A stretch of DNA of 64,000 nucleotides from positions 96,001-160,000 of the IMG/VR virus record IMGVR_UViG_3300025121_000776. One strand, 5' to 3'. The notes below the pieces were generated by a model. It saw nothing but the letters and a program-made list of their open reading frames with translations, was not told where the DNA came from and did not search any database. The stretch comes from a virus. A program made the position numbers and the translations under genes. Numbering within the stretch: the stretch's first letter is position 1; each line of letters begins with the position of its first letter. Shown here in pieces: positions 1 to 64,000 of the stretch.

Positions 1-1670
1 ATCCATCCTCCTATAGTTTGAATTGTTTCACCCATATCAAAACTTTTTACTTCTCTCTGCCTGTTATGAGTTAATTCGTGGCCAATACTTCTTAAAATGT
101 CAACTAAAGCCCTGCCTGTGCATCTTATGTGATTAGAGTTTTCGCCTGGAACATATGAAGCTGTTGTCATTATGTATTCGTCTCTGCCCTTATGAAGATA
201 AATTGACACTGGCTCTTCTATTCCCAATCTATTGCAAACAAAATTTATAAAACTTTTTATTATTTCAACCTTTTCTGGGGTCATTCCTTCAATACCATCT
301 TCAACACCTAAAATATTTTCTTGCTTATCTCCATTTAATTTAAATTTAAGTTTTTTGTTTGGAGGGTAAGAATAAGAAAAAGTATCACTCTCAAAAACAG
401 CACGTTTTTTTAAATCTTTTATGTATTTTTTCCCAGTTCCTGGTTTCACATATGCAATTGTCATATGTGGATGATATTCTGGATGGTCATTTTTATAGGG
501 AAAATTTTCTCTTAAAACACTATTTAACTCATTTAAATCTGGGGAATCAACATCAAATTTTAAAACATCATAATCTTTATTTTCAAATAAAGATATGTTA
601 TTTAATTTAACTTTTAATTTTTCTTTGTTCTGTAATAATTTTTTTGTTGTTTCCTCAACTTCTTCTGGAGAAACTTTATTGGGAATAAATCCAAATAATG
701 CTGTAATATGTGGTTTATCTTCTAATCCATATCCAATAGCATCATAAATATCCTTTTGTTCAATTATACCAGTAATTTTATCCCATCCTTTTATATTTAA
801 ATCTAGCATTAAGCAGCCAAACTCTTTTTTAAATTCTTCTTTTCCTTCTATAATTACTTTTCTTTTATTTTCAACCGATTCAGCCACTTGTTCTTTTTCT
901 GCTAAAGATAAAGAAGAATCAAAAGCGGCTTTTTTAATATTGGAAAGTTTTTCAAGATAATCAGCTTTTCTAATAACTTTAAAAGCAAGATTTTCTACAG
1001 AGTATTCTCCTCCTTGTTCTAAACCAGAATTTCTAAGTTTTTTTAGCTTATCTTTTATTTTTTCAGCTTTAGCTAAAAGTTCCTTTTCATCATTAATTTG
1101 TTCCAAACTATCAATATCATTCATTATTGTAGCTGCCTTTTCTTTAATTGCAACTTCATCAATATCTTTTGTGTATTTTTCTGGCTTTTGAACCCATTCG
1201 TTTTTTAAAACACTATAAACGCCTTTTGAAGAAAACAAAGTTTCTTCATCTTTTGCAAATAATTCTACTTCAAAGCCTTTTATTTTGATATCATGTTCAT
1301 CATTCCACAAGGATTTCTTTGCGACAATATATTCTTGAAGGAATTCCATTGGCTCATTCATTGATTCTAAATCAAGAATTAAGTGAATATCAATATCACT
1401 CATCAAAGTCCAGTTGTAATTAGCTAAGCTTCCAGTAAAAATTACATCTTTTAATTTACAGTTTAATTTTAAATATTCTTTAAAAGCCTTAGCAATTTTT
1501 AATATCGTAAGTCTTGCATCTTTTTTTAATTTCTCTCCATCCCAAATTTCAGCGTTTAAAGTGTCTTTTGGCTCATTTACTTGCACATCAATATCGCTGG
1601 GGGAAATAATCTCTTCAAGAAAACTAAAACTTCTAGTTAAAATATATGGATTTTTTTTCTTTGACTTCAT
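1..1670 (-). CDS. Polyvalent protein (C-terminus runs off the window): Pol-beta-type nucleotidyltransferase + 2H phosphoesterase (Acb1/T4 57B-like) + HExxH zincin-like domain
   Basis: Absent from the ORF track because it has no stop inside the window. Translated by hand at several checkpoints, all in one frame from ATG 1670: FTGSLANYNWTLMSDIDIH (~1383-1439), KPHITALFG (~690-716), EYHPHMTIAY (~450-479), GHELTHN (~63-83). Confidence 0.8.
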   Translation of the reverse strand, partial: MKSKKKNPYILTRSFSFLEEIISPSDIDVQVNEPKDTLNAEIWDGEKLKKDARLTILKIAKAFKEYLKLNCKLKDVIFTGSLANYNWTLMSDIDIHLILDLESMNEPMEFLQEYIVAKKSLWNDEHDIKIKGFEVELFAKDEETLFSSKGVYSVLKNEWVQKPEKYTKDIDEVAIKEKAATIMNDIDSLEQINDEKELLAKAEKIKDKLKKLRNSGLEQGGEYSVENLAFKVIRKADYLEKLSNIKKAAFDSSLSLAEKEQVAESVENKRKVIIEGKEEFKKEFGCLMLDLNIKGWDKITGIIEQKDIYDAIGYGLEDKPHITALFGFIPNKVSPEEVEETTKKLLQNKEKLKVKLNNISLFENKDYDVLKFDVDSPDLNELNSVLRENFPYKNDHPEYHPHMTIAYVKPGTGKKYIKDLKKRAVFESDTFSYSYPPNKKLKFKLNGDKQENILGVEDGIEGMTPEKVEIIKSFINFVCNRLGIEEPVSIYLHKGRDEYIMTTASYVPGENSNHIRCTGRALVDILRSIGHELTHNRQREVKSFDMGETIQTIGGW

Positions 1671-1694
1671 TAAATAACTATTTTCAATAAATAG

Positions 1695-2150
1695 TTATAA
1701 ATTATGAATTTTAAAAAACTCTGCAACTTCTGTTTTTTTAAAACTATAAAGCTTAGTCATACTGCCTTTGTCGCCAGCCAAATTAAATATTTTTGGTTTT
1801 AAATAATCAATCATACATTTTAACTTATGTGTTTCTATATTCCATATTTCGTTAAAATGTAAAAAATAAGTTGTAAAATAATCTGCTTCTGTAACTGCAA
1901 TTCCAGATGACTTTCCTCTACACTCAAATTCTACAACTATATTACCAGTGTTGATTGGATAAATATCAGTTTTAATTTCATATGTTTTTATACAACTCTT
2001 AAATGACATTTTTAAATCATATCTATAATCGTAATTTTTTTCAATGAAAGCATATCCTTTTTGTATCATGAAGTTTTTAACAATATCTTCGCCCCTTTCT
2101 CCTGTTATAACATCTTTTTTAAAATCATATTTTCCTTTTATTATTTTCAT
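1695..2150 (-). CDS. PD-(D/E)xK nuclease-fold protein
   Basis: GE.GE helix followed by YDL...TYEIKTD (D...ExK) motif. Confidence 0.55.
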   Translation of the reverse strand: MKIIKGKYDFKKDVITGERGEDIVKNFMIQKGYAFIEKNYDYRYDLKMSFKSCIKTYEIKTDIYPINTGNIVVEFECRGKSSGIAVTEADYFTTYFLHFNEIWNIETHKLKCMIDYLKPKIFNLAGDKGSMTKLYSFKKTEVAEFFKIHNL

Positions 2151-2233
2151 GAAGCAAATTTATATAAAAAAAACCAATTATCAAAAATTATGTTTCATAT
2201 TACTGTAGTCAGGTTAAAGCTGACTAAATGCAT

Positions 2234-2279
2234 ATAAAACATAAAAGCCCCGCAGAAATGTGGAGCTTTTATGTTTTAT
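2234..2279. terminator. Bidirectional intrinsic terminator-like hairpin
   Basis: ATAAAACATAAAAGC ... GCTTTTATGTTTTAT 15-bp inverted repeat just downstream of the 2291-2722 stop. Confidence 0.7.
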
Positions 2280-2290
2280 TAGTATTTTTT

Positions 2291-2722
2291 TTACCTATTA
2301 TCGTCTTTTGGTATATTATATGAATATAAATTTTGCCATCTACCTTTTTGGTCTTCTTTTACAATATTTTTTTCTTCTGAAATAATATCAAATAGTTCTG
2401 GATTAATTAAAGGATTTCTTAAATCCATTTTCTTATTAACCTTTTTCATTTCTTCTGCAAGGATTTTAATTTTCTCTGGAGAAAAAGATTCACCTATAGA
2501 TAATGTCTCTGGAACTTTAGGTTCTTTTTCAAGTTTTGGAGCTTCTGGAAGTTTATTTACATTGCCTTTTGTTGAATTGGGTTTAGTAAATTTAGGTAGT
2601 TCTGGAACCTTTAAGGTTTTTTTCTTTTCATCCAACACCTCTGCTCTAGATAAATCTTCGTTTTCAGAAAGATATTTCTTGGCACTTTTAATTACAAATT
2701 CTTTAAATTCTTTCTTATCCAT
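2291..2722 (-). CDS. Hypothetical late protein with capsid-targeting-like leader
   Basis: 143-aa ORF, leader MDKKEFKEFVIKSAKKYLSE; ATATTTATA motif upstream. Confidence 0.7.
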   Translation of the reverse strand: MDKKEFKEFVIKSAKKYLSENEDLSRAEVLDEKKKTLKVPELPKFTKPNSTKGNVNKLPEAPKLEKEPKVPETLSIGESFSPEKIKILAEEMKKVNKKMDLRNPLINPELFDIISEEKNIVKEDQKGRWQNLYSYNIPKDDNR

Positions 2723-2952
2723 AAGAAAATTTTGTTAAGTTTTTATATAAATATAATAAAAAAATGAAATCCTATTCTCTAGCACTTGGAATTCAATAAT
2801 TATTGCATAATAGTAAAACTTTTTTTATTTTTTTTCGTATAATAGTATAGAAACAAAAATAGAAAGACAATGACAACTAATAGAAAAAACTATTTTGAAG
2901 AACTCATAGATGCTATTGCTATTTTAATACAAGAAAAAAAAGAATAAAACCC

Positions 2953-3315
2953 TTATTTCATAGGGTTTTTATCACTTATATCAGCAAAAATTAATGCAAT
3001 TAATTGCTGTAAAAAGCTTTGCCTTTTCAGTAATTTTTTATATTCTATTATGATTGCATCTACCAAAGATTCTATGTTGGGATTATGTACTCTTTGGGGG
3101 GCTGATTTTATATCATTAATTATGCTTATAAATTCAGCCACGTCTGTGTTTCTTCCCCATTTTATCCAAAAGTGAATTCCGCCAGATAAAACAATATGGA
3201 CATAGGTTATTTGTTTATTTTCATCTCGGTCAATACTAATGTTTTTTAAAGAAACTTTTTTTTCTTTAAACACCTGTTTATAAGCATTTAATATGTTACT
3301 ATTTAACTCTTTCAT
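2953..3315 (-). CDS. Hypothetical protein
   Basis: 120-aa ORF abutting the CCA enzyme gene. Confidence 0.65.
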   Translation of the reverse strand: MKELNSNILNAYKQVFKEKKVSLKNISIDRDENKQITYVHIVLSGGIHFWIKWGRNTDVAEFISIINDIKSAPQRVHNPNIESLVDAIIIEYKKLLKRQSFLQQLIALIFADISDKNPMK

Positions 3316-3316
3316 A

Positions 3317-4708
3317 TTATTTGCTAATAAATATCATTTTTTTTATTTCTTCCGCATCACCAGAATCAATTATAGGCTTAACTCTATCTGGATTTTTAAA
3401 GAATTCCTTTTCAATTCTAGCGATAGCTATGCCTAATTCTCTATCTTTATATCCCAAAGTTTTTAATAGTTCTGATGGTTGAATAAATTCATCTGCAAGT
3501 CTTAATAAGTTTTTTATTTTAACCTTATCAATGTGATTTAAGTTTGCAAATTTATCCATTACTTCTTCAGTCATTGGATATGGTTTTTCAGATATTACAG
3601 GTTTTGCGTTTTTTACCTTTTGCGAGTAAAATTTTTTAATCTCAGAAGCATTATCTTCATTTAAACTTATTAAGCTAACAAGAAAAGCAAAGCAGTTAAC
3701 TTCATCAGAACTATATTTTTTCAAATTAAGTTCAGTACCTATGTTTTTAATATTGTTACGTCTTAATAAATTAGCGGTCATAGCAATTGGATGTCTTTCT
3801 TCTGCAAAAGCACTTAAATCAACACTTAAATTAGTTCCAAATATGTGTTTAAAGAAATCAAAATCCTGTAATAAAGAAAGGAAATGAACTACACTTTTTG
3901 CATTTTTTATACCTTTGTAGTATTCATCTCTTATTCTTTCATCTGAAACTTTTTTACCAATTGGGTCAACCAATGATGTGCCACCAGCTCTAATTGCAGC
4001 AGCAACATTATTTGGAATTTCCGAACCCATTACTGCGGCAAATCTCACGGCACGAATCTTTCGAAGGGGGTCTTCTGCAAATCTGTCTTCTGGGTTTCCA
4101 ACAGTGTTAATTGAGTTCGTTTTTAAATCATTAACCCCTCCCACTAGGTCATGAACTATTCCAATGAATCCCTTATCATTAACTCCAGTTATTTCATAGT
4201 ATAATGCATTGATAGTCAAATCTCTCCTTTGAGAATCTTTTTCAATTGTTTTTTCATACTGAACAGAATCTGGTTTTCTTCCTCCGCCAGAATCACTACG
4301 TAGTGTAGCCAACTCATATTGATTATGAGATTTTGTAACAAGAAATTGGATAGCAAAAGATTCTCCAATATTTAAAATGTTTGAAATAAAATCTGCACCA
4401 GAAAACATTTTTTTAATTTCATCTGGAGTCGCATCTGTAACTAAATCAAAGTCTTTTGGAACAACCAAAGTTTCATTCATGGGATTTTTTGATAATTTTA
4501 TTGAGTTTCTAACAGTATCTCGGACTGCACCTCCAATAATCCACATTTTAAACCCATTTTTGTTGAGCGTGTATTTTATTTTTGAAATATCATTTTTATC
4601 AGATTCTTTTACAGGCATTTCGAGAGCAAAAGTTTTTGCTCCATCAGCTTCTTGTAAGAATTTTTCTAACAATATTTTTTTCACCTTTTTTCTTATTTCT
4701 TTTTCCAT
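3317..4708 (-). CDS. cca: CCA-adding tRNA nucleotidyltransferase / poly(A) polymerase family (class II)
   Basis: GGAVRD, DFDLVTD, RRDLTINAL and EDPLRKIRAVRFA motifs. Confidence 0.9.
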   Translation of the reverse strand: MEKEIRKKVKKILLEKFLQEADGAKTFALEMPVKESDKNDISKIKYTLNKNGFKMWIIGGAVRDTVRNSIKLSKNPMNETLVVPKDFDLVTDATPDEIKKMFSGADFISNILNIGESFAIQFLVTKSHNQYELATLRSDSGGGRKPDSVQYEKTIEKDSQRRDLTINALYYEITGVNDKGFIGIVHDLVGGVNDLKTNSINTVGNPEDRFAEDPLRKIRAVRFAAVMGSEIPNNVAAAIRAGGTSLVDPIGKKVSDERIRDEYYKGIKNAKSVVHFLSLLQDFDFFKHIFGTNLSVDLSAFAEERHPIAMTANLLRRNNIKNIGTELNLKKYSSDEVNCFAFLVSLISLNEDNASEIKKFYSQKVKNAKPVISEKPYPMTEEVMDKFANLNHIDKVKIKNLLRLADEFIQPSELLKTLGYKDRELGIAIARIEKEFFKNPDRVKPIIDSGDAEEIKKMIFISK

Positions 4709-4775
4709 CGGATAATATTTTTTTATAAATATGTCTCCTTTTTCATTATACGAAAAACATTGGAAAAAGTTTTGC

Positions 4776-4806
4776 TTTGTAAAATGATTTTTTATTCTTA
4801 TATTTG
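4776..4806 (+). promoter_or_regulatory. Bacteroidota sigma-A-type promoter (-33 TTTG, -7 TAnnTTTG)
   Basis: TTTG 4776-4779, 19-nt spacer, TATATTTG 4799-4806. The same arrangement occurs at 20989-21020 (20-nt spacer), and TATCTTTG lies at 5211-5218. Confidence 0.6.
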
Positions 4807-4834
4807 CTTATAACTTTAAAAAAATAAATAATTT

Positions 4835-5206
4835 ATGACTAATTACGGAAAAGAATTGATTTTAGACTTACACAACTGCGATGTAAGAATGTTTAATCGA
4901 AAATATTTGAAGCAGTATTTCAAAGCACTATGCAATGAAATAGATATGCAAAGATGCAAACTTTGTTGGTGGGATGATTTACATACACCTGAAGCAGAAA
5001 AACAGACTTTGTCACACACAAAAGGAACATCGGCAGTTCAATTTATCCTTACAAGTAATATCACTATTCATACACTTGAATTGACAAAAACTGTTTATGT
5101 GAATATATTTAGCTGCAAAGATTTTGATTCTCATAAAGCTGAATTACTAACAAAAGAACATTTCAAAGGCGAAGTGAAACAATCATTAACAATAGATAGA
5201 ATTTAA
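4835..5206 (+). CDS. speD: Pyruvoyl-dependent S-adenosylmethionine decarboxylase-like proenzyme
   Basis: YGKELILDLHNC...GTSAVQFILTSNITIHT...VNIFSCKDFD; size matches class 1b AdoMetDC. Confidence 0.75.
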   Translation: MTNYGKELILDLHNCDVRMFNRKYLKQYFKALCNEIDMQRCKLCWWDDLHTPEAEKQTLSHTKGTSAVQFILTSNITIHTLELTKTVYVNIFSCKDFDSHKAELLTKEHFKGEVKQSLTIDRI

Positions 5207-5222
5207 TGATTATCTTTGCAGA

Positions 5223-5810
5223 ATGAAAAAGTCTGGTATTTATAAAATAGAATCAAAAATCAAATCTAACAAATGCTACGTAGGTAGTGCTGTTTGTATT
5301 AGCAATAGATGGTATATCCATTTAAGACTTCTAAGGTTAAATAAACATCCTAATCGAAAACTTCAAAGTCATTTTAATAAATACAGTGAATCTGATTTGC
5401 AATTTTCAATCCTTTTAAGCTGTGAAAGAGAAGATTTAATAAAAAATGAGCAATATTATATTGATTTATACAAACCGTTTTTTAATAATTGTAAAAAAGC
5501 GGGGAGTCAGTTGGGAATAAAAAGAACATCTGAATTTAAAAATAAATTAAGAGGTAGGCATATTTCAGAAGAAACACGAAGAAAATTAAGCGAATTAGGT
5601 AAAGGGAGAATTTTTTCAGAAGAAACACGAGATAAAATGAGTAAGGCAAAAATTGGCAATAAAAATGTTGCAGGTAGTAAGCGTTCAAATGAAACAAATG
5701 ATAAGCATAGAAAAGTTATGACAGGGAAAACTCATTCAGAAGAAACAAAAGCAAAGATGCGTAAAAGCAAACTTGGAAATAAAAACGCAACAAAAAACAA
5801 AGAAAAATAA
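5223..5810 (+). CDS. Free-standing GIY-YIG homing endonuclease with NUMOD3 repeats
   Basis: SGIYKI...CYVGSA; three (H/F)SEET(R/K)xK(L/M)(S/R) repeats. Confidence 0.9.
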   Translation: MKKSGIYKIESKIKSNKCYVGSAVCISNRWYIHLRLLRLNKHPNRKLQSHFNKYSESDLQFSILLSCEREDLIKNEQYYIDLYKPFFNNCKKAGSQLGIKRTSEFKNKLRGRHISEETRRKLSELGKGRIFSEETRDKMSKAKIGNKNVAGSKRSNETNDKHRKVMTGKTHSEETKAKMRKSKLGNKNATKNKEK

Positions 5811-5812
5811 TT

Positions 5813-6817
5813 ATGAACGTAGTTTTAATAGTGCCTACTGGAATAGGTGCAGAAATAGGCGGACACGCAGGAGATGCAAACCCTGCTGCTAAATTACTTG
5901 CTTCCTGTTGTGATAAACTAATTACACATCCAAATGTAGTAAACGCATCAGATATAAACGAGCAAACTTATAATACTTTGTATGTTGAAGGAAGTATCCT
6001 TGACAGATTTTTGAGAGGTGAAATATATTTGAAAGAAGTATTTTACAACAAAATTCTATTGGTTGTAAATAGTCCTATAAACAATGATACGATAAACGCA
6101 GTTAATGCTGCAAGGACCACAATTGGAGCGGACATTAAAATAGTTGAACTTGAAACTCCATTGGAAATGATGGGATTTTATAAAAATGGAAAAGCTGATG
6201 GCAAAGTAACAGGATGTTTGGAATTAGTTGAACAAATCAAAGATTACGACTTTGCCGCCTTGGCAATTCAAACCAACATACAAGTTGAACGAGAAACAAA
6301 ATTACATTATTTAAAAAATGGTGGGGTAAATCCGTGGGGCGGAATCGAAGCAATTACATCAAAATTAATTGCCGACAAACTTGATAAACCCGTTGCTCAT
6401 TCTCCTTTTGTTGATTGGCAAAACGGACAGGATGACTTAGCAGATTTTAATGAAGTTGTTGACCCCAGAATGAGTGCTGAAATGGTATCACTTTGTTATT
6501 TGCATTGCATTTTAAAAGGATTACATAAAGCGCCAAAAATTGATTACGAAAAAGGACTATCAGTTGATGACGTTGATTTTCTAATAACTCCAATAAATTG
6601 TGTTGGCGAGCCTCATTACGCCTGCATGAATGCTGGAATACCAATTATAGCTGTAAAAGAAAATAAAACTATTTTAAATGATAAAATGCCCGATAATTTT
6701 ATTATAGTAGATAATTATATTGAGGCAGCTGGATTACTTATGGCCTACAAGGCAGGAATAAGCTCACATTCGGTAAGGCGACCAATTCTTAACAATTTTA
6801 ATAAAAACTTAATATAA
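5813..6817 (+). CDS. DUF3326-family protein
   Basis: IVPTGIGAEIGGHAGDA N-terminus, THPNVVNASD, YVEGSILDRF and GVNPWGGIEA motifs recalled from this family. Confidence 0.7.
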   Translation: MNVVLIVPTGIGAEIGGHAGDANPAAKLLASCCDKLITHPNVVNASDINEQTYNTLYVEGSILDRFLRGEIYLKEVFYNKILLVVNSPINNDTINAVNAARTTIGADIKIVELETPLEMMGFYKNGKADGKVTGCLELVEQIKDYDFAALAIQTNIQVERETKLHYLKNGGVNPWGGIEAITSKLIADKLDKPVAHSPFVDWQNGQDDLADFNEVVDPRMSAEMVSLCYLHCILKGLHKAPKIDYEKGLSVDDVDFLITPINCVGEPHYACMNAGIPIIAVKENKTILNDKMPDNFIIVDNYIEAAGLLMAYKAGISSHSVRRPILNNFNKNLI

Positions 6818-6821
6818 AATC

Positions 6822-7067
6822 ATGGAAAAAATACACAATATAAATTTACAACCACTTAAGTCGGTTAGAGCCTGGGACACAAAAAGAGTGAAGGCTTATA
6901 AGAATAGAATTCAAAAACACATTTCTTATTTAGAAACCAATTCGTTTGCCATTTGTTGTGACCATGTCCCAGTTAATGTGAAGCAAGCCGAAGTAGAATT
7001 AGAAAGATTCAGAAACTACAAAGCAGAATTAAAAAAAATTCTTGCAGAAAGAGAACATGTTGACTAA
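6822..7067 (+). CDS. Hypothetical protein
   Basis: 81-aa co-oriented ORF. Confidence 0.55.
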   Translation: MEKIHNINLQPLKSVRAWDTKRVKAYKNRIQKHISYLETNSFAICCDHVPVNVKQAEVELERFRNYKAELKKILAEREHVD

Positions 7068-7132
7068 TTCTACAACTTTTCTAATTTTTTTTCGTATAAA
7101 TTAGTGTAAATAAATTTATAAAATTTAAAAAA

Positions 7133-8332
7133 ATGAGAACAAAATCTTTGGAACCAGTAAATAAAAATTCAATTCTTTGGGCGGATTTATATAAGTTTAC
7201 AATGTGTTGGGCAATTATTAAATTTTTCCCCGAAGCAAAAGTGAGATATGAATTTATTGACCGAAACGATACGGTTTATCCAGATGAATTTGCAGTTGAG
7301 TTAAGAAAAATAGTAAATAACTATAGTCAAAAAAGATTATCTAAACAGCGTAAGGTTGAGTTTGCGAAAGCATGTCCATTCTTGCCAGCTGCTTTTTTTG
7401 ATTTTCTCGAAGGCTACATATATGACCCAAGTGAGGTCGGAATTATTCAAACAGGTGGAAAATTATCAATTCAAATTGCTGGATACTGGTACAGAACTGT
7501 TATGTGGGAAACTACACTAATGGAAGATATTTCTGAGTTATATTTTAATATGACAGGCCAAAGCGATGATAAAGTAGATATTGAGGGCGCCCTACGAAAA
7601 ACTGCAGATAAAACATCTTTATTTCACTTAAATAGCGCACAAGTTGCTGACTTCGGAACAAGAAGAGCAAAGTCAAAAGATATGCATATAGCAATGATTG
7701 ATGTGATGACAAACTCATTAATGTATAAGAATTTTATTGGCTCAAGCAATGTTGAACTTGCACTATATAATGATATTAAAGTAATTGGAACTTATGCACA
7801 TGAATGGGTTTCTGGAATAGGTGCAATGTTTGGATATGCTCATGCAAATAGAATTGCAATGGAAAAATGGTCAGAAACATATAATGGGAATTTAGGTATT
7901 GCTTTAACTGACACATTTACCACAGATGCTTTCTTGGCAGATTTTGATTCTAAATATGCAAATCTTTTCACTGGAGTAAGACACGACAGTAGTGACCCCT
8001 TCGTTTTTACAGATAAAATTATTGACCACTATAAAAAACTTGGTATTGACCCGACTACAAAAACAATCGTTTATTCTGATGGTTTGAATCCAGAAATGGT
8101 TGTTAAATTACAGGATTACCGTAGGGGTGAAATCAGAAAATCATATGGTATTGGAACTAATTTAACAAATGATATTGATGGAGTTAAACCTTTAAACATT
8201 GTTGTTAAACTTCTTGAAATAAATGGAATGGCATCTGTTAAATTATCTGACTCTCCAACGAAACACGTAGGTGACCCAGAAACAATTAAATTTATTAAAT
8301 GGCAGAATTCTCAAAGATTAATGCAAAAATAA
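7133..8332 (+). CDS. pncB: Nicotinate phosphoribosyltransferase
   Basis: DLYKFTM, ADFGTRRA, GTYAHEW, IALTDTFTT, GVRHDSSDP, VYSDGL, GIGTNLTND, VKLSD. Confidence 0.93.
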   Translation: MRTKSLEPVNKNSILWADLYKFTMCWAIIKFFPEAKVRYEFIDRNDTVYPDEFAVELRKIVNNYSQKRLSKQRKVEFAKACPFLPAAFFDFLEGYIYDPSEVGIIQTGGKLSIQIAGYWYRTVMWETTLMEDISELYFNMTGQSDDKVDIEGALRKTADKTSLFHLNSAQVADFGTRRAKSKDMHIAMIDVMTNSLMYKNFIGSSNVELALYNDIKVIGTYAHEWVSGIGAMFGYAHANRIAMEKWSETYNGNLGIALTDTFTTDAFLADFDSKYANLFTGVRHDSSDPFVFTDKIIDHYKKLGIDPTTKTIVYSDGLNPEMVVKLQDYRRGEIRKSYGIGTNLTNDIDGVKPLNIVVKLLEINGMASVKLSDSPTKHVGDPETIKFIKWQNSQRLMQK

Positions 8333-8334
8333 TT

Positions 8335-8928
8335 ATGGCAAGGACAATTGAAATAGCAGAGGAAACAAGGGTATTTAACGGCTACACCAAGGTGGACAAA
8401 GCATCAATAGAAGACACTTTAGAAAATGGTAAAGTAGATAAGTACACCAGAGAAAAGGTTGTAAGACCAAATGCCGTAACAGGCCTCATTTACAATACAG
8501 ATACTGAAACTATTGTTCTTGTAAAGCAATTCAGATATCCAACTAAATTAGGGAAAAGAAGCGGATTCATTTACGAAGCCATAGCTGGAAAAATAGATGG
8601 AGACGAAGACCCTCTAATAGCATTTAAAAGAGAGTGTTTAGAAGAAGTTGGATATAAACTTAAAAACAAAAACATTCAATATTGTAATTGGAGTTTTGCA
8701 ACTCCAGGATATTCAACTGAAAAACTTTACTTTTATTTAGCCAAAGCTACAAACAGAGATAAAATAAATAGAGGCGGAGGAGTAAAAGGTGAGCACGAAC
8801 ACATCGAGGTTTGCGAATTTCACTATCTTCAGTTTAAAAGTATGATGAGTGATTTAGAAGATTTAAAAACTAGATTCTTAGCATACGAAGCACATCACAG
8901 AAAATTATTTGATAAAAAGCAATATTGA
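8335..8928 (+). CDS. Nudix hydrolase, ADP-ribose pyrophosphatase-like
   Basis: Complete Nudix box GKIDGDEDPLIAFKRECLEEVGY; LVKQFRYP and TPGYSTE motifs. Start moved to the ATG at 8335. Confidence 0.88.
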   Translation: MARTIEIAEETRVFNGYTKVDKASIEDTLENGKVDKYTREKVVRPNAVTGLIYNTDTETIVLVKQFRYPTKLGKRSGFIYEAIAGKIDGDEDPLIAFKRECLEEVGYKLKNKNIQYCNWSFATPGYSTEKLYFYLAKATNRDKINRGGGVKGEHEHIEVCEFHYLQFKSMMSDLEDLKTRFLAYEAHHRKLFDKKQY

Positions 8929-9806
8929 TAACAAAATATAACATAGAGGAATTTAAGTGGATTGATGTGCTAACACCAACAGATATAGATTTAGAAATCA
9001 TATCTAAGGATTATGCTATACAACATACATTGTTGATAGACAGTATTGAATCTGGTCACCTACCTAAATACGAAATGATAGATAATTTAATATTTTTATT
9101 ATTTCGTATCTTTGACAAAAACTCAAAAGAAGGAGCTGATACCATTTCAGAATTAACTGAAAAACTTTCCATATTTTATCGTGATAATATTATTGTTACT
9201 ATACATCGTGAAGAAATTGATTTTATTACGAAAATTACCAAAAAAAATACATGCAAAAATGTTCTTGAGTTATTACTATATCTTATAAACAATTCAATAC
9301 TGTCATTTGAAAAGAGAATAAACAATGTAATCAATTCTATTGAAACAATAGAAAATCACTTGTTTAGCAAAAGAAATTCAAAATATGTTTTACAGAATTT
9401 ATATAAAATTAAAAAACAAATATATGTAATTGATAAAATATTGGATTTAAACATGGACCTAGTACAAAATGTTTTAGAGGATACTAAGATAAATAAAAAT
9501 CTAATTCAAGATGTAAAAGAGACTAATGAAAAATTCCAATTTCGCTCAACGAATATAATTGATAATATAAATAATATTATTAACATTCATTTAGCAATCG
9601 AATCCAACAAGGCCAATGACATAATGAAAATATTGACAGTTATCACATTGTTCTTTTTGCCCGCATCATTTCTGGTTGGAATTTATGGAATGAATTTTAA
9701 CATGCCAGAATTGACGTGGAAATTTGGCTATGGATGTTTTTGGATATTTTTAGTCTTAATGGAAGTTGTAATTTTTTTCATTGCAAAAAGAAAAAGGTGG
9801 CTATAA
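8925..9806 (+). CDS. corA: CorA-family Mg2+/divalent cation transporter
   Basis: GIYGMNF signature between two C-terminal TM helices, MPEL loop. Confidence 0.9.
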   Translation: MITKYNIEEFKWIDVLTPTDIDLEIISKDYAIQHTLLIDSIESGHLPKYEMIDNLIFLLFRIFDKNSKEGADTISELTEKLSIFYRDNIIVTIHREEIDFITKITKKNTCKNVLELLLYLINNSILSFEKRINNVINSIETIENHLFSKRNSKYVLQNLYKIKKQIYVIDKILDLNMDLVQNVLEDTKINKNLIQDVKETNEKFQFRSTNIIDNINNIINIHLAIESNKANDIMKILTVITLFFLPASFLVGIYGMNFNMPELTWKFGYGCFWIFLVLMEVVIFFIAKRKRWL

Positions 9807-9875
9807 TGGTCATAGATAAAATTAATTTATTATGAAAGAAAGAATAGAACAGATAAACAAAAAAAACAATTAATT

Positions 9876-10253
9876 ATGAAAAAATTTAAAGAAAAAATTA
9901 AGGAAATAAAAAAAATGTTTCCAAATACAGATGCAATATGGTTTAAAAAACCTTTGGACGTTTCCAAATATGTTGGATACGATTGTGCAGATATGACAGT
10001 TGGATTGGACTTAAAAAACAATAAAATAATTTGCACAGATGGTGATTGGATGTCCTGTCAAACATCATATAGTTTTGATAACATCACCAAATATGGACTA
10101 AAAGATTATTATAAAAAACTGTTATTCATGAGTAAAGATGATTTTGTCATAAAAAACATTTGGACAAGAGAATATTCTGAGAATTATTATGAAAAAATAA
10201 TTAAGAGTGGTAAAAATTATGATGAAGTATTTTTTCAATGTGCATTTATTTAA
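9876..10253 (+). CDS. Hypothetical protein
   Basis: 125-aa ORF. Confidence 0.6.
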   Translation: MKKFKEKIKEIKKMFPNTDAIWFKKPLDVSKYVGYDCADMTVGLDLKNNKIICTDGDWMSCQTSYSFDNITKYGLKDYYKKLLFMSKDDFVIKNIWTREYSENYYEKIIKSGKNYDEVFFQCAFI

Positions 10254-10399
10254 TTACGCCTAACGGTACGCAGCTAAACGCTGCTGGCACGGATTATTAA
10301 ATATAAATAATTAATTTAAAAATATTAAAACTGATTCACCTCCAAGCTAAAGAAAAAGTGGAGCTTTCTCAAACAAAAAAAATCGTAAATAATTAAGAC

Positions 10400-10729
10400 A
10401 TGAGCTGGATACAAAAACTTTTTAGTAGTAAGAATCAACAAAAAAAAGAAATAATAATAAGTGTTAAATATGAATATATTAAACCTGTTACTACTAAAAC
10501 AACAAGTAGTTATATATCACAAAGTAAAAACGAAGACGATTGCGAAAATTCATTGCTAAATATATGCAATCCGATTAATCAAATGAACATAGATAATAGC
10601 ATTATTGATAACACATTATTATCAACTGATAATGATTCACATGATAGTCAAAGTGATTATTCAAGCGATAATGATAGTGGTAGTGGAAGTTCGGATAGTG
10701 GTAGTGGAAGTTCGGATAGTGGTAGCTGA
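10400..10729 (+). CDS. Hypothetical protein with Ser/Asp/Gly low-complexity tail
   Basis: C-terminal DSGSGSS repeats. Confidence 0.6.
   Translation: MSWIQKLFSSKNQQKKEIIISVKYEYIKPVTTKTTSSYISQSKNEDDCENSLLNICNPINQMNIDNSIIDNTLLSTDNDSHDSQSDYSSDNDSGSGSSDSGSGSSDSGS
10673..10726 (+). repeat. 21-bp tandem repeat x2.5 (coding)
   Basis: GATAGTGGTAGTGGAAGTTCG twice plus a partial copy. Confidence 0.9.
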
Positions 10730-10917
10730 TAAAGTGTAATAACGTTATAATTATGAAGAAAGGGTTATTGGATTTCTAAAAAATTTTATACTCTCAATAA
10801 AACAAGGGAAAATTGTCGAATTATTAGCAAAGATATAATCCCATTTTAGTAACTTTTTAAAAAAAAGTTCGTATAAAATAGTAAGAATAAATAATTTTTT
10901 AAAACAAAAATAACATC

Positions 10918-11739
10918 ATGAAAGCATTAGATTATTCAAAAGTTGAAGCTCATATTACTGAATGGTTAAATGAGCAAGCAAAAAAAGCAAAAGTAGAAGG
11001 GTTCATTATTGGAATATCTGGCGGAGTTGATTCTGCAGTTGTTTCCACTTTGGCTGCGAAAACTGGATTGCCATTATATACCATACAAATGCCTATTCGC
11101 CAAAGGTCAGATGAAGTTAATAGAGCTACTTCACACATTATTTGGTTAATGGAAAATTTTCCAAATGTTTCTACGCTTGAAACAAATTTAACATCTACAT
11201 TCGAGTCATTTCTTGGAAATGTTGAAAAAGTTGAAGATGAAGAAATGCAACATTTAGCTGAAGCAAATACCAGGTCAAGACTTAGAATGGTTAATTTATA
11301 TTATTATTCATGCATTAAACACTGTTTAGTACTTGGAACTGGAAACAAAGTAGAAGATTTTGGAGTTGGATTTTGTACAAAGGGAGGTGACTCTCAAGTA
11401 GATATATCACCTATTGGAGATTTGATGAAATCAGAAGTTCGTGCACTTGGAAAACACATGGGAATTAACTTGGAAATTGTAAATGCAATTCCATCTGATG
11501 GTTTATGGGATGACAATAGAGGTGATGAGTATCAATTAAAAGCAACTTATGATGAATTGGAGTGGGCAATGGAATATATTGAAAATAATTCAAGACATTT
11601 TGCATATTCCCCAGAAGATTTAAACTTATTATCTGAAAGACAACAAGCAGTCTTGTTAATTTATAAGACAAGACATTTTGCAAATGCACATAAAATGGAA
11701 ATGCCCCCTATATGTAATTTAAGCGAGTTTAGGAAATAA
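10918..11739 (+). CDS. nadE: NH3-dependent NAD+ synthetase
   Basis: ISGGVDSAV, NTRSRLRM, GTGNKVE, TKGGD, PIGDLMKSEV. Confidence 0.93.
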   Translation: MKALDYSKVEAHITEWLNEQAKKAKVEGFIIGISGGVDSAVVSTLAAKTGLPLYTIQMPIRQRSDEVNRATSHIIWLMENFPNVSTLETNLTSTFESFLGNVEKVEDEEMQHLAEANTRSRLRMVNLYYYSCIKHCLVLGTGNKVEDFGVGFCTKGGDSQVDISPIGDLMKSEVRALGKHMGINLEIVNAIPSDGLWDDNRGDEYQLKATYDELEWAMEYIENNSRHFAYSPEDLNLLSERQQAVLLIYKTRHFANAHKMEMPPICNLSEFRK

Positions 11740-12648
11740 TTCTTTAATTTTTATTTCTATTTTATCACTGTACTTAATTCTTATTAACCGAATATTGTTT
11801 TTTATACAATACTCGGTTTTTATTTTATCGTTTTTTATTCTCTCATTAAACCTTTTTACACCGCCAAAAAATTCTACAGATTTAAAATGCTGTATACCAT
11901 CATATTCTATACATACATTAAACTCTTTTAAATAAAAGTCAAAAGGTAACAGATTGACTGATTTGCAACAATCAAAAGTTTTTTGTTCGTAGAATTTAAT
12001 ATCAAGTTCATTTAATAACTTTCTTATTATTATTTCACCTTTTGAACTGCTGCATTTCTTACATCCCTTGCCATGTAAATGATTATCTGGAGTTTGCTCG
12101 AACATCCCATGTTTTGGACATGTTATTTTTACTTTTTTATTATTGTGTTCATACATACACAAGTCGTAGTTAAAATAATTGTCATGTATCAAGCTTGCTC
12201 TTTGTATAAAATTTTCATTTGTTAAAGTAAGATTTTTTTTTGTATTTTCTATTTGGCATTTTTTACACCCCTTTCCATGTAAATGATTATCTGGGGACTG
12301 TTCAAATTCTCCGTGTTTTGGACATACAATTTTCAATTTATTATGTGCTCTAATATATTTAGATGGTAAGTAATTATATTTATTATTATGAATTATATTT
12401 GCCTGTATTATAAAGTCTTCTGTGTTTTTTCTTAGCGAAAACCCCTTTTTCTCATCTGAGCATTTTTTACATCCAACTCCACTATAATGAGAATATGCAA
12501 GTTGCTCAAAAATTCCATGCTTTGGGCAGATTATAATTACTTTATTATCCGCTGTTTTATAATCTACTAAAGAATAATTATATTTTTCTCCATGTTTTTC
12601 TTTTGATTTTTGAATAAATATTTCTGTGTTAAATTTTGTAGTTTTCAT
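11719..12648 (-). CDS. Putative homing endonuclease: three Zn-binding CPKHG...GCKKC repeats + C-terminal PD-(D/E)xK/Vsr-like domain
   Basis: Repeated IICPKHGxFEQxxxxHxxGxGCKKC; LPFDFYL...CIEYDGIQH. Confidence 0.8.
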   Translation of the reverse strand: MKTTKFNTEIFIQKSKEKHGEKYNYSLVDYKTADNKVIIICPKHGIFEQLAYSHYSGVGCKKCSDEKKGFSLRKNTEDFIIQANIIHNNKYNYLPSKYIRAHNKLKIVCPKHGEFEQSPDNHLHGKGCKKCQIENTKKNLTLTNENFIQRASLIHDNYFNYDLCMYEHNNKKVKITCPKHGMFEQTPDNHLHGKGCKKCSSSKGEIIIRKLLNELDIKFYEQKTFDCCKSVNLLPFDFYLKEFNVCIEYDGIQHFKSVEFFGGVKRFNERIKNDKIKTEYCIKNNIRLIRIKYSDKIEIKIKELFPKLA

Positions 12649-12730
12649 TTTTAATTATATATTTGTAATTATAAATATGCAGAAATAAAAGATGAAGACC
12701 AAATTGGTGCATTTTTAAAAATAAAAAACA

Positions 12731-13117
12731 ATGATTGTAGCAATAATAGGAAGTCGTAGTTTTGAAAATTACGAACTCCTTAAATTTAAACTTCTTCCAT
12801 ATAAAGCCAGCATTACCAAAATAGTGTCGGGAGGTGCACTTGGTGCCGACAAACTTGGAGAAATATTTGCAAAAGAATTTAATATTCCAACTGAAATTTT
12901 CGAAGCTGAGTGGGAAAATTTTGCAGAGCCATGTAAAATAAAAAAGAACTCTTACGGTAAAGAATACAATGCATTGGCAGGATTCAATCGCAACACAAAA
13001 ATAATAGAGAAAGCAAATCTTGTAGCCGTATTCTGGGACGGGAAATCTCCAGGAACAAGAGATTCAATGAAGAAGGCTCACCAAATGAAAAAGGATATTT
13101 TAATTATCTATTTTTAA
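12731..13117 (+). CDS. Stand-alone SLOG-superfamily (YspA/DUF2493-like) protein
   Basis: AIIGSRSF, IVSGGALGADKLG, RNTKII, FWDGKSPGT. Confidence 0.8.
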   Translation: MIVAIIGSRSFENYELLKFKLLPYKASITKIVSGGALGADKLGEIFAKEFNIPTEIFEAEWENFAEPCKIKKNSYGKEYNALAGFNRNTKIIEKANLVAVFWDGKSPGTRDSMKKAHQMKKDILIIYF

Positions 13118-13579
13118 CCAGGTCAGATAAGATAATTCGTTTTCTTTGATTTCTTCAGTTAATTTCCATTTACTTTCATCAAAAGCAAAGACCACATCTC
13201 CATCATAATCTCTGTGAATAATAGTTTGATATATTTTATCTATCAAGTTGTTCTTTAAAAAATAATCATAAATACTAGCGCCCCCAATTACAAAAATATT
13301 GTATTGCGGCAATCTTCTTTTTGCAAAAGCAAGAGCATCTTCTATACTTTTAAAAGGAAATATTCCTTTAGCAAAAAAACCATGTTTCGAAATTACAAAG
13401 TTATAGCGGTTAATTAATGGTTTTCCAATAGAGTCGAATGTCTTTCTGCCCATTATAACGATTGAGCCTTCTGTGATTTTTCTAAATCGTTTTAGGTCTT
13501 CGGGGAAATGCCAAGGGATGGAACCTAGTTTTCCAATTGTTTCGTTTTCGGCATTTGCAACAATTAAGTTAATAGACAT
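13100..13579 (-). CDS. folA: Dihydrofolate reductase
   Basis: IGKLGSIPWHFPEDLKRF, VIMGRKTFDSIGKPLINR, VIGGASIY. Confidence 0.95.
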   Translation of the reverse strand: MSINLIVANAENETIGKLGSIPWHFPEDLKRFRKITEGSIVIMGRKTFDSIGKPLINRYNFVISKHGFFAKGIFPFKSIEDALAFAKRRLPQYNIFVIGGASIYDYFLKNNLIDKIYQTIIHRDYDGDVVFAFDESKWKLTEEIKENELSYLTWLKIDN

Positions 13580-14121
13580 TTTTCTTTTAAAGCTTTTGAA
13601 ATTTCTTCACTTACAACTTCTATAGATTTACTAGATGTGTTAAAAGATAACCCAATTGCTTTGTAATAATCTGTTACTTTTTTTAATTCAGAATTATATA
13701 TATTGGTTAAAAGTTTAAATTTTTCTTTATCTCCGCCATTTTTCTTCACTCTATCTACTATCGTGGTTAGTTCTGTTTCTAACAAAATTGCAATAGGTCT
13801 ATTAGTCTTTCTGGAAAATAAAAATGTTTCCAGTGCTTTGGCTTGAGTAAGAGTTTTTGGAAATTGATTAAAAACAATTCCCTCTTCTTTTAAGTTGATT
13901 ATAACATCTTTGATAAGCATAATCAAATATTCGTCTGGCATTTTTTCTGTAGATTTAGAATATTTTTCCGCAATCAAACCAATTTTTGTTTTATTTTTAA
14001 TTTCTTCTGCAATCAAATCATCGGCAGAAAGATATTCATAACTCAATTTTTTTGCTAACAATTTAGCGTGTGTATCCTTGCCAGAGCAAGGAGTTCCTAA
14101 AACTACTATAATTTTTTTCAT
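13564..14121 (-). CDS. adk: Adenylate kinase-like NMP kinase (divergent)
   Basis: LGTPCSGKDTHA P-loop, LSADDLI, PDEYLI, NQFPKTLTQA. Confidence 0.7.
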   Translation of the reverse strand: MKKIIVVLGTPCSGKDTHAKLLAKKLSYEYLSADDLIAEEIKNKTKIGLIAEKYSKSTEKMPDEYLIMLIKDVIINLKEEGIVFNQFPKTLTQAKALETFLFSRKTNRPIAILLETELTTIVDRVKKNGGDKEKFKLLTNIYNSELKKVTDYYKAIGLSFNTSSKSIEVVSEEISKALKEKCLLT

Positions 14122-14363
14122 ATAACTCTTTTAAATTTTTCAAGTTCTTTATCACCGTTTTTTTCTATTGTAAGTAAGAAATTTTTCTTCTTACGACAGC
14201 AATCACAGTTTACATAAATATCTTCTTTTTTAAATCCTATGGCTAACAAGTGTTTTTTTACGACTTCTTCTATCTCAATTGCGTTTGCAATACTTACTTT
14301 TCCATCTCCAAAATTAGAAAGCATGTAGCACACTTGGTCTACAACTTTTTCTGTTAAATCCAT
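14118..14363 (-). CDS. Hypothetical protein
   Basis: 81-aa ORF coupled to the adk-like gene. Confidence 0.55.
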   Translation of the reverse strand: MDLTEKVVDQVCYMLSNFGDGKVSIANAIEIEEVVKKHLLAIGFKKEDIYVNCDCCRKKKNFLLTIEKNGDKELEKFKRVI

Positions 14364-14476
14364 TTTTCATATTTATTACAAAGGTAATGAAAAATTTTTA
14401 CATTGTAAAACTATTTTGTTAACTTTTTTTAAAAAATTTGGATATATTTTAAACTATTTATTGCAAAATATATGCA

Positions 14477-14917
14477 ATGAAAAACAATAATGAAAAAACG
14501 TTCTTAGGTGGAACATGTAATAATTCCACTTGGAGAGAAAGGTTAATTAAAGACCTTAAAGTACCTTATTTCAATCCCGTAGTCGAAGATTGGACAGAGG
14601 AAGACCAAAAAAGAGAAGATGAACAAAGAAAAAGTGCTAAATTTGTACTTTTCGTTATTACTCCATTAATGAAAGGTGTTTTTTCAATAGCTGAGGTTGT
14701 AGATTGCTCGAACAAAAGGCCAGAATCTACAATATTTTGTGTTCTTAAAAAAGATGATAAAAAAGAATTTGATAAATCCGAAATGAAGTCTTTAGACCAA
14801 GTTAAAGAAATGGTTAAAAAAAATGGAGGAAAAGTATTTGACAATCTATCTGAAATAGCAGATTTTTTAAACAAACAGGAAGAAGGGAGCCGAATGAAAA
14901 CTCTTGCTGGAGTTTAA
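14477..14917 (+). CDS. Nucleoside 2-deoxyribosyltransferase-like protein
   Basis: FLGGTCNNSTWR...YFNPVVEDW...SIAEVVD. Confidence 0.7.
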   Translation: MKNNNEKTFLGGTCNNSTWRERLIKDLKVPYFNPVVEDWTEEDQKREDEQRKSAKFVLFVITPLMKGVFSIAEVVDCSNKRPESTIFCVLKKDDKKEFDKSEMKSLDQVKEMVKKNGGKVFDNLSEIADFLNKQEEGSRMKTLAGV

Positions 14918-14954
14918 TAACAATTTTTAAGACTATTTATTACAAATAAATTTT

Positions 14955-15602
14955 ATGAAAAATCAACTTAGAAAATTAATTCGAGAAAAAATTGAACTTG
15001 ATATTAATATCGGAGACGAAATTCTTGTTGGGAGATTTAAAAATAAAAAAGTTATAGTAAAAAGTATCAGCAAAGACGATAAAAACCAACCTACTATTAA
15101 TGGTAAAACAATTCTTAAATTTAGAATTAAAAAGCTAATAAAAGAAGAGCTTAACAAATTTTTTGAAGCATTAGACTTTCAAGCTGATGCAGCAGAACAA
15201 ATTGCCATGAACATGTCACTATTTAAATTGCCAAGAAAAGGAATGGACGACTCAATAAATAATTTTAATATAATTCAAACTCAAAAAGAAAAACTCGAAA
15301 CCCCAGAAGAAAAGGAAGAAGATTTAGATAATGGGTTTGAAGCACCTGCTTTTAATACGCCTAATGCTGCTACAAAAACAAATATATATGAAGCCGAAGG
15401 AGTTGTTGGAATGTACGGAGGGACCACAGCAATGCAAGTGGGTCTTGATAAAATTAATGTTCCTATGCCATCAACCTTTGGAAAAGAGGCTGAAGATGAA
15501 TTTGCACTTCATAATGATAACATAGAAAGAACGCTAAAAGAAAAGCCCGCTGGAAATGCAAGAGTAGGCACTTCAATAAATAATAAATCGAAAAACTTTT
15601 AA
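14955..15602 (+). CDS. Hypothetical late protein
   Basis: LRKLIREKIE and IKKLIKEEL motifs; CTATTTATT upstream. Confidence 0.7.
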   Translation: MKNQLRKLIREKIELDINIGDEILVGRFKNKKVIVKSISKDDKNQPTINGKTILKFRIKKLIKEELNKFFEALDFQADAAEQIAMNMSLFKLPRKGMDDSINNFNIIQTQKEKLETPEEKEEDLDNGFEAPAFNTPNAATKTNIYEAEGVVGMYGGTTAMQVGLDKINVPMPSTFGKEAEDEFALHNDNIERTLKEKPAGNARVGTSINNKSKNF

Positions 15603-15651
15603 TTGCTTTATAATTTTAAAAAAATAAACTATTTATAAAAAAAATGTAATT

Positions 15652-16110
15652 ATGAAAATAAGTAATAAAGGTGGCAAAGGAAAGTGGATTCACGTTAAAT
15701 TTAACGGAGTGTCTTATAAAAAATGGCTAGCAGGATATGATTCAATTGTTCTTGATGAAGTTACAGATGTAAGTCAATTAAACTTGAATGCCCATGAAGA
15801 ATCAATGATTCACGCAGAAGAATATACTGGAATAAACATTGACTCATCAGACCCTTTTTCATTCTTGATTTCAGCCGCTAATGGAGCAACTGGAGGTACA
15901 ACATCTTTAAGTGCAGCAACCGTTACAGTGACAGATGAAATGAATTTGTCATTCTCTGTTTACCCAGAATCAAATTACTATCTTTCTGCTTATACAGTTA
16001 ATGGAGTATCTAGAACTATTAGCACAGCATCGGCATCAACAGTATATACTATATCTAAAATTAAACAAGATAAAAACATATATGTGGCATTTGCGACATT
16101 CGGTTCTTAA
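15652..16110 (+). CDS. Putative virion/structural protein with beta-rich C-terminal repeat domain
   Basis: Thr/Ser-rich beta-strand pattern (FSVYPESNYYLSAYTVNG); late motif at 15629; followed by a terminator. Confidence 0.45.
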   Translation: MKISNKGGKGKWIHVKFNGVSYKKWLAGYDSIVLDEVTDVSQLNLNAHEESMIHAEEYTGINIDSSDPFSFLISAANGATGGTTSLSAATVTVTDEMNLSFSVYPESNYYLSAYTVNGVSRTISTASASTVYTISKIKQDKNIYVAFATFGS

Positions 16111-16121
16111 AAATATTTATT

Positions 16122-16160
16122 AAACAAAAATCCTCCAAGAAATTGGGGGATTTTTTGTTT
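16122..16160. terminator. Intrinsic terminator
   Basis: AAACAAAAATCCTCCAA-gaaa-TTGGGGGATTTTTTGTTT. Confidence 0.75.
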
Positions 16161-16181
16161 TAATCAAAAAAAGCATTACAT

Positions 16182-16742
16182 TTGCATAAATTATGTACCA
16201 TGACAAAGAAAGAAATTAAAGAAAAAATAGATGCAAGTGGCCTTATTTGGTTTTCTAAGGATAAGTTGTATGAAGTATTTAGAATTAATAAAGAAAACTC
16301 TTTATTGCCTTCAGCAAATGGAATTGCATTTCCAGACTTTTTTCCTCCAGTAGAACCCGATAAAAAACTTATTGCAAAGTATGGCAAATATTCTTGTGTT
16401 ATAAATTCTCATTTACTTGATAGACAAAATGCTTGGAAAAAACTCAACACAATAAAAAAGTTGCATGTTGAGAAAATGAAAGTGTTTGAAAAAATGGAAA
16501 TTTGTAAAGAGTTAGAATTACCTGGTTATGCAAAAAACATTGAAGACATTGAATTTAAATTACAAAAAGTTTGGGGATTTCCACAAGATATAAATTTCCA
16601 TCGTTGGTTTGACGTGCCAAAATGTATTTGCCCTAAAATGGATAACGAAGATTTCTCTGGCACCAAATTCAGAAGCTATAATTTAAAGTGCCCAGTCCAC
16701 AAACCTTTGAATTTAGAAGAAGAACTTAATAAACTTAGTTAA
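16182..16742 (+). CDS. Conserved-looking phage hypothetical protein (start probably 16200)
   Basis: WGFPQDINFHRW...CICPKMDNED Cys/His motif. Confidence 0.65.
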   Translation: MHKLCTMTKKEIKEKIDASGLIWFSKDKLYEVFRINKENSLLPSANGIAFPDFFPPVEPDKKLIAKYGKYSCVINSHLLDRQNAWKKLNTIKKLHVEKMKVFEKMEICKELELPGYAKNIEDIEFKLQKVWGFPQDINFHRWFDVPKCICPKMDNEDFSGTKFRSYNLKCPVHKPLNLEEELNKLS

Positions 16743-17249
16743 GCAGTAATTATTTTGTCAAAACCCTTTTTATAAATAAAATGATAAAAATTTTAGAAGA
16801 AGTAGCAAAGCAAAGGCTGGCGATTAATAATAAAAATTCCCCACATTCAATTATCATCAACTTTAATGAAGAAAGCTATTGATGATATAAATGAAATCAT
16901 TGGCGAGGACAAATTACAGCAAAATGAAATGAGTAATGAATTTACACATATAATGTTTGGAAAAAAATTTATAGTCAGCAACAGAGCGTATAGAGATGAT
17001 ACAAATAGCGAGGACGTAGAGGAAGCTCTCTATAAATTTGCTTGTAGAAACTTTAATTAGTAACAACAACACTCCAACCAATATATTTTTCATTATTATT
17101 CTTTTTTGCATCGAAAATTTACATCTTGTTGAATAAATTTTTGCTCCTCCATTTTTTTATGTGACCTTAATAGGTTAATAAAGGAGAATTAAAGTTTCTT
17201 TATTTTAAAACTTTTCTAAAAAAAAAACGTATAATAAAAAAACAAAAAA

Positions 17250-17717
17250 ATGGGAAAGTATAAAATAAAAATCAATTACAAGACTGGAAATAGTTTTGAA
17301 AGTCACAACGAATCAGATGTGCTAGAAATTGATTGGGATAATTTTGATGTTGCTAAAGAAAATTTAAAAGCAATAAAAGACCATTATATTAATGTTTATA
17401 AAGAAATAGAAGGTTCGTATTCTGCACAAAAAGACAATCAAAGTGTTTGCAAACAATATCAAAATGAATGGTGGTTTGTAAAAGTTTTAAAACCTTACTG
17501 TATTAGCAAAGATGATGCAATTTCAGAAAATCAAAAAGAAAAATATAAAAACGATTGGGAAAATAGATTTGATACGAGCATTGCCTCACGTTGCATGAAG
17601 CTAAAAACCGATGATGGTTCATTAATGCAAATGCAATGCTTTTGGTGTGGCTATTTTGAGACCTTGCATGGTGCAAAAATTGAAGTGGATGAATCTGATA
17701 CAGAATTTGAGTTGTAA
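17250..17717 (+). CDS. Hypothetical protein
   Basis: 155-aa ORF. Confidence 0.65.
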   Translation: MGKYKIKINYKTGNSFESHNESDVLEIDWDNFDVAKENLKAIKDHYINVYKEIEGSYSAQKDNQSVCKQYQNEWWFVKVLKPYCISKDDAISENQKEKYKNDWENRFDTSIASRCMKLKTDDGSLMQMQCFWCGYFETLHGAKIEVDESDTEFEL

Positions 17718-17769
17718 CAAGAGACTTTTATATGAAAAACGCAATAATTCGTATAATAACAAAATCTTT

Positions 17770-18867
17770 ATGAAAACTATTCTAATGGCTATCTCTGGCG
17801 GTATTTCCGCCTATAAAGCTGCTGATGTAATTAGTGGGCTTAAAAAAAATGGATTTGAGGTTCATGTTATTACAACAAAAAACGCTTTGAATTTTATTGC
17901 CCCCACAGTTATAGGTGCCGTCTCTGGCGGTCATTATGTAACTGATGAAGATGTAAATAAAATCAATCATATTAACGAAGCTCAAAATTGTGATGCATTC
18001 ATCTGCGTTCCAGCGACAGCAAATATCATTGCGAAATTTGCACATGGAATAGCAGATGATTTTGTTTCATCTACTTTCATAGCAATTCCAAGAGGGGTTC
18101 CGAAAATTATATGCCCAGCAATGAACACAGTAATGTTTGAAAGCGAAGCTTGTCTCATGAATTTAAAAACATTGCAAGAGAGGGGGTGTCATATTATTGA
18201 ACCTGTTAGCGGAGAACTTGCTTGCGGTGTTGTTGGAATTGGAAAGCTTCCAAAACCAAGAGATATCGTAAAAGAGGTTATTGAACTTTTTGACACAAGC
18301 AAGCCGTGGTTGTGGCCGCTTCACAAAATGACCCCAACAAAAACTACAGAAGATTCAAATTCATTTTTAAGAATAAGCTTGGAAAGAGAAGTTGAGATTC
18401 CTATAAAATATCACTTTGGTGCTTTTGGAGCCATGAGAAGATTTGACAGACATAGGGGAGTAGATTTATATGCTCCAGTTGGTACTCCTGTGTTTGCTGT
18501 ACAAAAGGGCATAGTTAGAGATATTCGTCCATGGACTGGAACAAATGCTGATTGTGATTGGTGGAATGACACCGATGCAATTTCTGTTGAAGGAGAAGAC
18601 GGACTCGTTGTTTATGGTGAATTGGAAGTAAATTCTGAACTAAAGATTGGAGATGAAGTTAAAGCTGGAGACTTATTGGGACTTGTTTTACGAGTTCTAA
18701 AAAAAGATAAAGGAAGACCAACTAGTATGCTTCATTTGGAACTAAGAAAACCAGGGTTTTACAGAAATATAGATAAAGAATGGAGTCAAGATTTACCAGA
18801 AGGTTTACTTGACCCAACTCCATTCCTTATAAGGGCAATGAAACAACATCATCAATTTAAAAAATAA
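17770..18867 (+). CDS. coaC: Phosphopantothenoylcysteine decarboxylase (HFCD flavoprotein) fused to an M23 peptidase-like domain
   Basis: ISGGISAYKA, PATANIIAK, PAMNTVM, LACGVVGIGKL; then HRGVDLYAPVGTPVFA...VKAGDLLG...MLHLE. Start moved to ATG 17770. Confidence 0.8.
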   Translation: MKTILMAISGGISAYKAADVISGLKKNGFEVHVITTKNALNFIAPTVIGAVSGGHYVTDEDVNKINHINEAQNCDAFICVPATANIIAKFAHGIADDFVSSTFIAIPRGVPKIICPAMNTVMFESEACLMNLKTLQERGCHIIEPVSGELACGVVGIGKLPKPRDIVKEVIELFDTSKPWLWPLHKMTPTKTTEDSNSFLRISLEREVEIPIKYHFGAFGAMRRFDRHRGVDLYAPVGTPVFAVQKGIVRDIRPWTGTNADCDWWNDTDAISVEGEDGLVVYGELEVNSELKIGDEVKAGDLLGLVLRVLKKDKGRPTSMLHLELRKPGFYRNIDKEWSQDLPEGLLDPTPFLIRAMKQHHQFKK

Positions 18868-18871
18868 GTAT

Positions 18872-19333
18872 ATGAATAATTTTTTTAAAGCGTTATTCGA
18901 GTTATTTAAAACTCTATACTCAGAGTCGATGGGATTTAGAGAACACCACCTATATCTTAAAAAAGAAATCAAAAACATAATTCAAACCATTAACAAAGAA
19001 AATGGATTTGATGAAGATGAAAATTCTTTGGCCAACAAAAAAAAGTTTTATGTTTTAATGGTTATTTCTTATGTTTTCACTATAATAAGAAATTGTTTAC
19101 TTGTTGTTATTATAGGATTAATTATGGTTTTAGTGCAGTATATAAGTGGAGGAAGCACAATGACAGAAAGAGGAATAGAAATAATTGGAGTTGATAAGTT
19201 TTTTATTCTTTGGTTGATTTTTAGTATTTTAACTATGGTTTTATACTATATTTTAAAAATATCAATTAACATAATTGTAGAATTAATCCGATTTGTAATT
19301 AAATACATATATTCAAATGGAAAACATCTATAA
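18872..19333 (+). CDS. Membrane protein
   Basis: Two to three hydrophobic segments. Confidence 0.6.
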   Translation: MNNFFKALFELFKTLYSESMGFREHHLYLKKEIKNIIQTINKENGFDEDENSLANKKKFYVLMVISYVFTIIRNCLLVVIIGLIMVLVQYISGGSTMTERGIEIIGVDKFFILWLIFSILTMVLYYILKISINIIVELIRFVIKYIYSNGKHL

Positions 19334-19592
19334 TGGCTCTATAATAACACAAGAGCAAAAAGAAAAGCGGGGATTTTTATATATCGAACAGCTTGTTTTT
19401 AATGAAGGAGGGAAAAACATTCCCCGAACTATATACGAAAGAATAGATAAAGATATTGTAGAAAGAATAGAAACCGATATAAAATGCTTTCACGGAATTC
19501 CAACAGACTCAAAACTAGTATTTAAAGATTATAAACATTTTAGCAAAGCATTAAAAGAATTAGGAACTAAATTAAAAAATTATACAAAATAA
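19317..19592 (+). CDS. Hypothetical protein
   Basis: 91-aa ORF in operon. Confidence 0.6.
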   Translation: MENIYNGSIITQEQKEKRGFLYIEQLVFNEGGKNIPRTIYERIDKDIVERIETDIKCFHGIPTDSKLVFKDYKHFSKALKELGTKLKNYTK

Positions 19593-20326
19593 TGGGCGGT
19601 ACAATTGGTGTTATAATCAGAGAAGAAGATGGTAAGATTCATAAAATGGCAAGATGGACAAATTCATTGCCAGGATTTACAGAAAGTATTCATTTTATTA
19701 ATAAAGAGCCAAATCATTTAAAAAATTATCTCAAAGTTTTTTATGAAATGGAATTGGATTATAAAAAAAACAAAAAAACCAAGAAGTTTAAGCATAATAT
19801 GACTGATGTGTATATTCCTTACAGCGGTCACATTGCTCCTCTTGATTATGGATTAGTGGTTATAGATTATCAAACAAATAATGTACTTCACTGTCAAGGA
19901 TATTCTTCTTTAAATGTTGTTTTATCAAGCGAAATTGAATATTTATATCGCCAAGACAAACATACACAGGAATCAGTTCAAGAATTAGTTGATGCGAGAA
20001 AAATAAAATGTTTATTGGTATTTGATAAAGATGAAAATGTTAAAGAGCTACAAGAAATTCCAGTAGAATATAAAACAATAAAAGATAAAACTGATGTTGA
20101 AAGATTAACTATTGTTTTAAATGAAAAAATTAACGAAGAAGACTACCACTTCAACAATGGTTATAAAATTGATATGTCGCCATGGACATTTACAAGATTT
20201 AAAGAAAGTAAAGAAGGTTTTATTGAGCTTAAAGAAGAAATAAAAAAACTTGGTCTCAAAATCACAAAAGAAGATGAAAAAATTTGGAAAGAGTATATTA
20301 ACTGTCGTTTTATAGAGGAGAAATAA
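19592..20326 (+). CDS. Hypothetical protein
   Basis: 244-aa ORF in operon. Confidence 0.65.
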   Translation: MGGTIGVIIREEDGKIHKMARWTNSLPGFTESIHFINKEPNHLKNYLKVFYEMELDYKKNKKTKKFKHNMTDVYIPYSGHIAPLDYGLVVIDYQTNNVLHCQGYSSLNVVLSSEIEYLYRQDKHTQESVQELVDARKIKCLLVFDKDENVKELQEIPVEYKTIKDKTDVERLTIVLNEKINEEDYHFNNGYKIDMSPWTFTRFKESKEGFIELKEEIKKLGLKITKEDEKIWKEYINCRFIEEK

Positions 20327-20328
20327 TT

Positions 20329-20988
20329 ATGAAAGTTTTAATTACCAGCGGGGGAACACGTGAATATATTGACGATGTTAGAGTTTTAACAAACATAAGT
20401 ACGGGAAAGTTGGGTGCAACAATTGCAAATACATTTTTTGCAAATGCTTATCATAACAAAATAGAAAAGGTTTATTATATTTGTAGTAAAGGTTCATTTC
20501 CTGCAATTAAAGATGGAGATAAATTTATTGAAACAATTTATGCTGACAGCGTTCAAGAAGTTTATGATGTAATGGAAAAAATGGTTCCCCAGGTTGATGT
20601 GGTTATTCATGCAATGGCCTTAAGTGACTTTGGGTTTAAACCATCACATACAAAGTTAAAAAGTAATGACCCTCAAGCCTTCATAGATTCGCTCAGAGAC
20701 CGAATTATTATTAATCCAAAGGTTATCTCATTTATTAAAAAATGGAACCCCACAGTTAAACTAATAAGCTTTAAATTTGAAGTTGGCAAAACCAAAGAAG
20801 AGTTGATTGATATTGCTTATGAATCTTTAATTAAAAACGATGGAGATTTTGTTATAGCCAATGATAAAATAGAAATGAAAGAAAAGGGCAGTCATATAGC
20901 TTATATAATTAACAAAGATAAGAAAATTGTTGACTGTGATGGTAAGGATGATATAGCTAAACAATTGCTAAAAATATTATCTACTTAA
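20329..20988 (+). CDS. coaB: Phosphopantothenate-cysteine ligase
   Basis: VLITSGGTREYIDDVRVLTNISTGKLG, HAMALSDF, SFKFE, VIAND. Confidence 0.88.
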   Translation: MKVLITSGGTREYIDDVRVLTNISTGKLGATIANTFFANAYHNKIEKVYYICSKGSFPAIKDGDKFIETIYADSVQEVYDVMEKMVPQVDVVIHAMALSDFGFKPSHTKLKSNDPQAFIDSLRDRIIINPKVISFIKKWNPTVKLISFKFEVGKTKEELIDIAYESLIKNDGDFVIANDKIEMKEKGSHIAYIINKDKKIVDCDGKDDIAKQLLKILST

Positions 20989-21041
20989 TTTGATTTTATC
21001 ATAATTCTTTTTTATATTTGCTCATATAAATAAAAATTATT

Positions 21042-22145
21042 ATGAGCTTTTCTTTTAAAGGTTTACTTATCAGTTGGGGTATAGTTAAAAAAACAAAAAC
21101 TGAGGCACCAGCTTCTATAAACACAGAATCAACTTACGAAAGATTCTATGGTAATAAAAATGAAACATCTCCACAAGTTGCTCAATTTGATGAACTTGAC
21201 AATATGGAAACTTTAAGTACAAAAAGCATTGATGCTGTAACAGAATTAAACAAAATTCTTTATGAAGAAGTAGCTAAAATAAATCCCCCGATTTCACTTT
21301 CAGAATTACTGCTAAAATCTATCGAAGAAGAGAGTAAAAACACAGAAGAAATCCCAACTTCAGATTTTATATCAAACGATTCAGATAAATCATTTGTTTT
21401 ATATGACCCAGAAAAGTCAATAAAAGAAAATCTTCAAATTAGACCTAATTCACGCCCACATGCAGAGTCTCATTCGCCAAAACCGTCTATTTCTCTGCCA
21501 ACTTACGTACACAAGACGAAGTATGATTATAATAAACCAATGGTTATTAAAGTAACCAACATAAAAAACCCACAGGATACTCAAATTTTTATTAGTGCAA
21601 AACAGTTTTGTGAGCATTTCGGAACAAAACAAAAGAAGTTATATATTTGCTTAAATTCTAAAGACAAAATATTAAACGGAAATTGTAAATTAGAAATTAT
21701 TCCATTTATGGAATCATCTAAAAAAACTAATTTTAGTGTTTCTGACATTGAATCTGTTAAAGTAAAAAAAGTGTCAAGCAAAAATATTGCTTTTGACATA
21801 AAAATTAAACCAAAAACAGGAATTCAATTTATTGATTTGGATTTTACTGTATTGCCAACAGGAATGGAGTTTAATGATAAAAAAAATGGTTCATGCCCAA
21901 TAATAACAAAAAATCCTTTCACTGATAAAAAAAGAAAATTTGTTAGCATTGCAGAAAAAAACCCAGAACTTGTTGCAGAATGGGATGTACTTAGAAATGG
22001 AGTTGCTGCAAGCGAAGTTCCTTGTTCTATAAAAAAGGAAGCATACTGGCTATGTCAAAAATGTGGTACCAGTTATAAACGAAGAGTTGATAATAGGGTC
22101 AGACGACCAGAGCTTGGATGTACAAAGTGTTTTAATAAAACATAA
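21042..22145 (+). CDS. Protein with C-terminal zinc-ribbon domain
   Basis: PELVAEWD...YWLCQKCG...GCTKC. Confidence 0.65.
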   Translation: MSFSFKGLLISWGIVKKTKTEAPASINTESTYERFYGNKNETSPQVAQFDELDNMETLSTKSIDAVTELNKILYEEVAKINPPISLSELLLKSIEEESKNTEEIPTSDFISNDSDKSFVLYDPEKSIKENLQIRPNSRPHAESHSPKPSISLPTYVHKTKYDYNKPMVIKVTNIKNPQDTQIFISAKQFCEHFGTKQKKLYICLNSKDKILNGNCKLEIIPFMESSKKTNFSVSDIESVKVKKVSSKNIAFDIKIKPKTGIQFIDLDFTVLPTGMEFNDKKNGSCPIITKNPFTDKKRKFVSIAEKNPELVAEWDVLRNGVAASEVPCSIKKEAYWLCQKCGTSYKRRVDNRVRRPELGCTKCFNKT

Positions 22146-22231
22146 ACCCAATATTTTTTAAAAATAGTGTAACATTTTTATTTTTTTTTCGTATACACAA
22201 GTGAAAATACATTAAATTAAAATTTGTTTAT

Positions 22232-23041
22232 ATGAAAAAAAATGCATTATTAATTATTGACGGACAGAACGACTTTTGTAGCCCTTCGGGTGCTCTCTTC
22301 GTTCCTGGAGCAGACCATGATATGGAGCGTCTAGCTAATTTTATTAAAAGAAATCAAACAAAAATTGGTTATATTGGTTTGACCCAAGATAGCCATATGG
22401 TTCTTGATATTAGTCATCCCCCATTTTGGCAGGATAAAGACGGAAATTCTCCAAATCCATTTACTATTATTACAGCTCAAAACGTAAAAGATGGAACGTG
22501 GACTCCAAAATTTTATCCACTGGCCGCTCTTAAATATTTAGAAGACCTTGAAGCTCAAGGGGAATTTCCACATTGTATATGGCCAATTCATTGTGTTGAT
22601 GGCAGTGAAGGTGCAGCTATTTTTCCAGTTCTTATGAACTCTGTAAAAGAATGGTCAGCTTCTCAGTGTTTATTTCACAAAATTGTTAAAAAGGGAGTTC
22701 ATCCTTTAACCGAGCACTTCGGCGTGTTTCAAGCAAACATTCCAATTCCAGGCGAGGACGGAACACAATTCAACGACAGGTTAGCAAAAATTCTTAATGA
22801 ATATGATACTGTGTATTTCGCAGGAGAAGCTAAAACTCACTGTACCGCTACTTCTTTAAAACAAGCAATGAAGTTTGATAAAAACCTTGCTAAAAAATTC
22901 GTTATCCTTGAAGATTGTATGTCTCCTGTTCCAGGAGAAGCTGCACCAGGACTTACCTTTGAAAAATTGGCTCAGCCAATCTATGATGATGCTAAAGCTC
23001 TTGGCATTCAATTTGTAAAAAGCACAGATGTTACACTATAA
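22232..23041 (+). CDS. pncA: Nicotinamidase / isochorismatase-family cysteine hydrolase
   Basis: IIDGQNDFC, GALFVPGA, DSH, WPIHCVDGSEGA, GEAKTHC. Confidence 0.82.
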   Translation: MKKNALLIIDGQNDFCSPSGALFVPGADHDMERLANFIKRNQTKIGYIGLTQDSHMVLDISHPPFWQDKDGNSPNPFTIITAQNVKDGTWTPKFYPLAALKYLEDLEAQGEFPHCIWPIHCVDGSEGAAIFPVLMNSVKEWSASQCLFHKIVKKGVHPLTEHFGVFQANIPIPGEDGTQFNDRLAKILNEYDTVYFAGEAKTHCTATSLKQAMKFDKNLAKKFVILEDCMSPVPGEAAPGLTFEKLAQPIYDDAKALGIQFVKSTDVTL

Positions 23042-23052
23042 TTTTAAAAACA

Positions 23053-23766
23053 ATGGATAACAATAAAGTGAATTTCGATTTCGGTGGTGACGCCGACTTT
23101 AATCCCGAAAATATCGAGGTAGAAGAAACAATCAATGCAGTATTTGTAGTTGACCTGTCTGCCTCTATGGGCGAAGAAGTAACTCTTAAAGGCGGCACAA
23201 CCTCAACAAGATGCGATGAGCTTAATAAAGCTGTTAATGAATTTGTTGAGAATATGTCAAAAAGCCATGTTAAAGACCGTTTGTTAGTATCAACTATTGT
23301 TTTTGATGCAAAACCAGAAGTTCTTACAGGCTTCCAACCCGTAACAGAAATTGAAGAATTTAAACTTACTCCAAAACACGGTAATACCGCACTTTATGGA
23401 GCCGTAAGACTTGGTTTGGACAAAGCTATTGACTACAGAAACTCTCTGTTAAAAACAGGCGTAAAAGCAAAAACTATCCTTTTTGTTGTTACTGATGGTG
23501 AAAACAATGCTTCTCCACAAAGTGATGCAGAATATGTGAAAGTTAAGTTACAGGAACTAAACAAAGAAGAACAGAATATTATGACATTCTCTTCAGTTCT
23601 TTTGGGAATTGGCGAACAGGCTAATTTTAAACAAGCATTTGATGATTTAGGCTTACATGCCCTAGCTGAACTTGGTGATGATATCAGAAAAGCTGTATCT
23701 ATTATCAGTAGCTCAGTATCAAGTGTTTCAAACGGGCAAAACATTTCTCAGAAATTAAATTTCTAA
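23053..23766 (+). CDS. vWA-domain protein (TerY/YegL-like)
   Basis: MIDAS VDLSASM, GNTALY, VVTDGENN. Confidence 0.85.
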   Translation: MDNNKVNFDFGGDADFNPENIEVEETINAVFVVDLSASMGEEVTLKGGTTSTRCDELNKAVNEFVENMSKSHVKDRLLVSTIVFDAKPEVLTGFQPVTEIEEFKLTPKHGNTALYGAVRLGLDKAIDYRNSLLKTGVKAKTILFVVTDGENNASPQSDAEYVKVKLQELNKEEQNIMTFSSVLLGIGEQANFKQAFDDLGLHALAELGDDIRKAVSIISSSVSSVSNGQNISQKLNF

Positions 23767-23768
23767 AA

Positions 23769-24545
23769 ATGTTCGAAGTTAAAGCCAGAAAAGTAGTAAG
23801 GCGAGGGAGAGCTCATGACCAACGTTGTGAAGACGATTCCCTCGTCTTCTCTTATAATCAAATTTCAGTTATTGCAGTATTTGATGGATGCTCTGATGGA
23901 ACGGATTCTTATTTTGCATCTGGTTTATTTGCTAAAATATTAAAAAAAATAGCAATTGAGGAAGAAAATTTTTTTAAACAAATCAACGAAGAAACAAGTC
24001 TTGAAGATATAGTAAATGTAATAATGTGTTCCTTTTTTTATGAACTAAAGAAGGCAAAATATTATTTAAAGCTTGATGATTCAGAAATATTGTCAACAAT
24101 AGTTCTATCTGCCATTAATTTAAAAACAAAACAATCCTTTTCTATTATTATTGGAGATGGAAGTGTTTATGTTGACGGAGAAATTAATACAATACAACCA
24201 GAAAAAAACGCACCTCGATATATAGCTTATTTTCTTGGAAAAAAATATGAAGATTTTTGGAGTGATGATGTTAATAAATATAAAGCCAAAGTAAAAGATA
24301 CAATAGCTGTAATGAGTGATGGAATTGACTCATTTAGACATTATAGCGAAAACAGATATGTAAACGAAACTGAAAAGGCTGATATTATTCATCGTTTTTT
24401 TAAAAGCGGATATCTTCTTGACAATAAAGTTGGGCTTGCAAGAATTTGTAATATTCTTGACAGTGAACATTTTGCTCCAAGTGATGATTTATCTATTGCC
24501 CATATAACTTTCATAGAAATTCCAGAACAAGATGAAACTATATAA
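23769..24545 (+). CDS. PP2C-like phosphatase (YegK-like)
   Basis: CEDD, VFDGCS, IGDG, SDGID, DDLSI. Confidence 0.85.
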   Translation: MFEVKARKVVRRGRAHDQRCEDDSLVFSYNQISVIAVFDGCSDGTDSYFASGLFAKILKKIAIEEENFFKQINEETSLEDIVNVIMCSFFYELKKAKYYLKLDDSEILSTIVLSAINLKTKQSFSIIIGDGSVYVDGEINTIQPEKNAPRYIAYFLGKKYEDFWSDDVNKYKAKVKDTIAVMSDGIDSFRHYSENRYVNETEKADIIHRFFKSGYLLDNKVGLARICNILDSEHFAPSDDLSIAHITFIEIPEQDETI

Positions 24546-26208
24546 TAAAATAGGCACTCTGGTCAACGTTGATGAAAGCAAAGAGATTGCTAGGGGTGGA
24601 GAAGGAATGATTATAGATATGGGGCATGGAAAAGCCGCCAAAATTTATCATGATACCAAAAACGCATCTTTCACCGAATCAAAACTTCAACATTTATATG
24701 GACTTGATAGCTCTGTTTTTATAAGACCAGAAGAAATTCTTTTTTATAAAAACAAAAAAATAGCTGGATTCATTATGAATATGTTGCCTAAAAATTTCTT
24801 TCCTCTATATTCAGCCTTTAGTTATAATTTCTGTGCCACAAATGGATTGACAGATAAAATAAAATTACAAATAATTAAAACCATTATAAAAAGCATTAAT
24901 TCAGCTCACTCAAAAGATATTATTATTGGAGATTTTAACCCCTTTAATATAATGCTGGACGATAAAGGTACCACTTTCTTTATTGATACAGATTCATATC
25001 AAACTCCAGGGTCAGTGCATTCTGGCAAATTATTAGATGATATCAGAGACCATTTAAAACATGGCGTAATAAATAAAGAGAGTGACTACTATGCTCTTGC
25101 GGTAATAGTGTTTAATTTTCTAACTAATATACACCCCTTTAAAGGCTCACATTCAATTTATAAAAGCCTTCCAGAACGTGCAATTCAAAAAATTACAGTA
25201 TTTGATAATGACCCACACCTAATTGTTCCAAAGTGTTATCACCCTATCCAAGACAAATATTTAATGGAACAATTTAAGAGAATATTTAAAGATGGGGAAA
25301 GATTTGCAATTAGCCTTGATGCTACAACAGATATTATTCATGTAATTAATATCGACAAAGTTATTGAAAAAGAAGGAGAATTAACAATTACGCCAATGTT
25401 AAGAAATGTTGAAATAAGATATGTCAATTGCAGTAACAACCTTGCTTGTGTAGCACTTAAAGACGAAATTATTGTTTATAGCGTGAGAGATAGGGGCTTC
25501 TACAAAGAACTTGGCAGAATACCAAGAACAAGTAAAGATTTAGCTCCGCTTCCAACTGATAAAAACTTATTTGTATTTGAAGATAAAAAGTTCTACAAAT
25601 ACGACCTTGACACCTTTCAAAGAACTGAAATGGATGATATGGGTATTGAAAACATGGTTGTTGCAAAGCAATATGGAAATATATTTGTTGTAATTGAAGA
25701 AAATAAAATGTTTACGTTATATTTGGATGATTCTGTTGGAACACACATTAGATTTAAAACAAAAGAAGTGTTCGGAAACAGTTTTAAAAAGTATAATGGT
25801 ATGATGCAAAATTTTGGCCAGAACACTTACTTAAGAGTAAATAATAATGATAATCTCGATACAATTATCTATGATGATGTATTAAGTGATGTTTACCAAG
25901 ATGGAGATATGGGAATTGCCCAGACTGTAAAAAAAGGAAAAATAAATTTCGACCTATTCAAAATTAATGGCCTTAAACTTGAAAAACATTCTTACCCCCT
26001 TAATTCTATCAGACACTTCGGTTATAATCCTGGCAACTTCATTATTATGCCAGAGGATAATCAATTAATATTCCTTAATCACAGCACATTGGAACCAATT
26101 GCTAAGTTTAAGTGTAGCATTGCCGATGAATCAACACAGGTGTTTTATACAAGGGGAGGAATCTTATTGAACGATTCGAAGAATTTATATATGGTAAACA
26201 AAAAGTAG
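24532..26208 (+). CDS. Ser/Thr kinase-like protein (YegI-like) with long C-terminal domain
   Basis: ARGGEG, AAKIY, IGDFNPFNI, FIDTDS, SDYYALAV, HPFKG. Confidence 0.82.
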   Translation: MKLYNKIGTLVNVDESKEIARGGEGMIIDMGHGKAAKIYHDTKNASFTESKLQHLYGLDSSVFIRPEEILFYKNKKIAGFIMNMLPKNFFPLYSAFSYNFCATNGLTDKIKLQIIKTIIKSINSAHSKDIIIGDFNPFNIMLDDKGTTFFIDTDSYQTPGSVHSGKLLDDIRDHLKHGVINKESDYYALAVIVFNFLTNIHPFKGSHSIYKSLPERAIQKITVFDNDPHLIVPKCYHPIQDKYLMEQFKRIFKDGERFAISLDATTDIIHVINIDKVIEKEGELTITPMLRNVEIRYVNCSNNLACVALKDEIIVYSVRDRGFYKELGRIPRTSKDLAPLPTDKNLFVFEDKKFYKYDLDTFQRTEMDDMGIENMVVAKQYGNIFVVIEENKMFTLYLDDSVGTHIRFKTKEVFGNSFKKYNGMMQNFGQNTYLRVNNNDNLDTIIYDDVLSDVYQDGDMGIAQTVKKGKINFDLFKINGLKLEKHSYPLNSIRHFGYNPGNFIIMPEDNQLIFLNHSTLEPIAKFKCSIADESTQVFYTRGGILLNDSKNLYMVNKK

Positions 26209-26209
26209 T

Positions 26210-26698
26210 ATGAAAGAACCTCAAAGCCCCTTACCATTCAAGCAAAACACTTGGGATATTATTGTTTACAATGAAAGTAAAAATGAATATGAATCTATTT
26301 TTGACCCACATGATAAAATGCTTGACAATCTTAAAGATTGTGCATACATTGTAGAGGCAAGTAACAATTACCCCAAAGCAGTAGAACTACTCAGACAAGT
26401 TCTCGCTGGAAAAAACGATACAACGATAATTGAATTGTTTTTAAAAGAAATAGATGCTATTGATGAATTTGGAGACCAAACTTTTACCTCTAATTTTAAT
26501 ATTAAATTAAAAGGGTCTGAATCAGCAAAACACTTTAAAAGTATTTTTCCAAGATTTTGTAAATCTCTTGATGTTGAATGCACAATCACAACAAAAAGAA
26601 GATTTTTGCCATGGAAACCAATTAGTGCAACATTAAGTATTTCGGGTGCCAGATTAAATGTAAAAAAAGCATCACTAGCAATCGAATGGTTATTATAA
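26210..26698 (+). CDS. Hypothetical protein
   Basis: 162-aa ORF in operon. Confidence 0.6.
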   Translation: MKEPQSPLPFKQNTWDIIVYNESKNEYESIFDPHDKMLDNLKDCAYIVEASNNYPKAVELLRQVLAGKNDTTIIELFLKEIDAIDEFGDQTFTSNFNIKLKGSESAKHFKSIFPRFCKSLDVECTITTKRRFLPWKPISATLSISGARLNVKKASLAIEWLL

Positions 26699-26718
26699 AT
26701 TTAAAAAACTAAAAAACT

Positions 26719-27858
26719 ATGCAAAAACCACCAATTAAACTAAGAGAAATTATCTGGGAAATAACTGGACAATGTTTTAATAATTGTTCATATTGTGGCT
26801 CAAAAGATGTGTCTAAAAAAGCCCTTACACACGAACAAATCATTGACATTGCTCAAGCTATTGCTGATTTTCCCCCAAAAGAAATTAACATAAGTGGAGG
26901 AGACCCATTAACTCTTCCAGCTGACCTTCATATTGAAATTTTAAGGATTTTAAAACAGTCAGAAATAGTCTGCAAAATTATTGTTAATCCAAAATCCATT
27001 AAAAACCCATTATCTGCAGCTTTTGAAATTGTTAAAATGTATGATTGGGCTGGAATTTCTATTAATACCCAAAAAGAATTACAAATCTTTGAAGATATCG
27101 CAGAAACTAAAGAATATGAAAATTACACCGTCATAACAAATTTTAACATTCAAAATCTTTATCAATTTGAAGAAATTGAAGCGTTTGTTAAAAAATATGA
27201 TAAAATGTGGACAATTCAATTTACAGTTTATCAAGACAAAGATAATCCACTTGCTTTATACCATCCAGATAATCAAATTGCTTTTGAATTATTACAACAA
27301 AAGGTTAATACAAGTTCAGCAAAAATAGTTCTATCAGACAATATAAGAAATGATATGCCTTGCGGTGCTGGATTTAGCTCTGTAGGCATCACATATGATG
27401 GTTATGTTATTCCATGTTTAAGTATGAGAAGTTGGAGGGATATTCAAAATTTATGTGAAAAAGAAATATATCAAAATATTTTAAAAACTCCTTTTGAGGA
27501 AATTTGGCAAACATCTTTTATTAATGAAAGATTTTGTAAATTTGAATGTTGCAAAGACATATGTCTCAATAAAACTCTCGAAATAAAAAGTTTTGAAAGA
27601 AAAGTATTTGAGATAACTCCAAAGTCTGAAGAAGAAAAAAAAGATTGGGAAAAAAACATTAATGAATTTTTAAAAAAAGTTAAAAAGGAAAATCCTCCAT
27701 TTGATGCAGGGCAAGTTGTTATGTATGGGGTTATTTCTCCAAGAAATTTTCCAGGTGGTGGCGGAGTTGTTATGTATGGGGTCATTTCTCCAAGAAACTA
27801 CCCTCCCGATGACGACAATGGCGGCGGAATTGTTTTAATGTATGGTGTATTTAGGTAA
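26719..27858 (+). CDS. Radical SAM/SPASM enzyme, splicease (PlpX-like) candidate, with a C-terminal tail bearing three MYG motifs
   Basis: WEITGQCFNNCSYCGS (CxxxCxxC), SGGDP, CGAG...DGYVIPC; tail VVMYGVI x2 and LMYGVF. Confidence 0.8.
   Translation: MQKPPIKLREIIWEITGQCFNNCSYCGSKDVSKKALTHEQIIDIAQAIADFPPKEINISGGDPLTLPADLHIEILRILKQSEIVCKIIVNPKSIKNPLSAAFEIVKMYDWAGISINTQKELQIFEDIAETKEYENYTVITNFNIQNLYQFEEIEAFVKKYDKMWTIQFTVYQDKDNPLALYHPDNQIAFELLQQKVNTSSAKIVLSDNIRNDMPCGAGFSSVGITYDGYVIPCLSMRSWRDIQNLCEKEIYQNILKTPFEEIWQTSFINERFCKFECCKDICLNKTLEIKSFERKVFEITPKSEEEKKDWEKNINEFLKKVKKENPPFDAGQVVMYGVISPRNFPGGGGVVMYGVISPRNYPPDDDNGGGIVLMYGVFR
27715..27797 (+). repeat. Coding direct repeat with 51-nt period encoding VVMYGVISPRN
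   Basis: gttgttatgtatggggt(t/c)atttctccaagaaa at 27715 and 27766; a third degenerate copy at ~27830-27852. Confidence 0.9.
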
Positions 27859-27888
27859 TCTCTTTTCTTAATTGTTATATTTGTTTCT

Positions 27889-27916
27889 AAAAAATCCTCC
27901 AGTTGGAGGATTTTTT
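27889..27916. terminator. Intrinsic terminator
   Basis: AAAAAATCCTCC-agtt-GGAGGATTTTTT. Confidence 0.8.
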
Positions 27917-28628
27917 CTCTATTTATTGTATATGCATATACTGCTATGGAAAATAAAATAGATAGAAAAACATGTGAAAGTTACTTGCAAAACATTAGAA
28001 ATGGAAATAATTTCTATAACAAAGAAACAATAGATGATATGATTAAGTGTTACATTGAAACCGAGGAATATGAGAAATGTAATGAACTAATAAAGATAAA
28101 AGAAAAATAGCTATGGAATATAAAAAAACTATTCGAAAATATATAAAAGAAGCTATTGACGATTTACTGCCAGGTGAACTGACCCACTCACAACTTTATT
28201 GATGAATGGGCTTCTTTGACGTTTCTCAGACTCGTCTTATGACCGATGCCTCACCGCCTTTTTGTTTATCCTGCGAAGAATGTCCCTTATCCTCCACAGC
28301 AATGCTTTTTTGTTTTTTAGATTTTATAGCAAACAACAATTCGTTTGCCAACCACAATATCTCAAAGAACTTTAAATTAAATATATTAAAATTTTATAAA
28401 AATATAAACACTTTTGTGAAACTATTTTAAAATAATTTCGTGTATTTGTAAAAGTAATGGCAACTTATCCAAGCCACACTTTGTGATGACTTGGTTTTTT
28501 TTGCTGAAAATTTTATAAATGGAGAAATTCCACAGAAAATAAAAGATTTATTAAATTTGTCTTAGAGCTATAACATTTTTTAGTTTTTTTCGTATATGTT
28601 AAAAACATGTACAATTAAATCAAAAAAA

Positions 28629-29549
28629 ATGTCACAAGGAAATTCGCTAAAAGCTGTAGTTGTTGCATTATTTAGCAATGCATTTATCGCACTAATCAAA
28701 TTTATAGTTGCATTTATAACTACCAGTGCCGCTATGATGGCTGAAGCGATTCACTCTACTGCAGATTGTATGAACCAAATATTTTTATTAATTGGGTCTA
28801 AGAGAACCAAAAAAGTAGCCAATGAGCAACATTCTTTCGGATATGGAAAAGAAGAATATTTCTGGGGATTTATTGTTGCAACATTATTGTTCTTTGTTGG
28901 GGGTGGTTTTTCTATTTATGAAGGAATTCATAAGTTGTTTGTTCCAGAGCCAATTAAAAATGTTATGTTATCCTTTATCGTTTTAGGAATTGGAATAGTC
29001 TTAGAATTCAACTCGTTTAGAATTGCTTATAATCAATTTAAAATTAAAAATAATTCATCCTTTTACAAAGGACTCATTGAAGTGACCGATACAAATCTTT
29101 TGGTAATTTTACTTGAAGACTTTGCGGCATTACTTGGATTAATAGTTGTTTTAATTACCACTATTTTAGCTTTTACAATAGCTCCTATATTTGATGCAAT
29201 TGGTTCCATACTTGTGGGTGCAATTCTTATTTCAATCGCTTATATGCTCTCTAATGAGCTCAGAAAATTAATTGTTGGAGAAAGCATTCCTAGAGAAATA
29301 AGAACTGATATAAAACACATCTGCTCACAGCATAATAAAATTGTTAAACATGTAAATAAAATTCAAACAATGTTTATTGGCAGAGAAAAATTTGTTCTTC
29401 TTATATCTTTGGATGTTTATGATAATATTTTAGCATATGATGTAGAAAACATAATTGAACACATAAAACTCGATATTATCAAAAAATATCCCAATGCTTC
29501 GGTTATTTATATTGAAGTAAAGGATATGATAAGAAATAATAAAATTTAA
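28629..29549 (+). CDS. Cation diffusion facilitator (CDF) metal efflux transporter
   Basis: SAAMMAEAIHSTAD, HSFGYGKEEY, EDFAA; six TM helices + cytoplasmic domain. Confidence 0.9.
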   Translation: MSQGNSLKAVVVALFSNAFIALIKFIVAFITTSAAMMAEAIHSTADCMNQIFLLIGSKRTKKVANEQHSFGYGKEEYFWGFIVATLLFFVGGGFSIYEGIHKLFVPEPIKNVMLSFIVLGIGIVLEFNSFRIAYNQFKIKNNSSFYKGLIEVTDTNLLVILLEDFAALLGLIVVLITTILAFTIAPIFDAIGSILVGAILISIAYMLSNELRKLIVGESIPREIRTDIKHICSQHNKIVKHVNKIQTMFIGREKFVLLISLDVYDNILAYDVENIIEHIKLDIIKKYPNASVIYIEVKDMIRNNKI

Positions 29550-29722
29550 TTGTATGGGCTGGTACGGAAAAAATGACGATGATAATTATACTCCTCCTTT
29601 AAAACCAAAGGAAGATGAAAAATCACGCACACAACGATATCTTAACAAAGATGCCGAAGAAGAAAAAATTGAAGGTAATGACGATGTTAGATTAAAACCC
29701 GATTTTGATAAATAAAAACATT

Positions 29723-30022
29723 ATGAAACCACAAGACGAAATTAACGAACTTCAAGAGAAAATTAATTCTCTTAAACACAAAGTTGAAAATTGTCAGCAT
29801 GACTTTCCTAAACCTGTTTATGACCCCGAAACTGTAAGTGAAGGTTATGGTTCAGTGCAAGATGGAAAAGGTTCAGACCCCCATTGGAGTTTTGCTGGAT
29901 ATCATGACGTACAAAAACCTAGATGGAGTAGAAAATGCAATTTGTGTGGAAAAGTTGAATACACGAACTCACAAAAAACTGTTGCCATAGAAACAAAAAC
30001 AGAGCCCGATTTTGGAAAATGA
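29723..30022 (+). CDS. Small Cys/His protein (putative Zn finger)
   Basis: CQHDF...RKCNLCG; start moved to ATG 29723. Confidence 0.6.
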   Translation: MKPQDEINELQEKINSLKHKVENCQHDFPKPVYDPETVSEGYGSVQDGKGSDPHWSFAGYHDVQKPRWSRKCNLCGKVEYTNSQKTVAIETKTEPDFGK

Positions 30023-30612
30023 CAAAAGGAGTTAGAGTCGAAAATAAAAAAACTTTAAGATTAATCAGTGATTTAAGGTCTCTAAATATTTCTTTTTCGA
30101 AAATTGCCGAAATTTTAAACAGACAAGAAATTAGAACTATTTATGGAAAAAAATTTGACGAATCTTTGACTTTTACAAAGTATAAACAAGCAATGAAAGA
30201 AGAAAGAGAAAACGAAGTAATTCCAACCAAATGTATTGAGTGTCAATATTATCGTGAAATGATGTTTACTCCCTGGTGCGCTCATTACCATTGGAACTGG
30301 AAGCCTACATCCAATCTTCTTATTGTTACAAAAGAGAATAGAAACGGACCGCTCCCAGAAAAATGTCCCTTTGTTTTGACCGAGAATAAAACATTGGTCT
30401 ATTTCGATATTCCAGAAAATGGAACTTTTATTCACTTAGATGAATTTATTAAGGGGGTTCACAATGGCACATTTACCGATGAAAACTGCACAGCATTCAA
30501 GTCTACAAGACAAAGAATAACTCATATACCTATTTGTCCCTCAGACGTTTTAAAAAAAGTATATAATTTATCACCGAGCTGTGTGATTTGGTTCCCGAAA
30601 CAATTAACCTAA
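30019..30612 (+). CDS. Hypothetical protein with N-terminal HTH-like segment
   Basis: SFSKIAEILNRQEIRT resembles the serine-recombinase DNA-binding HTH. Confidence 0.5.
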   Translation: MTKGVRVENKKTLRLISDLRSLNISFSKIAEILNRQEIRTIYGKKFDESLTFTKYKQAMKEERENEVIPTKCIECQYYREMMFTPWCAHYHWNWKPTSNLLIVTKENRNGPLPEKCPFVLTENKTLVYFDIPENGTFIHLDEFIKGVHNGTFTDENCTAFKSTRQRITHIPICPSDVLKKVYNLSPSCVIWFPKQLT

Positions 30613-30620
30613 AAATAATC

Positions 30621-31805
30621 ATGGAAGAAAAACAATTAATCGAAAAATTTAAAGTGGCAGGAATAGTTTCAATCAGAGACTTTCTTTTAGAAATGCAAGC
30701 AAAAGGCGAAAAAATAGCAAGAACAGAATCGGGAGACCCCTCATTCGATATCCCAGAAAATGTTAAAGTTGCAATCGAAAAAGCACTCAGAGAAAACAAA
30801 ACTCACTACACCGCAGGTGCAGGAATAAATGAGCTTAGAGATGCCATCTACGAAAAAGTTAAATACGTTAATAAAATAAACATTAACTCAAGAAATAGTG
30901 TTATGGTTACTAATGGCGCTATGAATGCTTTATATACAATATTTCACGCTATAAATAACAATGAAGGTGTTTCTATGTTAGTTCCTTCTCCTACTTGGAC
31001 AGAAACCGCACAGAATATATCAGAAGTTGGGGGAACTCCAATATATTACAATTTTAATCCATTCTCAGATGCTCCCATAGATATTGATGAGTTAGAGGTT
31101 TTGTTTAAAATATACCCCAACATCAAAGCTATGGTGATTAATTCACCTCACAATCCTACTGGAAAAATTCTTGACCTTGCTATGATTCTTAAAGTCGTTG
31201 GTTTCTGCAAAGCACACGATATCTATTTAATATCAGATGAGGCTTATGAACATATTATCTTTGATAATTTAAAGCATGTTAGTCCAGGACAATTAGACTA
31301 TGATAAAATAATTTCCATTTTTTCATTCTCTAAATCCTATGCAATGTCTGGACTCAGATTGGGATGCGCCTGCACAAACGACCCAATAATCTTAAAAAGA
31401 CTTTCTAAAATTATCCGTTGTACAATTAATGGGGTAAATTCTGTTACACAATGGGGGGGAGTATCTGCAATATTAGAAACTCCAAGTGAATACATTGAAA
31501 AGAATTTGGAAGAATATACAAAAAGAAGAGATGCAATCTATGAAGCTGCTTTAAATAATAAATATCTTGAACCAGTTAAGCCAGAAGGGACTTTTTATCT
31601 ATGGTGCAAAATCAAAAATGAATGGAAACCAGAAATCGTTGAAGATAGGGGTTGGCACATGATATTAAACCTTTTAAAGCTCGGTGCAGGAAGTGCTCCT
31701 GGTGAAGTGTTTGGTCCTGAAGGAAAAAATCATATTAGATTTTCCTTCTCATGTTCAATGGAAAATGTTTTGTTGGCTTCTGAATTACTGAATAAATTAG
31801 AATAA
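30621..31805 (+). CDS. PLP-dependent class I/II aminotransferase
   Basis: GDPSFD, HYTAGAG, NSPHNPTG, DEAYEH, SFSKSYAMSGLRLG. Confidence 0.9.
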   Translation: MEEKQLIEKFKVAGIVSIRDFLLEMQAKGEKIARTESGDPSFDIPENVKVAIEKALRENKTHYTAGAGINELRDAIYEKVKYVNKININSRNSVMVTNGAMNALYTIFHAINNNEGVSMLVPSPTWTETAQNISEVGGTPIYYNFNPFSDAPIDIDELEVLFKIYPNIKAMVINSPHNPTGKILDLAMILKVVGFCKAHDIYLISDEAYEHIIFDNLKHVSPGQLDYDKIISIFSFSKSYAMSGLRLGCACTNDPIILKRLSKIIRCTINGVNSVTQWGGVSAILETPSEYIEKNLEEYTKRRDAIYEAALNNKYLEPVKPEGTFYLWCKIKNEWKPEIVEDRGWHMILNLLKLGAGSAPGEVFGPEGKNHIRFSFSCSMENVLLASELLNKLE

Positions 31806-31807
31806 GT

Positions 31808-33351
31808 ATGGAAAAAAATAAAGCTAAATTATTTTACGAGCAAAAACAAAAAGAACACTTCGAAAAACATGGTGTTTACTTCGATACTAATTCGAAGATG
31901 GGAGAAATTATTCAAGAGTTTCATGAACAAGAAATTAAAGAATGTGACACCGTTTATGAATTTTTGTACAATAGTTGTATCCACGAAAGTGCTGCAGCAA
32001 CCATGAGTATTCACCGCACTCAAAAGGGCGCTGAGATGGCCATGGAATTTCACAAGAGCGAAGCAAAGAAAGAGTGGGATGAATATAATAAACAATGCAA
32101 AGAGGCTGGTTTATCCACATTTGAATTTAAATTTGGAACACATGAATGGTGGGGAGTTCGACCCATAAAAATTTTAGAATAGAAACTTTTTTCATTTTTT
32201 CTCGTATAATATAGAAAATATACAACAATATGAAAATTTTAGAATCTTTTAGAAATGGCTTTAAAGTTATTCCCCCTATCGCCTTTTTATGGAATGGAAT
32301 TCTGTTTATTGCATTAGCGGCTTCGGCATTTATCAATACTGAAATAACTTTTACTGCTTATGCAATAATGTCAATGTTTGCTATTCCATTTATGTTTGAA
32401 GTACTGGAAAATAAAAAGTTCGTTCACCTTTGGATGCTTATAACTTTAACATTTTGGATTGTGTTTATCTCAGTTTCACTTACTGTTCTATTTTTTTTAA
32501 TAGGTGAAACAGCCTTCTCAAAATTTAATAAAAAATTTAATAAAAAATTCTCCAAACAATGAAACTTGTAAAAGAACCAGACAAGAAATTGTTTGAATAT
32601 GCCTTTAAAAAAGAACGAAAATATACTTTTATTAATTTTAGGGGAAAACGACAAACATATCACTTAGGTCATGAAGAATTATTATCAAATGGAAAATGTC
32701 CTATTTGCGATGTTCATTTAGTTGTTTGGCATGGAACTATAGATTCTGATATATCTTGTCCATCTTGTAATAGAAAAATTGAAAAAACAAAAGAATATAA
32801 ATCTCTAAGAGAAAGTCTTAAAAATTCATTTTTTAATAGAGAACAAGAATTAAAAAAACTCAAGAAAAATTTAGAACGTGATAAAGCTCTTCTTAAGTTT
32901 ATTGAAAATAAAGTAAATTCGTTTTAACGATTGCGTGTAAAAACAGTGCGAAAAATAGTTGATAAGTTAATTTGAAAACGAACATAAATTTTTAATATTT
33001 TACATTATGAAAACACAAATAAAAAAAATTGCAAAATTAGAGGAAGAATATTTTGAATTGTACGAAAAGAAGTATGGCAAAGTAAAAATTGATAAAACTC
33101 AATATGAAAGACTAAATTTAAACGAAGGTGATTGGATATATTCCGATTATTTTAAAGAAGCCAATAAAGTAAAAAGAATACAGGGTGAATATATTGAGTT
33201 TTGCTTTGCAGAAAAGAATGGAATTAAAAGTGGCGTATTGAGTTTTGTTGAAAACAAACAAGATACTGAAACACATAGATACGCAACGTTAAAGGAAATT
33301 GAAGCGAAATTAATAAAAGAAATTCAAAATATTAAAAATTTTCAACAATGA
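31808..33351 (+). CDS. Run of four small hypothetical ORFs (31808-32182; 32230-32562 membrane; 32559-32927 CxxC Zn-ribbon; 33007-33351)
   Basis: Co-oriented ORFs in the track; third has CPICD/CPSC. Confidence 0.6.
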
Positions 33352-33393
33352 ATTATAATCGAAGCACTGAATTAGGCATGTTTTATAGCCAGT

Positions 33394-33640
33394 GTTATGC
33401 AGGCTTTAGCCCTTGCCGTTTTAATGATGCATAACGGGCACAGATAACAACAGTTTAAAACAAATTTAGATATGGAAAAAGAAACTAAAAAAATAGCAGA
33501 AAACATTGATAATGGCACTGAAAAATTATTGTTATCTGATGTTATCGGTAGTAATTGGAACACTACTGATTATGTAAATCAAAAGGTAAAAAATATCATG
33601 TGGAATACTGATAGAAAAATTAAGAATTATTACCGATAAC
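33394..33640 (+). mobile_element. Integron attC-like recombination site flanked by two mini gene cassettes
   Basis: GTTATGCA (33394) / TGCATAAC (33428) pair; TAAC-gggca-CAGATAACAA (33432-33450) pairs with TTGTTATCTG-at-GTTA (33529-33544); GTTATCGGTAGT (33541) / ATTACCGATAAC (33629) pair. Confidence 0.5.
33472..33639 (+). CDS. 55-aa ORF starting inside the attC-like loop
   Basis: MEKETKK...KLLLSDVIGSNW...NYYR*; below the ORF-track length cutoff; stop lies in the inverse core. Confidence 0.5.
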   Translation: MEKETKKIAENIDNGTEKLLLSDVIGSNWNTTDYVNQKVKNIMWNTDRKIKNYYR

Positions 33641-33746
33641 TATTATATATCAGCAATAATACCTATATTATAAAACATTCAGAGTCAACGCATAAGCATT
33701 GTGTTTTAAAGTGAATTTTTTCATTATATTTATTAAAAATTAGATA

Positions 33747-34448
33747 ATGAAAAATAGAATTATATATGTTCTTATAGGTCCACCTGCCATCGGCAAATCC
33801 ACCTGGATTAAAAACATGACAGACCCCGCAAATACCTTTGTTGTAAACAGAGATGAAATTGTAGAACAAGTGGCTGATTCTATTGGATTTACATACGATG
33901 ATTTATATGTTTACCCACCAAATGATGCAGAGATAGGGAACATAGATGAAAAATATGGGAAAGTTATAGCTTCACCAGAATATATATTTTGGAGCCCAAC
34001 TGTTTTCGATAAAGTTTTACAGGCAAATAAAAGTATAAAAAACACCTTCTATCAAAAATTAGAAGATGCAAAAAACACAAATAAAAATGTTGTTATCGAC
34101 CTTACTAATTTAAAAACAAATGAAAGATTAGATTGTCTCGATAGAGTCGGTCAGCCAGGAGATGTAAGAATTGCTGTTGTGTTTAAATTTATAAACAAAG
34201 AAAAAGTTATCAAAGCAGTAGCAAAAAAAAGAGCTGAAGCTACAAAAAGAATGGGTAAATCTAAAACTATTCCAGATTCAGCTTTTGATAGAATGATAAG
34301 CGGATACCAACCCCCAACTCCAGAAGAAAGATATGACAAAATAATTTATTCTGATACAATACCTCAACTTAAAAAATTAACTGGACTTAAAGAAGCAAAA
34401 AAAATTATCCGACAAATTATCAACGAAAAATTTAGTGAGCTATCATAG
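33747..34448 (+). CDS. P-loop kinase (AAA_33 / polynucleotide-kinase-like)
   Basis: VLIGPPAIGKSTW, VNRDEIV, VVIDLTN. Confidence 0.75.
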   Translation: MKNRIIYVLIGPPAIGKSTWIKNMTDPANTFVVNRDEIVEQVADSIGFTYDDLYVYPPNDAEIGNIDEKYGKVIASPEYIFWSPTVFDKVLQANKSIKNTFYQKLEDAKNTNKNVVIDLTNLKTNERLDCLDRVGQPGDVRIAVVFKFINKEKVIKAVAKKRAEATKRMGKSKTIPDSAFDRMISGYQPPTPEERYDKIIYSDTIPQLKKLTGLKEAKKIIRQIINEKFSELS

Positions 34449-34863
34449 CTTTGTATTTGTCATAATCAAATCCTTTAAATTTTGGGCTTTCACTATTATG
34501 ACATTTTATACAAACTTCTTTTGTCGGCATTATTAATCCACTTGCTTTACTTTTTATTTTATCTTTCATAATAACTGAAGATTTATAAATGCTTCCAGGA
34601 CCATGACAACTCTCACAAGAAACTCCTTCAGCTTTTATATTTGCTGCGGTTGAATGACATTTTACACATTTTGGATTAATTTTTTCAGCTTCACTTAATA
34701 TACTCATTGTTTTTGAGTGTTTGCTAGATTCCCATTTTGCAAATTGAGCCCCCTTAGCTGGCGAATTATGACACATTTTACATTTGGCAGCACCAACATA
34801 TTCCTGGCCATAAAAAATCAAGGAAATCAAAGATAAAACAGCAATAAAAAATAACTTTTTCAT
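34432..34863 (-). CDS. Secreted tetraheme cytochrome c (c554-like)
   Basis: Signal peptide MKKLFFIAVLSLISLIFYG; four CxxCH motifs (CKMCH, CVKCH, CESCH, CIKCH); YVGAAKC and HGPGS motifs. Confidence 0.88.
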   Translation of the reverse strand: MKKLFFIAVLSLISLIFYGQEYVGAAKCKMCHNSPAKGAQFAKWESSKHSKTMSILSEAEKINPKCVKCHSTAANIKAEGVSCESCHGPGSIYKSSVIMKDKIKSKASGLIMPTKEVCIKCHNSESPKFKGFDYDKYKAMIAH

Positions 34864-34910
34864 AAAAATATTTTTAGAGGTTTATATTATAAATCAAAAA
34901 ATATGCCAAA

Positions 34911-35453
34911 CTATAATTTGTTAAAAAATTCCCTGTGAAAATCATCATAATCTTTATCAGATAGTTTTACTATGGGATTTGCTTTTATTTCCAACGTCAC
35001 ATTTAAAGGGACATTTAATGTCTTTGCTGCAACATATCTATGGTGGCCATCTTCTAAGAAAAAATTATCTCCATCGAAACTTACATCAACTGGTTCTGAT
35101 AAATTTATTTTCCTTGCCCAGTCAGTTTGTGGCATTCCCCTACGATAATACTCATCTTGCTCAAATTTAGCCTGTGCCAAATCTTGTTTCCATTTTATTT
35201 TTAATTGATGTGGCATTAATTGTTTTACACTTTCTGGTGTAAAACCAAAGGCTGCCAAGTCAAGAGCATTATTGGAAAATCCACCGCCTCTTAAAAGTTC
35301 TTCTGAGCTATTAAATCTTTTAGCTTCATCAATCAGCATTTTCATGCCAATTAATTTATTTCTTTCTAAATCTTCTGTGTTTGGAGTTATTTTTGATTTA
35401 ACAACAATTCCAGAAAGTTCCTGTAGTCTTATTTTATATGATTCTGATAACAT
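34911..35453 (-). CDS. ParB/sulfiredoxin-fold protein
   Basis: PVDV...LEDGHHRYVAA; leader MLSESYKIRLQELSGI. Confidence 0.65.
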   Translation of the reverse strand: MLSESYKIRLQELSGIVVKSKITPNTEDLERNKLIGMKMLIDEAKRFNSSEELLRGGGFSNNALDLAAFGFTPESVKQLMPHQLKIKWKQDLAQAKFEQDEYYRRGMPQTDWARKINLSEPVDVSFDGDNFFLEDGHHRYVAAKTLNVPLNVTLEIKANPIVKLSDKDYDDFHREFFNKL

Positions 35454-36154
35454 TATTCAGCTCTCCCCAAAACTCTATCAATTGTTCTGTGTCCAGCATA
35501 ATCTGGATGCGTGGAACCCCATCCTTGAGGTGTTACTTTAAGCCCCCGTTTTTCTTTTTCTAAAGGAGAAATCATATGTTGTTTCCATTTCTCTTGATTT
35601 ACTTTTTCGGCTTCTGGAGATAATTTTCCGTGAGTAAAATCTTTAAGAGGAATCATATTGTCATCACCATTTTCATCTTGAGTAAAAATTTTCCAGGAAC
35701 CGTCAATGTTTAAGTTTGGTACTTTAGAATTTAATTCTTCAATTAAATCAAGAAATTTTTTTTCATCTGGTAATCTCCAAAATGCAATCAATTTACTGTT
35801 AAGCCAAATTCTACCATTATACTTGGTTCCAGTCATAATATCGTTTCTTGCGGTTTCCCAGATAACCTCCTTTATGTTTAGGGAATCATAATTTATAACT
35901 CCATATTTATCTTCAATTTTTTTTGCCAGTACACCAATTCTACCTGATAATTGATTATCTATAAGGTCCCAATGTGTTTCTCTTAATTTTCCAATGTATA
36001 ATTTATCCATGTAATAGAAAAAAGGCATAGCATCTTCATCATAAGACATATACTCTTTCTCAGCAAAAGAAAATCCATCTCCCACTTCAAAAAGAAGATT
36101 TATACTCTCACGTATCAACTTTCTTATTATTTTTTCGTATTCTTGCACAAACAA
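35453..36154 (-). CDS. Hypothetical late protein
   Basis: Leader IIRKLIRESINLLFE; ATATTTATT upstream. Confidence 0.65.
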   Translation of the reverse strand: MFVQEYEKIIRKLIRESINLLFEVGDGFSFAEKEYMSYDEDAMPFFYYMDKLYIGKLRETHWDLIDNQLSGRIGVLAKKIEDKYGVINYDSLNIKEVIWETARNDIMTGTKYNGRIWLNSKLIAFWRLPDEKKFLDLIEELNSKVPNLNIDGSWKIFTQDENGDDNMIPLKDFTHGKLSPEAEKVNQEKWKQHMISPLEKEKRGLKVTPQGWGSTHPDYAGHRTIDRVLGRAE

Positions 36155-36270
36155 TTTTTCTTAATAAATATGCCAAAAAATTTGTTGAAAAAATATTTTC
36201 ATTTTTTATAATCTTTCTTTGCTTTTTCGTAAAAAAGAATATATTTAATATTGATAATTAAAACCCATAA

Positions 36271-37413
36271 ATGAACTCAGAGATTTCGGGAGACCCAGAG
36301 GTTGTCCCATTCGTAGGAAAAATAAATTTATTCAAAGAAAAGTATTTTTCCCAAGCTACAGATTTGGAATGGAATAACTGGAAATGGCAATTGCAACATG
36401 CAATCAAAACTACAGAAGAATTACAACATTTTATCAAACTTACAAAAGAAGAAACAATCAAAACTGCTGGGCTTCCTCTTAAAATTACACCATATTATCT
36501 TAATTTGTTTTATAACAAAAAGCAAAATGACCCATTGAGAAAAACTATGGTGCCAACTACTCATGAACTTATAGATAGTTTCGGAGAACAAATTGACCCT
36601 CTTGGAGAAAATCACGATTCCCCAATACCTGGATTGGTTCATAGATATCCAGATAGAGTTTTAATTCTTACCACAAATGTTTGCTCTGCCAATTGTAGAT
36701 ATTGCACCCGTTCTAGAATTATTGAAAACGATAATAGTGAGCACAAAAGTGTAAATATCTATGCCATTATAAATTATATAAAGCAAAATAAACAAATTCG
36801 AGATGTTATTTTATCAGGGGGAGACCCACTTATAATGTCCGATGATAAACTTGAATTCCTTTTAAAAGAACTTAGAAATATTGGGCATGTTGAAATGATT
36901 CGTATAGGTACTAAGGTACCCTTTGTTCTTCCTCAAAGAATTACAGATGACTTGGTGAATATGATAAAAAAGTATCACCCAGTGTTTATGAGCATTCACT
37001 CAACTCACCCCAACGAGATTACCCCAGAATCCAAAGCCGCCATCTTAAAATTGGCCGATGCAGGACTTGTATTGGGAAGTCAAACTGTTTTATTAAAGGA
37101 AATAAATGATAATACTGTAACTCTTAAAAATTTATTTCACGAACTTTTAAAACTTCGTGTCAGACCTCTATATTTATATCAATGCGACCCCATAAAAGGC
37201 TCAGCTCATTTTAAAACAAAAATTGATGACGGGCTTAATATTATAAAAGGGCTAAGAGGACATACCAGCAGCTACGCTATTCCGCAATTTGTTATTGATG
37301 CTCCTGGCGGGGGAGGGAAAATTCCGATTGTGCCAAATTCAGTTGTTTCGAAAGATGAAAAATATATTTATCTTAAGAATTACGAAAACGAAGTATTTAA
37401 GTACCCACTATAA
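36271..37413 (+). CDS. kamA: KamA/EpmB-family radical SAM aminomutase (lysine 2,3-aminomutase-like)
   Basis: HRYPDRVL, CSANCRYCTR, LSGGDPL, IRIGTK, DAPGGGGKIP. Confidence 0.88.
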   Translation: MNSEISGDPEVVPFVGKINLFKEKYFSQATDLEWNNWKWQLQHAIKTTEELQHFIKLTKEETIKTAGLPLKITPYYLNLFYNKKQNDPLRKTMVPTTHELIDSFGEQIDPLGENHDSPIPGLVHRYPDRVLILTTNVCSANCRYCTRSRIIENDNSEHKSVNIYAIINYIKQNKQIRDVILSGGDPLIMSDDKLEFLLKELRNIGHVEMIRIGTKVPFVLPQRITDDLVNMIKKYHPVFMSIHSTHPNEITPESKAAILKLADAGLVLGSQTVLLKEINDNTVTLKNLFHELLKLRVRPLYLYQCDPIKGSAHFKTKIDDGLNIIKGLRGHTSSYAIPQFVIDAPGGGGKIPIVPNSVVSKDEKYIYLKNYENEVFKYPL

Positions 37414-37417
37414 AAAA

Positions 37418-37846
37418 CTAGATTTCTATGCTCATAATGATAACTTCATTTTCAAATGTAATGTGCTTGCCATTATACTTTAAAAGAATATTCATTAGCT
37501 CTTTATTAGATAGGTTATATTTTTCATTAAAATCTTTCCCATAAGTAGAATCATAATCTTTTAGATAAGCAATAAAACTTTTTTGGTTTTTTTCGTCATC
37601 TGCATGTATACTTGAAACATATAAATTAAATTGTTCTAAATCTTTCCTTAATCTCTCAAGAAAATCATTCAATGCTAAATTATCTGTTTTTATAGTTTCA
37701 CCTTTATTAAAGTTTTTATTAAGCAATAAGCCAAATTTCTCATTAAGAATAGAGAGTTTCTTTTTAATATTTTTTTTCTCTTCTTCTAACACGGTTATCC
37801 TTTGAAGTTTTTTTACCTCTTCTTTTATAAAATTTTTTAGATTCAT
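37418..37846 (-). CDS. Hypothetical late protein with capsid-targeting-like leader
   Basis: MNLKNFIKEEVKKL...LEEEK. Confidence 0.65.
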   Translation of the reverse strand: MNLKNFIKEEVKKLQRITVLEEEKKNIKKKLSILNEKFGLLLNKNFNKGETIKTDNLALNDFLERLRKDLEQFNLYVSSIHADDEKNQKSFIAYLKDYDSTYGKDFNEKYNLSNKELMNILLKYNGKHITFENEVIIMSIEI

Positions 37847-37852
37847 TATATG

Positions 37853-38350
37853 TTAATTATCATCTGTGTTAAAATCTGGCTCTGGCGCTTCACGCTCCTC
37901 CCATTGTACATTAGCAACACGTTCAAACCATTTACCAATAATATTAGTTAATTTTGTATGTAATTCTGGTGATGGGTCTCCTTCATCTCCTTTTTCTATA
38001 AGAGATTTTTCGAAATATTGTACAACTTCTTCACCAACTTCCAAACCACCCAATATGTTTAATAAAGAATCAGAAGCATAAGAATCTCCATCGTTTCCAA
38101 TAGCTTTTATATAAAAAGTTTCTAAAGTATCACCATCTTCCTCTATTTCAAAATCATCAAATTTTGGATAGTCATTTTCAACTTGATTCCAAGGAGCACT
38201 TGGGTCTGCATCTGCACCTGCAGGATAATCATAATTATTATACTCCTTTAAAAGTTTTAACTGATTTTCAATTTCATTTTTTTCACTTTCTAACAAAGTT
38301 TTCTTGTGAAGTTTTATTATTTCTTTGTTGATAAATTCCTTTATATTCAT
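37853..38350 (-). CDS. Hypothetical late protein with capsid-targeting-like leader
   Basis: MNIKEFINKEIIKL...LLESEK; N-terminus similar to the adjacent ORF. Confidence 0.65.
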   Translation of the reverse strand: MNIKEFINKEIIKLHKKTLLESEKNEIENQLKLLKEYNNYDYPAGADADPSAPWNQVENDYPKFDDFEIEEDGDTLETFYIKAIGNDGDSYASDSLLNILGGLEVGEEVVQYFEKSLIEKGDEGDPSPELHTKLTNIIGKWFERVANVQWEEREAPEPDFNTDDN

Positions 38351-38456
38351 ATTTTTATATTTTTAATAACTTAAGTCAGCGAATTCTTTTAAATTTATAC
38401 AGAATTTCTAATAAATATCTAAAAATTTTTAAGTATTTATATGAAACGAAAATCGA

Positions 38457-39296
38457 ATGGACCCAACAGGAAAATTTATAGGATATCATTGCTCTGGTTC
38501 CGATATGGAGCCAACTGACTTTAAAGGCAGCACGGTTGGCTACGCCCCCTACTACAATAATATTATCGTTAAATTACCAGAAGAACTTAAAATAAAAATT
38601 TATTCCGATATTGCCTATTTTAACCAATTAGCAGAAATTTCCGACTCCCCACAAATAAATCTTAGAAATATTCCCAAAACTATGACATCTTCTTATGACG
38701 AAGATTTAATGAATGAATTAGGAGAAATTATAGACGATGTCATTGGGGGAATTATTTTTGTTGACGAAAAAGAACCTAGAATAGAATTTGGAGCAGATTG
38801 CTATGAAGTTTTTATCAAAGGAAATAACTTCTTCTCAATTGATGATAAATTGAGCGGAGATATCCACCATTCAAAAATCTATGTATACTTCAAAGGAACA
38901 CACCCAGTTCTAAAAAAAATCAAAGAACACTCTCTAGTGGCCGAAAATATAAGAAAATATATAAGAAAAGTTTTAAATGAAGAATTTAAAAAGAAGCTAT
39001 TTAATTCTGAAGCAGACCGTGAACTATGGATTAAACTTAATGCTGAAAGACAAATCGAATGGGAAAAAAATTTAACTTACTTTGACTCTGAATTACAAAC
39101 ACATAAACCCACATTGCAAGCATTAAACCCCAGAAGCATGGAAGAGGCATTAAGAATATCAAGAAATCAATGTGAATATGATGAGAAAGAAGGTAAGCTT
39201 AGATATTCTTTAGAGGAATTACTCCTGCTTGACCAAAATGTTCTTGCAAAAATCGGCCAGAAAAGACATAAAGAAAAGAATGGATTAAAAAACTAG
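38457..39296 (+). CDS. Hypothetical late protein
   Basis: GTATTTATA upstream; internal LVAENIRKYIRKVLNEE motif. Confidence 0.65.
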   Translation: MDPTGKFIGYHCSGSDMEPTDFKGSTVGYAPYYNNIIVKLPEELKIKIYSDIAYFNQLAEISDSPQINLRNIPKTMTSSYDEDLMNELGEIIDDVIGGIIFVDEKEPRIEFGADCYEVFIKGNNFFSIDDKLSGDIHHSKIYVYFKGTHPVLKKIKEHSLVAENIRKYIRKVLNEEFKKKLFNSEADRELWIKLNAERQIEWEKNLTYFDSELQTHKPTLQALNPRSMEEALRISRNQCEYDEKEGKLRYSLEELLLLDQNVLAKIGQKRHKEKNGLKN

Positions 39297-39443
39297 TCCC
39301 GCCAAAATAAAAGTCCAAAGACCAAAGGTCTATTTCACAAAAAACAAAGTGTGATAATTTTACAACTTATTTCTATAATTATGTAAACCTTTCCATTCTT
39401 TTTATTATCATGTTTGTGCTATATAAATTAAAAAAATATAAGT

Positions 39444-42400
39444 ATGAAAAAAAACACAAGTGAAGTTCTATTAGAAAATCCTGCAGAAAAAGGAAAGACC
39501 AGTCCAGCTGAAAAAATTAGAGTACAACGAATTAGAGTACAACGAATTAGAAATTATCGTGATTTTTTTGGCTCCCCTATTCTTTTAGATTTTTCTACTC
39601 CCAGTGAGAGTGTGAAAACAGCTGCAGTCAAAATTTTAGATGAATTAGAAGAAAAAGCAAGGTTTGAAAGAAAGATGTCAAATCCTTACTATTCTTTTGC
39701 AAACACAAAAAAACGAGCAAGCAATTTAATCAAAAAAATCAGAACACATCCAATAGTGAAGTATCTTGGATTTCGATGATAGAAATTGTTTTTAAACTTT
39801 TTTCCGTGGCGAAAATTGTTTAACGCTCAAATAGAGGGAACATTCTGCTCCCTCTGTTTTTGTTTCATAAAATTTGGTTAATATAAAAAATCTTTATACC
39901 TTTACACAAAATTTTTTATTATGCCAGCAAGAGAAATATTCTTTACATTTGATACAAATGTCAAAGTAAACAAAGAAATTTTAGCACAATTTCAAGATGA
40001 CTTTGAAATATTTTATAATGACGATAATGATAACGTTGAAAAAGCCCTTAGAGAATTTAACTGCACAGAATTTAATAAAGAATTCTTCCAGGAATTTATA
40101 AAAACATTGAAAGGTTTTAATTGCGTAAGCAACGAATTCACTAGAGGAGGTATTAACGGAAAACAAAAAGTCGTTGTAGATTTTATCAATGAAGCTTTAT
40201 TAGACGAAACATCAACTCCCTTAACCACTCTCGGTATCAAATACCTCTACGATGAGTGGAATTACGAAGGCTGTGGCTCAGACGACCATTACTATTATAC
40301 CTACACCGATGTTAAGAAAATGACCAAGAAGTATGTTAAAGAATTTAAGGCCGCTGCAGATAAATTAAGGGGTATGGGAGTTAAAGTTTCTTTTTCTATT
40401 GATGAACAATAAAATATAAATATATGCAAAAATTATCAGAATTTACAACATGGCTTAAGAACGAATACATATATTCTTCAGACGCAATAACGGGGATGGC
40501 TGAAGTATATGAAAAAGCCTATAGTTTAAGAGATTGCTATGAGTCAATTAAATGTGAAGAGAAAATAATAAATTCTTCTGAATGGAAAACATGGATGGAA
40601 GAAAGAGAAGCAGAATATAAAATACTTTCTGAAAAAAACAATACCCCCAGAATCAACTCCAAATCATTTCTCAAACTTTTGCAAAATCACCCAAAGGGGA
40701 AAAAATATAAAATATATCAGCCAGACTCTCTCAAAGTTGCTTGTATATTAAATGAAGAAAAAGATTTTCTTTATTCAATAAATTGTGAAAATTTATTTTC
40801 TGAAAGATATGTAAAAATGAAATATTCATTCAATGCTGAAGGTGGGGCAAATTCTGGATACATGTTAAACAATAGTGATAGAAAAACAGATAAAAATGAA
40901 AAATACAAAAGCTTTTTTGATATTTTTTCAACATCAGATGTTGACCAAATATTTAATGCCGTAGAATTGTTTGAAGAAGAGTATGTGGGACCAAGTACGG
41001 AAGCATATTTAAAATTTATAAAGGACGATTATATTGTTGAAAAACATTCTGATTGGGAAAAAAAATCTTTTAAAAGGCGATTTTACAATAATAAACACAT
41101 GCTTCAAAAAGCTGAAAAATGGCTTACAGAAACTTATAAAGATAATCCAGACAAAATACTGGAAGATTGCTTGGAACCAATGCTTAGAAAAATATATCTG
41201 AACTTAAAAAATAAATAATTATGCCAATATGTTATACCATGTTTACATTTAACAATGAAATTGAAGTAAACGAAGAATTAGTAGAAAAAACAAAAAACCT
41301 GTTCGAAGAAGAAATTCTTGTTGAATATGAATACGAAGAAGTCTGTGTAGAGTTTTTACAAGAATATATTGCAGACCTTTCAATGTGCAAATCATGCAAC
41401 CCTTATCCCTATAACGGAAGTAAAAGAGAATCGGCAATCGCAATGTTTCCCCATTGTCACGGAAATGATGAGTTGGGAAAAATCTTTGGCTTTAAAAAAA
41501 TAAGCGATAAGTGGGAAAATGAAGGAGCTGAAGATTATTACTCTTACACATTTATAGACAGAAAAACAGAAGAAGATAAACTTACAAAAGGATTAAAAAA
41601 AATAATTCAAGATTTAAGAAATCTTGGAAACTCAATAAGTATTGAAATTAACGGCCAAAAAATTTGAAATTTATTATGCATAAAGAAGACAGAATAAAAA
41701 ATTATAATCCATACACCACAGAAAGTGCAAAGTTAGAAAAAAAATTATATGACACTTTACTTGAGCTTACGTCATTTTCTTTTCATGATGCACTTATAGG
41801 TAAAAGTGCATTCGAAGAATATATTAAATATGTTGAAGATTGTATTGATATAAAAGAAATCCCAATCAAATATGGAGAATGGATTCACGAACAATCTTTT
41901 AAATATTACAAAGAATAATTATTTTAAAAACCAACTAATATGCAAAAAGTATTCTCATTAAAACCATCAGACCTCAAAAGTGTTCACGAACTTCAATCAA
42001 TTCTTGATGATGGATATAAAGTGATTTATGTCACCGCCAATCACATTGCAATCGCAGGAGGAGGAGATTCCGTAAACACCTATTCTATAGAAGGTCATAT
42101 AGTTTATATCTTGCAACAATGAGCCACTATCGTCTAAAAACAAAATATAACTCTGAAGGAGCTTATGGCAGTACAGAAGAACATGTTCTTTTCGCTCACC
42201 ATAATCTGTCATGTGATTATGTAACATTCTATGATGAGAACGGAACCTGCATCATGAGCATTCCAGATACAATAGATAATAATCTCCTGGACGCAATTAA
42301 TAAACTCTATGCCCCCTTTGAAAAAGATTCAAAAATAATTGAAGGAGTTGAAACAATGACCAAAGAAGATAGAGAAAAATGTGGACTTTAATATAAAATA

Positions 42401-43202
42401 TGAACCTAAATATAAAATATGAACCTAAATATAAAATATGAACCTATTACAAATTATAATTCCATATAGTGGAGAAGGACCTGGAATAGAATTAAAGAGC
42501 TTCTTTATTTTTTCTTTTATCTTTTTTGCCATTTTTTATGCAATACGAATTTTTTCCTTCCTTATTAAGAAGAAGAAAAATAAATTATTATGTGGAGATA
42601 CTTTTTTTAAGTATGTTATAGCAGATACCGATATAGTATCATTCTTTTTTGTTGTAATAACATCTTCCTGTATACTTTACTGGCTTATAGAACTTTTTAA
42701 CACAATAATCAAATGATAACAATAATTTTTATAATCTTAATCTCATTAATAGCTGCACTAGTTATTGATAAATTCAAAAAACCAAAAAAAAGGGGATGGG
42801 CAAAATCAGATGGAAAAAATTATGTTCCAGCAAAAATTTGTAAACTTATCGCCAGAAGAAAAGGAATCATTCTTGTATAAAGGTTGAAATTCTGGCAAAA
42901 AAAATTAGAAAAAATTTTTTGACTGATGCTGCTAAAGAAAAACTTAAATTAATTCTTATCCCTGTATGAACGATATAACTCAATTAAAAGAATGTCCCCA
43001 TTGTAAATTTAATCTAGACGATGGAGATATATACGAAGTTCTTAGGGGACACGAATCTTATAAAAAATATTCTGATGAAGAAGTAAAACAATTCGCTGGA
43101 CATTATGGATGGACAGAAACAAACAGAATACATGGCTCTAAGTTAATTGGAGTTGACTTGAAATATATGTGCCCGAATTGCAATATGCCAGTAATGGCTT
43201 AA
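39444..43202 (+). CDS. Run of hypothetical ORFs (39444-39779, 39921-40412, 40424-41218, 41221-41667, 41664-41918, 41940-42122, 42119-42391, 42438-42716, 42966-43202)
   Basis: Tightly packed co-oriented ORFs with no recognisable family; 39921 and 41221 look paralogous. Confidence 0.65.
42390..42446 (+). repeat. Perfect 19-bp tandem repeat x3
   Basis: AATATAAAATATGAACCTA at 42390, 42409 and 42428. Confidence 0.95.
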
Positions 43203-43334
43203 ATTCTGATAAAAAAATGGGGGGAAAATTTTTTACCAAGCTGTTTTTAAACCAAACGAAGAGTTATAACTAATTGATAGTCAATATATAAAGGTGGAAA
43301 ACGTTGAAAATTTTGGGATAAAAAAATTGTGCAT

Positions 43335-43500
43335 GGTTCGGGACGGGGGTCATTTAGGGGGTCTAAATAGTGCTTATTAAGGGTACGAAGGGGGCTAATT
43401 AGGGGGTCTATTTAAGCCCCAGCCCCACAGTAAACCCCTTATTTAAGCCCCTTATTTCTTAAGGAGTCTATTGGGTATATGGGGAGTGGTCGGGGGTTTG
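43335..43500. repeat. GC-rich junction with short direct repeats and G/C runs
   Basis: TTAGGGGGTCTA twice (~43354, ~43399); TATTTAAGCCCC twice (43409, 43440). Confidence 0.75.
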
Positions 43501-43676
43501 TTTTTTATATTTTCTAATATGTTTTTATATTCTAATAACAAACTGTCATAAAAAGGCTCATTAATTCCTTTCATTTTATTTAATAAGGTTGCTATTCCGC
43601 AGGTGGCGGGGGTTTCAGTACCATTTCTTAATCCTATAAATTTACCTCTTATCTTTTTTTCTAATATATCAAACAT
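43452..43676 (-). CDS. Hypothetical early protein driven by the inverted copy of the cassette promoter
   Basis: MFDILEKKIRGK...; minus-strand CCCC(43726-29)-N14-TTCTTTATA(43703-11) upstream. Confidence 0.6.
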   Translation of the reverse strand: MFDILEKKIRGKFIGLRNGTETPATCGIATLLNKMKGINEPFYDSLLLEYKNILENIKNKPPTTPHIPNRLLKK

Positions 43677-43790
43677 AATAAAGTTTTTATGGTTTATAAA
43701 TGTATAAAGAATAAAAAGAATAAAAGGGGAAATTTTAGGTTTACCCCTTTTTTTAAAAAGTTTCTTTATATTCGCATAACCAATAAAAAA

Positions 43791-44357
43791 ATGTATATGC
43801 AAAATTCAGATTTATTCAACTTGATTAACAAATTCAACTTTAGTGGCGTTTCTTTTGTATCTTTAAAGAATTATCGTTCTGATAAAAGTGATAACACCGA
43901 AGTTGCCGATATTCTTATTAACGTAGGTATTTCTTACGAAAAATTAAAAGCTGATGACCTTGAAGTTTTACAAGCTACAAAAAGAAGTATTGGCTCATTT
44001 GTTACTGAAAATTTTGGAATAGCAATACTTGAACAAGCTATTGATGAAAAAATACAGTCAATTTTAAAACCAAACGAAAATCGTAGCAATGGGCAAAAAG
44101 ACGCTTTTGTTATTCTTAACAATGGAATGAAATATTGCCCAAACACAGACAGTTTAATTATTAATGGTTCAGTTGTAAGAAAAACTGTAATTGTAAAAGG
44201 CGAATTTAAAGAAGTAAAAAGTAAACCTTTGACTTTAGCAAAAAAACACCTTGACAAAGCACTTGACCTTAAACTTGCAAAATTAAGATATTACAAACTA
44301 AGCAACTTAGGTGCAATAAAAGTAAGCGGGGACACAATCGAAATAACAAAAAGATAA
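43791..44357 (+). CDS. Hypothetical early protein
   Basis: Start moved to the ATG after the promoter; followed by the hairpin AAAAGGGACTGAAAAGTTCCCTTTTT. Confidence 0.7.
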   Translation: MYMQNSDLFNLINKFNFSGVSFVSLKNYRSDKSDNTEVADILINVGISYEKLKADDLEVLQATKRSIGSFVTENFGIAILEQAIDEKIQSILKPNENRSNGQKDAFVILNNGMKYCPNTDSLIINGSVVRKTVIVKGEFKEVKSKPLTLAKKHLDKALDLKLAKLRYYKLSNLGAIKVSGDTIEITKR

Positions 44358-44719
44358 TAAAATAAAAAAGAAAAAGGGACTGAAAAGTTCCCTTTTTTGT
44401 TTATATATTGCTTTATAATAAACGTTCCTATAATAATAAAAGGTTTCCCTATCTTAATTTTTAAATGCTTTAAAACGCTTTAAAACGAGTTTCCCCTTTT
44501 CTCTCCCTTTTTCTTTATAACAACATTAGAAGTTAAACAATAAACAATAAACAAATGAAGAGTATGAAGAAATTATAAAGAAATTTATTTAAAAATAAAT
44601 TTCTCCCCCACTCAAAAGGTGGGGGCTAACTGAATTTATAAACTTTCCCTATGACACAAGATTCCCCCTTTTTCTCAATCTTTTCTTTATATGTTTATAA
44701 CCAATAAAAACATAAAACA

Positions 44720-46486
44720 ATGAATTATTTAAAAATTGTAATTAACGAAACGGCTTGTAACAGTCCAAAAGTATCAGACGATACTCATGTTTTTAATCAA
44801 ATAGTTGAAAAGAAAAAAACCATTGAAGAAGTTGAGGAATTTCTAAAAGACCGTTACGGCAAAGTAATAAGCAAAAAACACAGAGAAAAAAGAGGAGTTT
44901 TTGTTGATGATAAAAACGGACAAGCAAAAAGAGTGGGATTTCTTTTTTCTTTTTGGAACAAAGATTGGTCGCATAATTCAAAAAGTTGGTTTCAAACTGA
45001 TTGGATTGAAATAATGAAAGTTGAAGAACAAGTAGTATTAATATAAAAAGATAAGGGGATTTTCCCCTTTTTTTTATTTTGTTTCTTTATATGTTTATAA
45101 CTAAAATTAAAAGTCATGAAAAAAGTAACAAAAACTTTAAAAGAAAGAGGCGACATAAAACCCGCTACAACTTTAAAAAACGTCTTCAAGAAAGAAGCAA
45201 TTGTAAGTGCTAATGACGCATTTGAATTGGGATTAGCTTTACAAAGCTTATTAGACCACGAAACTGAGTTTTCAAACACAGGAGTTTCTGTAAGTAAAAT
45301 AACAGAAGCAATTGATTTTGTTAAAAGTAATATTCAGCAAGATATTTTTGCATAGTTTCCCCTTTTTTTTCTTTAATTTCTTTATATTATTATGATAATA
45401 ACAATTTGGTTTACATTATTTAAACTTTTGAAAGAAAACAAAAGGCTTTTAAAAGAAGACAAAAAGATTGACAGTATTGCTGTTGAATTGATTAAAAAAC
45501 ACAAAGAAGTAGAAACTGTTTAAAAGAAACAATTATGCAGACGAAAATTAGAGGCAGTACAATTTTAAGTGCTTAAAGTAAAAAAGCAAAAGAAATTTTA
45601 CAAAACAAATTTAAAAAATCTAATTATGCCGAAAAATAAAGGTTCGCCAAGATAACAAAATATCTTTATATGTTTATAACCAATAAAGTCAAATACAAAA
45701 TACAATTTAGACTTGAAAACCCCTCTCACAAAGGGGTTTTGCATTTCCCCTTTTCTTTGTAAATTTCTTTATATGTTTATAACCAATAAAACAAATCAAA
45801 ATGGCAAAAGACAAATTATCAAAAGGACAAAGAAATTTTGTAAACAAATTTATTAATTCTGATGGCAAACTTTCAGAAGAAAAAATGGTAAAAAGGAACA
45901 ATCGTTTTTCTGGCGAAGAAGCCGAATTAAATGAAGTTGCTGCAGAATGTTTTGACTTTGTAATGAAAGTTGAAGACGGTTTAAACAGAAGAAGTGAAGC
46001 TATTTTAAAAGCTATCCACCCCGACCTTAAACTTTCAAACGCAGTGCAAAAGTTTGATATGGCTCGTATGACTGTTTTAGCCTTTGATTCTGAAGCTTAC
46101 ATGACTTTATTAGATTAAAAGAAAGGGGAGTTTCCCCTTTTCTCTCCCTTTTTCTTTATATGTTTATATAACCAATAAAACCAAATCAAATGCCAAATCA
46201 AGTAGCTCAAATAATCAGACAACAACTTTATGCAGGTGGACGTATTAAAGTTTTCACTTGGGGTGCTAATGCTTGGAGGGCAGGAGAAAATTTTTTACAT
46301 TTTAGAGTTACAGGGAAGTTATTTCGTGGGGTTGTTAGAATAACTTTAAACTCAATGGATTTATACGATATAAAACTAATGAAAGTAAGCGGCGAAGTTG
46401 TAAAAGAAATAAATGGAATTTACAACGACCAACTTACTGATGTAATTGATAACGCAATTGAAAGAGTTCCCGAATATAAATTTTAA
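44720..46486 (+). CDS. Cassette ORFs 44720-45046, 45116-45355, 45801-46118, 46190-46486 (hypothetical)
   Basis: Each begins 20-40 nt after a cassette promoter. Confidence 0.7.
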
Positions 46487-46799
46487 AAACTGGGGGTTTC
46501 CCTTTTTTCTACAAATTTCTTTATATGTTTATAACCAAAAATTAAAAACCAATGATGATAATTTTATTCAGAGAAAGCAGAAGAGTATTAACTCTTAAAG
46601 AGTACAATGAAAGTCGCACAGTGTTAGGAGTTTTAAGCGGTAAAGAATACAGACGACAAAGGCGTAAAGATAAAAGAAAATAGTTTTTTCAATTGCATGT
46701 TTTCATTTTTTGATGTTAAAATTGGTTAAAGGGGAAAATGGACATTCCCCTTTTTCTTTTTTATTTCTTTATATGTTTATAACCAACAAACCAAAGATT

Positions 46800-46979
46800 A
46801 TGGCAAAGAAGAAAAAAAACAAAAAAGAAGTCTCCCTTGATGATTATATAAAAGCTAATCGTAGGGGTTCACGTGAAGCTGAATTAGAATTCGCAAATGG
46901 TTTCAGAGCCGTACACAAAACTCATAAAAGCAAAAAAACTTATGCAAGAAAAGGCAAACACAAAGAGGTTTTTGCATAG
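46800..46979 (+). CDS. Small basic protein with an ArfA/BrfA-like C-terminal motif
   Basis: 59 aa, ...RAVHKTHKSKKTYARKGKHKEVFA; start moved to ATG 46800. Confidence 0.55.
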   Translation: MAKKKKNKKEVSLDDYIKANRRGSREAELEFANGFRAVHKTHKSKKTYARKGKHKEVFA

Positions 46980-47037
46980 AGGAAGTCTCCCCCTTTTCTC
47001 AGAATATTTCTTTATATGTTTATAAACCAATAAAATT

Positions 47038-50000
47038 ATGGAAAAATCATCCAAAAAAAGCGAAAACAAATGCACTAATACAACATTAGTTTCTGGACTT
47101 GTTACGGTTTTAAAAACACCCATAACAGAAAGGTATTGTAAAGTTGGCGACATAGCAACATTAGATATGAAAAATAAACAAATTAGATGTGGCGGTGCTT
47201 GGTTTAATTTTGATGAACGTTGGACTGTTCAATCTTGCAACTACAAATTGTTATTAGATACTTTTAAACAATCCCCTTTTTTCTTTTAAAGTTTCTTTAT
47301 ATAATAAAAAATATTATGGCAGGACATTTTCCACTTAGTAAAATTGATGAACCTCGAATATTTAGATTGGTCGATAAAATCAAAAATTTAATTATTTCAA
47401 ATGGTTCAGTTATTAAAGACTTTGAAAAATTCAAAATTACAGTTGGAAAAAATTCTGTTTATGAAATAATGAAACTCTCAAAAGATTATGTTGAAAATCC
47501 TATAAAAGAATTTGCATTTAATGTTGGAAAATTTTCTCTTGAAAGTATTACTGATGAACATCCTTCGCTTACAAAAAATATTAGTCTTGAATGTCATTTT
47601 CTAATAACTGAAAAAACAGTTATTAAAAAAATTATTATAAAAGATATATTTTGGGTAGCTTAATTCCCCTTTTCTCTATAAGTTTCTTTATATGTTTGTA
47701 ACCAACAAATTAAAAATTATGAAAATTATATTACAATATACTTGCGTTGCTTATTATACCAATAATACTAAAAAGACTTTAATTTGTAAAGCTGACTTTG
47801 AAAATTTCAACTTATCATTAAACAACTTTAATGAAAAAGTTATTGATTGGAACAGACAAGGACAAAACATGAAACAAATACAAAGCAAAGTAACTCCAAT
47901 TTTGGGCTATGATTATTTCACAACTCCCGAACAACATATTGAAAATATGCGAATAACTAAAACTAAACAATATCCAATTTCAACAGCACCTAAAATTACT
48001 TGCCCCAACTGTAATTTTAAATTTTAACAATATTCCCCCTTTTCTCCCCAGATTTCTTTATAAAAACAAAACAAAAAAGATTATGACAATAGCAATTTAC
48101 ATAGTGATTTCAATAATATCTTTTTGTTTAGGATATTATTTCTGTAAAAAAAGATACAATGTAAAAGGACTTATTAGACTTGCAGATTGTCAAGCTGATT
48201 TTATTGCAGGGGATATAACAAGAGAAAGAGCTTTAGAAATAATAAATGAAATTGAAAAATAACATATTGACAGGAAAGATTTAGTTTATTGGTTTGAAGA
48301 AGGGGGCTTGATTCCCCCTTTTTCATTTTGTTTTCTTTATATTCATAATTCAATTAAATAAATAAAAGCGATGGATGAAATTATAAAAGAAGCACTTATT
48401 AATTATTATAAAAATACTGATAATATTGATAAGTATGGGCAATTAAACATTTTCTATATGCAAGCTTTTTATTTTATTAAGGATGAACTTTTGAGAAATA
48501 AAGTAATTGAGTTCATAAAAGAAGGAAAAAGTAAATTAGTAAAATTTCAAACTTATGGTGGTAGATTTGGAGTTTATGAAGCAATTGCTATAATTGACAA
48601 CAAACTTAATAGCGAGCTATCAATTGCTCTACGTTCAAATGAAACTTACAAAGAAAAAATGAGACATTGATAAACTTCCCCTTTTCTTTACAAATTTCTT
48701 TATATGTTTATAAATCAAAAAAGCTTAAAATGAAAACAATTATAATAAACTACAAAGATTTTGTTGAAAGCATGAATGACAACAAAAGAGTTGAGAAAGT
48801 TTTAACAGCTTTGCAGACTGCAAAAGTAGAGGAACAGAACCCAAACATGATTATTGTAAACTACTCAGACGAGGGCTACGCTTTGTTTAATGTTATAAAG
48901 ATAGAAAACGAAATGAGATATGTACAGTCAAATGGAACGGCTGCATAAACTCTCCCCCTTTTCTTTGGGGTTTTCTTTATATGTTTATAACCAATAAAAA
49001 ACTAAAGTCATGAATGAAGTATCAAATGAAAAATTTAAAATAGAATTTTATAGTTCAGAAGGTGACAGTCGTACATGGGATAACCTTACAAAAATGGTTT
49101 GTTGTCATGGCAAATACCGTTTAGGGGATAAGCATGATTATAATAGTAATGACTTTGATTCATGGGAAGATTTTAAAAAAGCTATTATTAAAAACGAAAA
49201 GGCTGTAATTATTAAACCGCTTTACATATACGACCATGGCGGTATAACTATTGCTACTTCTCCATTTTCTTGCAGATGGGATAGTGGACAAGTTGGGTTT
49301 GTTTTTGTGACAAGAGAAACAATGTTAAAAGAATATGGTATTAAAAGAATAACCAAAAAGTATATTGAACAAGCAACCAAAGTATTAGGTGGTGAAGTTG
49401 AAACATACAAACAAGAAGTTGAAGGTGACGTTTGGGGTTTTAATTCTGAAAATCTTGAAACTGGCGAAACTGATAGTTGCGGAGGATTTTATGGAAGTGA
49501 TTTTTGGGCAAATGGAATGACAGACCATATAAATGATGAAATAATTGAAGGTTTAAGAAGTGAATTAGAAGCTGAATTTGGAAAAGAGAAAAAATAAAGG
49601 AGGGGGAATTCCCCCTTTTCTCAGAATATTTCTTTATATAAACATAACCAATAAAAAACCAAAGTTATGAATATAGTAATAGTTGATAATTTTAAAACCG
49701 ATGTAATGTTCAGAAAAGATATTACAAAAGATTTCAAAGGTACAATATTTGCAGTATTTCCTCACGAAGTTGATAATTACAGAGGGGATATTATGACCTA
49801 TCAACACGTAGGACAGCATAGTTCTGGGGATTATCAAGTTTGTTTACAACAATCAAAACCAGCAACCGTAGAAGAAAGTGCAGACTTAAAACGTGAAATG
49901 GAAGGCTTAGGATATGATTTAAACATAGTTCGCAGACAGAATCGAGATAAATACTTAAAAGAGTACAAAAGGGTTAATAAGGCTTAAAAAGAGCTGAGGG

Positions 50001-51817
50001 GAATTTTCCCCTTTTTTTGATTTATTTCTTTATATAATTATAATCAACAAATAAAAATTATGGCTTATTATATTACAATTTACAAACAAAAAAAATGTGG
50101 TGATAAGTTTAAAGTTAAAGCAAACGTAAAATTTGTGAAACAAGTTGTTCGTAACCCCTTTAGTGAATACGGAAGGATTGCAACTGAAAACTTTATGAAA
50201 CTATTTTCAGCAAGTCTTAATGAACCTGTGAAACTTTCAAAAAAGACGATTGAAAAAGCAATTGAAAATTACTCAAAACAAGCAAGTGATTTTAGGTGCT
50301 ATAATTCAAAGTTTTTACCAATACTAAAAACAAGCAGTATTTTCAATTTTCTTAATCGAATAAAATACGATTATTACATTGTGGGAAATTAATTTCCCCT
50401 TTTTTTGATTTATTTCTTTATATAATAAAATAAGAAGCCATGATAAAAGTAACAGCTACAGGAACACAAGAGTTTGAGATGATTAATGCAAAACTTGATA
50501 AACTTCCTTTTTTAATTCGTGAACAGATTGAGAGTGCTGAGAAAGCCCCTACGCATGACGGAATTATTTGTAAGCTTAAAAGTTCTAAAATTAATGACCA
50601 AAACATTTGTCTACCAAAATCAGGCGTCCAACAAATTCTTGAAAGTGATAGAATAATAACAATCATAATTGATAATTATGCCTTTATTTTTAAAATTCAA
50701 AGATTTGAACAAAATATTTCTTTTATGTTTAATCAATAATTCTCCCCCTTTTTCTTTTTGGTTTCTTTATATGTTTATAAAACCAATAACCATGAAAAAT
50801 AATATCAAAAAAAACAGAATACTTTTTATTGAGGGTGCAAAGAAAATAATTGCAAATTTGGGTGCAAAAATTATAAGTTTACCTACTTTTGCATGTGAAA
50901 ATACAAAGTACTTATTAAAGACAAAAACAAATGTTTTAAACATTATTCTATATGAGGAAAATCATCAAGAATTTCTTTATTCAGTATTTTGCAGATTTGA
51001 AACCCCTTGCAAAGAAGCAAACAATCAACATTCGGGAAAGCATAATTTTCATCTTGCAAGTAAACTCCCTATACCCGAAATATTAAAAGAATTAGAAAAT
51101 CACTTAAAAAATGCAATTGAAGTTTAAGGGGAACTCTCCCCCTTTTTCTTTTTATTTTCTTTATATAAATAAAAATAAACGAATATGAGAAACATTTTTA
51201 ATACCATAGTAACAACCAAAAGACACAGAGAAATTGGTTATTGTGAATCTTCAGATTTTGGCAAAATTGAACTTATTGCTTTAGAATCAAGTGAAAAGGA
51301 ATTAATTGTTTCCTTTAATGATTATAAAGATAAAAAAGAGTTTATTGCTTTTGAAGGTCATGCTTACGCAAAAGTAAATAAAAGCTCTTATTTTGGTGGA
51401 ATGTCAAGAGAAGAAGAAGGAAGTTGGGCGAAAAAGCAAGGCAAGTTTTCAGAAAGAACTGCAATCAAATTACTTTTAGAATTAAGGAAACGATTTGAAA
51501 ACACGTTTTCAAATGTTAGTTCTGCAAAATATATTCTAATTGATAGAACTCTTTATGTTCAATATTGTAAACTCAAAGACCTTGCAATTACAGTTTGCGG
51601 AAACATGTTGTTTGCTCATTGGATAAGCATTAATATTGAATGTCATGAAGGTAAAGAAAATATAAAGCTTAATAAAAGCAATTTTGAAAAGATTGTTAAA
51701 GCACAATATGAAAGATGGAAACAGGGCAACCCCAAAACCAAAAGTATTGATGGTCATACTCACAGTTGTTTCTCAAAACCAACTAATGTAAAATGGGGTG
51801 AAAAGTTTGTTGCTTAA
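47038..51817 (+). CDS. Cassette ORFs 47038-47289, 47316-47663, 47719-48027, 48083-48262, 48371-48670, 48730-48948, 49010-49597, 49667-49987, 50060-50392, 50440-50739, 50792-51127, 51185-51817 (hypothetical)
   Basis: One ORF per promoter element; several track starts corrected to the ATG downstream of the element. Confidence 0.7.
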
Positions 51818-51876
51818 TTTTCCCCTTTTCTCCCTACTTTTCTTTATATCTTCATAACCAATAAATTTAAAAAGCC

Positions 51877-52213
51877 ATGAAAACAATAAACAAAATTATT
51901 ACCAAAGTTGATACAAGTCGAGGTGCACCAATAATTCCGTCATGCGTAGGGGCTTTCTCAGCACTCTCAATCTGTTCACGAATTTTTATCAAGTTTTGCA
52001 TTAATCATCTCAAACTCTTGTGTTCCTGTGGGCAGGAGTAATGTTGGAACTGAGAAAGACGCAAAAGGCAAAAGAATTTTTGATTGTGCTGTACCAATGA
52101 GTTCAGACGGTGCATACGATTCTAAAGGAGCATATTTTGGAATTGGAAGACAATTAAGGGTTAAATATACAAAAGATTTAACTTTTATAAAGTTTTATAG
52201 AAGGGGAGAATAA
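51877..52213 (+). pseudogene. Cassette gene split by a 97-bp antisense insertion
   Basis: Removing 51933-52029 restores ...SRGAP-ATG-GRSNVG... as one 79-aa ORF; as written it is frameshifted. Confidence 0.8.
51933..52029 (-). repeat. Inverted duplication of 50458-50565 lacking 11 internal nt (50503-50513)
   Basis: Exact reverse-complement match in two blocks (52 and 45 nt), verified base by base at the junctions. Confidence 0.92.
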
Positions 52214-52271
52214 TTCCCCTTTTTTTAAAACTTTTTCTTTATATCTTTATAACCAATAAAAATCTAAAACC

Positions 52272-55200
52272 ATGAGTACAGAATGGAAATTTGTAATAAT
52301 ATTAGGGTTCATAATAACCATTTTGTGTATAGTTTTCGGAGGTTTTCAAGGTATTATTGACGCTGTAAAAGATATAATTGCTTTTGTAATGTTTTGGGGG
52401 TTTATTGCTCTTATTATTGCAGGTCTTTACTTTTTACTAAAAAGATTTGAAAAAAACAAAAAAGAATAATTAATGTATAATTGCTATAACGAAGCTGTTA
52501 TTTATCTTAGAGATAAATTAGGCACAAAAGAAGTTCATCATGGTTTTGTTACAAAAGAAGTAAAACAACATAGAATTGATAAAACTTATAAAGATGAAAA
52601 GATTAAGCCAAATTCAGATGAAGCCATAATTGACTGTTTATTAAAACAATATTATTTTGGGATTGACGCAAAGAAAGAATTGTTTTATAAATTACAAAGC
52701 TTGGGTGTAAAAACTTTAATAAATTAAAAATAACATTATGGAAATGTATAACTTAGAACGTGAAAGGTTTGAAACTCCCGAAGAAAGAAAAATAAGACTT
52801 GGACTTGTAAAGCACAAACAAACTTGTGAAAAAAACCGAAGAAAAAGAAAAGCAAAGAGAAAAAAATAATTCCCCCTTTTTTTCTCAAATTTCTTTATAT
52901 GTTTATATAACCAATAAAAACAAAAAAAATGGAACACAAAATAAAAAAACCAAAAGGAACTTTTTATTCTGATTATGTAATTGAAAACGGAAAGTGTTAT
53001 GCAATTTTTGAAACTGTTGATAACAGGGTGCATAAAACACTTGTTTGCAATACTAAAAAGAAAAATTCAGATTGGAGGACTTTTAAAATAAAAGAAACAA
53101 AAAAATTGTTAAAAATAAATCTTTTTGACAGAGAAAAACTTAAGTTAGAATCAAATCAGTATATTCCTTATGAAGGAAAACGGTTGCCAAGTGGAATGCC
53201 AGCGTGTGCAACATATTACTACTTTGTAAATTCAGAGGGTAAAACAGTTGATAAAGTAACTTTAAAACCTTACAAAGGCAAACAAATGAACCGTTATGCT
53301 ATGAAGTCGAAAACAGAAGCAAAAGCATATTTAGAAGTTATAAACAAGGGGGTTTAACTCTCCCCCTTTTTTATTTTTGTTTCTTTATATAATTGTAACC
53401 AAAAAATAAAATTATGGCAAATACAAAAAAATGGGATAAACATTTACAACCTATCATTGATGATTTTAATGAGGGTGGCAATGAAGCTTTAGATGGCGAT
53501 GATGTTGATTTCTTGGTTAAAATCATTAAACTTAAACTTAATTTTATGCAAGGCAATTTAACACAAAAGGAATACGACACAAAACTTGCTCGTTTAAAAT
53601 GGAAATACAGTTAAATAAGGGGGTTTCCCCTTTTTTAAAACTTTTTCTTTATATGTTTATAACCAATAAAAACAAATGTCTTATGAATTTCAATAACAAA
53701 CATTTTAAAACTCGCACTCTTAAAGTAGAAGTTGGGGACAATACAAGAACTTACACAATTGCAGACGAAAGTTTGTTGCAAGAAATTAATAGTGTAACCA
53801 CTTCAGAAGCTCAATTAAAAGGAACAAATATTGATGAACAAATTTATTTTTATGTTGATAAAGGACAATTAGAGCTTCCAGCAAAAGAAATTTGCGAAAA
53901 GCATTTAGACGTTCCAATGAAATTTGTTGAAGAAATATTTTAAACTATTATAAAAACCATGAAAAAATTCAGTATAAGACTAAAAGAAATGTATGCAGAA
54001 GCAGAGGCAAGACTTTCTACTCTTATTGATGAAAATGGAACTGAAAGTAAACATTCCAGCAATAAAAGTCTTAAAATCAAAAAAGATGATTTAAAATATA
54101 ATTTATCGGGAGGTCGTTATTTAACTGAAATTAAAAAAGTAAGTAAATTCACTGACGAAATTGAATTAGTTGATAATGGCGGATATACTTATAATTGTTC
54201 AGTGATGGATTCTGACAATTTCTTCGAGGTAGTTGATTATTTATTTGAAACTTATTAACTCACCCCTTTTTTTTTAAAAGTTCTTTATATAACCAGGTAT
54301 TGGAGACAAAATCAGAACCAAACGGAGTTTTCCTGGTAAAGTTTAATTATAGACTGGATGTAAAAAAAGGTATAATAAAAATATTTAAAGATTCGGTTTT
54401 TTCATGGTTTATATTGGTTAATAAAGGGGAGCTGGTTACTCCCCTTCTTCTTTCTCCCCCTTTTCTCCCCAGATTTCTTTATATGTTTATAAACAAAAAA
54501 TCATGCAACCATTACAAACAAGTCAAGAAATTGTAAGCACTTTTAGTCAATTGTCAAAAAGAGAAACCAAAGATGCTTTTATATTTCATTTAATTGGTAG
54601 TCCTGTAACATTCAGATATGTTAAAAAAGATTTTACTTTACAAACTATTACTTTTGGGCAAATAGTATGTAAACAAACTGTTTGCAAACCTTTAAGCTTT
54701 CAAGACTTTTTGCTTGTGGCACATGAAACATTTAATATAGTTATAAAAAGAAATTTTGGCGATAACTAACAATGAGCAAAATAAAAGATAAATATAATAA
54801 AAACAAAAACGCAAAGGTCGGGGAAACTTGCACCTGCCCAAGTTGCAACACTTCTTTTGTAAAAGAAAGTTATCAGCAAGTTTTCTGTAAAAGCAAAGGG
54901 GGTACAATTTGCAAAGATAAATACTGGAATACCGTAACACCAAGTAAAAGAAATAATACAACAAGAATAAGCCCAGCCAATAAAGCTTTTAAAGAAAGTG
55001 ATAGGGGTAAAGAGATTATAAACCAAAAATTGTGGGGTATGAGTGCCCCAAATATAGTTGGTGGTTCGGGGGTAATTTCGGGTATAACAAGTGAAGGCTA
55101 TAGAATAATGGACGGCACAGCTTACGATGAATTTGATGACGCAATTTATGATGTTTAATTCTCCCCCTTTTTTTTATTCAGTTTCTTTATACAATAAAAA

Positions 55201-55943
55201 AACAAAACAACATGAAAAAGTTTTTTAAAAATTTACTTGCCAATTTACTTGATTGGCAGTTTATCCCCAAAGTAGGGGACAAAGTAAAAGTTGCGGTTGG
55301 ATTTTGCTCTTATGAAAATGAAGGGATTGTATCAAGTGTGTATAAAGATAAACAAGGGGGCTATTGTTGGATTGACCAATTTAGCCCTAAAGGGAAATAT
55401 ATAAGAAGTTTTACTGCTTCATTTAGCTATTGTGTGTTTAAGTTTCTTTAATTCCCCCTTTTTTCTCAAACTTTCTTTATATATTCATAATCAAAAAAAC
55501 AATTTAATATGATAATAACAATTGATACACATTATTGTTCAAGAGAAGAACTACAAGAACTGAAAGATTACTTAAGTAATAACTCTTGGGACTTCAAAAC
55601 AAATGAAGTAAAAGAAGAAAAAGAAGTACTTCATGTATTGGGCGAAAATTCAATTAATGGAATTAAAATAAAAGAAAGAATTTTTCAAGAAGAATTATTT
55701 GAGTACAAAATAATTGACAGAAAAGAGTTTATTGATGAATTGATTCGTTGGATTGGAGAAGCAAAAAGTACTGATAAAGTTCTAATGAAGCAAGATTTGG
55801 AATTGCTTATGAATACAACTGATGACTTTATGTTTAGCTCTATTTCAACTAATGAGTATGTAGGAAAAGAAGATTCCAATTTTGATGAATTATGTGAGGA
55901 ATTATTAAAGTTAAATAAAGAGACAAAAAAGGGGAAAAAATAA
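52272..55943 (+). CDS. Cassette ORFs 52272-52469 (2 TM), 52473-52727, 52738-52869 (basic), 52929-53357, 53414-53614, 53683-53943, 53959-54258, 54503-54769, 54772-55158 (Cys-rich), 55212-55451, 55509-55943
   Basis: Co-oriented ORFs following promoter elements. Confidence 0.68.
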
Positions 55944-56021
55944 TTCCCCCCCTTTTTCTCAGCTTTTTCTTTATATGTTTATAACCAGAATAAGTTTTTT
56001 TCGTATAAAAAAATAAATGCT

Positions 56022-56930
56022 ATGACAAAAAAAAATCCTTTAGATGATTTTTATAAACTCAATTCATTAATTTCTCCAAACGGAATAAATGGATTTATGG
56101 GCGGTTTATTTGCTCATATGGAAAAAAGCGAAAGACGGCAAAGAAATGCTTTTGCAGGTATTACGTCCAATGAAGAAGGACTTTTTGGGGTTGAAGGTAA
56201 AATTCCTTTTGAATATGTTAATATTGAATTTAAAAACAAAATATACGAATGCCTTTTAAATTGCAATAAAACTCACGAATTTGATGTTTATGACAAGGAT
56301 TGTAATTTACTTTTCCAAGCTGATAAATTTGATAACTTAAAAGAGGGAATGTTCGCTGTAAGAATTGGCGAAAGAAAAAATAATGATTATGATTATGCTA
56401 TTTACAACGGCTCAAAAAGAGTTTCTGACTTTAATTTTAGAGTTGGGGGTTTAAGCTCTGGATTTGAAGGGCAATTTTGCGAAATATTATACAGACATCC
56501 AACACAAGAAAAATATTTATCTACACACGTTGTAATAAACAAAGAGGGCGAAATTATACTTAAAGCTGAGGGAAGTTATTCAGATTATATTTCTATTCAC
56601 AAAAACATTGCTTTTAATGGCAAAAAGGTTTTTAACCTTTTGACAAGAGAATTAATTTGTGAACAAACATACAGTTCAGATTCAACCATTAAAATAAAAG
56701 ATGAAGTTTTTGTAAAAGTAGGCGATAACGCTGTTTACAAAATAAATAAATATTCTGGCGAATTTGAAATTTTCGGTACTCTCCCCGAACCTAAGAAAGA
56801 AGTTGTTTATACTCCACCAGTTCCAAAAGAAAAAGTGGTTGTTCTCCCCAAACAACAAAGAAATGAAATTTGTCGTTGTGGGAGCAATAAGAAAGTTAAA
56901 CATTGTAATTGCAAAAATAATGGAGGATAA
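56022..56930 (+). CDS. Protein with C-terminal SEC-C metal-binding motif
   Basis: RNEICRCGSNKKVKHC, compare SecA RNDPCPCGSGKKYKxC. Confidence 0.7.
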   Translation: MTKKNPLDDFYKLNSLISPNGINGFMGGLFAHMEKSERRQRNAFAGITSNEEGLFGVEGKIPFEYVNIEFKNKIYECLLNCNKTHEFDVYDKDCNLLFQADKFDNLKEGMFAVRIGERKNNDYDYAIYNGSKRVSDFNFRVGGLSSGFEGQFCEILYRHPTQEKYLSTHVVINKEGEIILKAEGSYSDYISIHKNIAFNGKKVFNLLTRELICEQTYSSDSTIKIKDEVFVKVGDNAVYKINKYSGEFEIFGTLPEPKKEVVYTPPVPKEKVVVLPKQQRNEICRCGSNKKVKHCNCKNNGG

Positions 56931-57863
56931 CAATATACAAAACAACGAAGTCTCCCCCGAAAAGAAAAAAGGAATGACCATTGGGATTATTGGAGATGGT
57001 GGACTTATTGGAGCTAAGCACGCTTTAGCTATGGCTCAAAAAGATATTGGCACTCTTGTTAAAACTGAAATTCCCGAAATAGTATCTAAACTTGCTTTAA
57101 AAATGGCAGACAAAGGTGTCATTATCATTGTTGGAGCAACCGATACTGAACCTTCTTATAAAATTGAAAATGGCGTTGCAAGTGTTTTTGATGGCAAAGT
57201 TGTTACAGATTCAGAGGGCAAAAGAATTGTTTTAGATGATTCCAAATATGATAAACAATTGCCTTTAAGTCTTTTTGAAAGAGACTCTCCCTCATTAGTT
57301 TCAAAAGCTGAGCTTTTAAATGAAATGATTCCCTCGATGGAAATGTTTGATGGCACACCAAATAAATTAAGTTTAATAAGAAATCTTAAGCTCTCCCCCG
57401 AACAAATAGATTACTTTATGTTTGCACCACCTCAAAGGTTGGAGGGGGAAAAACATGATGATTATAAAAGACGACAAATGTTAAATAAATTATTAATTAA
57501 ATATAGGGGTTTATATTAATTCCCCCCTTTTTAAAAAAGTTTCTTTATATAAACATGAAAGAATTTTTAAGAAAATGGATTGAAGCTCAACTTGTAACTT
57601 TTAAAGGATGTGAACATCTTTTTTTAAAAACTATAGAGAAAGCTAATTACGGAAAATTTGCAAGTAAAGACTTTACGATAAAAACACGAATTACTTTGCA
57701 AAACAAAGACCATGATTTAATTAGGTTTATTGTTCCGTGTTTTTATACACTTACTGAAATTAAAAATGCTTTAAAAAATGGATACGAACTGTATTGGGAT
57801 TTTAAAGGCAGAAATTCAGTAAGCAATTCTGAAATAACATTAAAGAAAATAAAAACTAAGTAA
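56920..57863 (+). CDS. Hypothetical ORFs 56920-57519 and 57555-57863
   Basis: Start of the first moved to ATG 56920 (MEDNN). Confidence 0.65.
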
Positions 57864-57906
57864 TTCCCCCTTTTTAAATATAATTTCTTTATATAAACAA
57901 AAAGCC

Positions 57907-58191
57907 ATGAAAGCAATAGTAAAAGTCAAAAAAGGAAGTGTATATAGCAATTTCAATGGATTAACTTTTGAAGTTGAAGAAATTAATTCCACTTTTGTTC
58001 GTTTAGATATTAATGGAATTTCTACTGATTTTTTATATACCGAAGTAATTATGTAGATTATTCAAAAAGAATATCAAAAAGCTTTTGATAATTATAATTT
58101 CAATGGAGATAGTACTGTTATTAGACTACAAACTTATGCTACAAAAAACACTATTTTTTTAGACAAACCTGAATATAATTGTCCTGCATAA
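57907..58191 (+). pseudogene. Cassette ORF interrupted by an in-frame TAG (58054-58056)
   Basis: 49 sense codons, TAG, then 44 more sense codons in the same frame to TAA, filling the cassette exactly. Confidence 0.65.
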
Positions 58192-58244
58192 TTCCCCCTT
58201 TTTCTCATAAATTTCTTTATATCAATGAATCAAAAATTACAATT

Positions 58245-60951
58245 ATGCAAATTATAACAAGAGATGAAGACGGAGTAATTATTATGACATGTTCAACTGA
58301 AATGGCAAAAGTCCTTTTTTTATCCAGAGTAAGAAAATCAGTAACCCAATTCGTTAATAACAACAAAGAGGTTAAAGCAGTTTTTTCAAAAACTTTTACC
58401 TTTAACGACTTAGCAACTTTTTCAAAAGATTCCCGCTTGATAAATATTTTAGCAATGAATTATATTTTTGGATTTACAGCTGTAAGTGTAAAAGAAAACA
58501 TAGGTGGATTTGATAGCCAAACAAATTTGCTTAATAGCTGATTTCCCCTTTTCTCAAAAAGTTTCTTTATATTAATATAACCAAAAACAAAGGCAATGTC
58601 AAAAGTATTCCCAAATTCGATAATTAAATATGATGAATTACCCACAATAAACGGGGAATTAATTGAATCTATTTTCGCTTATAAATGGAAAGAAAACTAT
58701 TATAAAGCAGGAGATTGTCCAACAGGAGAAAAACCAGACTTTTTTCTTTGTCAATCATATTTTAGATGTCACACCCCCCATTATAGCAGAAGAGTAAGAA
58801 CATTACCCGAAGTTTTTCAAAAACTTCTGTTAAACGCAGATGGAACTTATAAAGGTCGTTATTTATCATATAGGACAAGATGTTCGGGAAATGGGGGATT
58901 TGTTGATGAATCTATATCTTTAAATGGCGATGGTAAACATGTCGCTTATTACAGAGGAAGTAATGATGAAATGGGAATACTGGAAAAATCAGAAATAGCA
59001 CAATTAATGATTTTTACTCTTAACAAAAAGTACAAATGCGAAGAAGTCGGAGATTATGAATTTACTCCAAATCCCTGTACGCATTTAAGAAATGAAGGTG
59101 GTTTGTTTTATCCTGATGTAGCTTGTAGTGGGTGGCGTTGGATGCATGGAATGCCCTATGTTTCCAATAATTATCCAAAAAGAGAAAACATAAGAGTTTT
59201 TAATGAATACTTAAATGCTCACATGTACTTGCAAAAAGTTAATTCTGTTGAAGTGGGGGACGAAGATTTATTAACTGTTGACTTCCCTTTTCAAGACGAT
59301 AAAAGAGGAGATTTATTTTGTAATCCATCACGTTGGAATGATACAAGAAATAACGAATTAATTCGTTATAAAATATTACACAAAAAACGTGAAAAAAATG
59401 TTTTTGAAGTTGGTGCTTGCTATAATGGTGAAGTGCAATTTAAAAAAGAAATGTATGGAGATTCATTTTATAAAATAGTAAGCATTATTTTCATAGACTA
59501 AACTCTCCCCCTTTTTTCTTTCAGTTTCTTTATATGTTTATAAATCAATAAAATTTTTCAATTATGGGCGGATTCACTCAAATAAAGCTAAAAGATGTTT
59601 CTATTCAGAACATCGAAAAACAAAATGCAATTTTGGATATTCACAAAGTACCAAAAAAATATCGTTTTAAATCTTTAGAAACAGTACAAATAATCGAGTA
59701 TGAATATTTTAAAAGAGGGCTTGGTACTTTTCATGAAAGTCAATTCCCCAAAGACAAAATAAAATCTTTAGCAGATTTTAAAAAGTATTGGAATCCAAAA
59801 GCAATAGGAGAAATATTTTGTGCTTATTCTGGAACATTGCAATTTGATTGTTATTTTGGCAGAACTTCAAAAAGTGCTATGCGAAAAATTGGCAAATACC
59901 TTGCTGAAAATATTAATGAAATAAGAGAAGTTGACGGTTCATTTTCAACCTTTTTAGAAAGAGGAACAACAAAAGCAGAAGTAAAAATAATTACAGAAAG
60001 CGGTTTGAAAATTTAACAAGGGGGATTTTCCCCCTTTTTTATTTCCTTTTCTTTATATCAATATAACCAAAAACTTATAATATGAGCTATACTCTCTTTT
60101 ATGACAAACAATTCATCAAAGTAAAAAAAGATGAAAAAACAGTATTTGTACCAATGATTTATGGCGGTTCAAACAATTGCTATGAAGTTGGTAAAGGTGG
60201 CAGAAGTGGCAGACGTGAAAGAGATTGGTTTGTTTTAAAGTTTATTCTTAATGGTAAAATTGCAGGTACACTCGAAGAAATGTTAGAAAAAGCAGAGGCT
60301 GAAAAAGTAGAACTAATTGAAAGAAATAAAGATGATGACAACAAATATTCAGATGACCGCTTTGGTTGGTTTTCTTCTCTTTCTTTGGGTGGTGGGTGCA
60401 AAGTCACTTTTGGACAATATAAAGGTGTTTTTATAACAGGGTGCAAAAAAGCTCTTACAGTAGAAGAATTAAAAGAGTTTGGCGTAGGTGTTTATATTTC
60501 AACATATCTTTACGAAGATAGCAAAAAAGAAGCTCTTAAGCAAGCAGGAAAAGAAATGAAATATGTTGAAATTAACTCTTCAGATGAACTTTTAACAAAA
60601 TTTGAAGAAACAGAAAAATACTATGAGGGCACAGGGGTTTCTGTTTACTTAAAAATTGATGCCTTTGAACATCAAATGAAAAGAATACGTAAAGCAAAAT
60701 TCCCCACAACAAAAAAAGTAAAACAACTTGTTGAAGTTGATAAATACTTTGTAATTAGAGTTGAACATTGTGGATATTTTCATAGTGCAATGAGAAATGG
60801 TTTTAGACACACTCCCTATTCAGATTCGGCAAAAGGTTTTATTACAGAAAAAGAAGCTGAGAAGTATTTAAAGAAATTTAAACAAAGAAATTCAAGAATA
60901 GCAAGTATTGAACTTGTGAATGAAAAAAATCGAATATTAACTTTGGTTTAA
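58245..60951 (+). CDS. Cassette ORFs 58245-58541, 58596-59501, 59564-60016, 60082-60951 (hypothetical)
   Basis: One ORF per promoter element. Confidence 0.7.
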
Positions 60952-61018
60952 AGGGGACAACTCTCCCCCTTTTTTAATTCCTTTTCTTTATAGTTACATA
61001 ACCAAAAAAACAAATAAA

Positions 61019-61786
61019 ATGAATTTACTAAAATTAGGCACAGGAAACGCAAAGTTAAAAAATGATATTGCTATAGTGGACCTCCCAGCTGGTTTTACGT
61101 GTCCTTATTCTAAAGACTGCGGGGATAAGGTGGACCCAGTGACTGGCAAATTAATTAAAAATCCAAAAGCAAAATTTCGTTGTTTCGCTGCAACCAGTGA
61201 GCTAATTTCCGCAGCTGCAAGACGTAAAAGGTGGCACAATTTTAATCTAATTAAAGAATGCAAAAGCTCAAAAGAAATTGCAGATTTAATTATAAATTCA
61301 CTTAATGCAAACAAATTCACAAAAGCAGCTCCAAAGGTTCGCATTCATTCAAGCGGTGACTTTTTTAATCAGAAATATTTTAATGCTTGGTTGCTTGTTG
61401 CAAATGCAATGCCCGAAAAAACGTTTTATGCTTATACAAAGAGTTTAAAATTTTGGGTTGCACAATTGAATAATATACCCGCAAACTTTCATCTTATCGC
61501 TTCTAAAGGGGGTAAAAATGATAGTTTAATCGAAAAACACAATCTTAAAAACGTAGAAATAGTTTTTTCACTTAATGAAGCAATTGAAAAGGGCTTAGAA
61601 ATTGACCACGATGATAGTCATTGCTATAATAAAGATGTAAAAAAGTTTGCCCTACTTTTACATGGGACCCAGCCAAAAAACAGCTTAGCCTCCGTAGCCA
61701 TTCAAAAATTAAGAAAAGAAGGAATTATGGGATACCAGAGGGGCGTTGTCGGTGCTGGTAGAATTGAAAAAACAAAAGCAGCATAA
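61019..61786 (+). CDS. GP88-family protein (radical-SAM-like Cys motif)
   Basis: GNAKL...LPAGFTCPYSKDC...CFA, VRIHSSGDFF, FYAYTKS. Confidence 0.75.
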   Translation: MNLLKLGTGNAKLKNDIAIVDLPAGFTCPYSKDCGDKVDPVTGKLIKNPKAKFRCFAATSELISAAARRKRWHNFNLIKECKSSKEIADLIINSLNANKFTKAAPKVRIHSSGDFFNQKYFNAWLLVANAMPEKTFYAYTKSLKFWVAQLNNIPANFHLIASKGGKNDSLIEKHNLKNVEIVFSLNEAIEKGLEIDHDDSHCYNKDVKKFALLLHGTQPKNSLASVAIQKLRKEGIMGYQRGVVGAGRIEKTKAA

Positions 61787-61860
61787 AAATGAGTTGGGGG
61801 GATGAGGAAACTCTCCCCCTTTTTAAATAAAGTTTCTTTATATAAACAAACAATAAAATT

Positions 61861-63417
61861 ATGAATAATAGACTTAAAATCGGTGACGTTGTAAATTGGA
61901 AAGGCTCTTGGGGTACTGAACCCGAAGCAAAGGCTAAAGTTGAAAACATTGAAATCTGTGCTCAAAACAGCAAAGATGGAAAAGAAGTAAAATCAGTTGC
62001 ATGGGATACAATTACCAACGATAAAAGACGAGTAATTGTCACTCTTGATAATGGTCATTGGGCTTATGGAAATCAAATTTCTCCTATTAAATAAAAACAA
62101 TTATGAAAAAATCATTCAGAAAATTCAAAGAAGGAACAGAAGTGAAAACTACAGTTTTTATGTCAACCGAAGATATTGGAGGAGATGAAAATATTGAAGT
62201 TAGTACAACTGGAATTGTATTTGCTGAACCAAGTGACAGCGAAGAATTGGTTGGAGTAAATATTAACGGCTCACTTAATTATCTTCCCCAATTTGTTTTA
62301 GAGGTTTCCTCAGAAGAAAAATAAACAGAAAGAGAAACTCTCCCCCTTTTTTATAAAAGTTTCTTTATATAATTATAAAACTTCTTAAACAAAAATTCGT
62401 ATAACATAGTATTAATCTTTAAATTTAAAAACTTATGAAAAAATTAATTCTTTATATTTGTTTAATGATGATTTCGTTAAATATACTTTCACAAACTGAT
62501 TCAATAATTTTTGCATCTATAACAGGAAATTATTCAATTAAGTGTAAGATAATTAGAGTGGGAAGTGATAGAATATATTATAAATATTATAATAATTCTG
62601 ATACTTTAAAATATGGTATTGTAAAAAGTGGAACGGCATTTTTAAACACTATAACTGAATATAAAAGTGATAATATTTGGCATATAGGAGCATTTATTGA
62701 AAAAGAACAAAATACAATAATTGTAAACAATATTTTATCAGATAATGCAAAATATAATATTAAAACCGATACACTTCAAAGTATAATGCTAATAACATCT
62801 AAACTTGAAAATAAGTTGCAATGTATTCAATATAATCTTTTAAAATGCAATCAAACATATACCACAGGTGTTGAATGTATAATAGTTGGAATATTATTTA
62901 ACGTAATTGGAGGCATAGCTATGGTTTATGATGAATTGACGCCAGCTTATACATTAATGGGGACGGGTGGTATTTTAACAGTTATTGGGGGAATTACAAT
63001 AATAAGTAGTCACAAATATATTGGAGAAGCAGGAAGTTGTAAGTAAATGGTAATCTATCCCCCAGTCAAAACTAAGAGGACTGCAGAATGAAGTTATTAT
63101 TCAAATAGCTTGTTTTTTAGAGGGTAGTTGGGAAGGATAACTCTCCCCCTTTTCTTCTTAAGTTTCTTTATATAATCAAATAATAAATAATCAATATCAT
63201 GAAAAAATTAACATTCCAATTACAAGACTTAGACGGCGAAAGTATGGGATTACTTCAAACCGAAATGAGTTCCAGCATTATTCAAAAAGAGTGGACAGCC
63301 TACATTAATTCCGAAACCGATGATATGGGAATTGAAGAATTTATTACTCAAATGAAAGCTAAATATCCTAAGTTCATATTTAAACGTTTTTTTATTGACA
63401 AAGAGATTAGTGCATAA
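61861..63417 (+). CDS. Cassette ORFs 61861-62094, 62103-62324, 62435-63046 (signal peptide + C-terminal TM helices), 63199-63417
   Basis: Co-oriented ORFs following promoter elements. Confidence 0.65.
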
Positions 63418-63511
63418 ACAAACTTCTCCCCCAACTTCTCCCCAGCCAAAACTGTATTAAAATATATAGATTTGGCGGGGTTTGTTTGTTGTAACTATCT
63501 AAATATCAATG

Positions 63512-63586
63512 TACTACGGAGGGGATTCGAACCCCCACTAACTTCGGTGAAAGCGAAGTGGCTTATTCCAATTTGCCAACCGTAGT
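63512..63586 (-). tRNA. trnE: tRNA-Glu (TTC), no encoded CCA
   Basis: Reverse complement folds: ACTACGG/CCGTAGT acceptor, CTTCG-CTTTCAC-CGAAG anticodon arm, GGGGG-TTCGAAT-CCCCT T-arm. Confidence 0.9.
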
Positions 63587-63600
63587 ATGTAAAATGCAAA

Positions 63601-63627
63601 AAGGTGAGATACTTTTGTATCCCACCT
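63601..63627. terminator. Hairpin between the tRNAs
   Basis: AGGTGAGATAC-tttt-GTATCCCACCT. Confidence 0.55.
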
Positions 63628-63764
63628 CTTGGTTTAGCTCCGAATTAATTTTTACATAATCTTAGCAGGGACACAATTTCTCATGAACTCCTCGCTTTCC
63701 TCGATGTTAAAATTAACTCTCATTTCTTTTTATCTTTTTTTTGTAGTCGTAACTACTTGATTTG

Positions 63765-63839
63765 TAGCGGGGGTGAGACTCGAACTCACGTTGTTCGGAT
63801 TATGAGACCGAGCTGGAACCACCTCCAGACGACCCCGCA
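63765..63839 (-). tRNA. trnM: tRNA-Met (CAT), initiator-like, no encoded CCA
   Basis: TGCGGGG/CCCCGCT acceptor with 1:72 mismatch, TCGGT-CTCATAA-TCCGA anticodon arm, GTGAG-TTCGAGT-CTCAC T-arm. Confidence 0.85.
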
Positions 63840-64000
63840 ATATATTTTAAATAGTCAAATTTTTTTAAAAATCAAAAAACAGGGTAAAATTTTTAAAAGT
63901 TTGGTCTGGAAATTCTAAATTTTCGATGTAACTCTTAATGTCGCCACTGTTATTTTCTAACTTATACGCAAACTTATGACAAAAGTTTCAAAAAACCAAA

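What the first reader, a model, noticed from the sequence alone, without database searches (positions are those of the whole stretch)
26719..27858. Phage-encoded self-substrate splicease: radical SAM enzyme with three MYG cores in its own tail
Seen: after a complete radical SAM/SPASM body, a linker leads into GQVVMYGVISPRNFPGGGG-VVMYGVISPRNYPPDDDNGGG-IVLMYGVFR*. The first two units are a 51-nt DNA duplication, so the core has been amplified. Known: PlpX-type spliceases excise tyramine at XYG motifs (MYGV context in PlpA precursors) to make alpha-keto-beta-amino acid residues, which are protease-inhibitor warheads. Inference: a one-gene RiPP system in a phage producing ketoamide peptides, plausibly aimed at host proteases (including defence proteases). 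No separate precursor or RRE partner is evident nearby.
Basis: partly seen in the sequence, partly recalled or inferred. Interest (0 to 1): 0.88.

Follow-up and report, generated by a model that had tools for sequence, protein, structure and literature searches.

The report
Phage radical enzyme with tyrosine-repeat tail
A large uncultured phage encodes an iron-sulfur "radical SAM" enzyme whose own floppy tail carries three copies of a short motif built around a never-changing tyrosine, a design kept in hundreds of related phage enzymes, so the enzyme probably rewrites its own tail chemically, although no experiment has tested this and the chemistry is open.

Summary
The ORF at 26719-27858 (+) encodes 379 aa: a radical SAM core (CxxxCxxC, C19/C23/C26), a SPASM-like Cys region, a confident helix (304-324), and a tail with three V-x-M-Y-G-V cores (Y336, Y353, Y375). 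The "51-nt duplication" is a 33-nt repeat (32/33 identical) at a 51-nt period.

It is not a one-off. About 256 clusters at 50% identity belong to the family. Some 96% of members carry 1-5 tail copies of [V/T/I]-x-[V/M/A/L]-Y-[G/A]-V, and the members found in viral contigs lie mostly on 80-372 kb contigs. The first-core Tyr is invariant in 149 of 149 aligned sequences. No neighbour gene is conserved beyond close syntenic relatives.

The fold is closest to peptide-modifying rSAM enzymes (PqqE, CteB, SuiB, SkfB). I read it as an enzyme fused to its own substrate cores (about 0.6).

Splicease membership fails: TIGR04103 scores 32 bits against a cut-off of 725. In addition, 41% of cores are Y-A rather than Y-G. 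Tyramine splicing therefore remains only the leading guess (about 0.35). The main rivals are a Tyr-to-Val cyclophane and a tail that is not a substrate at all. The proposed protease target is speculation.

This scan has already reported the same family on other phage DNA (e1-5657459, e1-5657473, e1-5319536, e1-5378634). I found no published description.

The parts
26719..27858 (+). Gene for the 379-aa radical SAM/SPASM-type enzyme with fused Tyr-core tail (stop codon included)
   Evidence: ORF list and sequence; Pfam Radical_SAM and SPASM above cut-off; 110 homologues with E down to 1e-178
26773..26796 (+). CxxxCxxC motif (C19, C23, C26) that would hold the SAM-cleaving 4Fe-4S cluster
   Evidence: Invariant in the 75-sequence alignment A1 and at least 90% conserved in the 149-sequence A2; Cys positions
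27361..27564 (+). SPASM/twitch-like auxiliary-cluster region: C215, G218, C233, then C273-x3-C277-C278-x3-C282
   Evidence: C215, C233, C277 and C278 invariant, C282 at least 90%; Pfam SPASM 215-276. Five conserved Cys rather than the canonical seven (sequence reading)
27628..27690 (+). Amphipathic helix (residues 304-324) between the enzyme body and the cores
   Evidence: AF2 helix with pLDDT 84-94 in both models. A W-charged helix signature is present in only 31 of 175 family members
27715..27732 (+). Core 1: V333-V-M-Y336-G-V338
   Evidence: Y336 invariant in 149 of 149 aligned sequences. pLDDT 79 in the one-core AF2 model
27766..27783 (+). Core 2: V350-V-M-Y353-G-V355. It is orthologous to the first core (VVMYAV) of the nearest relatives
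27832..27849 (+). Core 3: V372-L-M-Y375-G-V377, four residues from the C-terminus
27714..27797 (+). Recent tandem duplication: two 33-nt copies (27714-27746 and 27765-27797, 32/33 identical) spaced 51 nt apart
   Evidence: the repeat finder family D1; base-by-base comparison. Nearest relatives P0002 and P0003 have two cores, not three
27889..27916 (+). Intrinsic-terminator-like hairpin (12 pairs, then a T run) 31 nt after the stop codon. The gene is the last of its operon
22188..22195 (+). TTCGTATA motif ahead of the six-gene run (isochorismatase-like, vWA, PP2C, kinase, 162-aa unknown, rSAM); a likely phage promoter element
   Evidence: 13 copies in the window against 1.6 expected; gene order

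Best explanation
The protein is a peptide-modifying radical SAM enzyme made in one piece with its own substrate. The N-terminal 290 residues bind a 4Fe-4S cluster and SAM and generate a 5'-deoxyadenosyl radical. A helix and a proline-rich linker then lead into one to five short cores, three in this protein. Each core is built around an invariant tyrosine, with the pattern [V/T/I]-x-[V/M/A/L]-Y-[G/A]-V. The cores are fed into the active site of the same chain or of a sister chain and are modified there. The chemistry I rate most likely is splicease-type excision of a tyramine unit from the tyrosine, which would leave an alpha-keto-beta-amino amide (here beta-methionine-derived) at each core.

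Shown here: the domain make-up, the motif and its conservation, the copy-number turnover, the lack of a partner gene, and the phage setting.

Inferred: that the tail is the substrate (about 0.6), that the reaction is splicing (about 0.35 overall), and anything about release or target of the product.
For: 1. Pfam Radical_SAM and SPASM are both above cut-off, and CxxxCxxC plus five auxiliary Cys are conserved.
2. The AF2 body has pLDDT above 90. The best Foldseek PDB matches are peptide-modifying SPASM/twitch enzymes: PqqE 6c8v (E 1.2e-10), CteB 5why/5wgg, SuiB 5v1q and SkfB 6efn.
3. Architecture: 96 of 97 homologues have Y-[G/A] in the tail, and 100 of 104 further representatives carry the strict motif, the four without it being short (276-320 aa). 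The family has 256 clusters at E<=1e-30.
4. There are 210 motifs in the tails, against 1 in the bodies and 1.8 in shuffles. Y336 is invariant in 149 of 149 sequences.
5. Cores behave like multi-core RiPP cassettes. Copy number runs from 1 to 5, with at least 42 changes between one and several copies on the tree. This gene holds a 32/33-identical duplication that its two nearest relatives lack.
6. No gene is shared around the rSAM in 17 viral loci. Synteny is kept only in the 65-69% identical relatives.
7. When only one core is left, AF2 raises its pLDDT to 79, against 64 for the linker before it.
8. For splicing specifically: native sites are MYG and LYG, and the PlpA2 tag is AVAA-x-YGVVFP, compared with VVMYGVISP here (PMC10533398 Table 1, PMC11414181, PMC11626197). 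An activating helix next to the enzyme is needed in spliceases and works when fused to the enzyme's C-terminus (PMC11414181).
Against: There is no experiment on any family member. The protein is not a TIGR04103/IPR026482 member (32 bits against 725, N-terminal 80 residues only), and it is no closer to that model than to MoaA, viperin or HxsC models. Every splice site described in the papers I could read is X-Y-G. Here 148 of 360 cores are Y-A, 35 of 175 proteins are Y-A only, and G and A swap at least 24 times on the tree. The strongly conserved beta-branched residue at +2 (V in 319 of 360) is not a stated splicease requirement. In the full-length AF2 model the tail has pLDDT 42-58, so it is not confidently placed. 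Model coordinates cannot be read with these tools, so whether the core sits near the cluster is unknown. No protease or exporter is linked. I found no body residue that co-varies with core type (underpowered).
Confidence: 0.35

Rival explanations
1. Same fused enzyme-substrate logic, but different chemistry. The enzyme abstracts the tertiary C-beta hydrogen of the valine two residues after the tyrosine and joins it to the tyrosine ring. This would be a three-residue cyclophane of the triceptide type (aromatic1-X2-X3), or another Tyr-Val crosslink, and would give rigid, protease-resistant knots in the tail.
For: Triceptides are defined by an aromatic-to-C-beta crosslink on aromatic1-X2-X3 motifs, often several per precursor (PMC11499958). 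Y-[G/A]-V fits that formally. The +2 residue is V in 319 of 360 strict-motif cores (that pattern admits only V/I/T/A/C at +2). In the unrestricted count it is V, I or T in 211 of 231. These are all beta-branched, which splicing does not explain. The +1 residue is always small and swaps freely between G and A. The triceptide synthase ChlB (9gm3) is among the fold matches (E 2.7e-7, TM 0.49).
Against: ChlB matches no better than a dozen other SPASM enzymes. There is no N-terminal RRE-like domain, since the rSAM core starts at about residue 10. The conserved -3 and -1 positions lie outside the three-residue ring. No Y-G-V or Y-A-V triceptide motif appeared in the papers I read.
Confidence: 0.2
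2. The tail is not a substrate. The enzyme acts on something else (a small molecule, nucleic acid, or a host or phage protein). The hydrophobic Y-[G/A]-V strands would then serve as a docking, oligomerisation or autoinhibitory element, for example short beta-strands that pair with each other or with a partner.
For: Core-to-core spacing peaks at 10-12 residues with P/G/N/D-rich turns. The full-length AF2 model draws short strands at each core, at low confidence. The family is equally distant from small-molecule rSAM models such as MoaA and viperin. Many tails continue beyond the cores (median 25 residues), and three end in an SSB-tip-like [D/E][D/E]-L-P-F, which looks like an address tag.
Against: About a quarter of members have a single core and cannot form a sheet alone. 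Copy number and linker length change constantly, with at least 42 changes, and linkers are 18% proline, which is unlike a folded repeat domain. A recent in-frame duplication is tolerated. An invariant Tyr beside a radical enzyme whose nearest folds all modify peptides would then be coincidence.
Confidence: 0.25
3. Self-substrate with yet another outcome. Options include epimerisation of the hydrophobic residues around the tyrosine (PoyD/YydG/EpeE-like). Another is sacrificial cleavage of the tyrosine side chain (ThiH/HydG-like), in which the released fragment rather than the tail is the product.
For: The epimerase EpeE appears among the fold matches (8ai2-8ai6, E about 5e-6). The cores are rich in V/I/M, which are typical epimerase targets. 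CofH, a tyrosine-cleaving rSAM, gives a weak N-terminal hit.
Against: The EpeE and CofH matches are among the weakest listed. An invariant Tyr is not needed for epimerisation. One to five tyrosines per protein would be a very poor yield for a metabolite.
Confidence: 0.08

Closest known systems
Tyramine spliceases and spliceotides (PlpX/PlpY/PlpA, PcpX, RhaX/RhaA, RcsX, RasX; NCBIfam TIGR04103 = IPR026482)
   Same: Radical SAM enzyme with a SPASM-type C-terminal domain. Target sites are built on hydrophobic-Tyr-Gly (native MYG and LYG), with several sites per precursor. The PlpA2 tag AVAA-x-YGVVFP resembles VVMYGVISP here. A helix adjacent to the enzyme is needed for activity and still works when fused to the enzyme's C-terminus (PMC11414181, PMC10533398, PMC11626197).
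   Different: The protein scores 32 bits against the 725-bit cut-off of TIGR04103, and only over the generic N-terminal 80 residues. Substrate and enzyme are one polypeptide. There is no Nif11/NHLP leader and no Y protein. 41% of family cores are Y-A, and V at +2 is nearly fixed. The family is phage-borne. Only engineered enzyme fusions, to the Y protein or to the RhaA leader, appear in the papers I could read.
Triceptide synthases (3-residue cyclophane-forming rSAM enzymes, e.g. ChlB, HtkB, HaaB)
   Same: SPASM rSAM enzymes that act on short, repeated aromatic1-X2-X3 motifs. Y-[G/A]-V fits that template, and a beta-branched X3 offers a tertiary C-beta hydrogen.
   Different: There is a separate precursor with a leader, recognised through an N-terminal RRE-type region that this protein lacks. 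The fold match to ChlB is no better than to PqqE, CteB or SuiB. No Y-G-V motif is reported in the paper read (PMC11499958).
Autocatalytic fused RiPP precursors: borosins (OphMA-type) and plant burpitide BURP-domain cyclases
   Same: The enzyme domain and one or more core peptides lie in the same polypeptide, so the protein modifies itself (PMC7878506, PMC10107690). This is the closest precedent for the architecture.
   Different: The enzymes are unrelated (SAM-dependent N-methyltransferase; copper BURP domain), the hosts are eukaryotic or bacterial, and the chemistry differs. A dedicated release peptidase is known for omphalotin (my own knowledge); none is linked here.
NCBIfam TIGR04133 family radical SAM/SPASM proteins
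   Same: It is the only named model hit by all 75 members scanned, and over most of the length (residues 7-279; best E 2.9e-15). The Atlas structure search also lists it (TM 0.62).
   Different: 31 bits against a cut-off of 425, so the protein is not a member. The function of TIGR04133 is itself unknown.

Membership tests
Tyramine spliceases (TIGR04103 / IPR026482) | Scores above the curated cut-off of the family model | tested here: not met
   32.2 bits against 725, on residues 9-89 only. 63 of 75 relatives hit it, best E 5.4e-11, which is no better than MoaA, viperin or HxsC models.
Tyramine spliceases (TIGR04103 / IPR026482) | Radical SAM CxxxCxxC plus SPASM auxiliary-cluster domain | tested here: met
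   Pfam PF04055 and PF13186 above cut-off. Cys are conserved, although only five auxiliary Cys are conserved.
Tyramine spliceases (TIGR04103 / IPR026482) | Substrate sites are X-Tyr-Gly | tested here: inconclusive
   All three cores of this protein are M-Y-G. Family-wide, however, 148 of 360 cores are Y-A and 35 of 175 proteins have Y-A only.
Tyramine spliceases (TIGR04103 / IPR026482) | Separate precursor with leader (Nif11/NHLP or other), with or without a PqqD-like Y protein | tested here: not met
   No conserved neighbour in 17 viral loci. The upstream 162-aa protein has no Pfam or NCBIfam hit and is kept only in syntenic relatives.
Tyramine spliceases (TIGR04103 / IPR026482) | Loss of C8H9NO (135.07 Da) leaving an alpha-keto-beta-amino amide | not testable with these tools
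   Needs expression and mass spectrometry.
Triceptide synthases (3-CyFE) | Repeated aromatic1-X2-X3 motif in the substrate | tested here: met
   Y-[G/A]-V, with V at +2 in 319 of 360 cores. This is a formal fit only.
Triceptide synthases (3-CyFE) | Specific sequence or fold kinship to known cyclophane synthases, with a leader-binding N-terminal region | tested here: not met
   ChlB 9gm3 ranks 17th (E 2.7e-7, TM 0.49), behind PqqE, CteB, SuiB, MoaA and SkfB. The rSAM core starts at about residue 10, so there is no room for an RRE.
Triceptide synthases (3-CyFE) | Loss of 2 Da per motif with an aromatic-to-C-beta bond | not testable with these tools
   Needs MS and NMR.
Autocatalytic fused RiPP precursors (borosin / burpitide type) | Modifying enzyme and core peptide(s) in one polypeptide | tested here: met
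   Single ORF. The design is kept in about 96% of relatives.
Autocatalytic fused RiPP precursors (borosin / burpitide type) | Enzyme is an alpha-N-methyltransferase or a BURP-domain copper cyclase | tested here: not met
   The enzyme is radical SAM/SPASM.
TIGR04133 radical SAM/SPASM family | Scores above the curated cut-off | tested here: not met
   31.3 bits against 425. All 75 relatives hit it, but far below the cut-off.
   G000 is an IMG/VR virus record of 186,855 bp, 57% complete by CheckV. It has a baseplate wedge PHROG hit at genome 41250-43148, and an HNH homing endonuclease and a tRNA nucleotidyltransferase in the window. Terminase_6N and Gp23 Pfam models found nothing in this partial record.

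The most novel reading that the evidence does not exclude
Large phages carry a widespread one-gene RiPP-like system. A radical SAM enzyme is permanently fused to multi-copy tyrosine cores and converts its own tail into reactive (alpha-ketoamide) or cross-linked peptides during infection. These would serve as effectors against host proteins, for instance proteases used in defence. It would be the first natural radical SAM enzyme-substrate fusion and a new class of phage-made modified peptides.
Probability: 0.35. Interest if true: 0.88.

Novelty: new variant of a known kind. Interest (0 to 1): 0.7.

Why it matters
If the tail is the substrate, this would be the first natural radical SAM maturase I could find that is fused to its own cores. 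The architecture is otherwise known from borosins and burpitides. It would also be a large family (about 256 clusters at 50% identity) that the data here place mostly in large uncultured phages, where ribosomal peptide chemistry is barely explored. A single 1.1-kb gene that installs ketoamides or cyclophanes on its own tail would be a compact protein-engineering tool. It would also open a directly testable question about what phages do with such warheads. The Y-[G/A]-V rule would widen the known sequence scope of tyrosine-directed radical peptide chemistry, whichever reaction it turns out to be.

Tried and rejected
1. Complex prediction of body (1-296) against tail (297-379) returned no verdict (score 0.03, controls not run). 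I count it as neither for nor against.
2. I tried to obtain a genuine splicease locus for a phylogeny by scanning genome contigs for back-translated PlpA2 and PlpA3 cores. Both scans found 0 matches. So no splicease sequence was in hand, no tree was built, and kinship rests on HMM scores only.
3. tblastn against 50,697 GenBank phage records found no match.
4. A search for longer, fused homologues (665-2000 aa) found none.
5. Body-tail covariation (YG-only against YA-only proteins, against every body column, using independent pairs on a FastTree) gave no significant column. The best was residue 57 (N vs D, beside the SGGDP SAM-binding motif), which went the same way in about 3 of 8 supported pairs, median p 0.25. 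The test is underpowered.
6. P0030 looked like a tail-less split form, but it is a gene truncated by an IS605/TnpB insertion. No core remnant lies within the 3.3 kb scanned from the gene start (L018 4000-7300).
7. The profile search of PDB sequences gave only generic rSAM hits (LAM, BtrN, HydE; E>=6e-5).
8. The Atlas search gave only generic rSAM/SPASM clusters.
9. PADLOC gave N-terminal viperin hits only, which I read as generic rSAM similarity.
11. I considered a PqqE-type Glu-Tyr crosslink and rejected it because there is no conserved Glu upstream of the Tyr. I rejected thioether chemistry because the cores contain no Cys.

Full report
**What is there.** The window is part of an IMG/VR virus record of 186,855 bp. 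It has 29.6% G+C and is linear, and CheckV rates it 57% complete. The setting is a tailed phage. A baseplate-wedge protein lies at genome 41250-43148, with SbcC-like and helicase genes nearby. The window itself holds an HNH homing endonuclease, a tRNA nucleotidyltransferase, an RNA-ligase-like protein and NAD-salvage genes. Pfam finds Radical_SAM (14-117) and SPASM (215-276), both above cut-off. The three Tyr-Gly sites are Y336, Y353 and Y375.

The duplication is a 33-nt repeat (27714-27746 and 27765-27797) that is 32/33 identical, and the one difference is synonymous. The period is 51 nt, and the other 18 nt have diverged. The gene ends an operon that starts behind a TTCGTATA motif at 22188. 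That motif occurs 13 times in the window against 1.6 expected. The operon runs through an isochorismatase-like gene, a vWA gene, a PP2C phosphatase, a protein kinase and a 162-aa unknown. A terminator-like hairpin follows at 27889-27916.

**It is a family, not a curiosity.** A word-indexed search gave 110 homologues. A profile search of 1.84 billion representatives gave 256 clusters at E<=1e-30 and 543 at E<=1e-10. Of 97 homologues with a readable tail, 96 have at least one Y-[G/A]. Of 104 further representatives, 100 carry the strict motif, and the four without it are short (276-320 aa).

Over 175 full-length proteins there are 360 cores. Position -3 is V, T or I in 329. Position -1 is V, M, A or L in 324. 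The Tyr is fixed. Position +1 is G in 212 and A in 148. Position +2 is V in 319. In a 149-sequence alignment the first-core Tyr is invariant. The motif occurs 210 times in 9,447 tail residues, once in 28,369 body residues, and 1.8 times on average in shuffled tails. The rest of the tail is hypervariable, and the linkers are 18% proline.

Seventeen relatives lie in IMG/VR contigs, most of them 80-372 kb long. No gene family other than the rSAM is shared by more than four of these loci. The operon context of this window is kept only in the 65-69% identical relatives P0002 and P0003, whose genomes are syntenic.

**How the cores evolve.** Copy number runs from 1 to 5. On a FastTree of the enzyme bodies, 'one core' against 'several' changes at least 42 times. 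'Y-G only' against 'Y-A only' changes at least 24 times. Of the 175 proteins, 68 are Y-G only, 35 are Y-A only and 72 are mixed.

This window illustrates both processes. Its two nearest relatives have two cores. The extra core here is the duplicate, and the orthologous core reads MYAV in the relatives and MYGV here. So the selected unit is Y-small-V with hydrophobic residues before it. Gly is not required, and cores are gained and lost as cassettes, as in multi-core RiPP precursors.

**Structure.** AF2 models the body at pLDDT above 90. Residues 304-324 form a confident helix. Foldseek ranks PqqE, CteB, SuiB, MoaA, SkfB, viperin-like enzymes, ChlB and anSME at TM about 0.5. The top four are peptide-modifying SPASM/twitch enzymes.

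In the full-length model the tail has pLDDT 42-58, with short strands at each core. I then kept only one core (residues 1-343) and used a 149-sequence alignment. In that model the core block 331-340 rose to pLDDT 79, while the linker block before it stayed at 64. That fits a defined placement of a single core on the body. I cannot read coordinates with these tools, however, so its distance from the cluster is unknown. The body-versus-tail complex job gave no verdict.

**Kinship.** No NCBIfam model comes near its cut-off. TIGR04103 is the PlpX family, and PMC11002830 gives PlpX as IPR026482. It scores 32 bits against 725, over residues 9-89 only. Across 75 relatives, TIGR04133 is hit by all (best 2.9e-15). 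TIGR04103 is hit by 63 (best 5.4e-11), on a par with MoaA, viperin and HxsC models. The PDB sequence search gives only generic hits. The family is therefore an undescribed radical SAM/SPASM-type clade and not a member of the splicease family. I could not obtain a splicease sequence for a tree.

**Mechanism.** The best-supported reading is an enzyme fused to its own cores (about 0.6). The grounds are an invariant Tyr next to a radical enzyme of peptide-modifying fold, the lack of any partner gene, the cassette-like turnover, and the rise in AF2 confidence for a lone core.

Which reaction occurs is open. Several points favour splicing. Native sites are MYG and LYG, and the PlpA2 tag is AVAA-x-YGVVFP (PMC10533398, PMC11414181, PMC11626197). 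Spliceases also need an adjacent activating helix, which works when fused to the enzyme's C-terminus (PMC11414181), and this protein has a confident helix just before its cores. That helix signature, however, is seen in only 31 of 175 relatives.

Against splicing, every published site I could read is X-Y-G, whereas 41% of the cores here are Y-A. The near-fixed beta-branched +2 residue is better explained by a triceptide-type Tyr-to-C-beta crosslink on aromatic1-X2-X3 (PMC11499958).

A non-substrate role for the tail (docking strands, plug, address tag) is not excluded. Spacing peaks at 10-12 residues with turn-like linkers. Many tails also continue beyond the cores, and three end in an SSB-tip-like DDLPF.

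**Novelty and earlier notes.** Eight literature searches found no radical SAM enzyme naturally fused to its substrate and no description of this phage family. One review reports that the published splicease survey combined a PlpX BLAST search with the rSAM-SPASM proteins of UniProt reference proteomes (PMC10849128). The nearest architectural precedents are borosins and burpitides (PMC7878506, PMC10107690).

This scan has already reported the same family on other phage DNA, with the same conclusion (e1-5657459, e1-5657473, e1-5319536, e1-5378634). The first two concern a 291-kb phage with five cores. That appears to be my locus L001, judged from the contig length (290,886 bp) and the five cores. 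My counts were made independently, and I stated my reading before those notes were shown. This window adds four things: a member with a fresh core duplication, an orthologous G/A swap, the one-core AF2 result, and the explicit cyclophane alternative.

Noticed in passing
window 36271-37413 (+): A second radical SAM gene in the same phage. It is KamA/lysine-2,3-aminomutase-like (Pfam LAM_C 9e-19, Radical_SAM, Fer4_12). It is also kept in the syntenic relatives (L023 11775-12917).
   Followed up: partly
window 23053-26208 (+): vWA, PP2C phosphatase and protein kinase genes abut or overlap directly upstream in the same operon (a TerY-like triad; PADLOC TerY is only 4e-4). Earlier notes of the scan flagged this too. 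It is conserved with the rSAM only in close syntenic relatives, so it is probably not a functional partner.
   Followed up: partly
window 17647-18867 (+): A fusion of an HFCD-type flavoprotein domain (PF02441, 4.7e-29; the family of CoaC/EpiD-like cysteine decarboxylases) with an M23 peptidase domain. This is an unusual pairing for a phage lysis-type protein.
   Followed up: no
window, 13 sites (e.g. 7091, 10868, 22188, 28589): The octamer TTCGTATA occurs 13 times against 1.6 expected, mostly just upstream of gene runs. It is a candidate phage promoter element.
   Followed up: partly
L018 4001-6605: One family member (P0030, 299 aa) is cut short right after its CCKD motif by an IS200/IS605 element (TnpB-like gene on the opposite strand plus a Y1 transposase). 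No core remnant was found within the 3.3 kb scanned from the gene start.
   Followed up: yes
proteins P0014, P0025, P0120 (C-termini): Three relatives end in [D/E][D/E]-L-P-F, which resembles the acidic tip of bacterial SSB. Some other relatives carry several Cys after the cores that look zinc-ribbon-like (L003; P0135, which my core pattern did not admit to the 175-protein set). My two-CxxC check, run on that set, flagged none. The part after the cores may be an address tag.
   Followed up: no
window 6-1670 (-): A 555-aa protein with a 2H-phosphoesterase/2'-5' RNA ligase-like domain, and a weak sub-threshold match to the anti-CBASS Acb1 family (PF23474, 22 bits against a cut-off of 27).
   Followed up: no
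window 5813-8332 and 22232-23041 (+): NAD-related genes: DUF3326, a nicotinate phosphoribosyltransferase (PF04095, 1.9e-59), and an isochorismatase/nicotinamidase-like gene that heads the operon containing the rSAM.
   Followed up: no

What the first reader, a model, noticed from the sequence alone, without database searches (positions are those of the whole stretch)
43703..63420. 20-kb array of ~40 gene cassettes, each gated by one terminator/promoter element
Seen: CCCC-N14-TTCTTTATA plus an A-rich leader precedes almost every ORF and flips with gene orientation. In many copies an upstream GGGG arm pairs with the C-run so that CCCC-TTTT is also a terminator stem plus U-tract. That arm is often encoded by the last codons of the previous gene (RRGE*, NKGV*, KKGKK*, YRGLY*). 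The consensus does not match Bacteroidota sigma-A. Known: SPO1 host-takeover modules and T4-type promoter-early-stem-loop cassettes are analogous but differ in sequence. Inference: a phage-specific (possibly virion-packaged) polymerase promoter that insulates monocistronic early genes and serves as a shuffling site; a rich pool of unknown host-takeover or anti-defence genes.
Basis: partly seen in the sequence, partly recalled or inferred. Interest (0 to 1): 0.8.

Follow-up and report, generated by a model that had tools for sequence, protein, structure and literature searches.

The report
Terminator-promoter gene cassette array in phage
A giant uncultured phage of Bacteroidota-type bacteria packs some 60 small unknown genes into one block in which almost every gene has its own copy of a compact stop-terminator-promoter module; the promoter matches neither the host's standard type nor the phage's other promoter types, so it probably marks a separate, phage-controlled stage of gene expression.

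Summary
There are 52 copies in this phage record (42 in the window), over 33 kb (window 43,703 to the window end and 12.7 kb beyond).

The element ("class A") is TYCCCC-TTTT, a 12-nt spacer of fixed length and free sequence, then CTTTATAT, then an A-rich leader and ATG. The previous gene's stop codon usually abuts it. In 24 of 52 copies the C-run is the 3' arm of a hairpin followed by a T tract.

Three or four related huge-phage lineages carry homologous arrays with their own variants of both blocks and the same spacing.

It is best filed as a new variant of the PeSL terminator/promoter cassettes of T4-like phages. Unlike PeSLs, the promoter does not match the host sigma-A type.

The clade uses three other promoter types:
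- a Bacteroidota sigma-A type (class H);
- an ECF type, AAC-N16-CGTATA (class B), matched by a phage ECF sigma whose gene lies in the array behind a class A copy;
- a TATTTATA box (class C).

Complete relatives also encode an RpoD-like sigma and no detectable RNA polymerase. A virion polymerase is therefore not supported. Which factor reads class A remains open.

The same stretch was noted in an overlapping window, and similar sigma cascades were noted in other jumbo phages of this scan.

The parts
43703..64000 (+). Window part of the class A cassette array: 41 forward modules (stop codon, C-run/T-run block, 12-nt spacer, second block, A-rich leader, ATG). The array continues to genome 172,670, which is 12.7 kb beyond the window end.
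43703..43729 (-). Inverted class A copy at the left edge. It drives a minus-strand ORF (ATG at 43,676, ending at 43,452), divergent from the first forward copy.
43744..44357 (+). First forward module and its gene (188 aa from the ATG at 43,791). This is one of the few array genes conserved in both complete relatives, near the start of their arrays (55-58% identity).
45053..45091 (+). Example of dual use: a 7-bp G/C hairpin with a 3-nt loop and a T tract, whose 3' arm is the promoter's upstream block.
60018..60057 (+). Second example of a dual terminator/promoter (8-bp stem, 3-nt loop, T tract).
45360..45523 (+). Module whose ORF (43 aa, hydrophobic N-terminus) starts exactly 12 nt after the C of the second block. 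Candidate leaderless mRNA.
57523..57863 (+). Second module whose ATG lies exactly 12 nt after the C of the second block (102-aa ORF).
55949..56021 (+). Tandem promoters: a class A copy followed by a class B site (AAC at 55,983-55,985, 16 nt, CGTATAA at 56,002-56,008) in front of the 302-aa gene at 56,022.
62343..62434 (+). Second tandem class A plus class B promoter (CGTATAA at 62,398-62,404) in front of the 203-aa gene at 62,435.
44493..44660 (+). Class A copy with no ORF of 30 codons or more behind it. It is followed by a 7-codon ORF and a G/C hairpin. Possible small RNA or decayed cassette. No Rfam match.
45658..45745 (+). Degenerate copy: the second block and leader are kept, the C-run block is lost, no ORF follows, and a separate hairpin comes next. 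Probably a decayed cassette.
61019..61786 (+). One of the few array genes in the window with a family match (Pfam GP88, PF17338; function unknown).
63512..63990 (-). Minus-strand unit nested in the array: a class B promoter (CGTATAA at 63,968 down to 63,962, AAC 16 nt upstream) followed by two tRNA genes (63,839-63,765 and tRNA-Glu 63,586-63,512).

Best explanation
Each module is a compact transcription insulator plus start signal. The previous gene ends, often with its last codons forming the G-rich arm. A C-run and T tract close a short hairpin that acts as an intrinsic terminator in about half of the units. The same C-run/T-run, at a fixed 16-nt distance from the C of the second block, forms the upstream half of a two-block promoter of sigma-70-family geometry.

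Transcription probably starts 12 nt after that C. That places the second block at about -12 to -7 and the C-run at about -33 to -29. A leader of roughly 8-26 nt, A-rich and without a Shine-Dalgarno sequence (or no leader at all), follows.

The promoter ('class A') is a phage-specific class. It is most likely read by the host core RNA polymerase carrying a phage-encoded specificity factor, not by host sigma-A alone and not by a phage polymerase. The leading candidate is the RpoD-like sigma of this clade, which is transcribed from a host-type promoter and has an altered -35-reading helix.

Class A would then be the second tier of a cascade:
1. Host sigma-A reads class H promoters and makes the phage sigmas.
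2. Class A switches on the block of about 60 small genes, including the ECF sigma gene.
3. The ECF sigma reads class B (AAC-N16-CGTATA).
4. Class C (TATTTATA) drives virion genes.

Shown: the anatomy, the statistics, conservation in relatives, the four motif classes and the sigma genes. Inferred: promoter and terminator activity, the start site, the timing, and which factor reads class A.
For: - Rigid spacing with a free spacer sequence, and an invariant C-run even in the 28 copies without a hairpin. This argues that the C-run is a recognition element and not only a terminator arm.
- ATG lies at exactly C+12 in three real genes (two here, one in the complete relative) and otherwise at C+20 or more.
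- Homologous arrays occur in relatives with variant blocks at the same spacing: CCCAC, 58 copies; CCCTC, 45 copies; a lineage with CTTAAT as second block, 28 copies in 11.7 kb. In each of the three long records the copies sit in one co-oriented block of 33-40 kb.
- Class A is absent from class H geometry, and canonical TTGACA/TATAAT sites are not enriched.
- The ECF sigma gene follows a class A copy in all three phages.
- Class B is canonical for ECF sigmas: 19 of 20 intergenic CGTATA sites have AAC at 16-17 nt. The phage ECF sigma keeps RpoE K56, F175 and R176, as the published specificity code expects for A at -32 and T at -11 (PMC7776599).
- Tandem A plus B promoters argue for two different readers.
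- The RpoD-like sigma (279 aa) is present in both complete relatives behind TTG-N20-TAnnTTTG. A homologue lies on a 540-kb contig, the same size as the longest contig that carries this record's ECF sigma.
- Its region 2.4 is of the Bacteroidota type, but region 4.2 has N where true Bacteroidota RpoD has R.
- No RNA polymerase domains were found.
Against: - There are no RNA data. Promoter, terminator, start site and timing are all inferred.
- The RpoD-like sigma has the same -10-reading residues as host sigma-A, so one would expect it to prefer TAnnTTTG boxes rather than the class A second block.
- Its region 4.2 is identical in two phages whose C-runs differ at one position. No co-variation links it to class A.
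- RpoD-like sigmas occur in more than 589 viral contigs, whereas class A arrays were found in only a few lineages.
- ECF sigmas usually read the promoter in front of their own gene, and that promoter is class A.
- The RpoD-like sigma gene is not in this 57%-complete record.
- Very divergent polymerases (crAss- or phiKZ-type) can escape Pfam.
Confidence: 0.5

Rival explanations
1. Class A is a true immediate-early promoter read directly by the unmodified host sigma-A holoenzyme, as in T4-type PeSLs. Its odd consensus is only a phage 'dialect'.
For: - Dense arrays of small ORFan genes with private strong promoters are typically immediate-early in T4 and SPO1. PeSL promoters of some T4-like phages also deviate from the host consensus (PMC4122927).
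- A TA-n3-T hexamer starts 5 nt after the C of the second block in all three phages. In one relative it often reads as a full TAnnTTTG box.
Against: - The same genomes hold clear host-type promoters with TTG at 19-20 nt, and class A lacks that geometry.
- The best-conserved bases lie outside the putative TA-n3-T hexamer, whose last T is kept in only 65% of copies.
- A start site set by that hexamer would lie downstream of three ATGs at C+12.
- The C-run differs between related phages, although the DNA-reading residues of sigma-A are highly conserved within the phylum.
Confidence: 0.2
2. Class A is the autoregulated regulon of the phage ECF sigma. A host-type promoter one gene upstream primes sigma synthesis, and the sigma then amplifies itself and fires the whole array. 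Class B is read by the same sigma with different affinity, or by a host ECF sigma.
For: - The ECF sigma gene follows a class A copy in all three phages.
- ECF sigmas are usually autoregulated, a rule used for promoter discovery in PMC7776599.
- Classes A and B share the same layout: C, T tract, T-rich end of a 16-nt spacer, C.
- A class H promoter precedes the gene just upstream of the sigma gene in all three genomes.
Against: - The sigma keeps F175 and R176 of RpoE, and its recognition helix is invariant across the family. That fits the invariant AAC of class B, not a C-run that varies between phages.
- Tandem A plus B promoters in front of single genes would be redundant with one reader.
Confidence: 0.15
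3. Class A is read by a phage-encoded, possibly virion-delivered, non-canonical RNA polymerase or injected factor.
For: - The motif is lineage-specific and unlike the host consensus.
- It was seen several times per record only in these phage lineages, not in the cellular genomes listed.
- crAss-like phages of Bacteroidota do inject a polymerase that Pfam does not detect (10.1101/2020.03.07.982082).
Against: - No polymerase domain was found in the complete relatives.
- The two-block, 16/17-nt geometry is that of sigma-70-family holoenzymes.
- The clade invests in two sigma factors.
- Early promoters of the crAss-like virion polymerase showed no common motif.
Confidence: 0.08
4. The element is not mainly a promoter. 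It would be a recombination or cassette-capture site, or only a terminator with a conserved leader or RNA-processing signal.
For: - Another report of this scan describes an integron-like hairpin array 19 kb further on in the same genome.
- Cassette order differs between relatives.
Against: - The orientation is strictly tied to the downstream ORF.
- Half of the copies have no hairpin.
- The two blocks are at fixed spacing, like a promoter.
- No recombinase is associated with the array in the ORFs scanned.
Confidence: 0.05

Closest known systems
PeSL (promoter-early stem-loop) cassettes of T4-like myoviruses (Arbiol et al. 2010, PMC2839356; Comeau et al. 2014, PMC4122927)
   Same: - Both are small composite terminator/promoter motifs repeated in front of small, mostly ORFan genes in hyperplastic regions of large myoviruses.
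- The stem-loops are of the G-run, loop, C-run, T-run kind.
- Consensus variants are lineage-specific.
- Both are associated with gene-content plasticity.
   Different: - PeSL promoters are host sigma-70-like. This one matches neither TTGACA/TATAAT nor the Bacteroidota consensus.
- Here the terminator's 3' arm and T tract are themselves the promoter's upstream block at a fixed distance, not merely adjacent to it.
- There is no Shine-Dalgarno sequence.
- Density is far higher: 45-58 copies in one 33-40 kb block.
- Recombination at the element and mini-circles are not shown.
Sigma cascades of large phages (SPO1 gp28 then gp33/34; T4 early, MotA/AsiA middle, gp55 late)
   Same: Several promoter classes are wired so that a regulator made from one class switches on the next. 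A phage sigma gene sits among early-type small genes.
   Different: - The sigmas here are an RpoD paralogue and an ECF-type sigma.
- No gp55 homologue was detected with two PHROG families.
- The assignment of readers to classes is untested.
ECF sigma promoters (AAC in the -35, CGT in the -10, 16-17 nt spacer; e.g. SigW/RpoE types; PMC7776599, PMC9723704)
   Same: Class A has the same C-to-C 16-nt geometry and T-rich spacer ends as the genome's own ECF-type class B.
   Different: Class A has a C-run instead of AAC and CTT(T)AT instead of CGT.
Bacteroidota sigma-A promoters (-33 TTG, -7 TAnnTTTG; PMC9723704, PMC6847099)
   Same: The host signals fit Bacteroidota: the A-rich leaders lack a Shine-Dalgarno sequence, and class H promoters are present in the same genomes.
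   Different: Class A lacks both boxes at the required 19-20 nt spacing.

Membership tests
PeSL cassettes of T4-like phages | Repeated in hyperplastic regions in front of small non-essential or ORFan genes | tested here: met
   There are 52 copies before ORFs with a median length of about 108 aa. Among 30 array ORFs scanned (26 of them in the window), the only family matches were one Pfam family of unknown function, three PHROG families of unknown function and one HNH endonuclease.
PeSL cassettes of T4-like phages | Stem-loop terminator directly upstream of the promoter | tested here: inconclusive
   Present in 24 of 52 copies against 7.3 expected, and 48 terminator-like sites against 8.4. The other half have the C-run and T tract but no G arm.
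PeSL cassettes of T4-like phages | Promoter is a strong host sigma-70/sigma-A-type early promoter | tested here: not met
   TTGACA/TATAAT-like sites are not enriched (108 against 93.6 +/- 11). Class A lacks the TTG-N19/20-TAnnTTTG geometry that the genome's class H promoters show.
PeSL cassettes of T4-like phages | Indels and replacements between close relatives have their breakpoints in the elements; mini-circles form | not testable with these tools
Only gene-order shuffling between relatives about 55% identical was seen.
ECF sigma-dependent promoters | AAC-type -35 and CGT-type -10 separated by 16-17 nt | tested here: not met
   The geometry is met, but both motifs differ. The genome's class B meets all three criteria.
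Bacteroidota sigma-A promoters | -33 TTG and -7 TAnnTTTG with a 19-20 nt spacer | tested here: not met
   The consensus of the 52 copies has neither box at that spacing. Compare class H.
Intrinsic (factor-independent) terminators | G/C-rich hairpin immediately followed by a T tract | tested here: met
   Met in about half of the modules, with hairpin energies of -6 to -18 kcal/mol and 4-9 T. Activity was not tested.
N4-type virion-polymerase hairpin promoters | The promoter is an extruded DNA hairpin, and a giant virion polymerase gene is present | tested here: not met
   Half of the copies cannot form the hairpin. No T7-like polymerase domain was found.

The most novel reading that the evidence does not exclude
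A clade of huge Bacteroidota phages uses its own copy of the host's primary sigma factor, changed in the -35-reading helix, to run a private promoter class. The upstream half of that promoter is physically the same DNA as the previous gene's terminator, so about 50 genes are each switched on and insulated by one 45-nt module. This would be a previously undescribed 'sigma-swap' tier between host-type early and ECF-type middle transcription.
Probability: 0.3. Interest if true: 0.7.

Novelty: new variant of a known kind. Interest (0 to 1): 0.6.

Why it matters
If the modules work as inferred, they give a ready-made transcription map for about 60 genes of unknown function in an uncultured giant phage. 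That block is the most likely home of host-takeover and counter-defence genes.

They also define a compact, portable terminator-plus-promoter part for Bacteroidota, a phylum with unusual promoters and few genetic tools.

The four promoter classes, together with two phage sigma factors, make a sigma cascade directly testable in vitro with host core polymerase, without culturing the phage.

Finally, the findings extend the PeSL idea, cassette shuffling through repeated regulatory modules, from T4-like coliphages and vibriophages to huge phages of another phylum.

Tried and rejected
- DNA search of the array against cultured phages found nothing. The helicase has only distant hits, 27% identity or less, so there is no cultured relative.
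- The crAss-like phi14:2 model was rejected. Its early transcripts have no common motif, and its middle promoters are host-like.
- The exact motif elsewhere in IMG/VR gave only six single chance hits. A looser pattern found multi-copy records only for the two relatives.
- The same pattern in 185,000 species genomes gave single hits only, apart from two contigs of one river metagenome bin that look like phage contigs.
- The single-protein search for the ECF sigma in viral contigs failed. It worked with an alignment.
- A candidate third sigma in the complete relative turned out to be an HNH endonuclease.
- An 881-aa ORF there has only sub-threshold sigma-like matches.
- gp55-type late sigma families phrog_234 and phrog_12791 were not found, so I could not assign the promoter classes to sigma factors by elimination.
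- The 290-aa relatives of the RpoD-like sigma are not ordinary Bacteroidota RpoD. The best identity to 300 sampled genomes is 46%, and no organism names could be obtained for them. Many viral contigs carry RpoD-like sigmas of this type, so they may be phage-borne.
- Repeats do not extend beyond the 60-90 nt module, so there is no sign of recent cassette duplication.
- Rfam finds nothing for the ORF-less units.

Full report
**What the window is.** The window is bases 96,001-160,000 of a 186,855-bp IMG/VR virus record. The record is 29.6% G+C and CheckV rates it 57% complete. PHROG matches point to a large myovirus with auxiliary RNA-repair genes: a baseplate wedge, an SbcC-like nuclease, a helicase, an RNA ligase domain, a CCA-adding enzyme and NAMPT. 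No cultured phage is close.

**The observation.**
Of these, 42 lie between 43,703 and 63,172.
- In the whole record I count 52 copies, at genome 139,703-172,670. Fifty are forward and two inverted, one at each edge.
- The consensus is T-Y-C-C-C-C, four to six T, about seven free positions, TTTCTTTATAT, then in many copies a (G/A)TTTATAACCAA-like stretch, and an A-rich leader.
- Four C and four T are each kept in 46-52 of 52 copies. The distance between the blocks never changes, although the spacer sequence is free.
- An ATG ORF of at least 30 codons follows in 49 of 52 copies. One copy uses TTG. One drives only a 7-codon ORF plus a hairpin, and one (inverted, right edge) has no ORF.
- The upstream gene's stop codon ends 0-3 nt before the block in the commonest arrangement, and within 25 nt in 37 of 43 units.

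**Terminator half.** With RNAfold, 24 of 52 copies put at least three of the four C into a hairpin of -4 kcal/mol or better that is followed by the T tract. Shuffled upstream sequence gives 7.3. The generic scanner finds 48 terminator-like sites against 8.4 +/- 3.1. The other 28 copies keep the C-run and T tract without a G arm. Together with the fixed spacing, this means the C-run is selected for something other than the hairpin. I read it as the upstream promoter element, which the phage repeatedly co-opts as a terminator arm by placing G-rich codons at the end of the previous gene.

**Start site.** In the three long records, the distance from the C of the second block to the ATG is either exactly 12 nt or at least 20 nt. 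Three substantial ORFs sit at 12 nt: 43 and 102 aa here, and 148 aa in the complete relative. This suggests initiation at C+12, giving leaderless mRNAs in those three cases. The second block would then lie at -12 to -7 and the C-run at about -33 to -29, which is sigma-70-family geometry. This is inference; there are no RNA data.

**Relatives.**
- The array contains an ECF-type sigma gene (206 aa; genome 165,382-166,002, beyond the window) directly behind a class A copy.
- Its homologues (43-63% identity) lie on contigs of up to 540 kb.
- An alignment-based search fetched two long records, of 291 kb (91% complete) and 372 kb (100% complete).
- Both have the same kind of array, and in both the sigma gene follows a copy.
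- Their C-runs read CCCTC and CCCAC instead of CCCC(C), with the spacing identical.
- A fourth lineage has CCCCTC.
- A fifth replaces the second block by CTTAAT at the same 16-nt distance, with 28 copies in 11.7 kb.
- In each long record the 45-58 copies sit in one co-oriented block of 33-40 kb and nowhere else.
- Of the 64 array genes here, 21 and 13 have homologues in the two other arrays. The distal part around the sigma gene is syntenic. The proximal part is scrambled.
- Within this genome, repeats do not extend beyond the module.

**Other promoter classes.** Upstream regions outside the array are enriched for two other words.
- *Class B:* AAC, 16 nt, CGTATA. Nineteen of 20 intergenic CGTATA sites carry AAC at 16 or 17 nt, and the consensus is the same in all three phages. 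This is the textbook ECF layout (PMC7776599, PMC9723704).
- *Class C:* TATTTATA, 12-33 nt before the ATGs of structural and other genes. It occurs in 27 of 205 upstream regions against 2.6 expected.
- *Class H:* TAnnTTTG with TTG sharply at 19-20 nt, the Bacteroidota sigma-A rule (PMC9723704).

Together with the A-rich leaders that lack a Shine-Dalgarno sequence (PMC6847099), class H supports a Bacteroidota host.

Two window units carry class A and class B in tandem, which explains their long leaders. A minus-strand class B site inside the array precedes two tRNA genes.

**Who reads class A?**
- *No phage polymerase detected.* No multisubunit or T7-like polymerase domain was found in any of the three records. 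Very divergent enzymes could be missed.
- *A second sigma.* The complete relatives encode a 279-aa sigma with regions 1.2 to 4. A homologue sits on a 540-kb contig, the same size as the longest contig with this record's ECF sigma. It is not in the present fragment.
- *Its features.* Region 2.4 is the Bacteroidota signature. Identity to real Bacteroidota RpoD is only 41-46%. The first residue of the -35-reading motif is N instead of R. In both relatives its operon follows a perfect class H promoter.
- *The ECF sigma.* It keeps RpoE K56, F175 and R176, and has an invariant recognition helix. That fits the invariant class B. In all three genomes a class H promoter precedes the gene just upstream of it.

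I therefore favour this order: host sigma-A makes the phage sigmas; a phage factor, most likely the RpoD paralogue, fires class A; the ECF sigma made there fires class B.

The case is weak in three places:
- The paralogue's -10-reading residues equal the host's.
- Its region 4.2 does not co-vary with the C-run.
- Such paralogues are far more widespread than class A: more than 589 viral contigs against a few lineages.

Direct reading by host sigma-A, and autoregulation by the ECF sigma, remain live rivals. gp55-type sigmas were not detected, so class C has no assigned reader here either.

**Comparison with what is known.** The closest described system is the PeSL cassette of T4-like phages. PeSLs are terminator stem-loops of the G-run/C-run/T-run kind, next to strong early promoters. 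They are repeated in hyperplastic regions and implicated in modular shuffling (PMC2839356, PMC4122927). This element works like a PeSL but fails one defining feature, the host-type promoter. It also fuses the two functions on the same bases. I found no paper describing it.

**Earlier notes of this scan.** The same stretch was noted from an overlapping window. The ECF sigma with two promoter classes, the TATTTATA box, and similar cascades and RpoD paralogues in other jumbo phages were also noted. I re-derived the first three independently here.

**Verdict.** The feature is real, conserved and unusually dense. It is a new variant of a known kind.

Noticed in passing
window 63,512-63,990 (minus strand): Two tRNA genes lie inside the forward cassette array, on the opposite strand, behind an ECF-type class B promoter. 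They are tRNA-Glu at 63,512-63,586 and a weaker Rfam tRNA hit at 63,765-63,839 that ARAGORN did not call.
   Followed up: partly
genome 172,300-173,600 (beyond the window; L018:12,300-13,600): A 1.3-kb stretch without ORFs at the right end of the array. It holds the inverted class A copy, two class B sites and many G-run/C-run hairpins. It may encode small RNAs or be a regulatory or origin region. No Rfam match.
   Followed up: partly
genome 164,490-166,549 (L018:4,490-6,549): A gene trio conserved in all three phages: an unknown 265-aa gene behind a host-type promoter, the ECF sigma, and an unknown 160-aa gene. The flanking genes have no family match and could be the sigma's partner or anti-sigma.
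   Followed up: partly
relatives: L224:982-2322 (minus) and L223:879-2214: The RpoD-like 279-aa sigma is co-transcribed with a conserved 162-aa gene of unknown function. The pair is 86% identical (sigma) between phages whose ECF sigmas are only about 50-55% identical to this record's.
   Followed up: partly
L238:11,231-13,876 (372-kb relative): An 881-aa ORF with sub-threshold matches to sigma-70 region 2 (19.7 bits) and to the Rsd/AlgQ anti-sigma family (16.8 bits). These may be chance matches or a large sigma-binding protein.
   Followed up: no
L173 and L159 (contigs JBEGTS010000005.1 and JBEGTS010000015.1 of a 'Pseudomonadota' river MAG): These contigs start with near-identical class-A-like elements (CCCTC variant). 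They are probably huge-phage contigs mis-binned into a bacterial MAG.
   Followed up: no
genome 160,000-172,300 (L018:1-12,300): The distal part of the array holds larger genes with recognisable domains behind class A copies: ParB-like, PAPS-reductase-like, a zinc-ribbon protein, a KaiC/AAA ATPase, a UVR-domain protein and an HNH endonuclease.
   Followed up: partly
window 1-43,700 and genome-wide: TATTTATA boxes lie 12-33 nt before many ATGs outside the array and are almost absent inside it. No gp55-type sigma was detected with two PHROG families, even in the 100%-complete relative.
   Followed up: partly

Follow-up and report, generated by a model that had tools for sequence, protein, structure and literature searches.

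The virus contig analysed here (IMG/VR record IMGVR_UViG_3300025121_000776) has a length of 186,855 bp, a G+C content of ~30% and a CheckV completeness of 57%. The window, i.e. the whole stretch of DNA that was studied, corresponds to bases 96001–160000 of this contig (64,000 nt), and positions given below are those of the window unless stated otherwise. Because contigs of 277 kb and 540 kb encode identical proteins, the source was regarded as a huge phage from groundwater metagenomes. No match to 5 kb of the locus was found in the GenBank phage records by blastn.

Between 43.7 and 63.2 kb of the window, ~40 small genes are arranged in a row on the + strand, and the two genes considered in this study (gene A and gene B) are both members of this row. 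The motif TTTCTTTATAT, for which 67 matches were found compared with 13.4 expected, precedes nearly every small gene of the row. On the + strand of positions 43761–63173, ~40 exact copies of the motif were located, each 27–39 nt 5′ of the ATG of a small gene, and these copies are usually preceded by a GGGG/CCCC hairpin with a T-run. On the 3′ side of most row genes there is likewise a short GGGG/CCCC hairpin with a T-run, and 18 terminator-like sites were counted in 4 kb (1.6 expected). No Shine–Dalgarno sequence is visible before the row genes, the A-rich leaders of which often contain AACCAATAA. The motif TTTCTTTATAT looks like a phage-specific early promoter class that would provide one transcription unit per gene.

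When positions 49000–54000 were compared with the corresponding region of a related phage (L009), a 111-aa gene (82% identity) and gene B were found to be common to both. The genes between and around these two differ, with genes for proteins of 80 and 99 aa in L009 and of 210 aa in the window. As read from the sequence, the array has a mosaic structure that reflects the exchange of individual putative transcription units. The row resembles integron gene cassettes in that it is a dense series of small, separately equipped genes; unlike cassettes, however, its units are terminator/promoter elements, and the insert described below is a gene fragment that lacks attC-like end sites. Outside the early array, diverged repeats of 45–100 nt with 83–90% identity are present at positions 27741–28369 and 77836–77934 of the genome, and the same set includes positions 12508–12611 and 28420–28520 of the window.

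The features of the locus are as follows.

50413–50423, + strand: promoter-like motif of gene A, an exact copy of the row motif TTTCTTTATAT.
50440–50739, + strand: gene A, a 99-aa ORFan with an open frame; source of the copy, intact.
50458–50502, + strand: gene A segment 2 (45 nt), copied second; 100% complementary to 51985–52029.
50503–50513, + strand: skipped 11-nt tract CTTCCTTTTTT, found in the source and absent from the copy, with no microhomology across the skip.
50514–50568, + strand: gene A segment 1 (52 nt, 50514–50565) plus 3 nt of microhomology (50566–50568); complementary to 51930–51984.
51839–51849, + strand: intact promoter-like motif of gene B; exact copy of TTTCTTTATAT, located 38 nt upstream of the ATG.
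51877–51932, + strand: 5′ part of gene B, codons 1–18 and the AT of codon 19; reads MKTINKIITKVDTSRGAP; profile positions 1–19.
51933–52029, + strand: inverted templated insertion of 97 nt, antisense to bases 19–126 of gene A minus 11.
52030–52213, + strand: 3′ part of gene B, the G of codon 19, codons 20–79 and the stop codon; profile positions 16–79, with no further lesion.
52203–52225, + strand: intrinsic terminator of gene B, intact; GGGGA/TCCCC hairpin and T-run (−17 kcal/mol, z = −3.6).

The 97 nt at positions 51933–52029 are the reverse complement of 50458–50502 joined to 50514–50565. No mismatch was found by a script check, and the same two arms were recovered by a repeat search, so that the exact antisense copy claimed in the initial annotation holds at 97 of 97 nt, as does the omission from it of the 11-nt tract at 50503–50513. 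The match extends by 3 bases (AAT) beyond the left end of the insert, where 51930–51932 correspond to 50566–50568, in agreement with the microhomology described earlier; AAT is thus common to source and target at the left junction, and five of six bases agree when the neighbouring bases are counted. The internal skip shows 0 nt of microhomology and the right junction 0–1 nt. The insert lies between AT and G of an ATG codon, as had been proposed: the flanks read GCA CCA AT on the left and G GGC AGG on the right, and all 27 aligned members of the gene B family have G-x-P-M/I-G-R at this place. There is no target-site duplication (the flanks CCAAT and GGGC are unduplicated), and neither terminal repeats nor an attC-like or other recombination site was found at the insert ends. 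An IS element or MITE was rejected because terminal repeats and a target duplication are missing, and an intron because the insert is too short. A diversity-generating or other retroelement was also rejected, as the contig contains no reverse transcriptase (PF00078) and the repeats are inverted and free of mismatches.

In a self-BLAST of the 186,855-bp contig, the insert and its source form the largest repeat and the sole one between two coding regions, the other repeats being intergenic elements; a chance match was therefore dismissed. The insert sequence has only two copies in the contig. A genome-wide self-BLAST had been recommended as a search for further inserts, and in the 187-kb contig the event proved to be unique.

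Gene A lies 1.4 kb upstream of the insert, and its 99-codon frame (300 bases) stays open. Since gene A needs the 11 nt for its reading frame, the long version must be the original and the copy the derived form. No Pfam or PHROG family was assigned to gene A, no relative was found in the viral contigs, and among 5.8 billion proteins it matched only itself. On its 3′ side (50715–50762), only the C-run/T-run half of a terminator is present, with no pairing arm and a fold energy of 0, and over 34 nt its promoter element does not differ from that of its upstream neighbour (50005–50038 and 50393–50426). The half-terminator and the 34-nt identity hint at recombination within the array and suggest that gene A is a recent arrival in the row.

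Gene B belongs to a conserved, unnamed family of 74–97 aa with the C-terminal sequence LRVxYTKDLxFxxFYR. Its 61-aa part downstream of the insert has 29 relatives (57–103 aa; E-values from 3e-25 to 1e-12) and one more in a viral contig. In an alignment of 27 of these relatives, G16, P18, G20 and R21 do not vary and M19 hardly varies; the insert thus falls within the Met19 codon of a near-invariant G-A-P-M-G-R motif, the most conserved position of the family. The overall family pattern can be written MRTIDKIIT..GAPMGR..FDCAVPM..GAYDKGGAYWG..LRVxYTKDLxYIxFYR (alignment A1, with L003 at 3854–4144 and L009 at 4001–4240), and some members carry a variable insertion of 15–20 aa after GAPMGR. The family was encountered only in metagenomic and viral contigs, some of which exceed 450 kb. 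Neither gene B nor its intact homologs and neighbours showed a credible match to a Pfam or PHROG family, and an AlphaFold2 model of the gene B family (pLDDT 69.5) retrieved nothing from the PDB at E <1 by Foldseek.

The family profile hits the window twice, with positions 1–19 at 51877–51933 and positions 16–79 at 52019–52210. The frameshift reported in the initial annotation is present: the frame starting at ATG 51877 runs through 18 normal codons, enters the insert and reaches a stop after 54 codons. The new GTG start at 52028 was confirmed as well; it consists of the last two insert bases and the G of the old ATG and opens 61 codons. All residues of gene B are encoded, yet they lie in two frames split by the 97 nt, and there is no continuous family frame. 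When the 97 nt are removed, a 79-codon frame is obtained that is colinear with P0004 (79 aa), the closest relative, to which the C-terminal part is 79% identical and with which 15 of the first 18 residues are shared. In L009, the phage in which the neighbouring 111-aa gene is 82% identical, gene B is intact and no gene A homolog is found at the corresponding position. A search with the family profile detected no other or intact paralog of gene B in the contig. By its reading frames, gene B is a fresh pseudogene with one lesion.

The chimeric 54-aa product has no exact match on record, which is uninformative because gene callers skip such frames. On the − strand, the insertion has created a 44-codon frame at 51867–52001, which consists of gene A residues 26–42 and antisense gene B; it is probably not expressed, since no promoter motif lies upstream on that strand.

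The two frames of gene B could in principle be joined by a programmed translational bypass of the 97 nt, in which ribosomes would take off at CCA (Pro18), land at CCT before GTG GGC AGG and produce a full-length protein with Val19. Pro codons do stand directly in front of the insert and 3 nt short of its end. However, the take-off and landing codons differ, no stop codon follows the take-off site, and the inserted DNA is a fresh copy of gene A sequence without modification. In phage T4, gene 60 is read by programmed bypass of a 50-nt gap, and the gap here is twice as long. Such a bypass is barely conceivable in gene B.

The same insert with both junctions was found, exact over the 97 nt and over 40-nt junction windows, in L004 (SRR2177950), L005/L016 (SRR2177952) and L015 (SRR2177986), and likewise in L013 (a 277-kb contig from ERZ27254749) and L014 (ERZ5996431, also in JGI). 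A further contig, L017 (a Logan contig from SRR2090173), starts inside the insert and contains its last 30 nt and the right junction. L017 was considered as a possible uninserted allele and rejected because of this start point; a break inside the insert is expected of a short-k assembler at a two-copy repeat. Similarly, L007, at first taken for a different gene order, is identical DNA with another gene call. An inversion of the segment between the two arms was rejected because the arrangement does not vary among the contigs that span both arms and because flipping would bring no useful fusion. All carrier contigs are 99.9–100% identical to the window, which indicates that the population is near-clonal and that the insert is fixed in it. 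Several carrier runs belong to one groundwater project, PRJNA292723, so that the samples may not be independent of one another. This project is listed among groundwater data sets (PMC11549363).

The search for an uninserted allele that the initial annotation had called for yielded none, either among the contigs found for this phage or among the 5.8 billion proteins. In an exact scan of the JGI metagenome contigs, the uninserted junction gave 0 hits and the internal junction of the insert also gave 0, and a scan of the viral contigs for the left junction likewise gave 0 hits; these are weak negatives. Contig names with k127 or k141 (MEGAHIT) presumably denote k-mers longer than the insert, so that single reads or read-derived k-mers would span it.

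These observations bear on the proposal that the structure is a chimera formed during assembly or amplification (MDA) of the DNA. The genome is a metagenome assembly, and the insert has the appearance of an MDA chimera, being inverted, close to its source and joined through a short microhomology; MDA chimeras are reportedly (Lasken and Stockwell in 2007) typical in joining inverted nearby sequences at microhomology. Such chimeras are, however, random, rare per molecule and library-specific, whereas the insert is identical in all assemblies, no alternative allele being seen. Three junctions would be needed in one molecule, at least six data sets, assembled separately and with different assemblers, show the identical structure, and an amplification chimera would not displace the true allele in every library. 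The library or assembly chimera suggested in the initial annotation was accordingly discarded, given that insert and both junctions recur in five other assemblies and the right junction in one more; we regard an artefact as highly improbable.

The insert is best explained, with a probability of about 0.65, as a recent, one-off insertion by polymerase template switching that was neutral and became fixed by drift or hitch-hiking. Template switching had been put forward in the initial annotation, and the anatomy fits it: an inverted copy, a microhomology, an internal skip and an intact source. The exact inverted copy and the intact source 1.4 kb away argue that the segment was copied and not moved, and the lack of divergence of the copy together with the lack of a second lesion in gene B argues that the event was recent. 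Because the insert is on the + strand, the template must have been the + strand of gene A, read from 50565 down to 50458. We infer that, during synthesis of the + strand through gene B, the growing 3′ end would have left its template inside codon 19 and re-annealed through AAT (3 nt; five of six bases match) to the + strand of gene A, 1.4 kb behind. The polymerase would then have copied 52 nt backwards, skipped 11 nt and copied 45 more, after which the 3′ end would have returned to the base adjoining its point of departure, leaving gene A unharmed. Gene B would thereby have been frameshifted in its most conserved motif and turned into a pseudogene, and the 97-nt antisense stretch in its transcript would be a by-product. 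The mutation would then have been fixed in the near-clonal phage population by drift or hitch-hiking; in such a population, fixation without selection is easy.

In a fork travelling rightwards, a + strand 3′ end extended in that direction would belong to the leading strand, and the gene A template would have been exposed as single-stranded DNA on the lagging side, trailing by about one Okazaki length. The GC skew of the + strand is positive along most of the contig, which is compatible with this geometry and lends it weak support, since the skew also tracks gene direction. A break-induced version of the copying path may also apply.

The nearest known counterparts are insertions attributed to FoSTeS and MMBIR, reportedly described by Lee et al. 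in 2007 and Hastings et al. in 2009, respectively, and said to include templated insertions. Several switches in one event, such as the one that produced the 11-nt skip, are typical of FoSTeS/MMBIR. The insert shares with these insertions a short copy from nearby sequence (here inverted) made at a microhomology, more than one switch, an intact source and no target duplication. Most descriptions of FoSTeS/MMBIR events come from human, yeast and cancer genomes, whereas the present one is fixed in a population of an uncultured huge phage, links two separately transcribed genes and has clear microhomology at one junction. MMBIR is polymerase template switching at microhomology and yields templated insertions (PMC8421209).

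A second counterpart is the strand-switch mutagenesis of phage T4 and Escherichia coli, in which the polymerase changes strand within a fork, copies the complementary strand and makes or perfects an inverted repeat. Strand-switch mutations were first described in phage T4, and quasipalindrome or strand-switch mutagenesis in T4 and E. coli is reportedly the subject of work by Ripley in 1982, de Boer and Ripley in 1984 and Dutra and Lovett in 2006. The classic cases cover a few bases up to some tens of bases between imperfect inverted repeats that were already in place; here, in contrast, the switch spans 1.4 kb, 97 nt were copied and there was no pre-existing quasipalindrome.

The clear microhomology at only one of the three junctions counts against a template switch, and a product of this kind would also be expected if free DNA fragments were captured by end joining at a break. 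Under end joining, free fragments of gene A would have been captured as filler, and the 0–1 nt of homology at two of the three junctions and the composition of the insert from two blocks would be accounted for. However, the blocks keep the order and orientation of the source and are 11 nt apart there, for which one copying run with a skip is simpler, and the source is intact. We therefore consider an origin by end joining very unlikely.

The same template-switch mutation may instead have spread because the loss of gene B helps the phage, for example, if a host defence senses the protein or if a CRISPR or restriction system targets the conserved site. Such an adaptive loss would suit the location of the insert at the most conserved position of the family, its fixation in all sampled contigs and the absence of an intact gene B paralog from the contig. 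In a near-clonal population, however, fixation needs no selection, and the gene B family has neither a Pfam or PHROG match nor a fold match (model pLDDT 69.5). Selection for the antisense RNA might likewise account for the presence of the insert in all contigs sampled. A selected loss of gene B is unlikely, and we infer that the template-switch insertion spread without selection.

The intact promoter-like motif and terminator of gene B, together with the same motif before gene A, raise the question of an antisense effect. If the gene B promoter fires, its RNA would include 97 nt that are antisense to codons 7–42 of gene A; a search of the insert for terminator-like sites gave none. The two blocks, of 52 and 45 nt, are perfectly complementary to gene A on either side of an 11-nt bulge, and the predicted pairing gain of the two transcripts is approximately −131 kcal/mol with the insert, compared with approximately −15 kcal/mol without it. 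The initial annotation had described this RNA as fully complementary to the gene A mRNA; bases 19–126 of the 300-base gene A would indeed pair, interrupted by an 11-base bulge, whereas the rest of the mRNA would not.

On this basis, the insert could be an evolved trans-antisense silencer, in which RNA from the gene B promoter would pair with gene A mRNA, the double-stranded RNA would be cut and gene A expression would be lowered. The exact same promoter motif on both genes and the intact gene B terminator imply that the two RNAs would coexist, and the predicted gain in interaction energy is in line with such a role. Several points speak against it, however: the case is a single one in the contig, the insert is absent from related phages, which keep gene B intact, and the silencer would cost a conserved gene, so that the earlier proposal of a means to mute a toxic gene was not upheld. 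Nothing suggests that gene A is toxic, and a point mutation would silence it more cheaply. Pairing starts at base 19 (codon 7), outside the window of the first five codons, within which pairing is said to block initiation (reportedly Bouvier et al. in 2008); any effect would thus need cleavage of the RNase III type. As the carriers are 99.9–100% identical and the copy has not diverged from its source, conserved complementarity would not be visible. An evolved silencer is therefore very unlikely.

Antisense RNAs of phages, namely P1/P7 c4, lambda OOP and P22 sar, are dedicated, conserved small RNAs that are mostly encoded opposite or beside their targets and have experimental support. The putative gene B transcript is similar in that it is complementary to another phage mRNA and the pairing could cause cleavage, but its antisense block sits within a disrupted protein gene and lacks conservation, and a regulatory role would be putative. 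The reading that this huge phage now uses the broken early gene as a promoter-driven trans-antisense RNA, which would pair with 97 nt of a newly acquired ORFan and tune it down, is, on the features described, doubtful and of very low probability.

The insert is thus a well-resolved instance of an already known kind of mutation, and gene B is otherwise an ordinary pseudogene. It offers a clean natural case of an inverted insertion in phage DNA, probably made by a long-range template switch, with all junctions resolved, and the event has been caught so early that copy and source remain identical. If it arose by template switching, a mutation class known chiefly from work on human and yeast genomes disrupts genes of huge phages as well. 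An unusual inverted insert in a phage assembled from metagenomes is not necessarily an artefact, and fragmented assemblies can hide inverted templated insertions. The locus also draws attention to a conserved, unnamed family of small proteins of huge phages, the loss of which is tolerated by this phage. Template-switch events may create antisense transcripts by accident and so supply raw material for the evolution of regulation; were the silencing of gene A true, template switching in promoter-equipped gene arrays would be a quick route to silencers of new or harmful genes.
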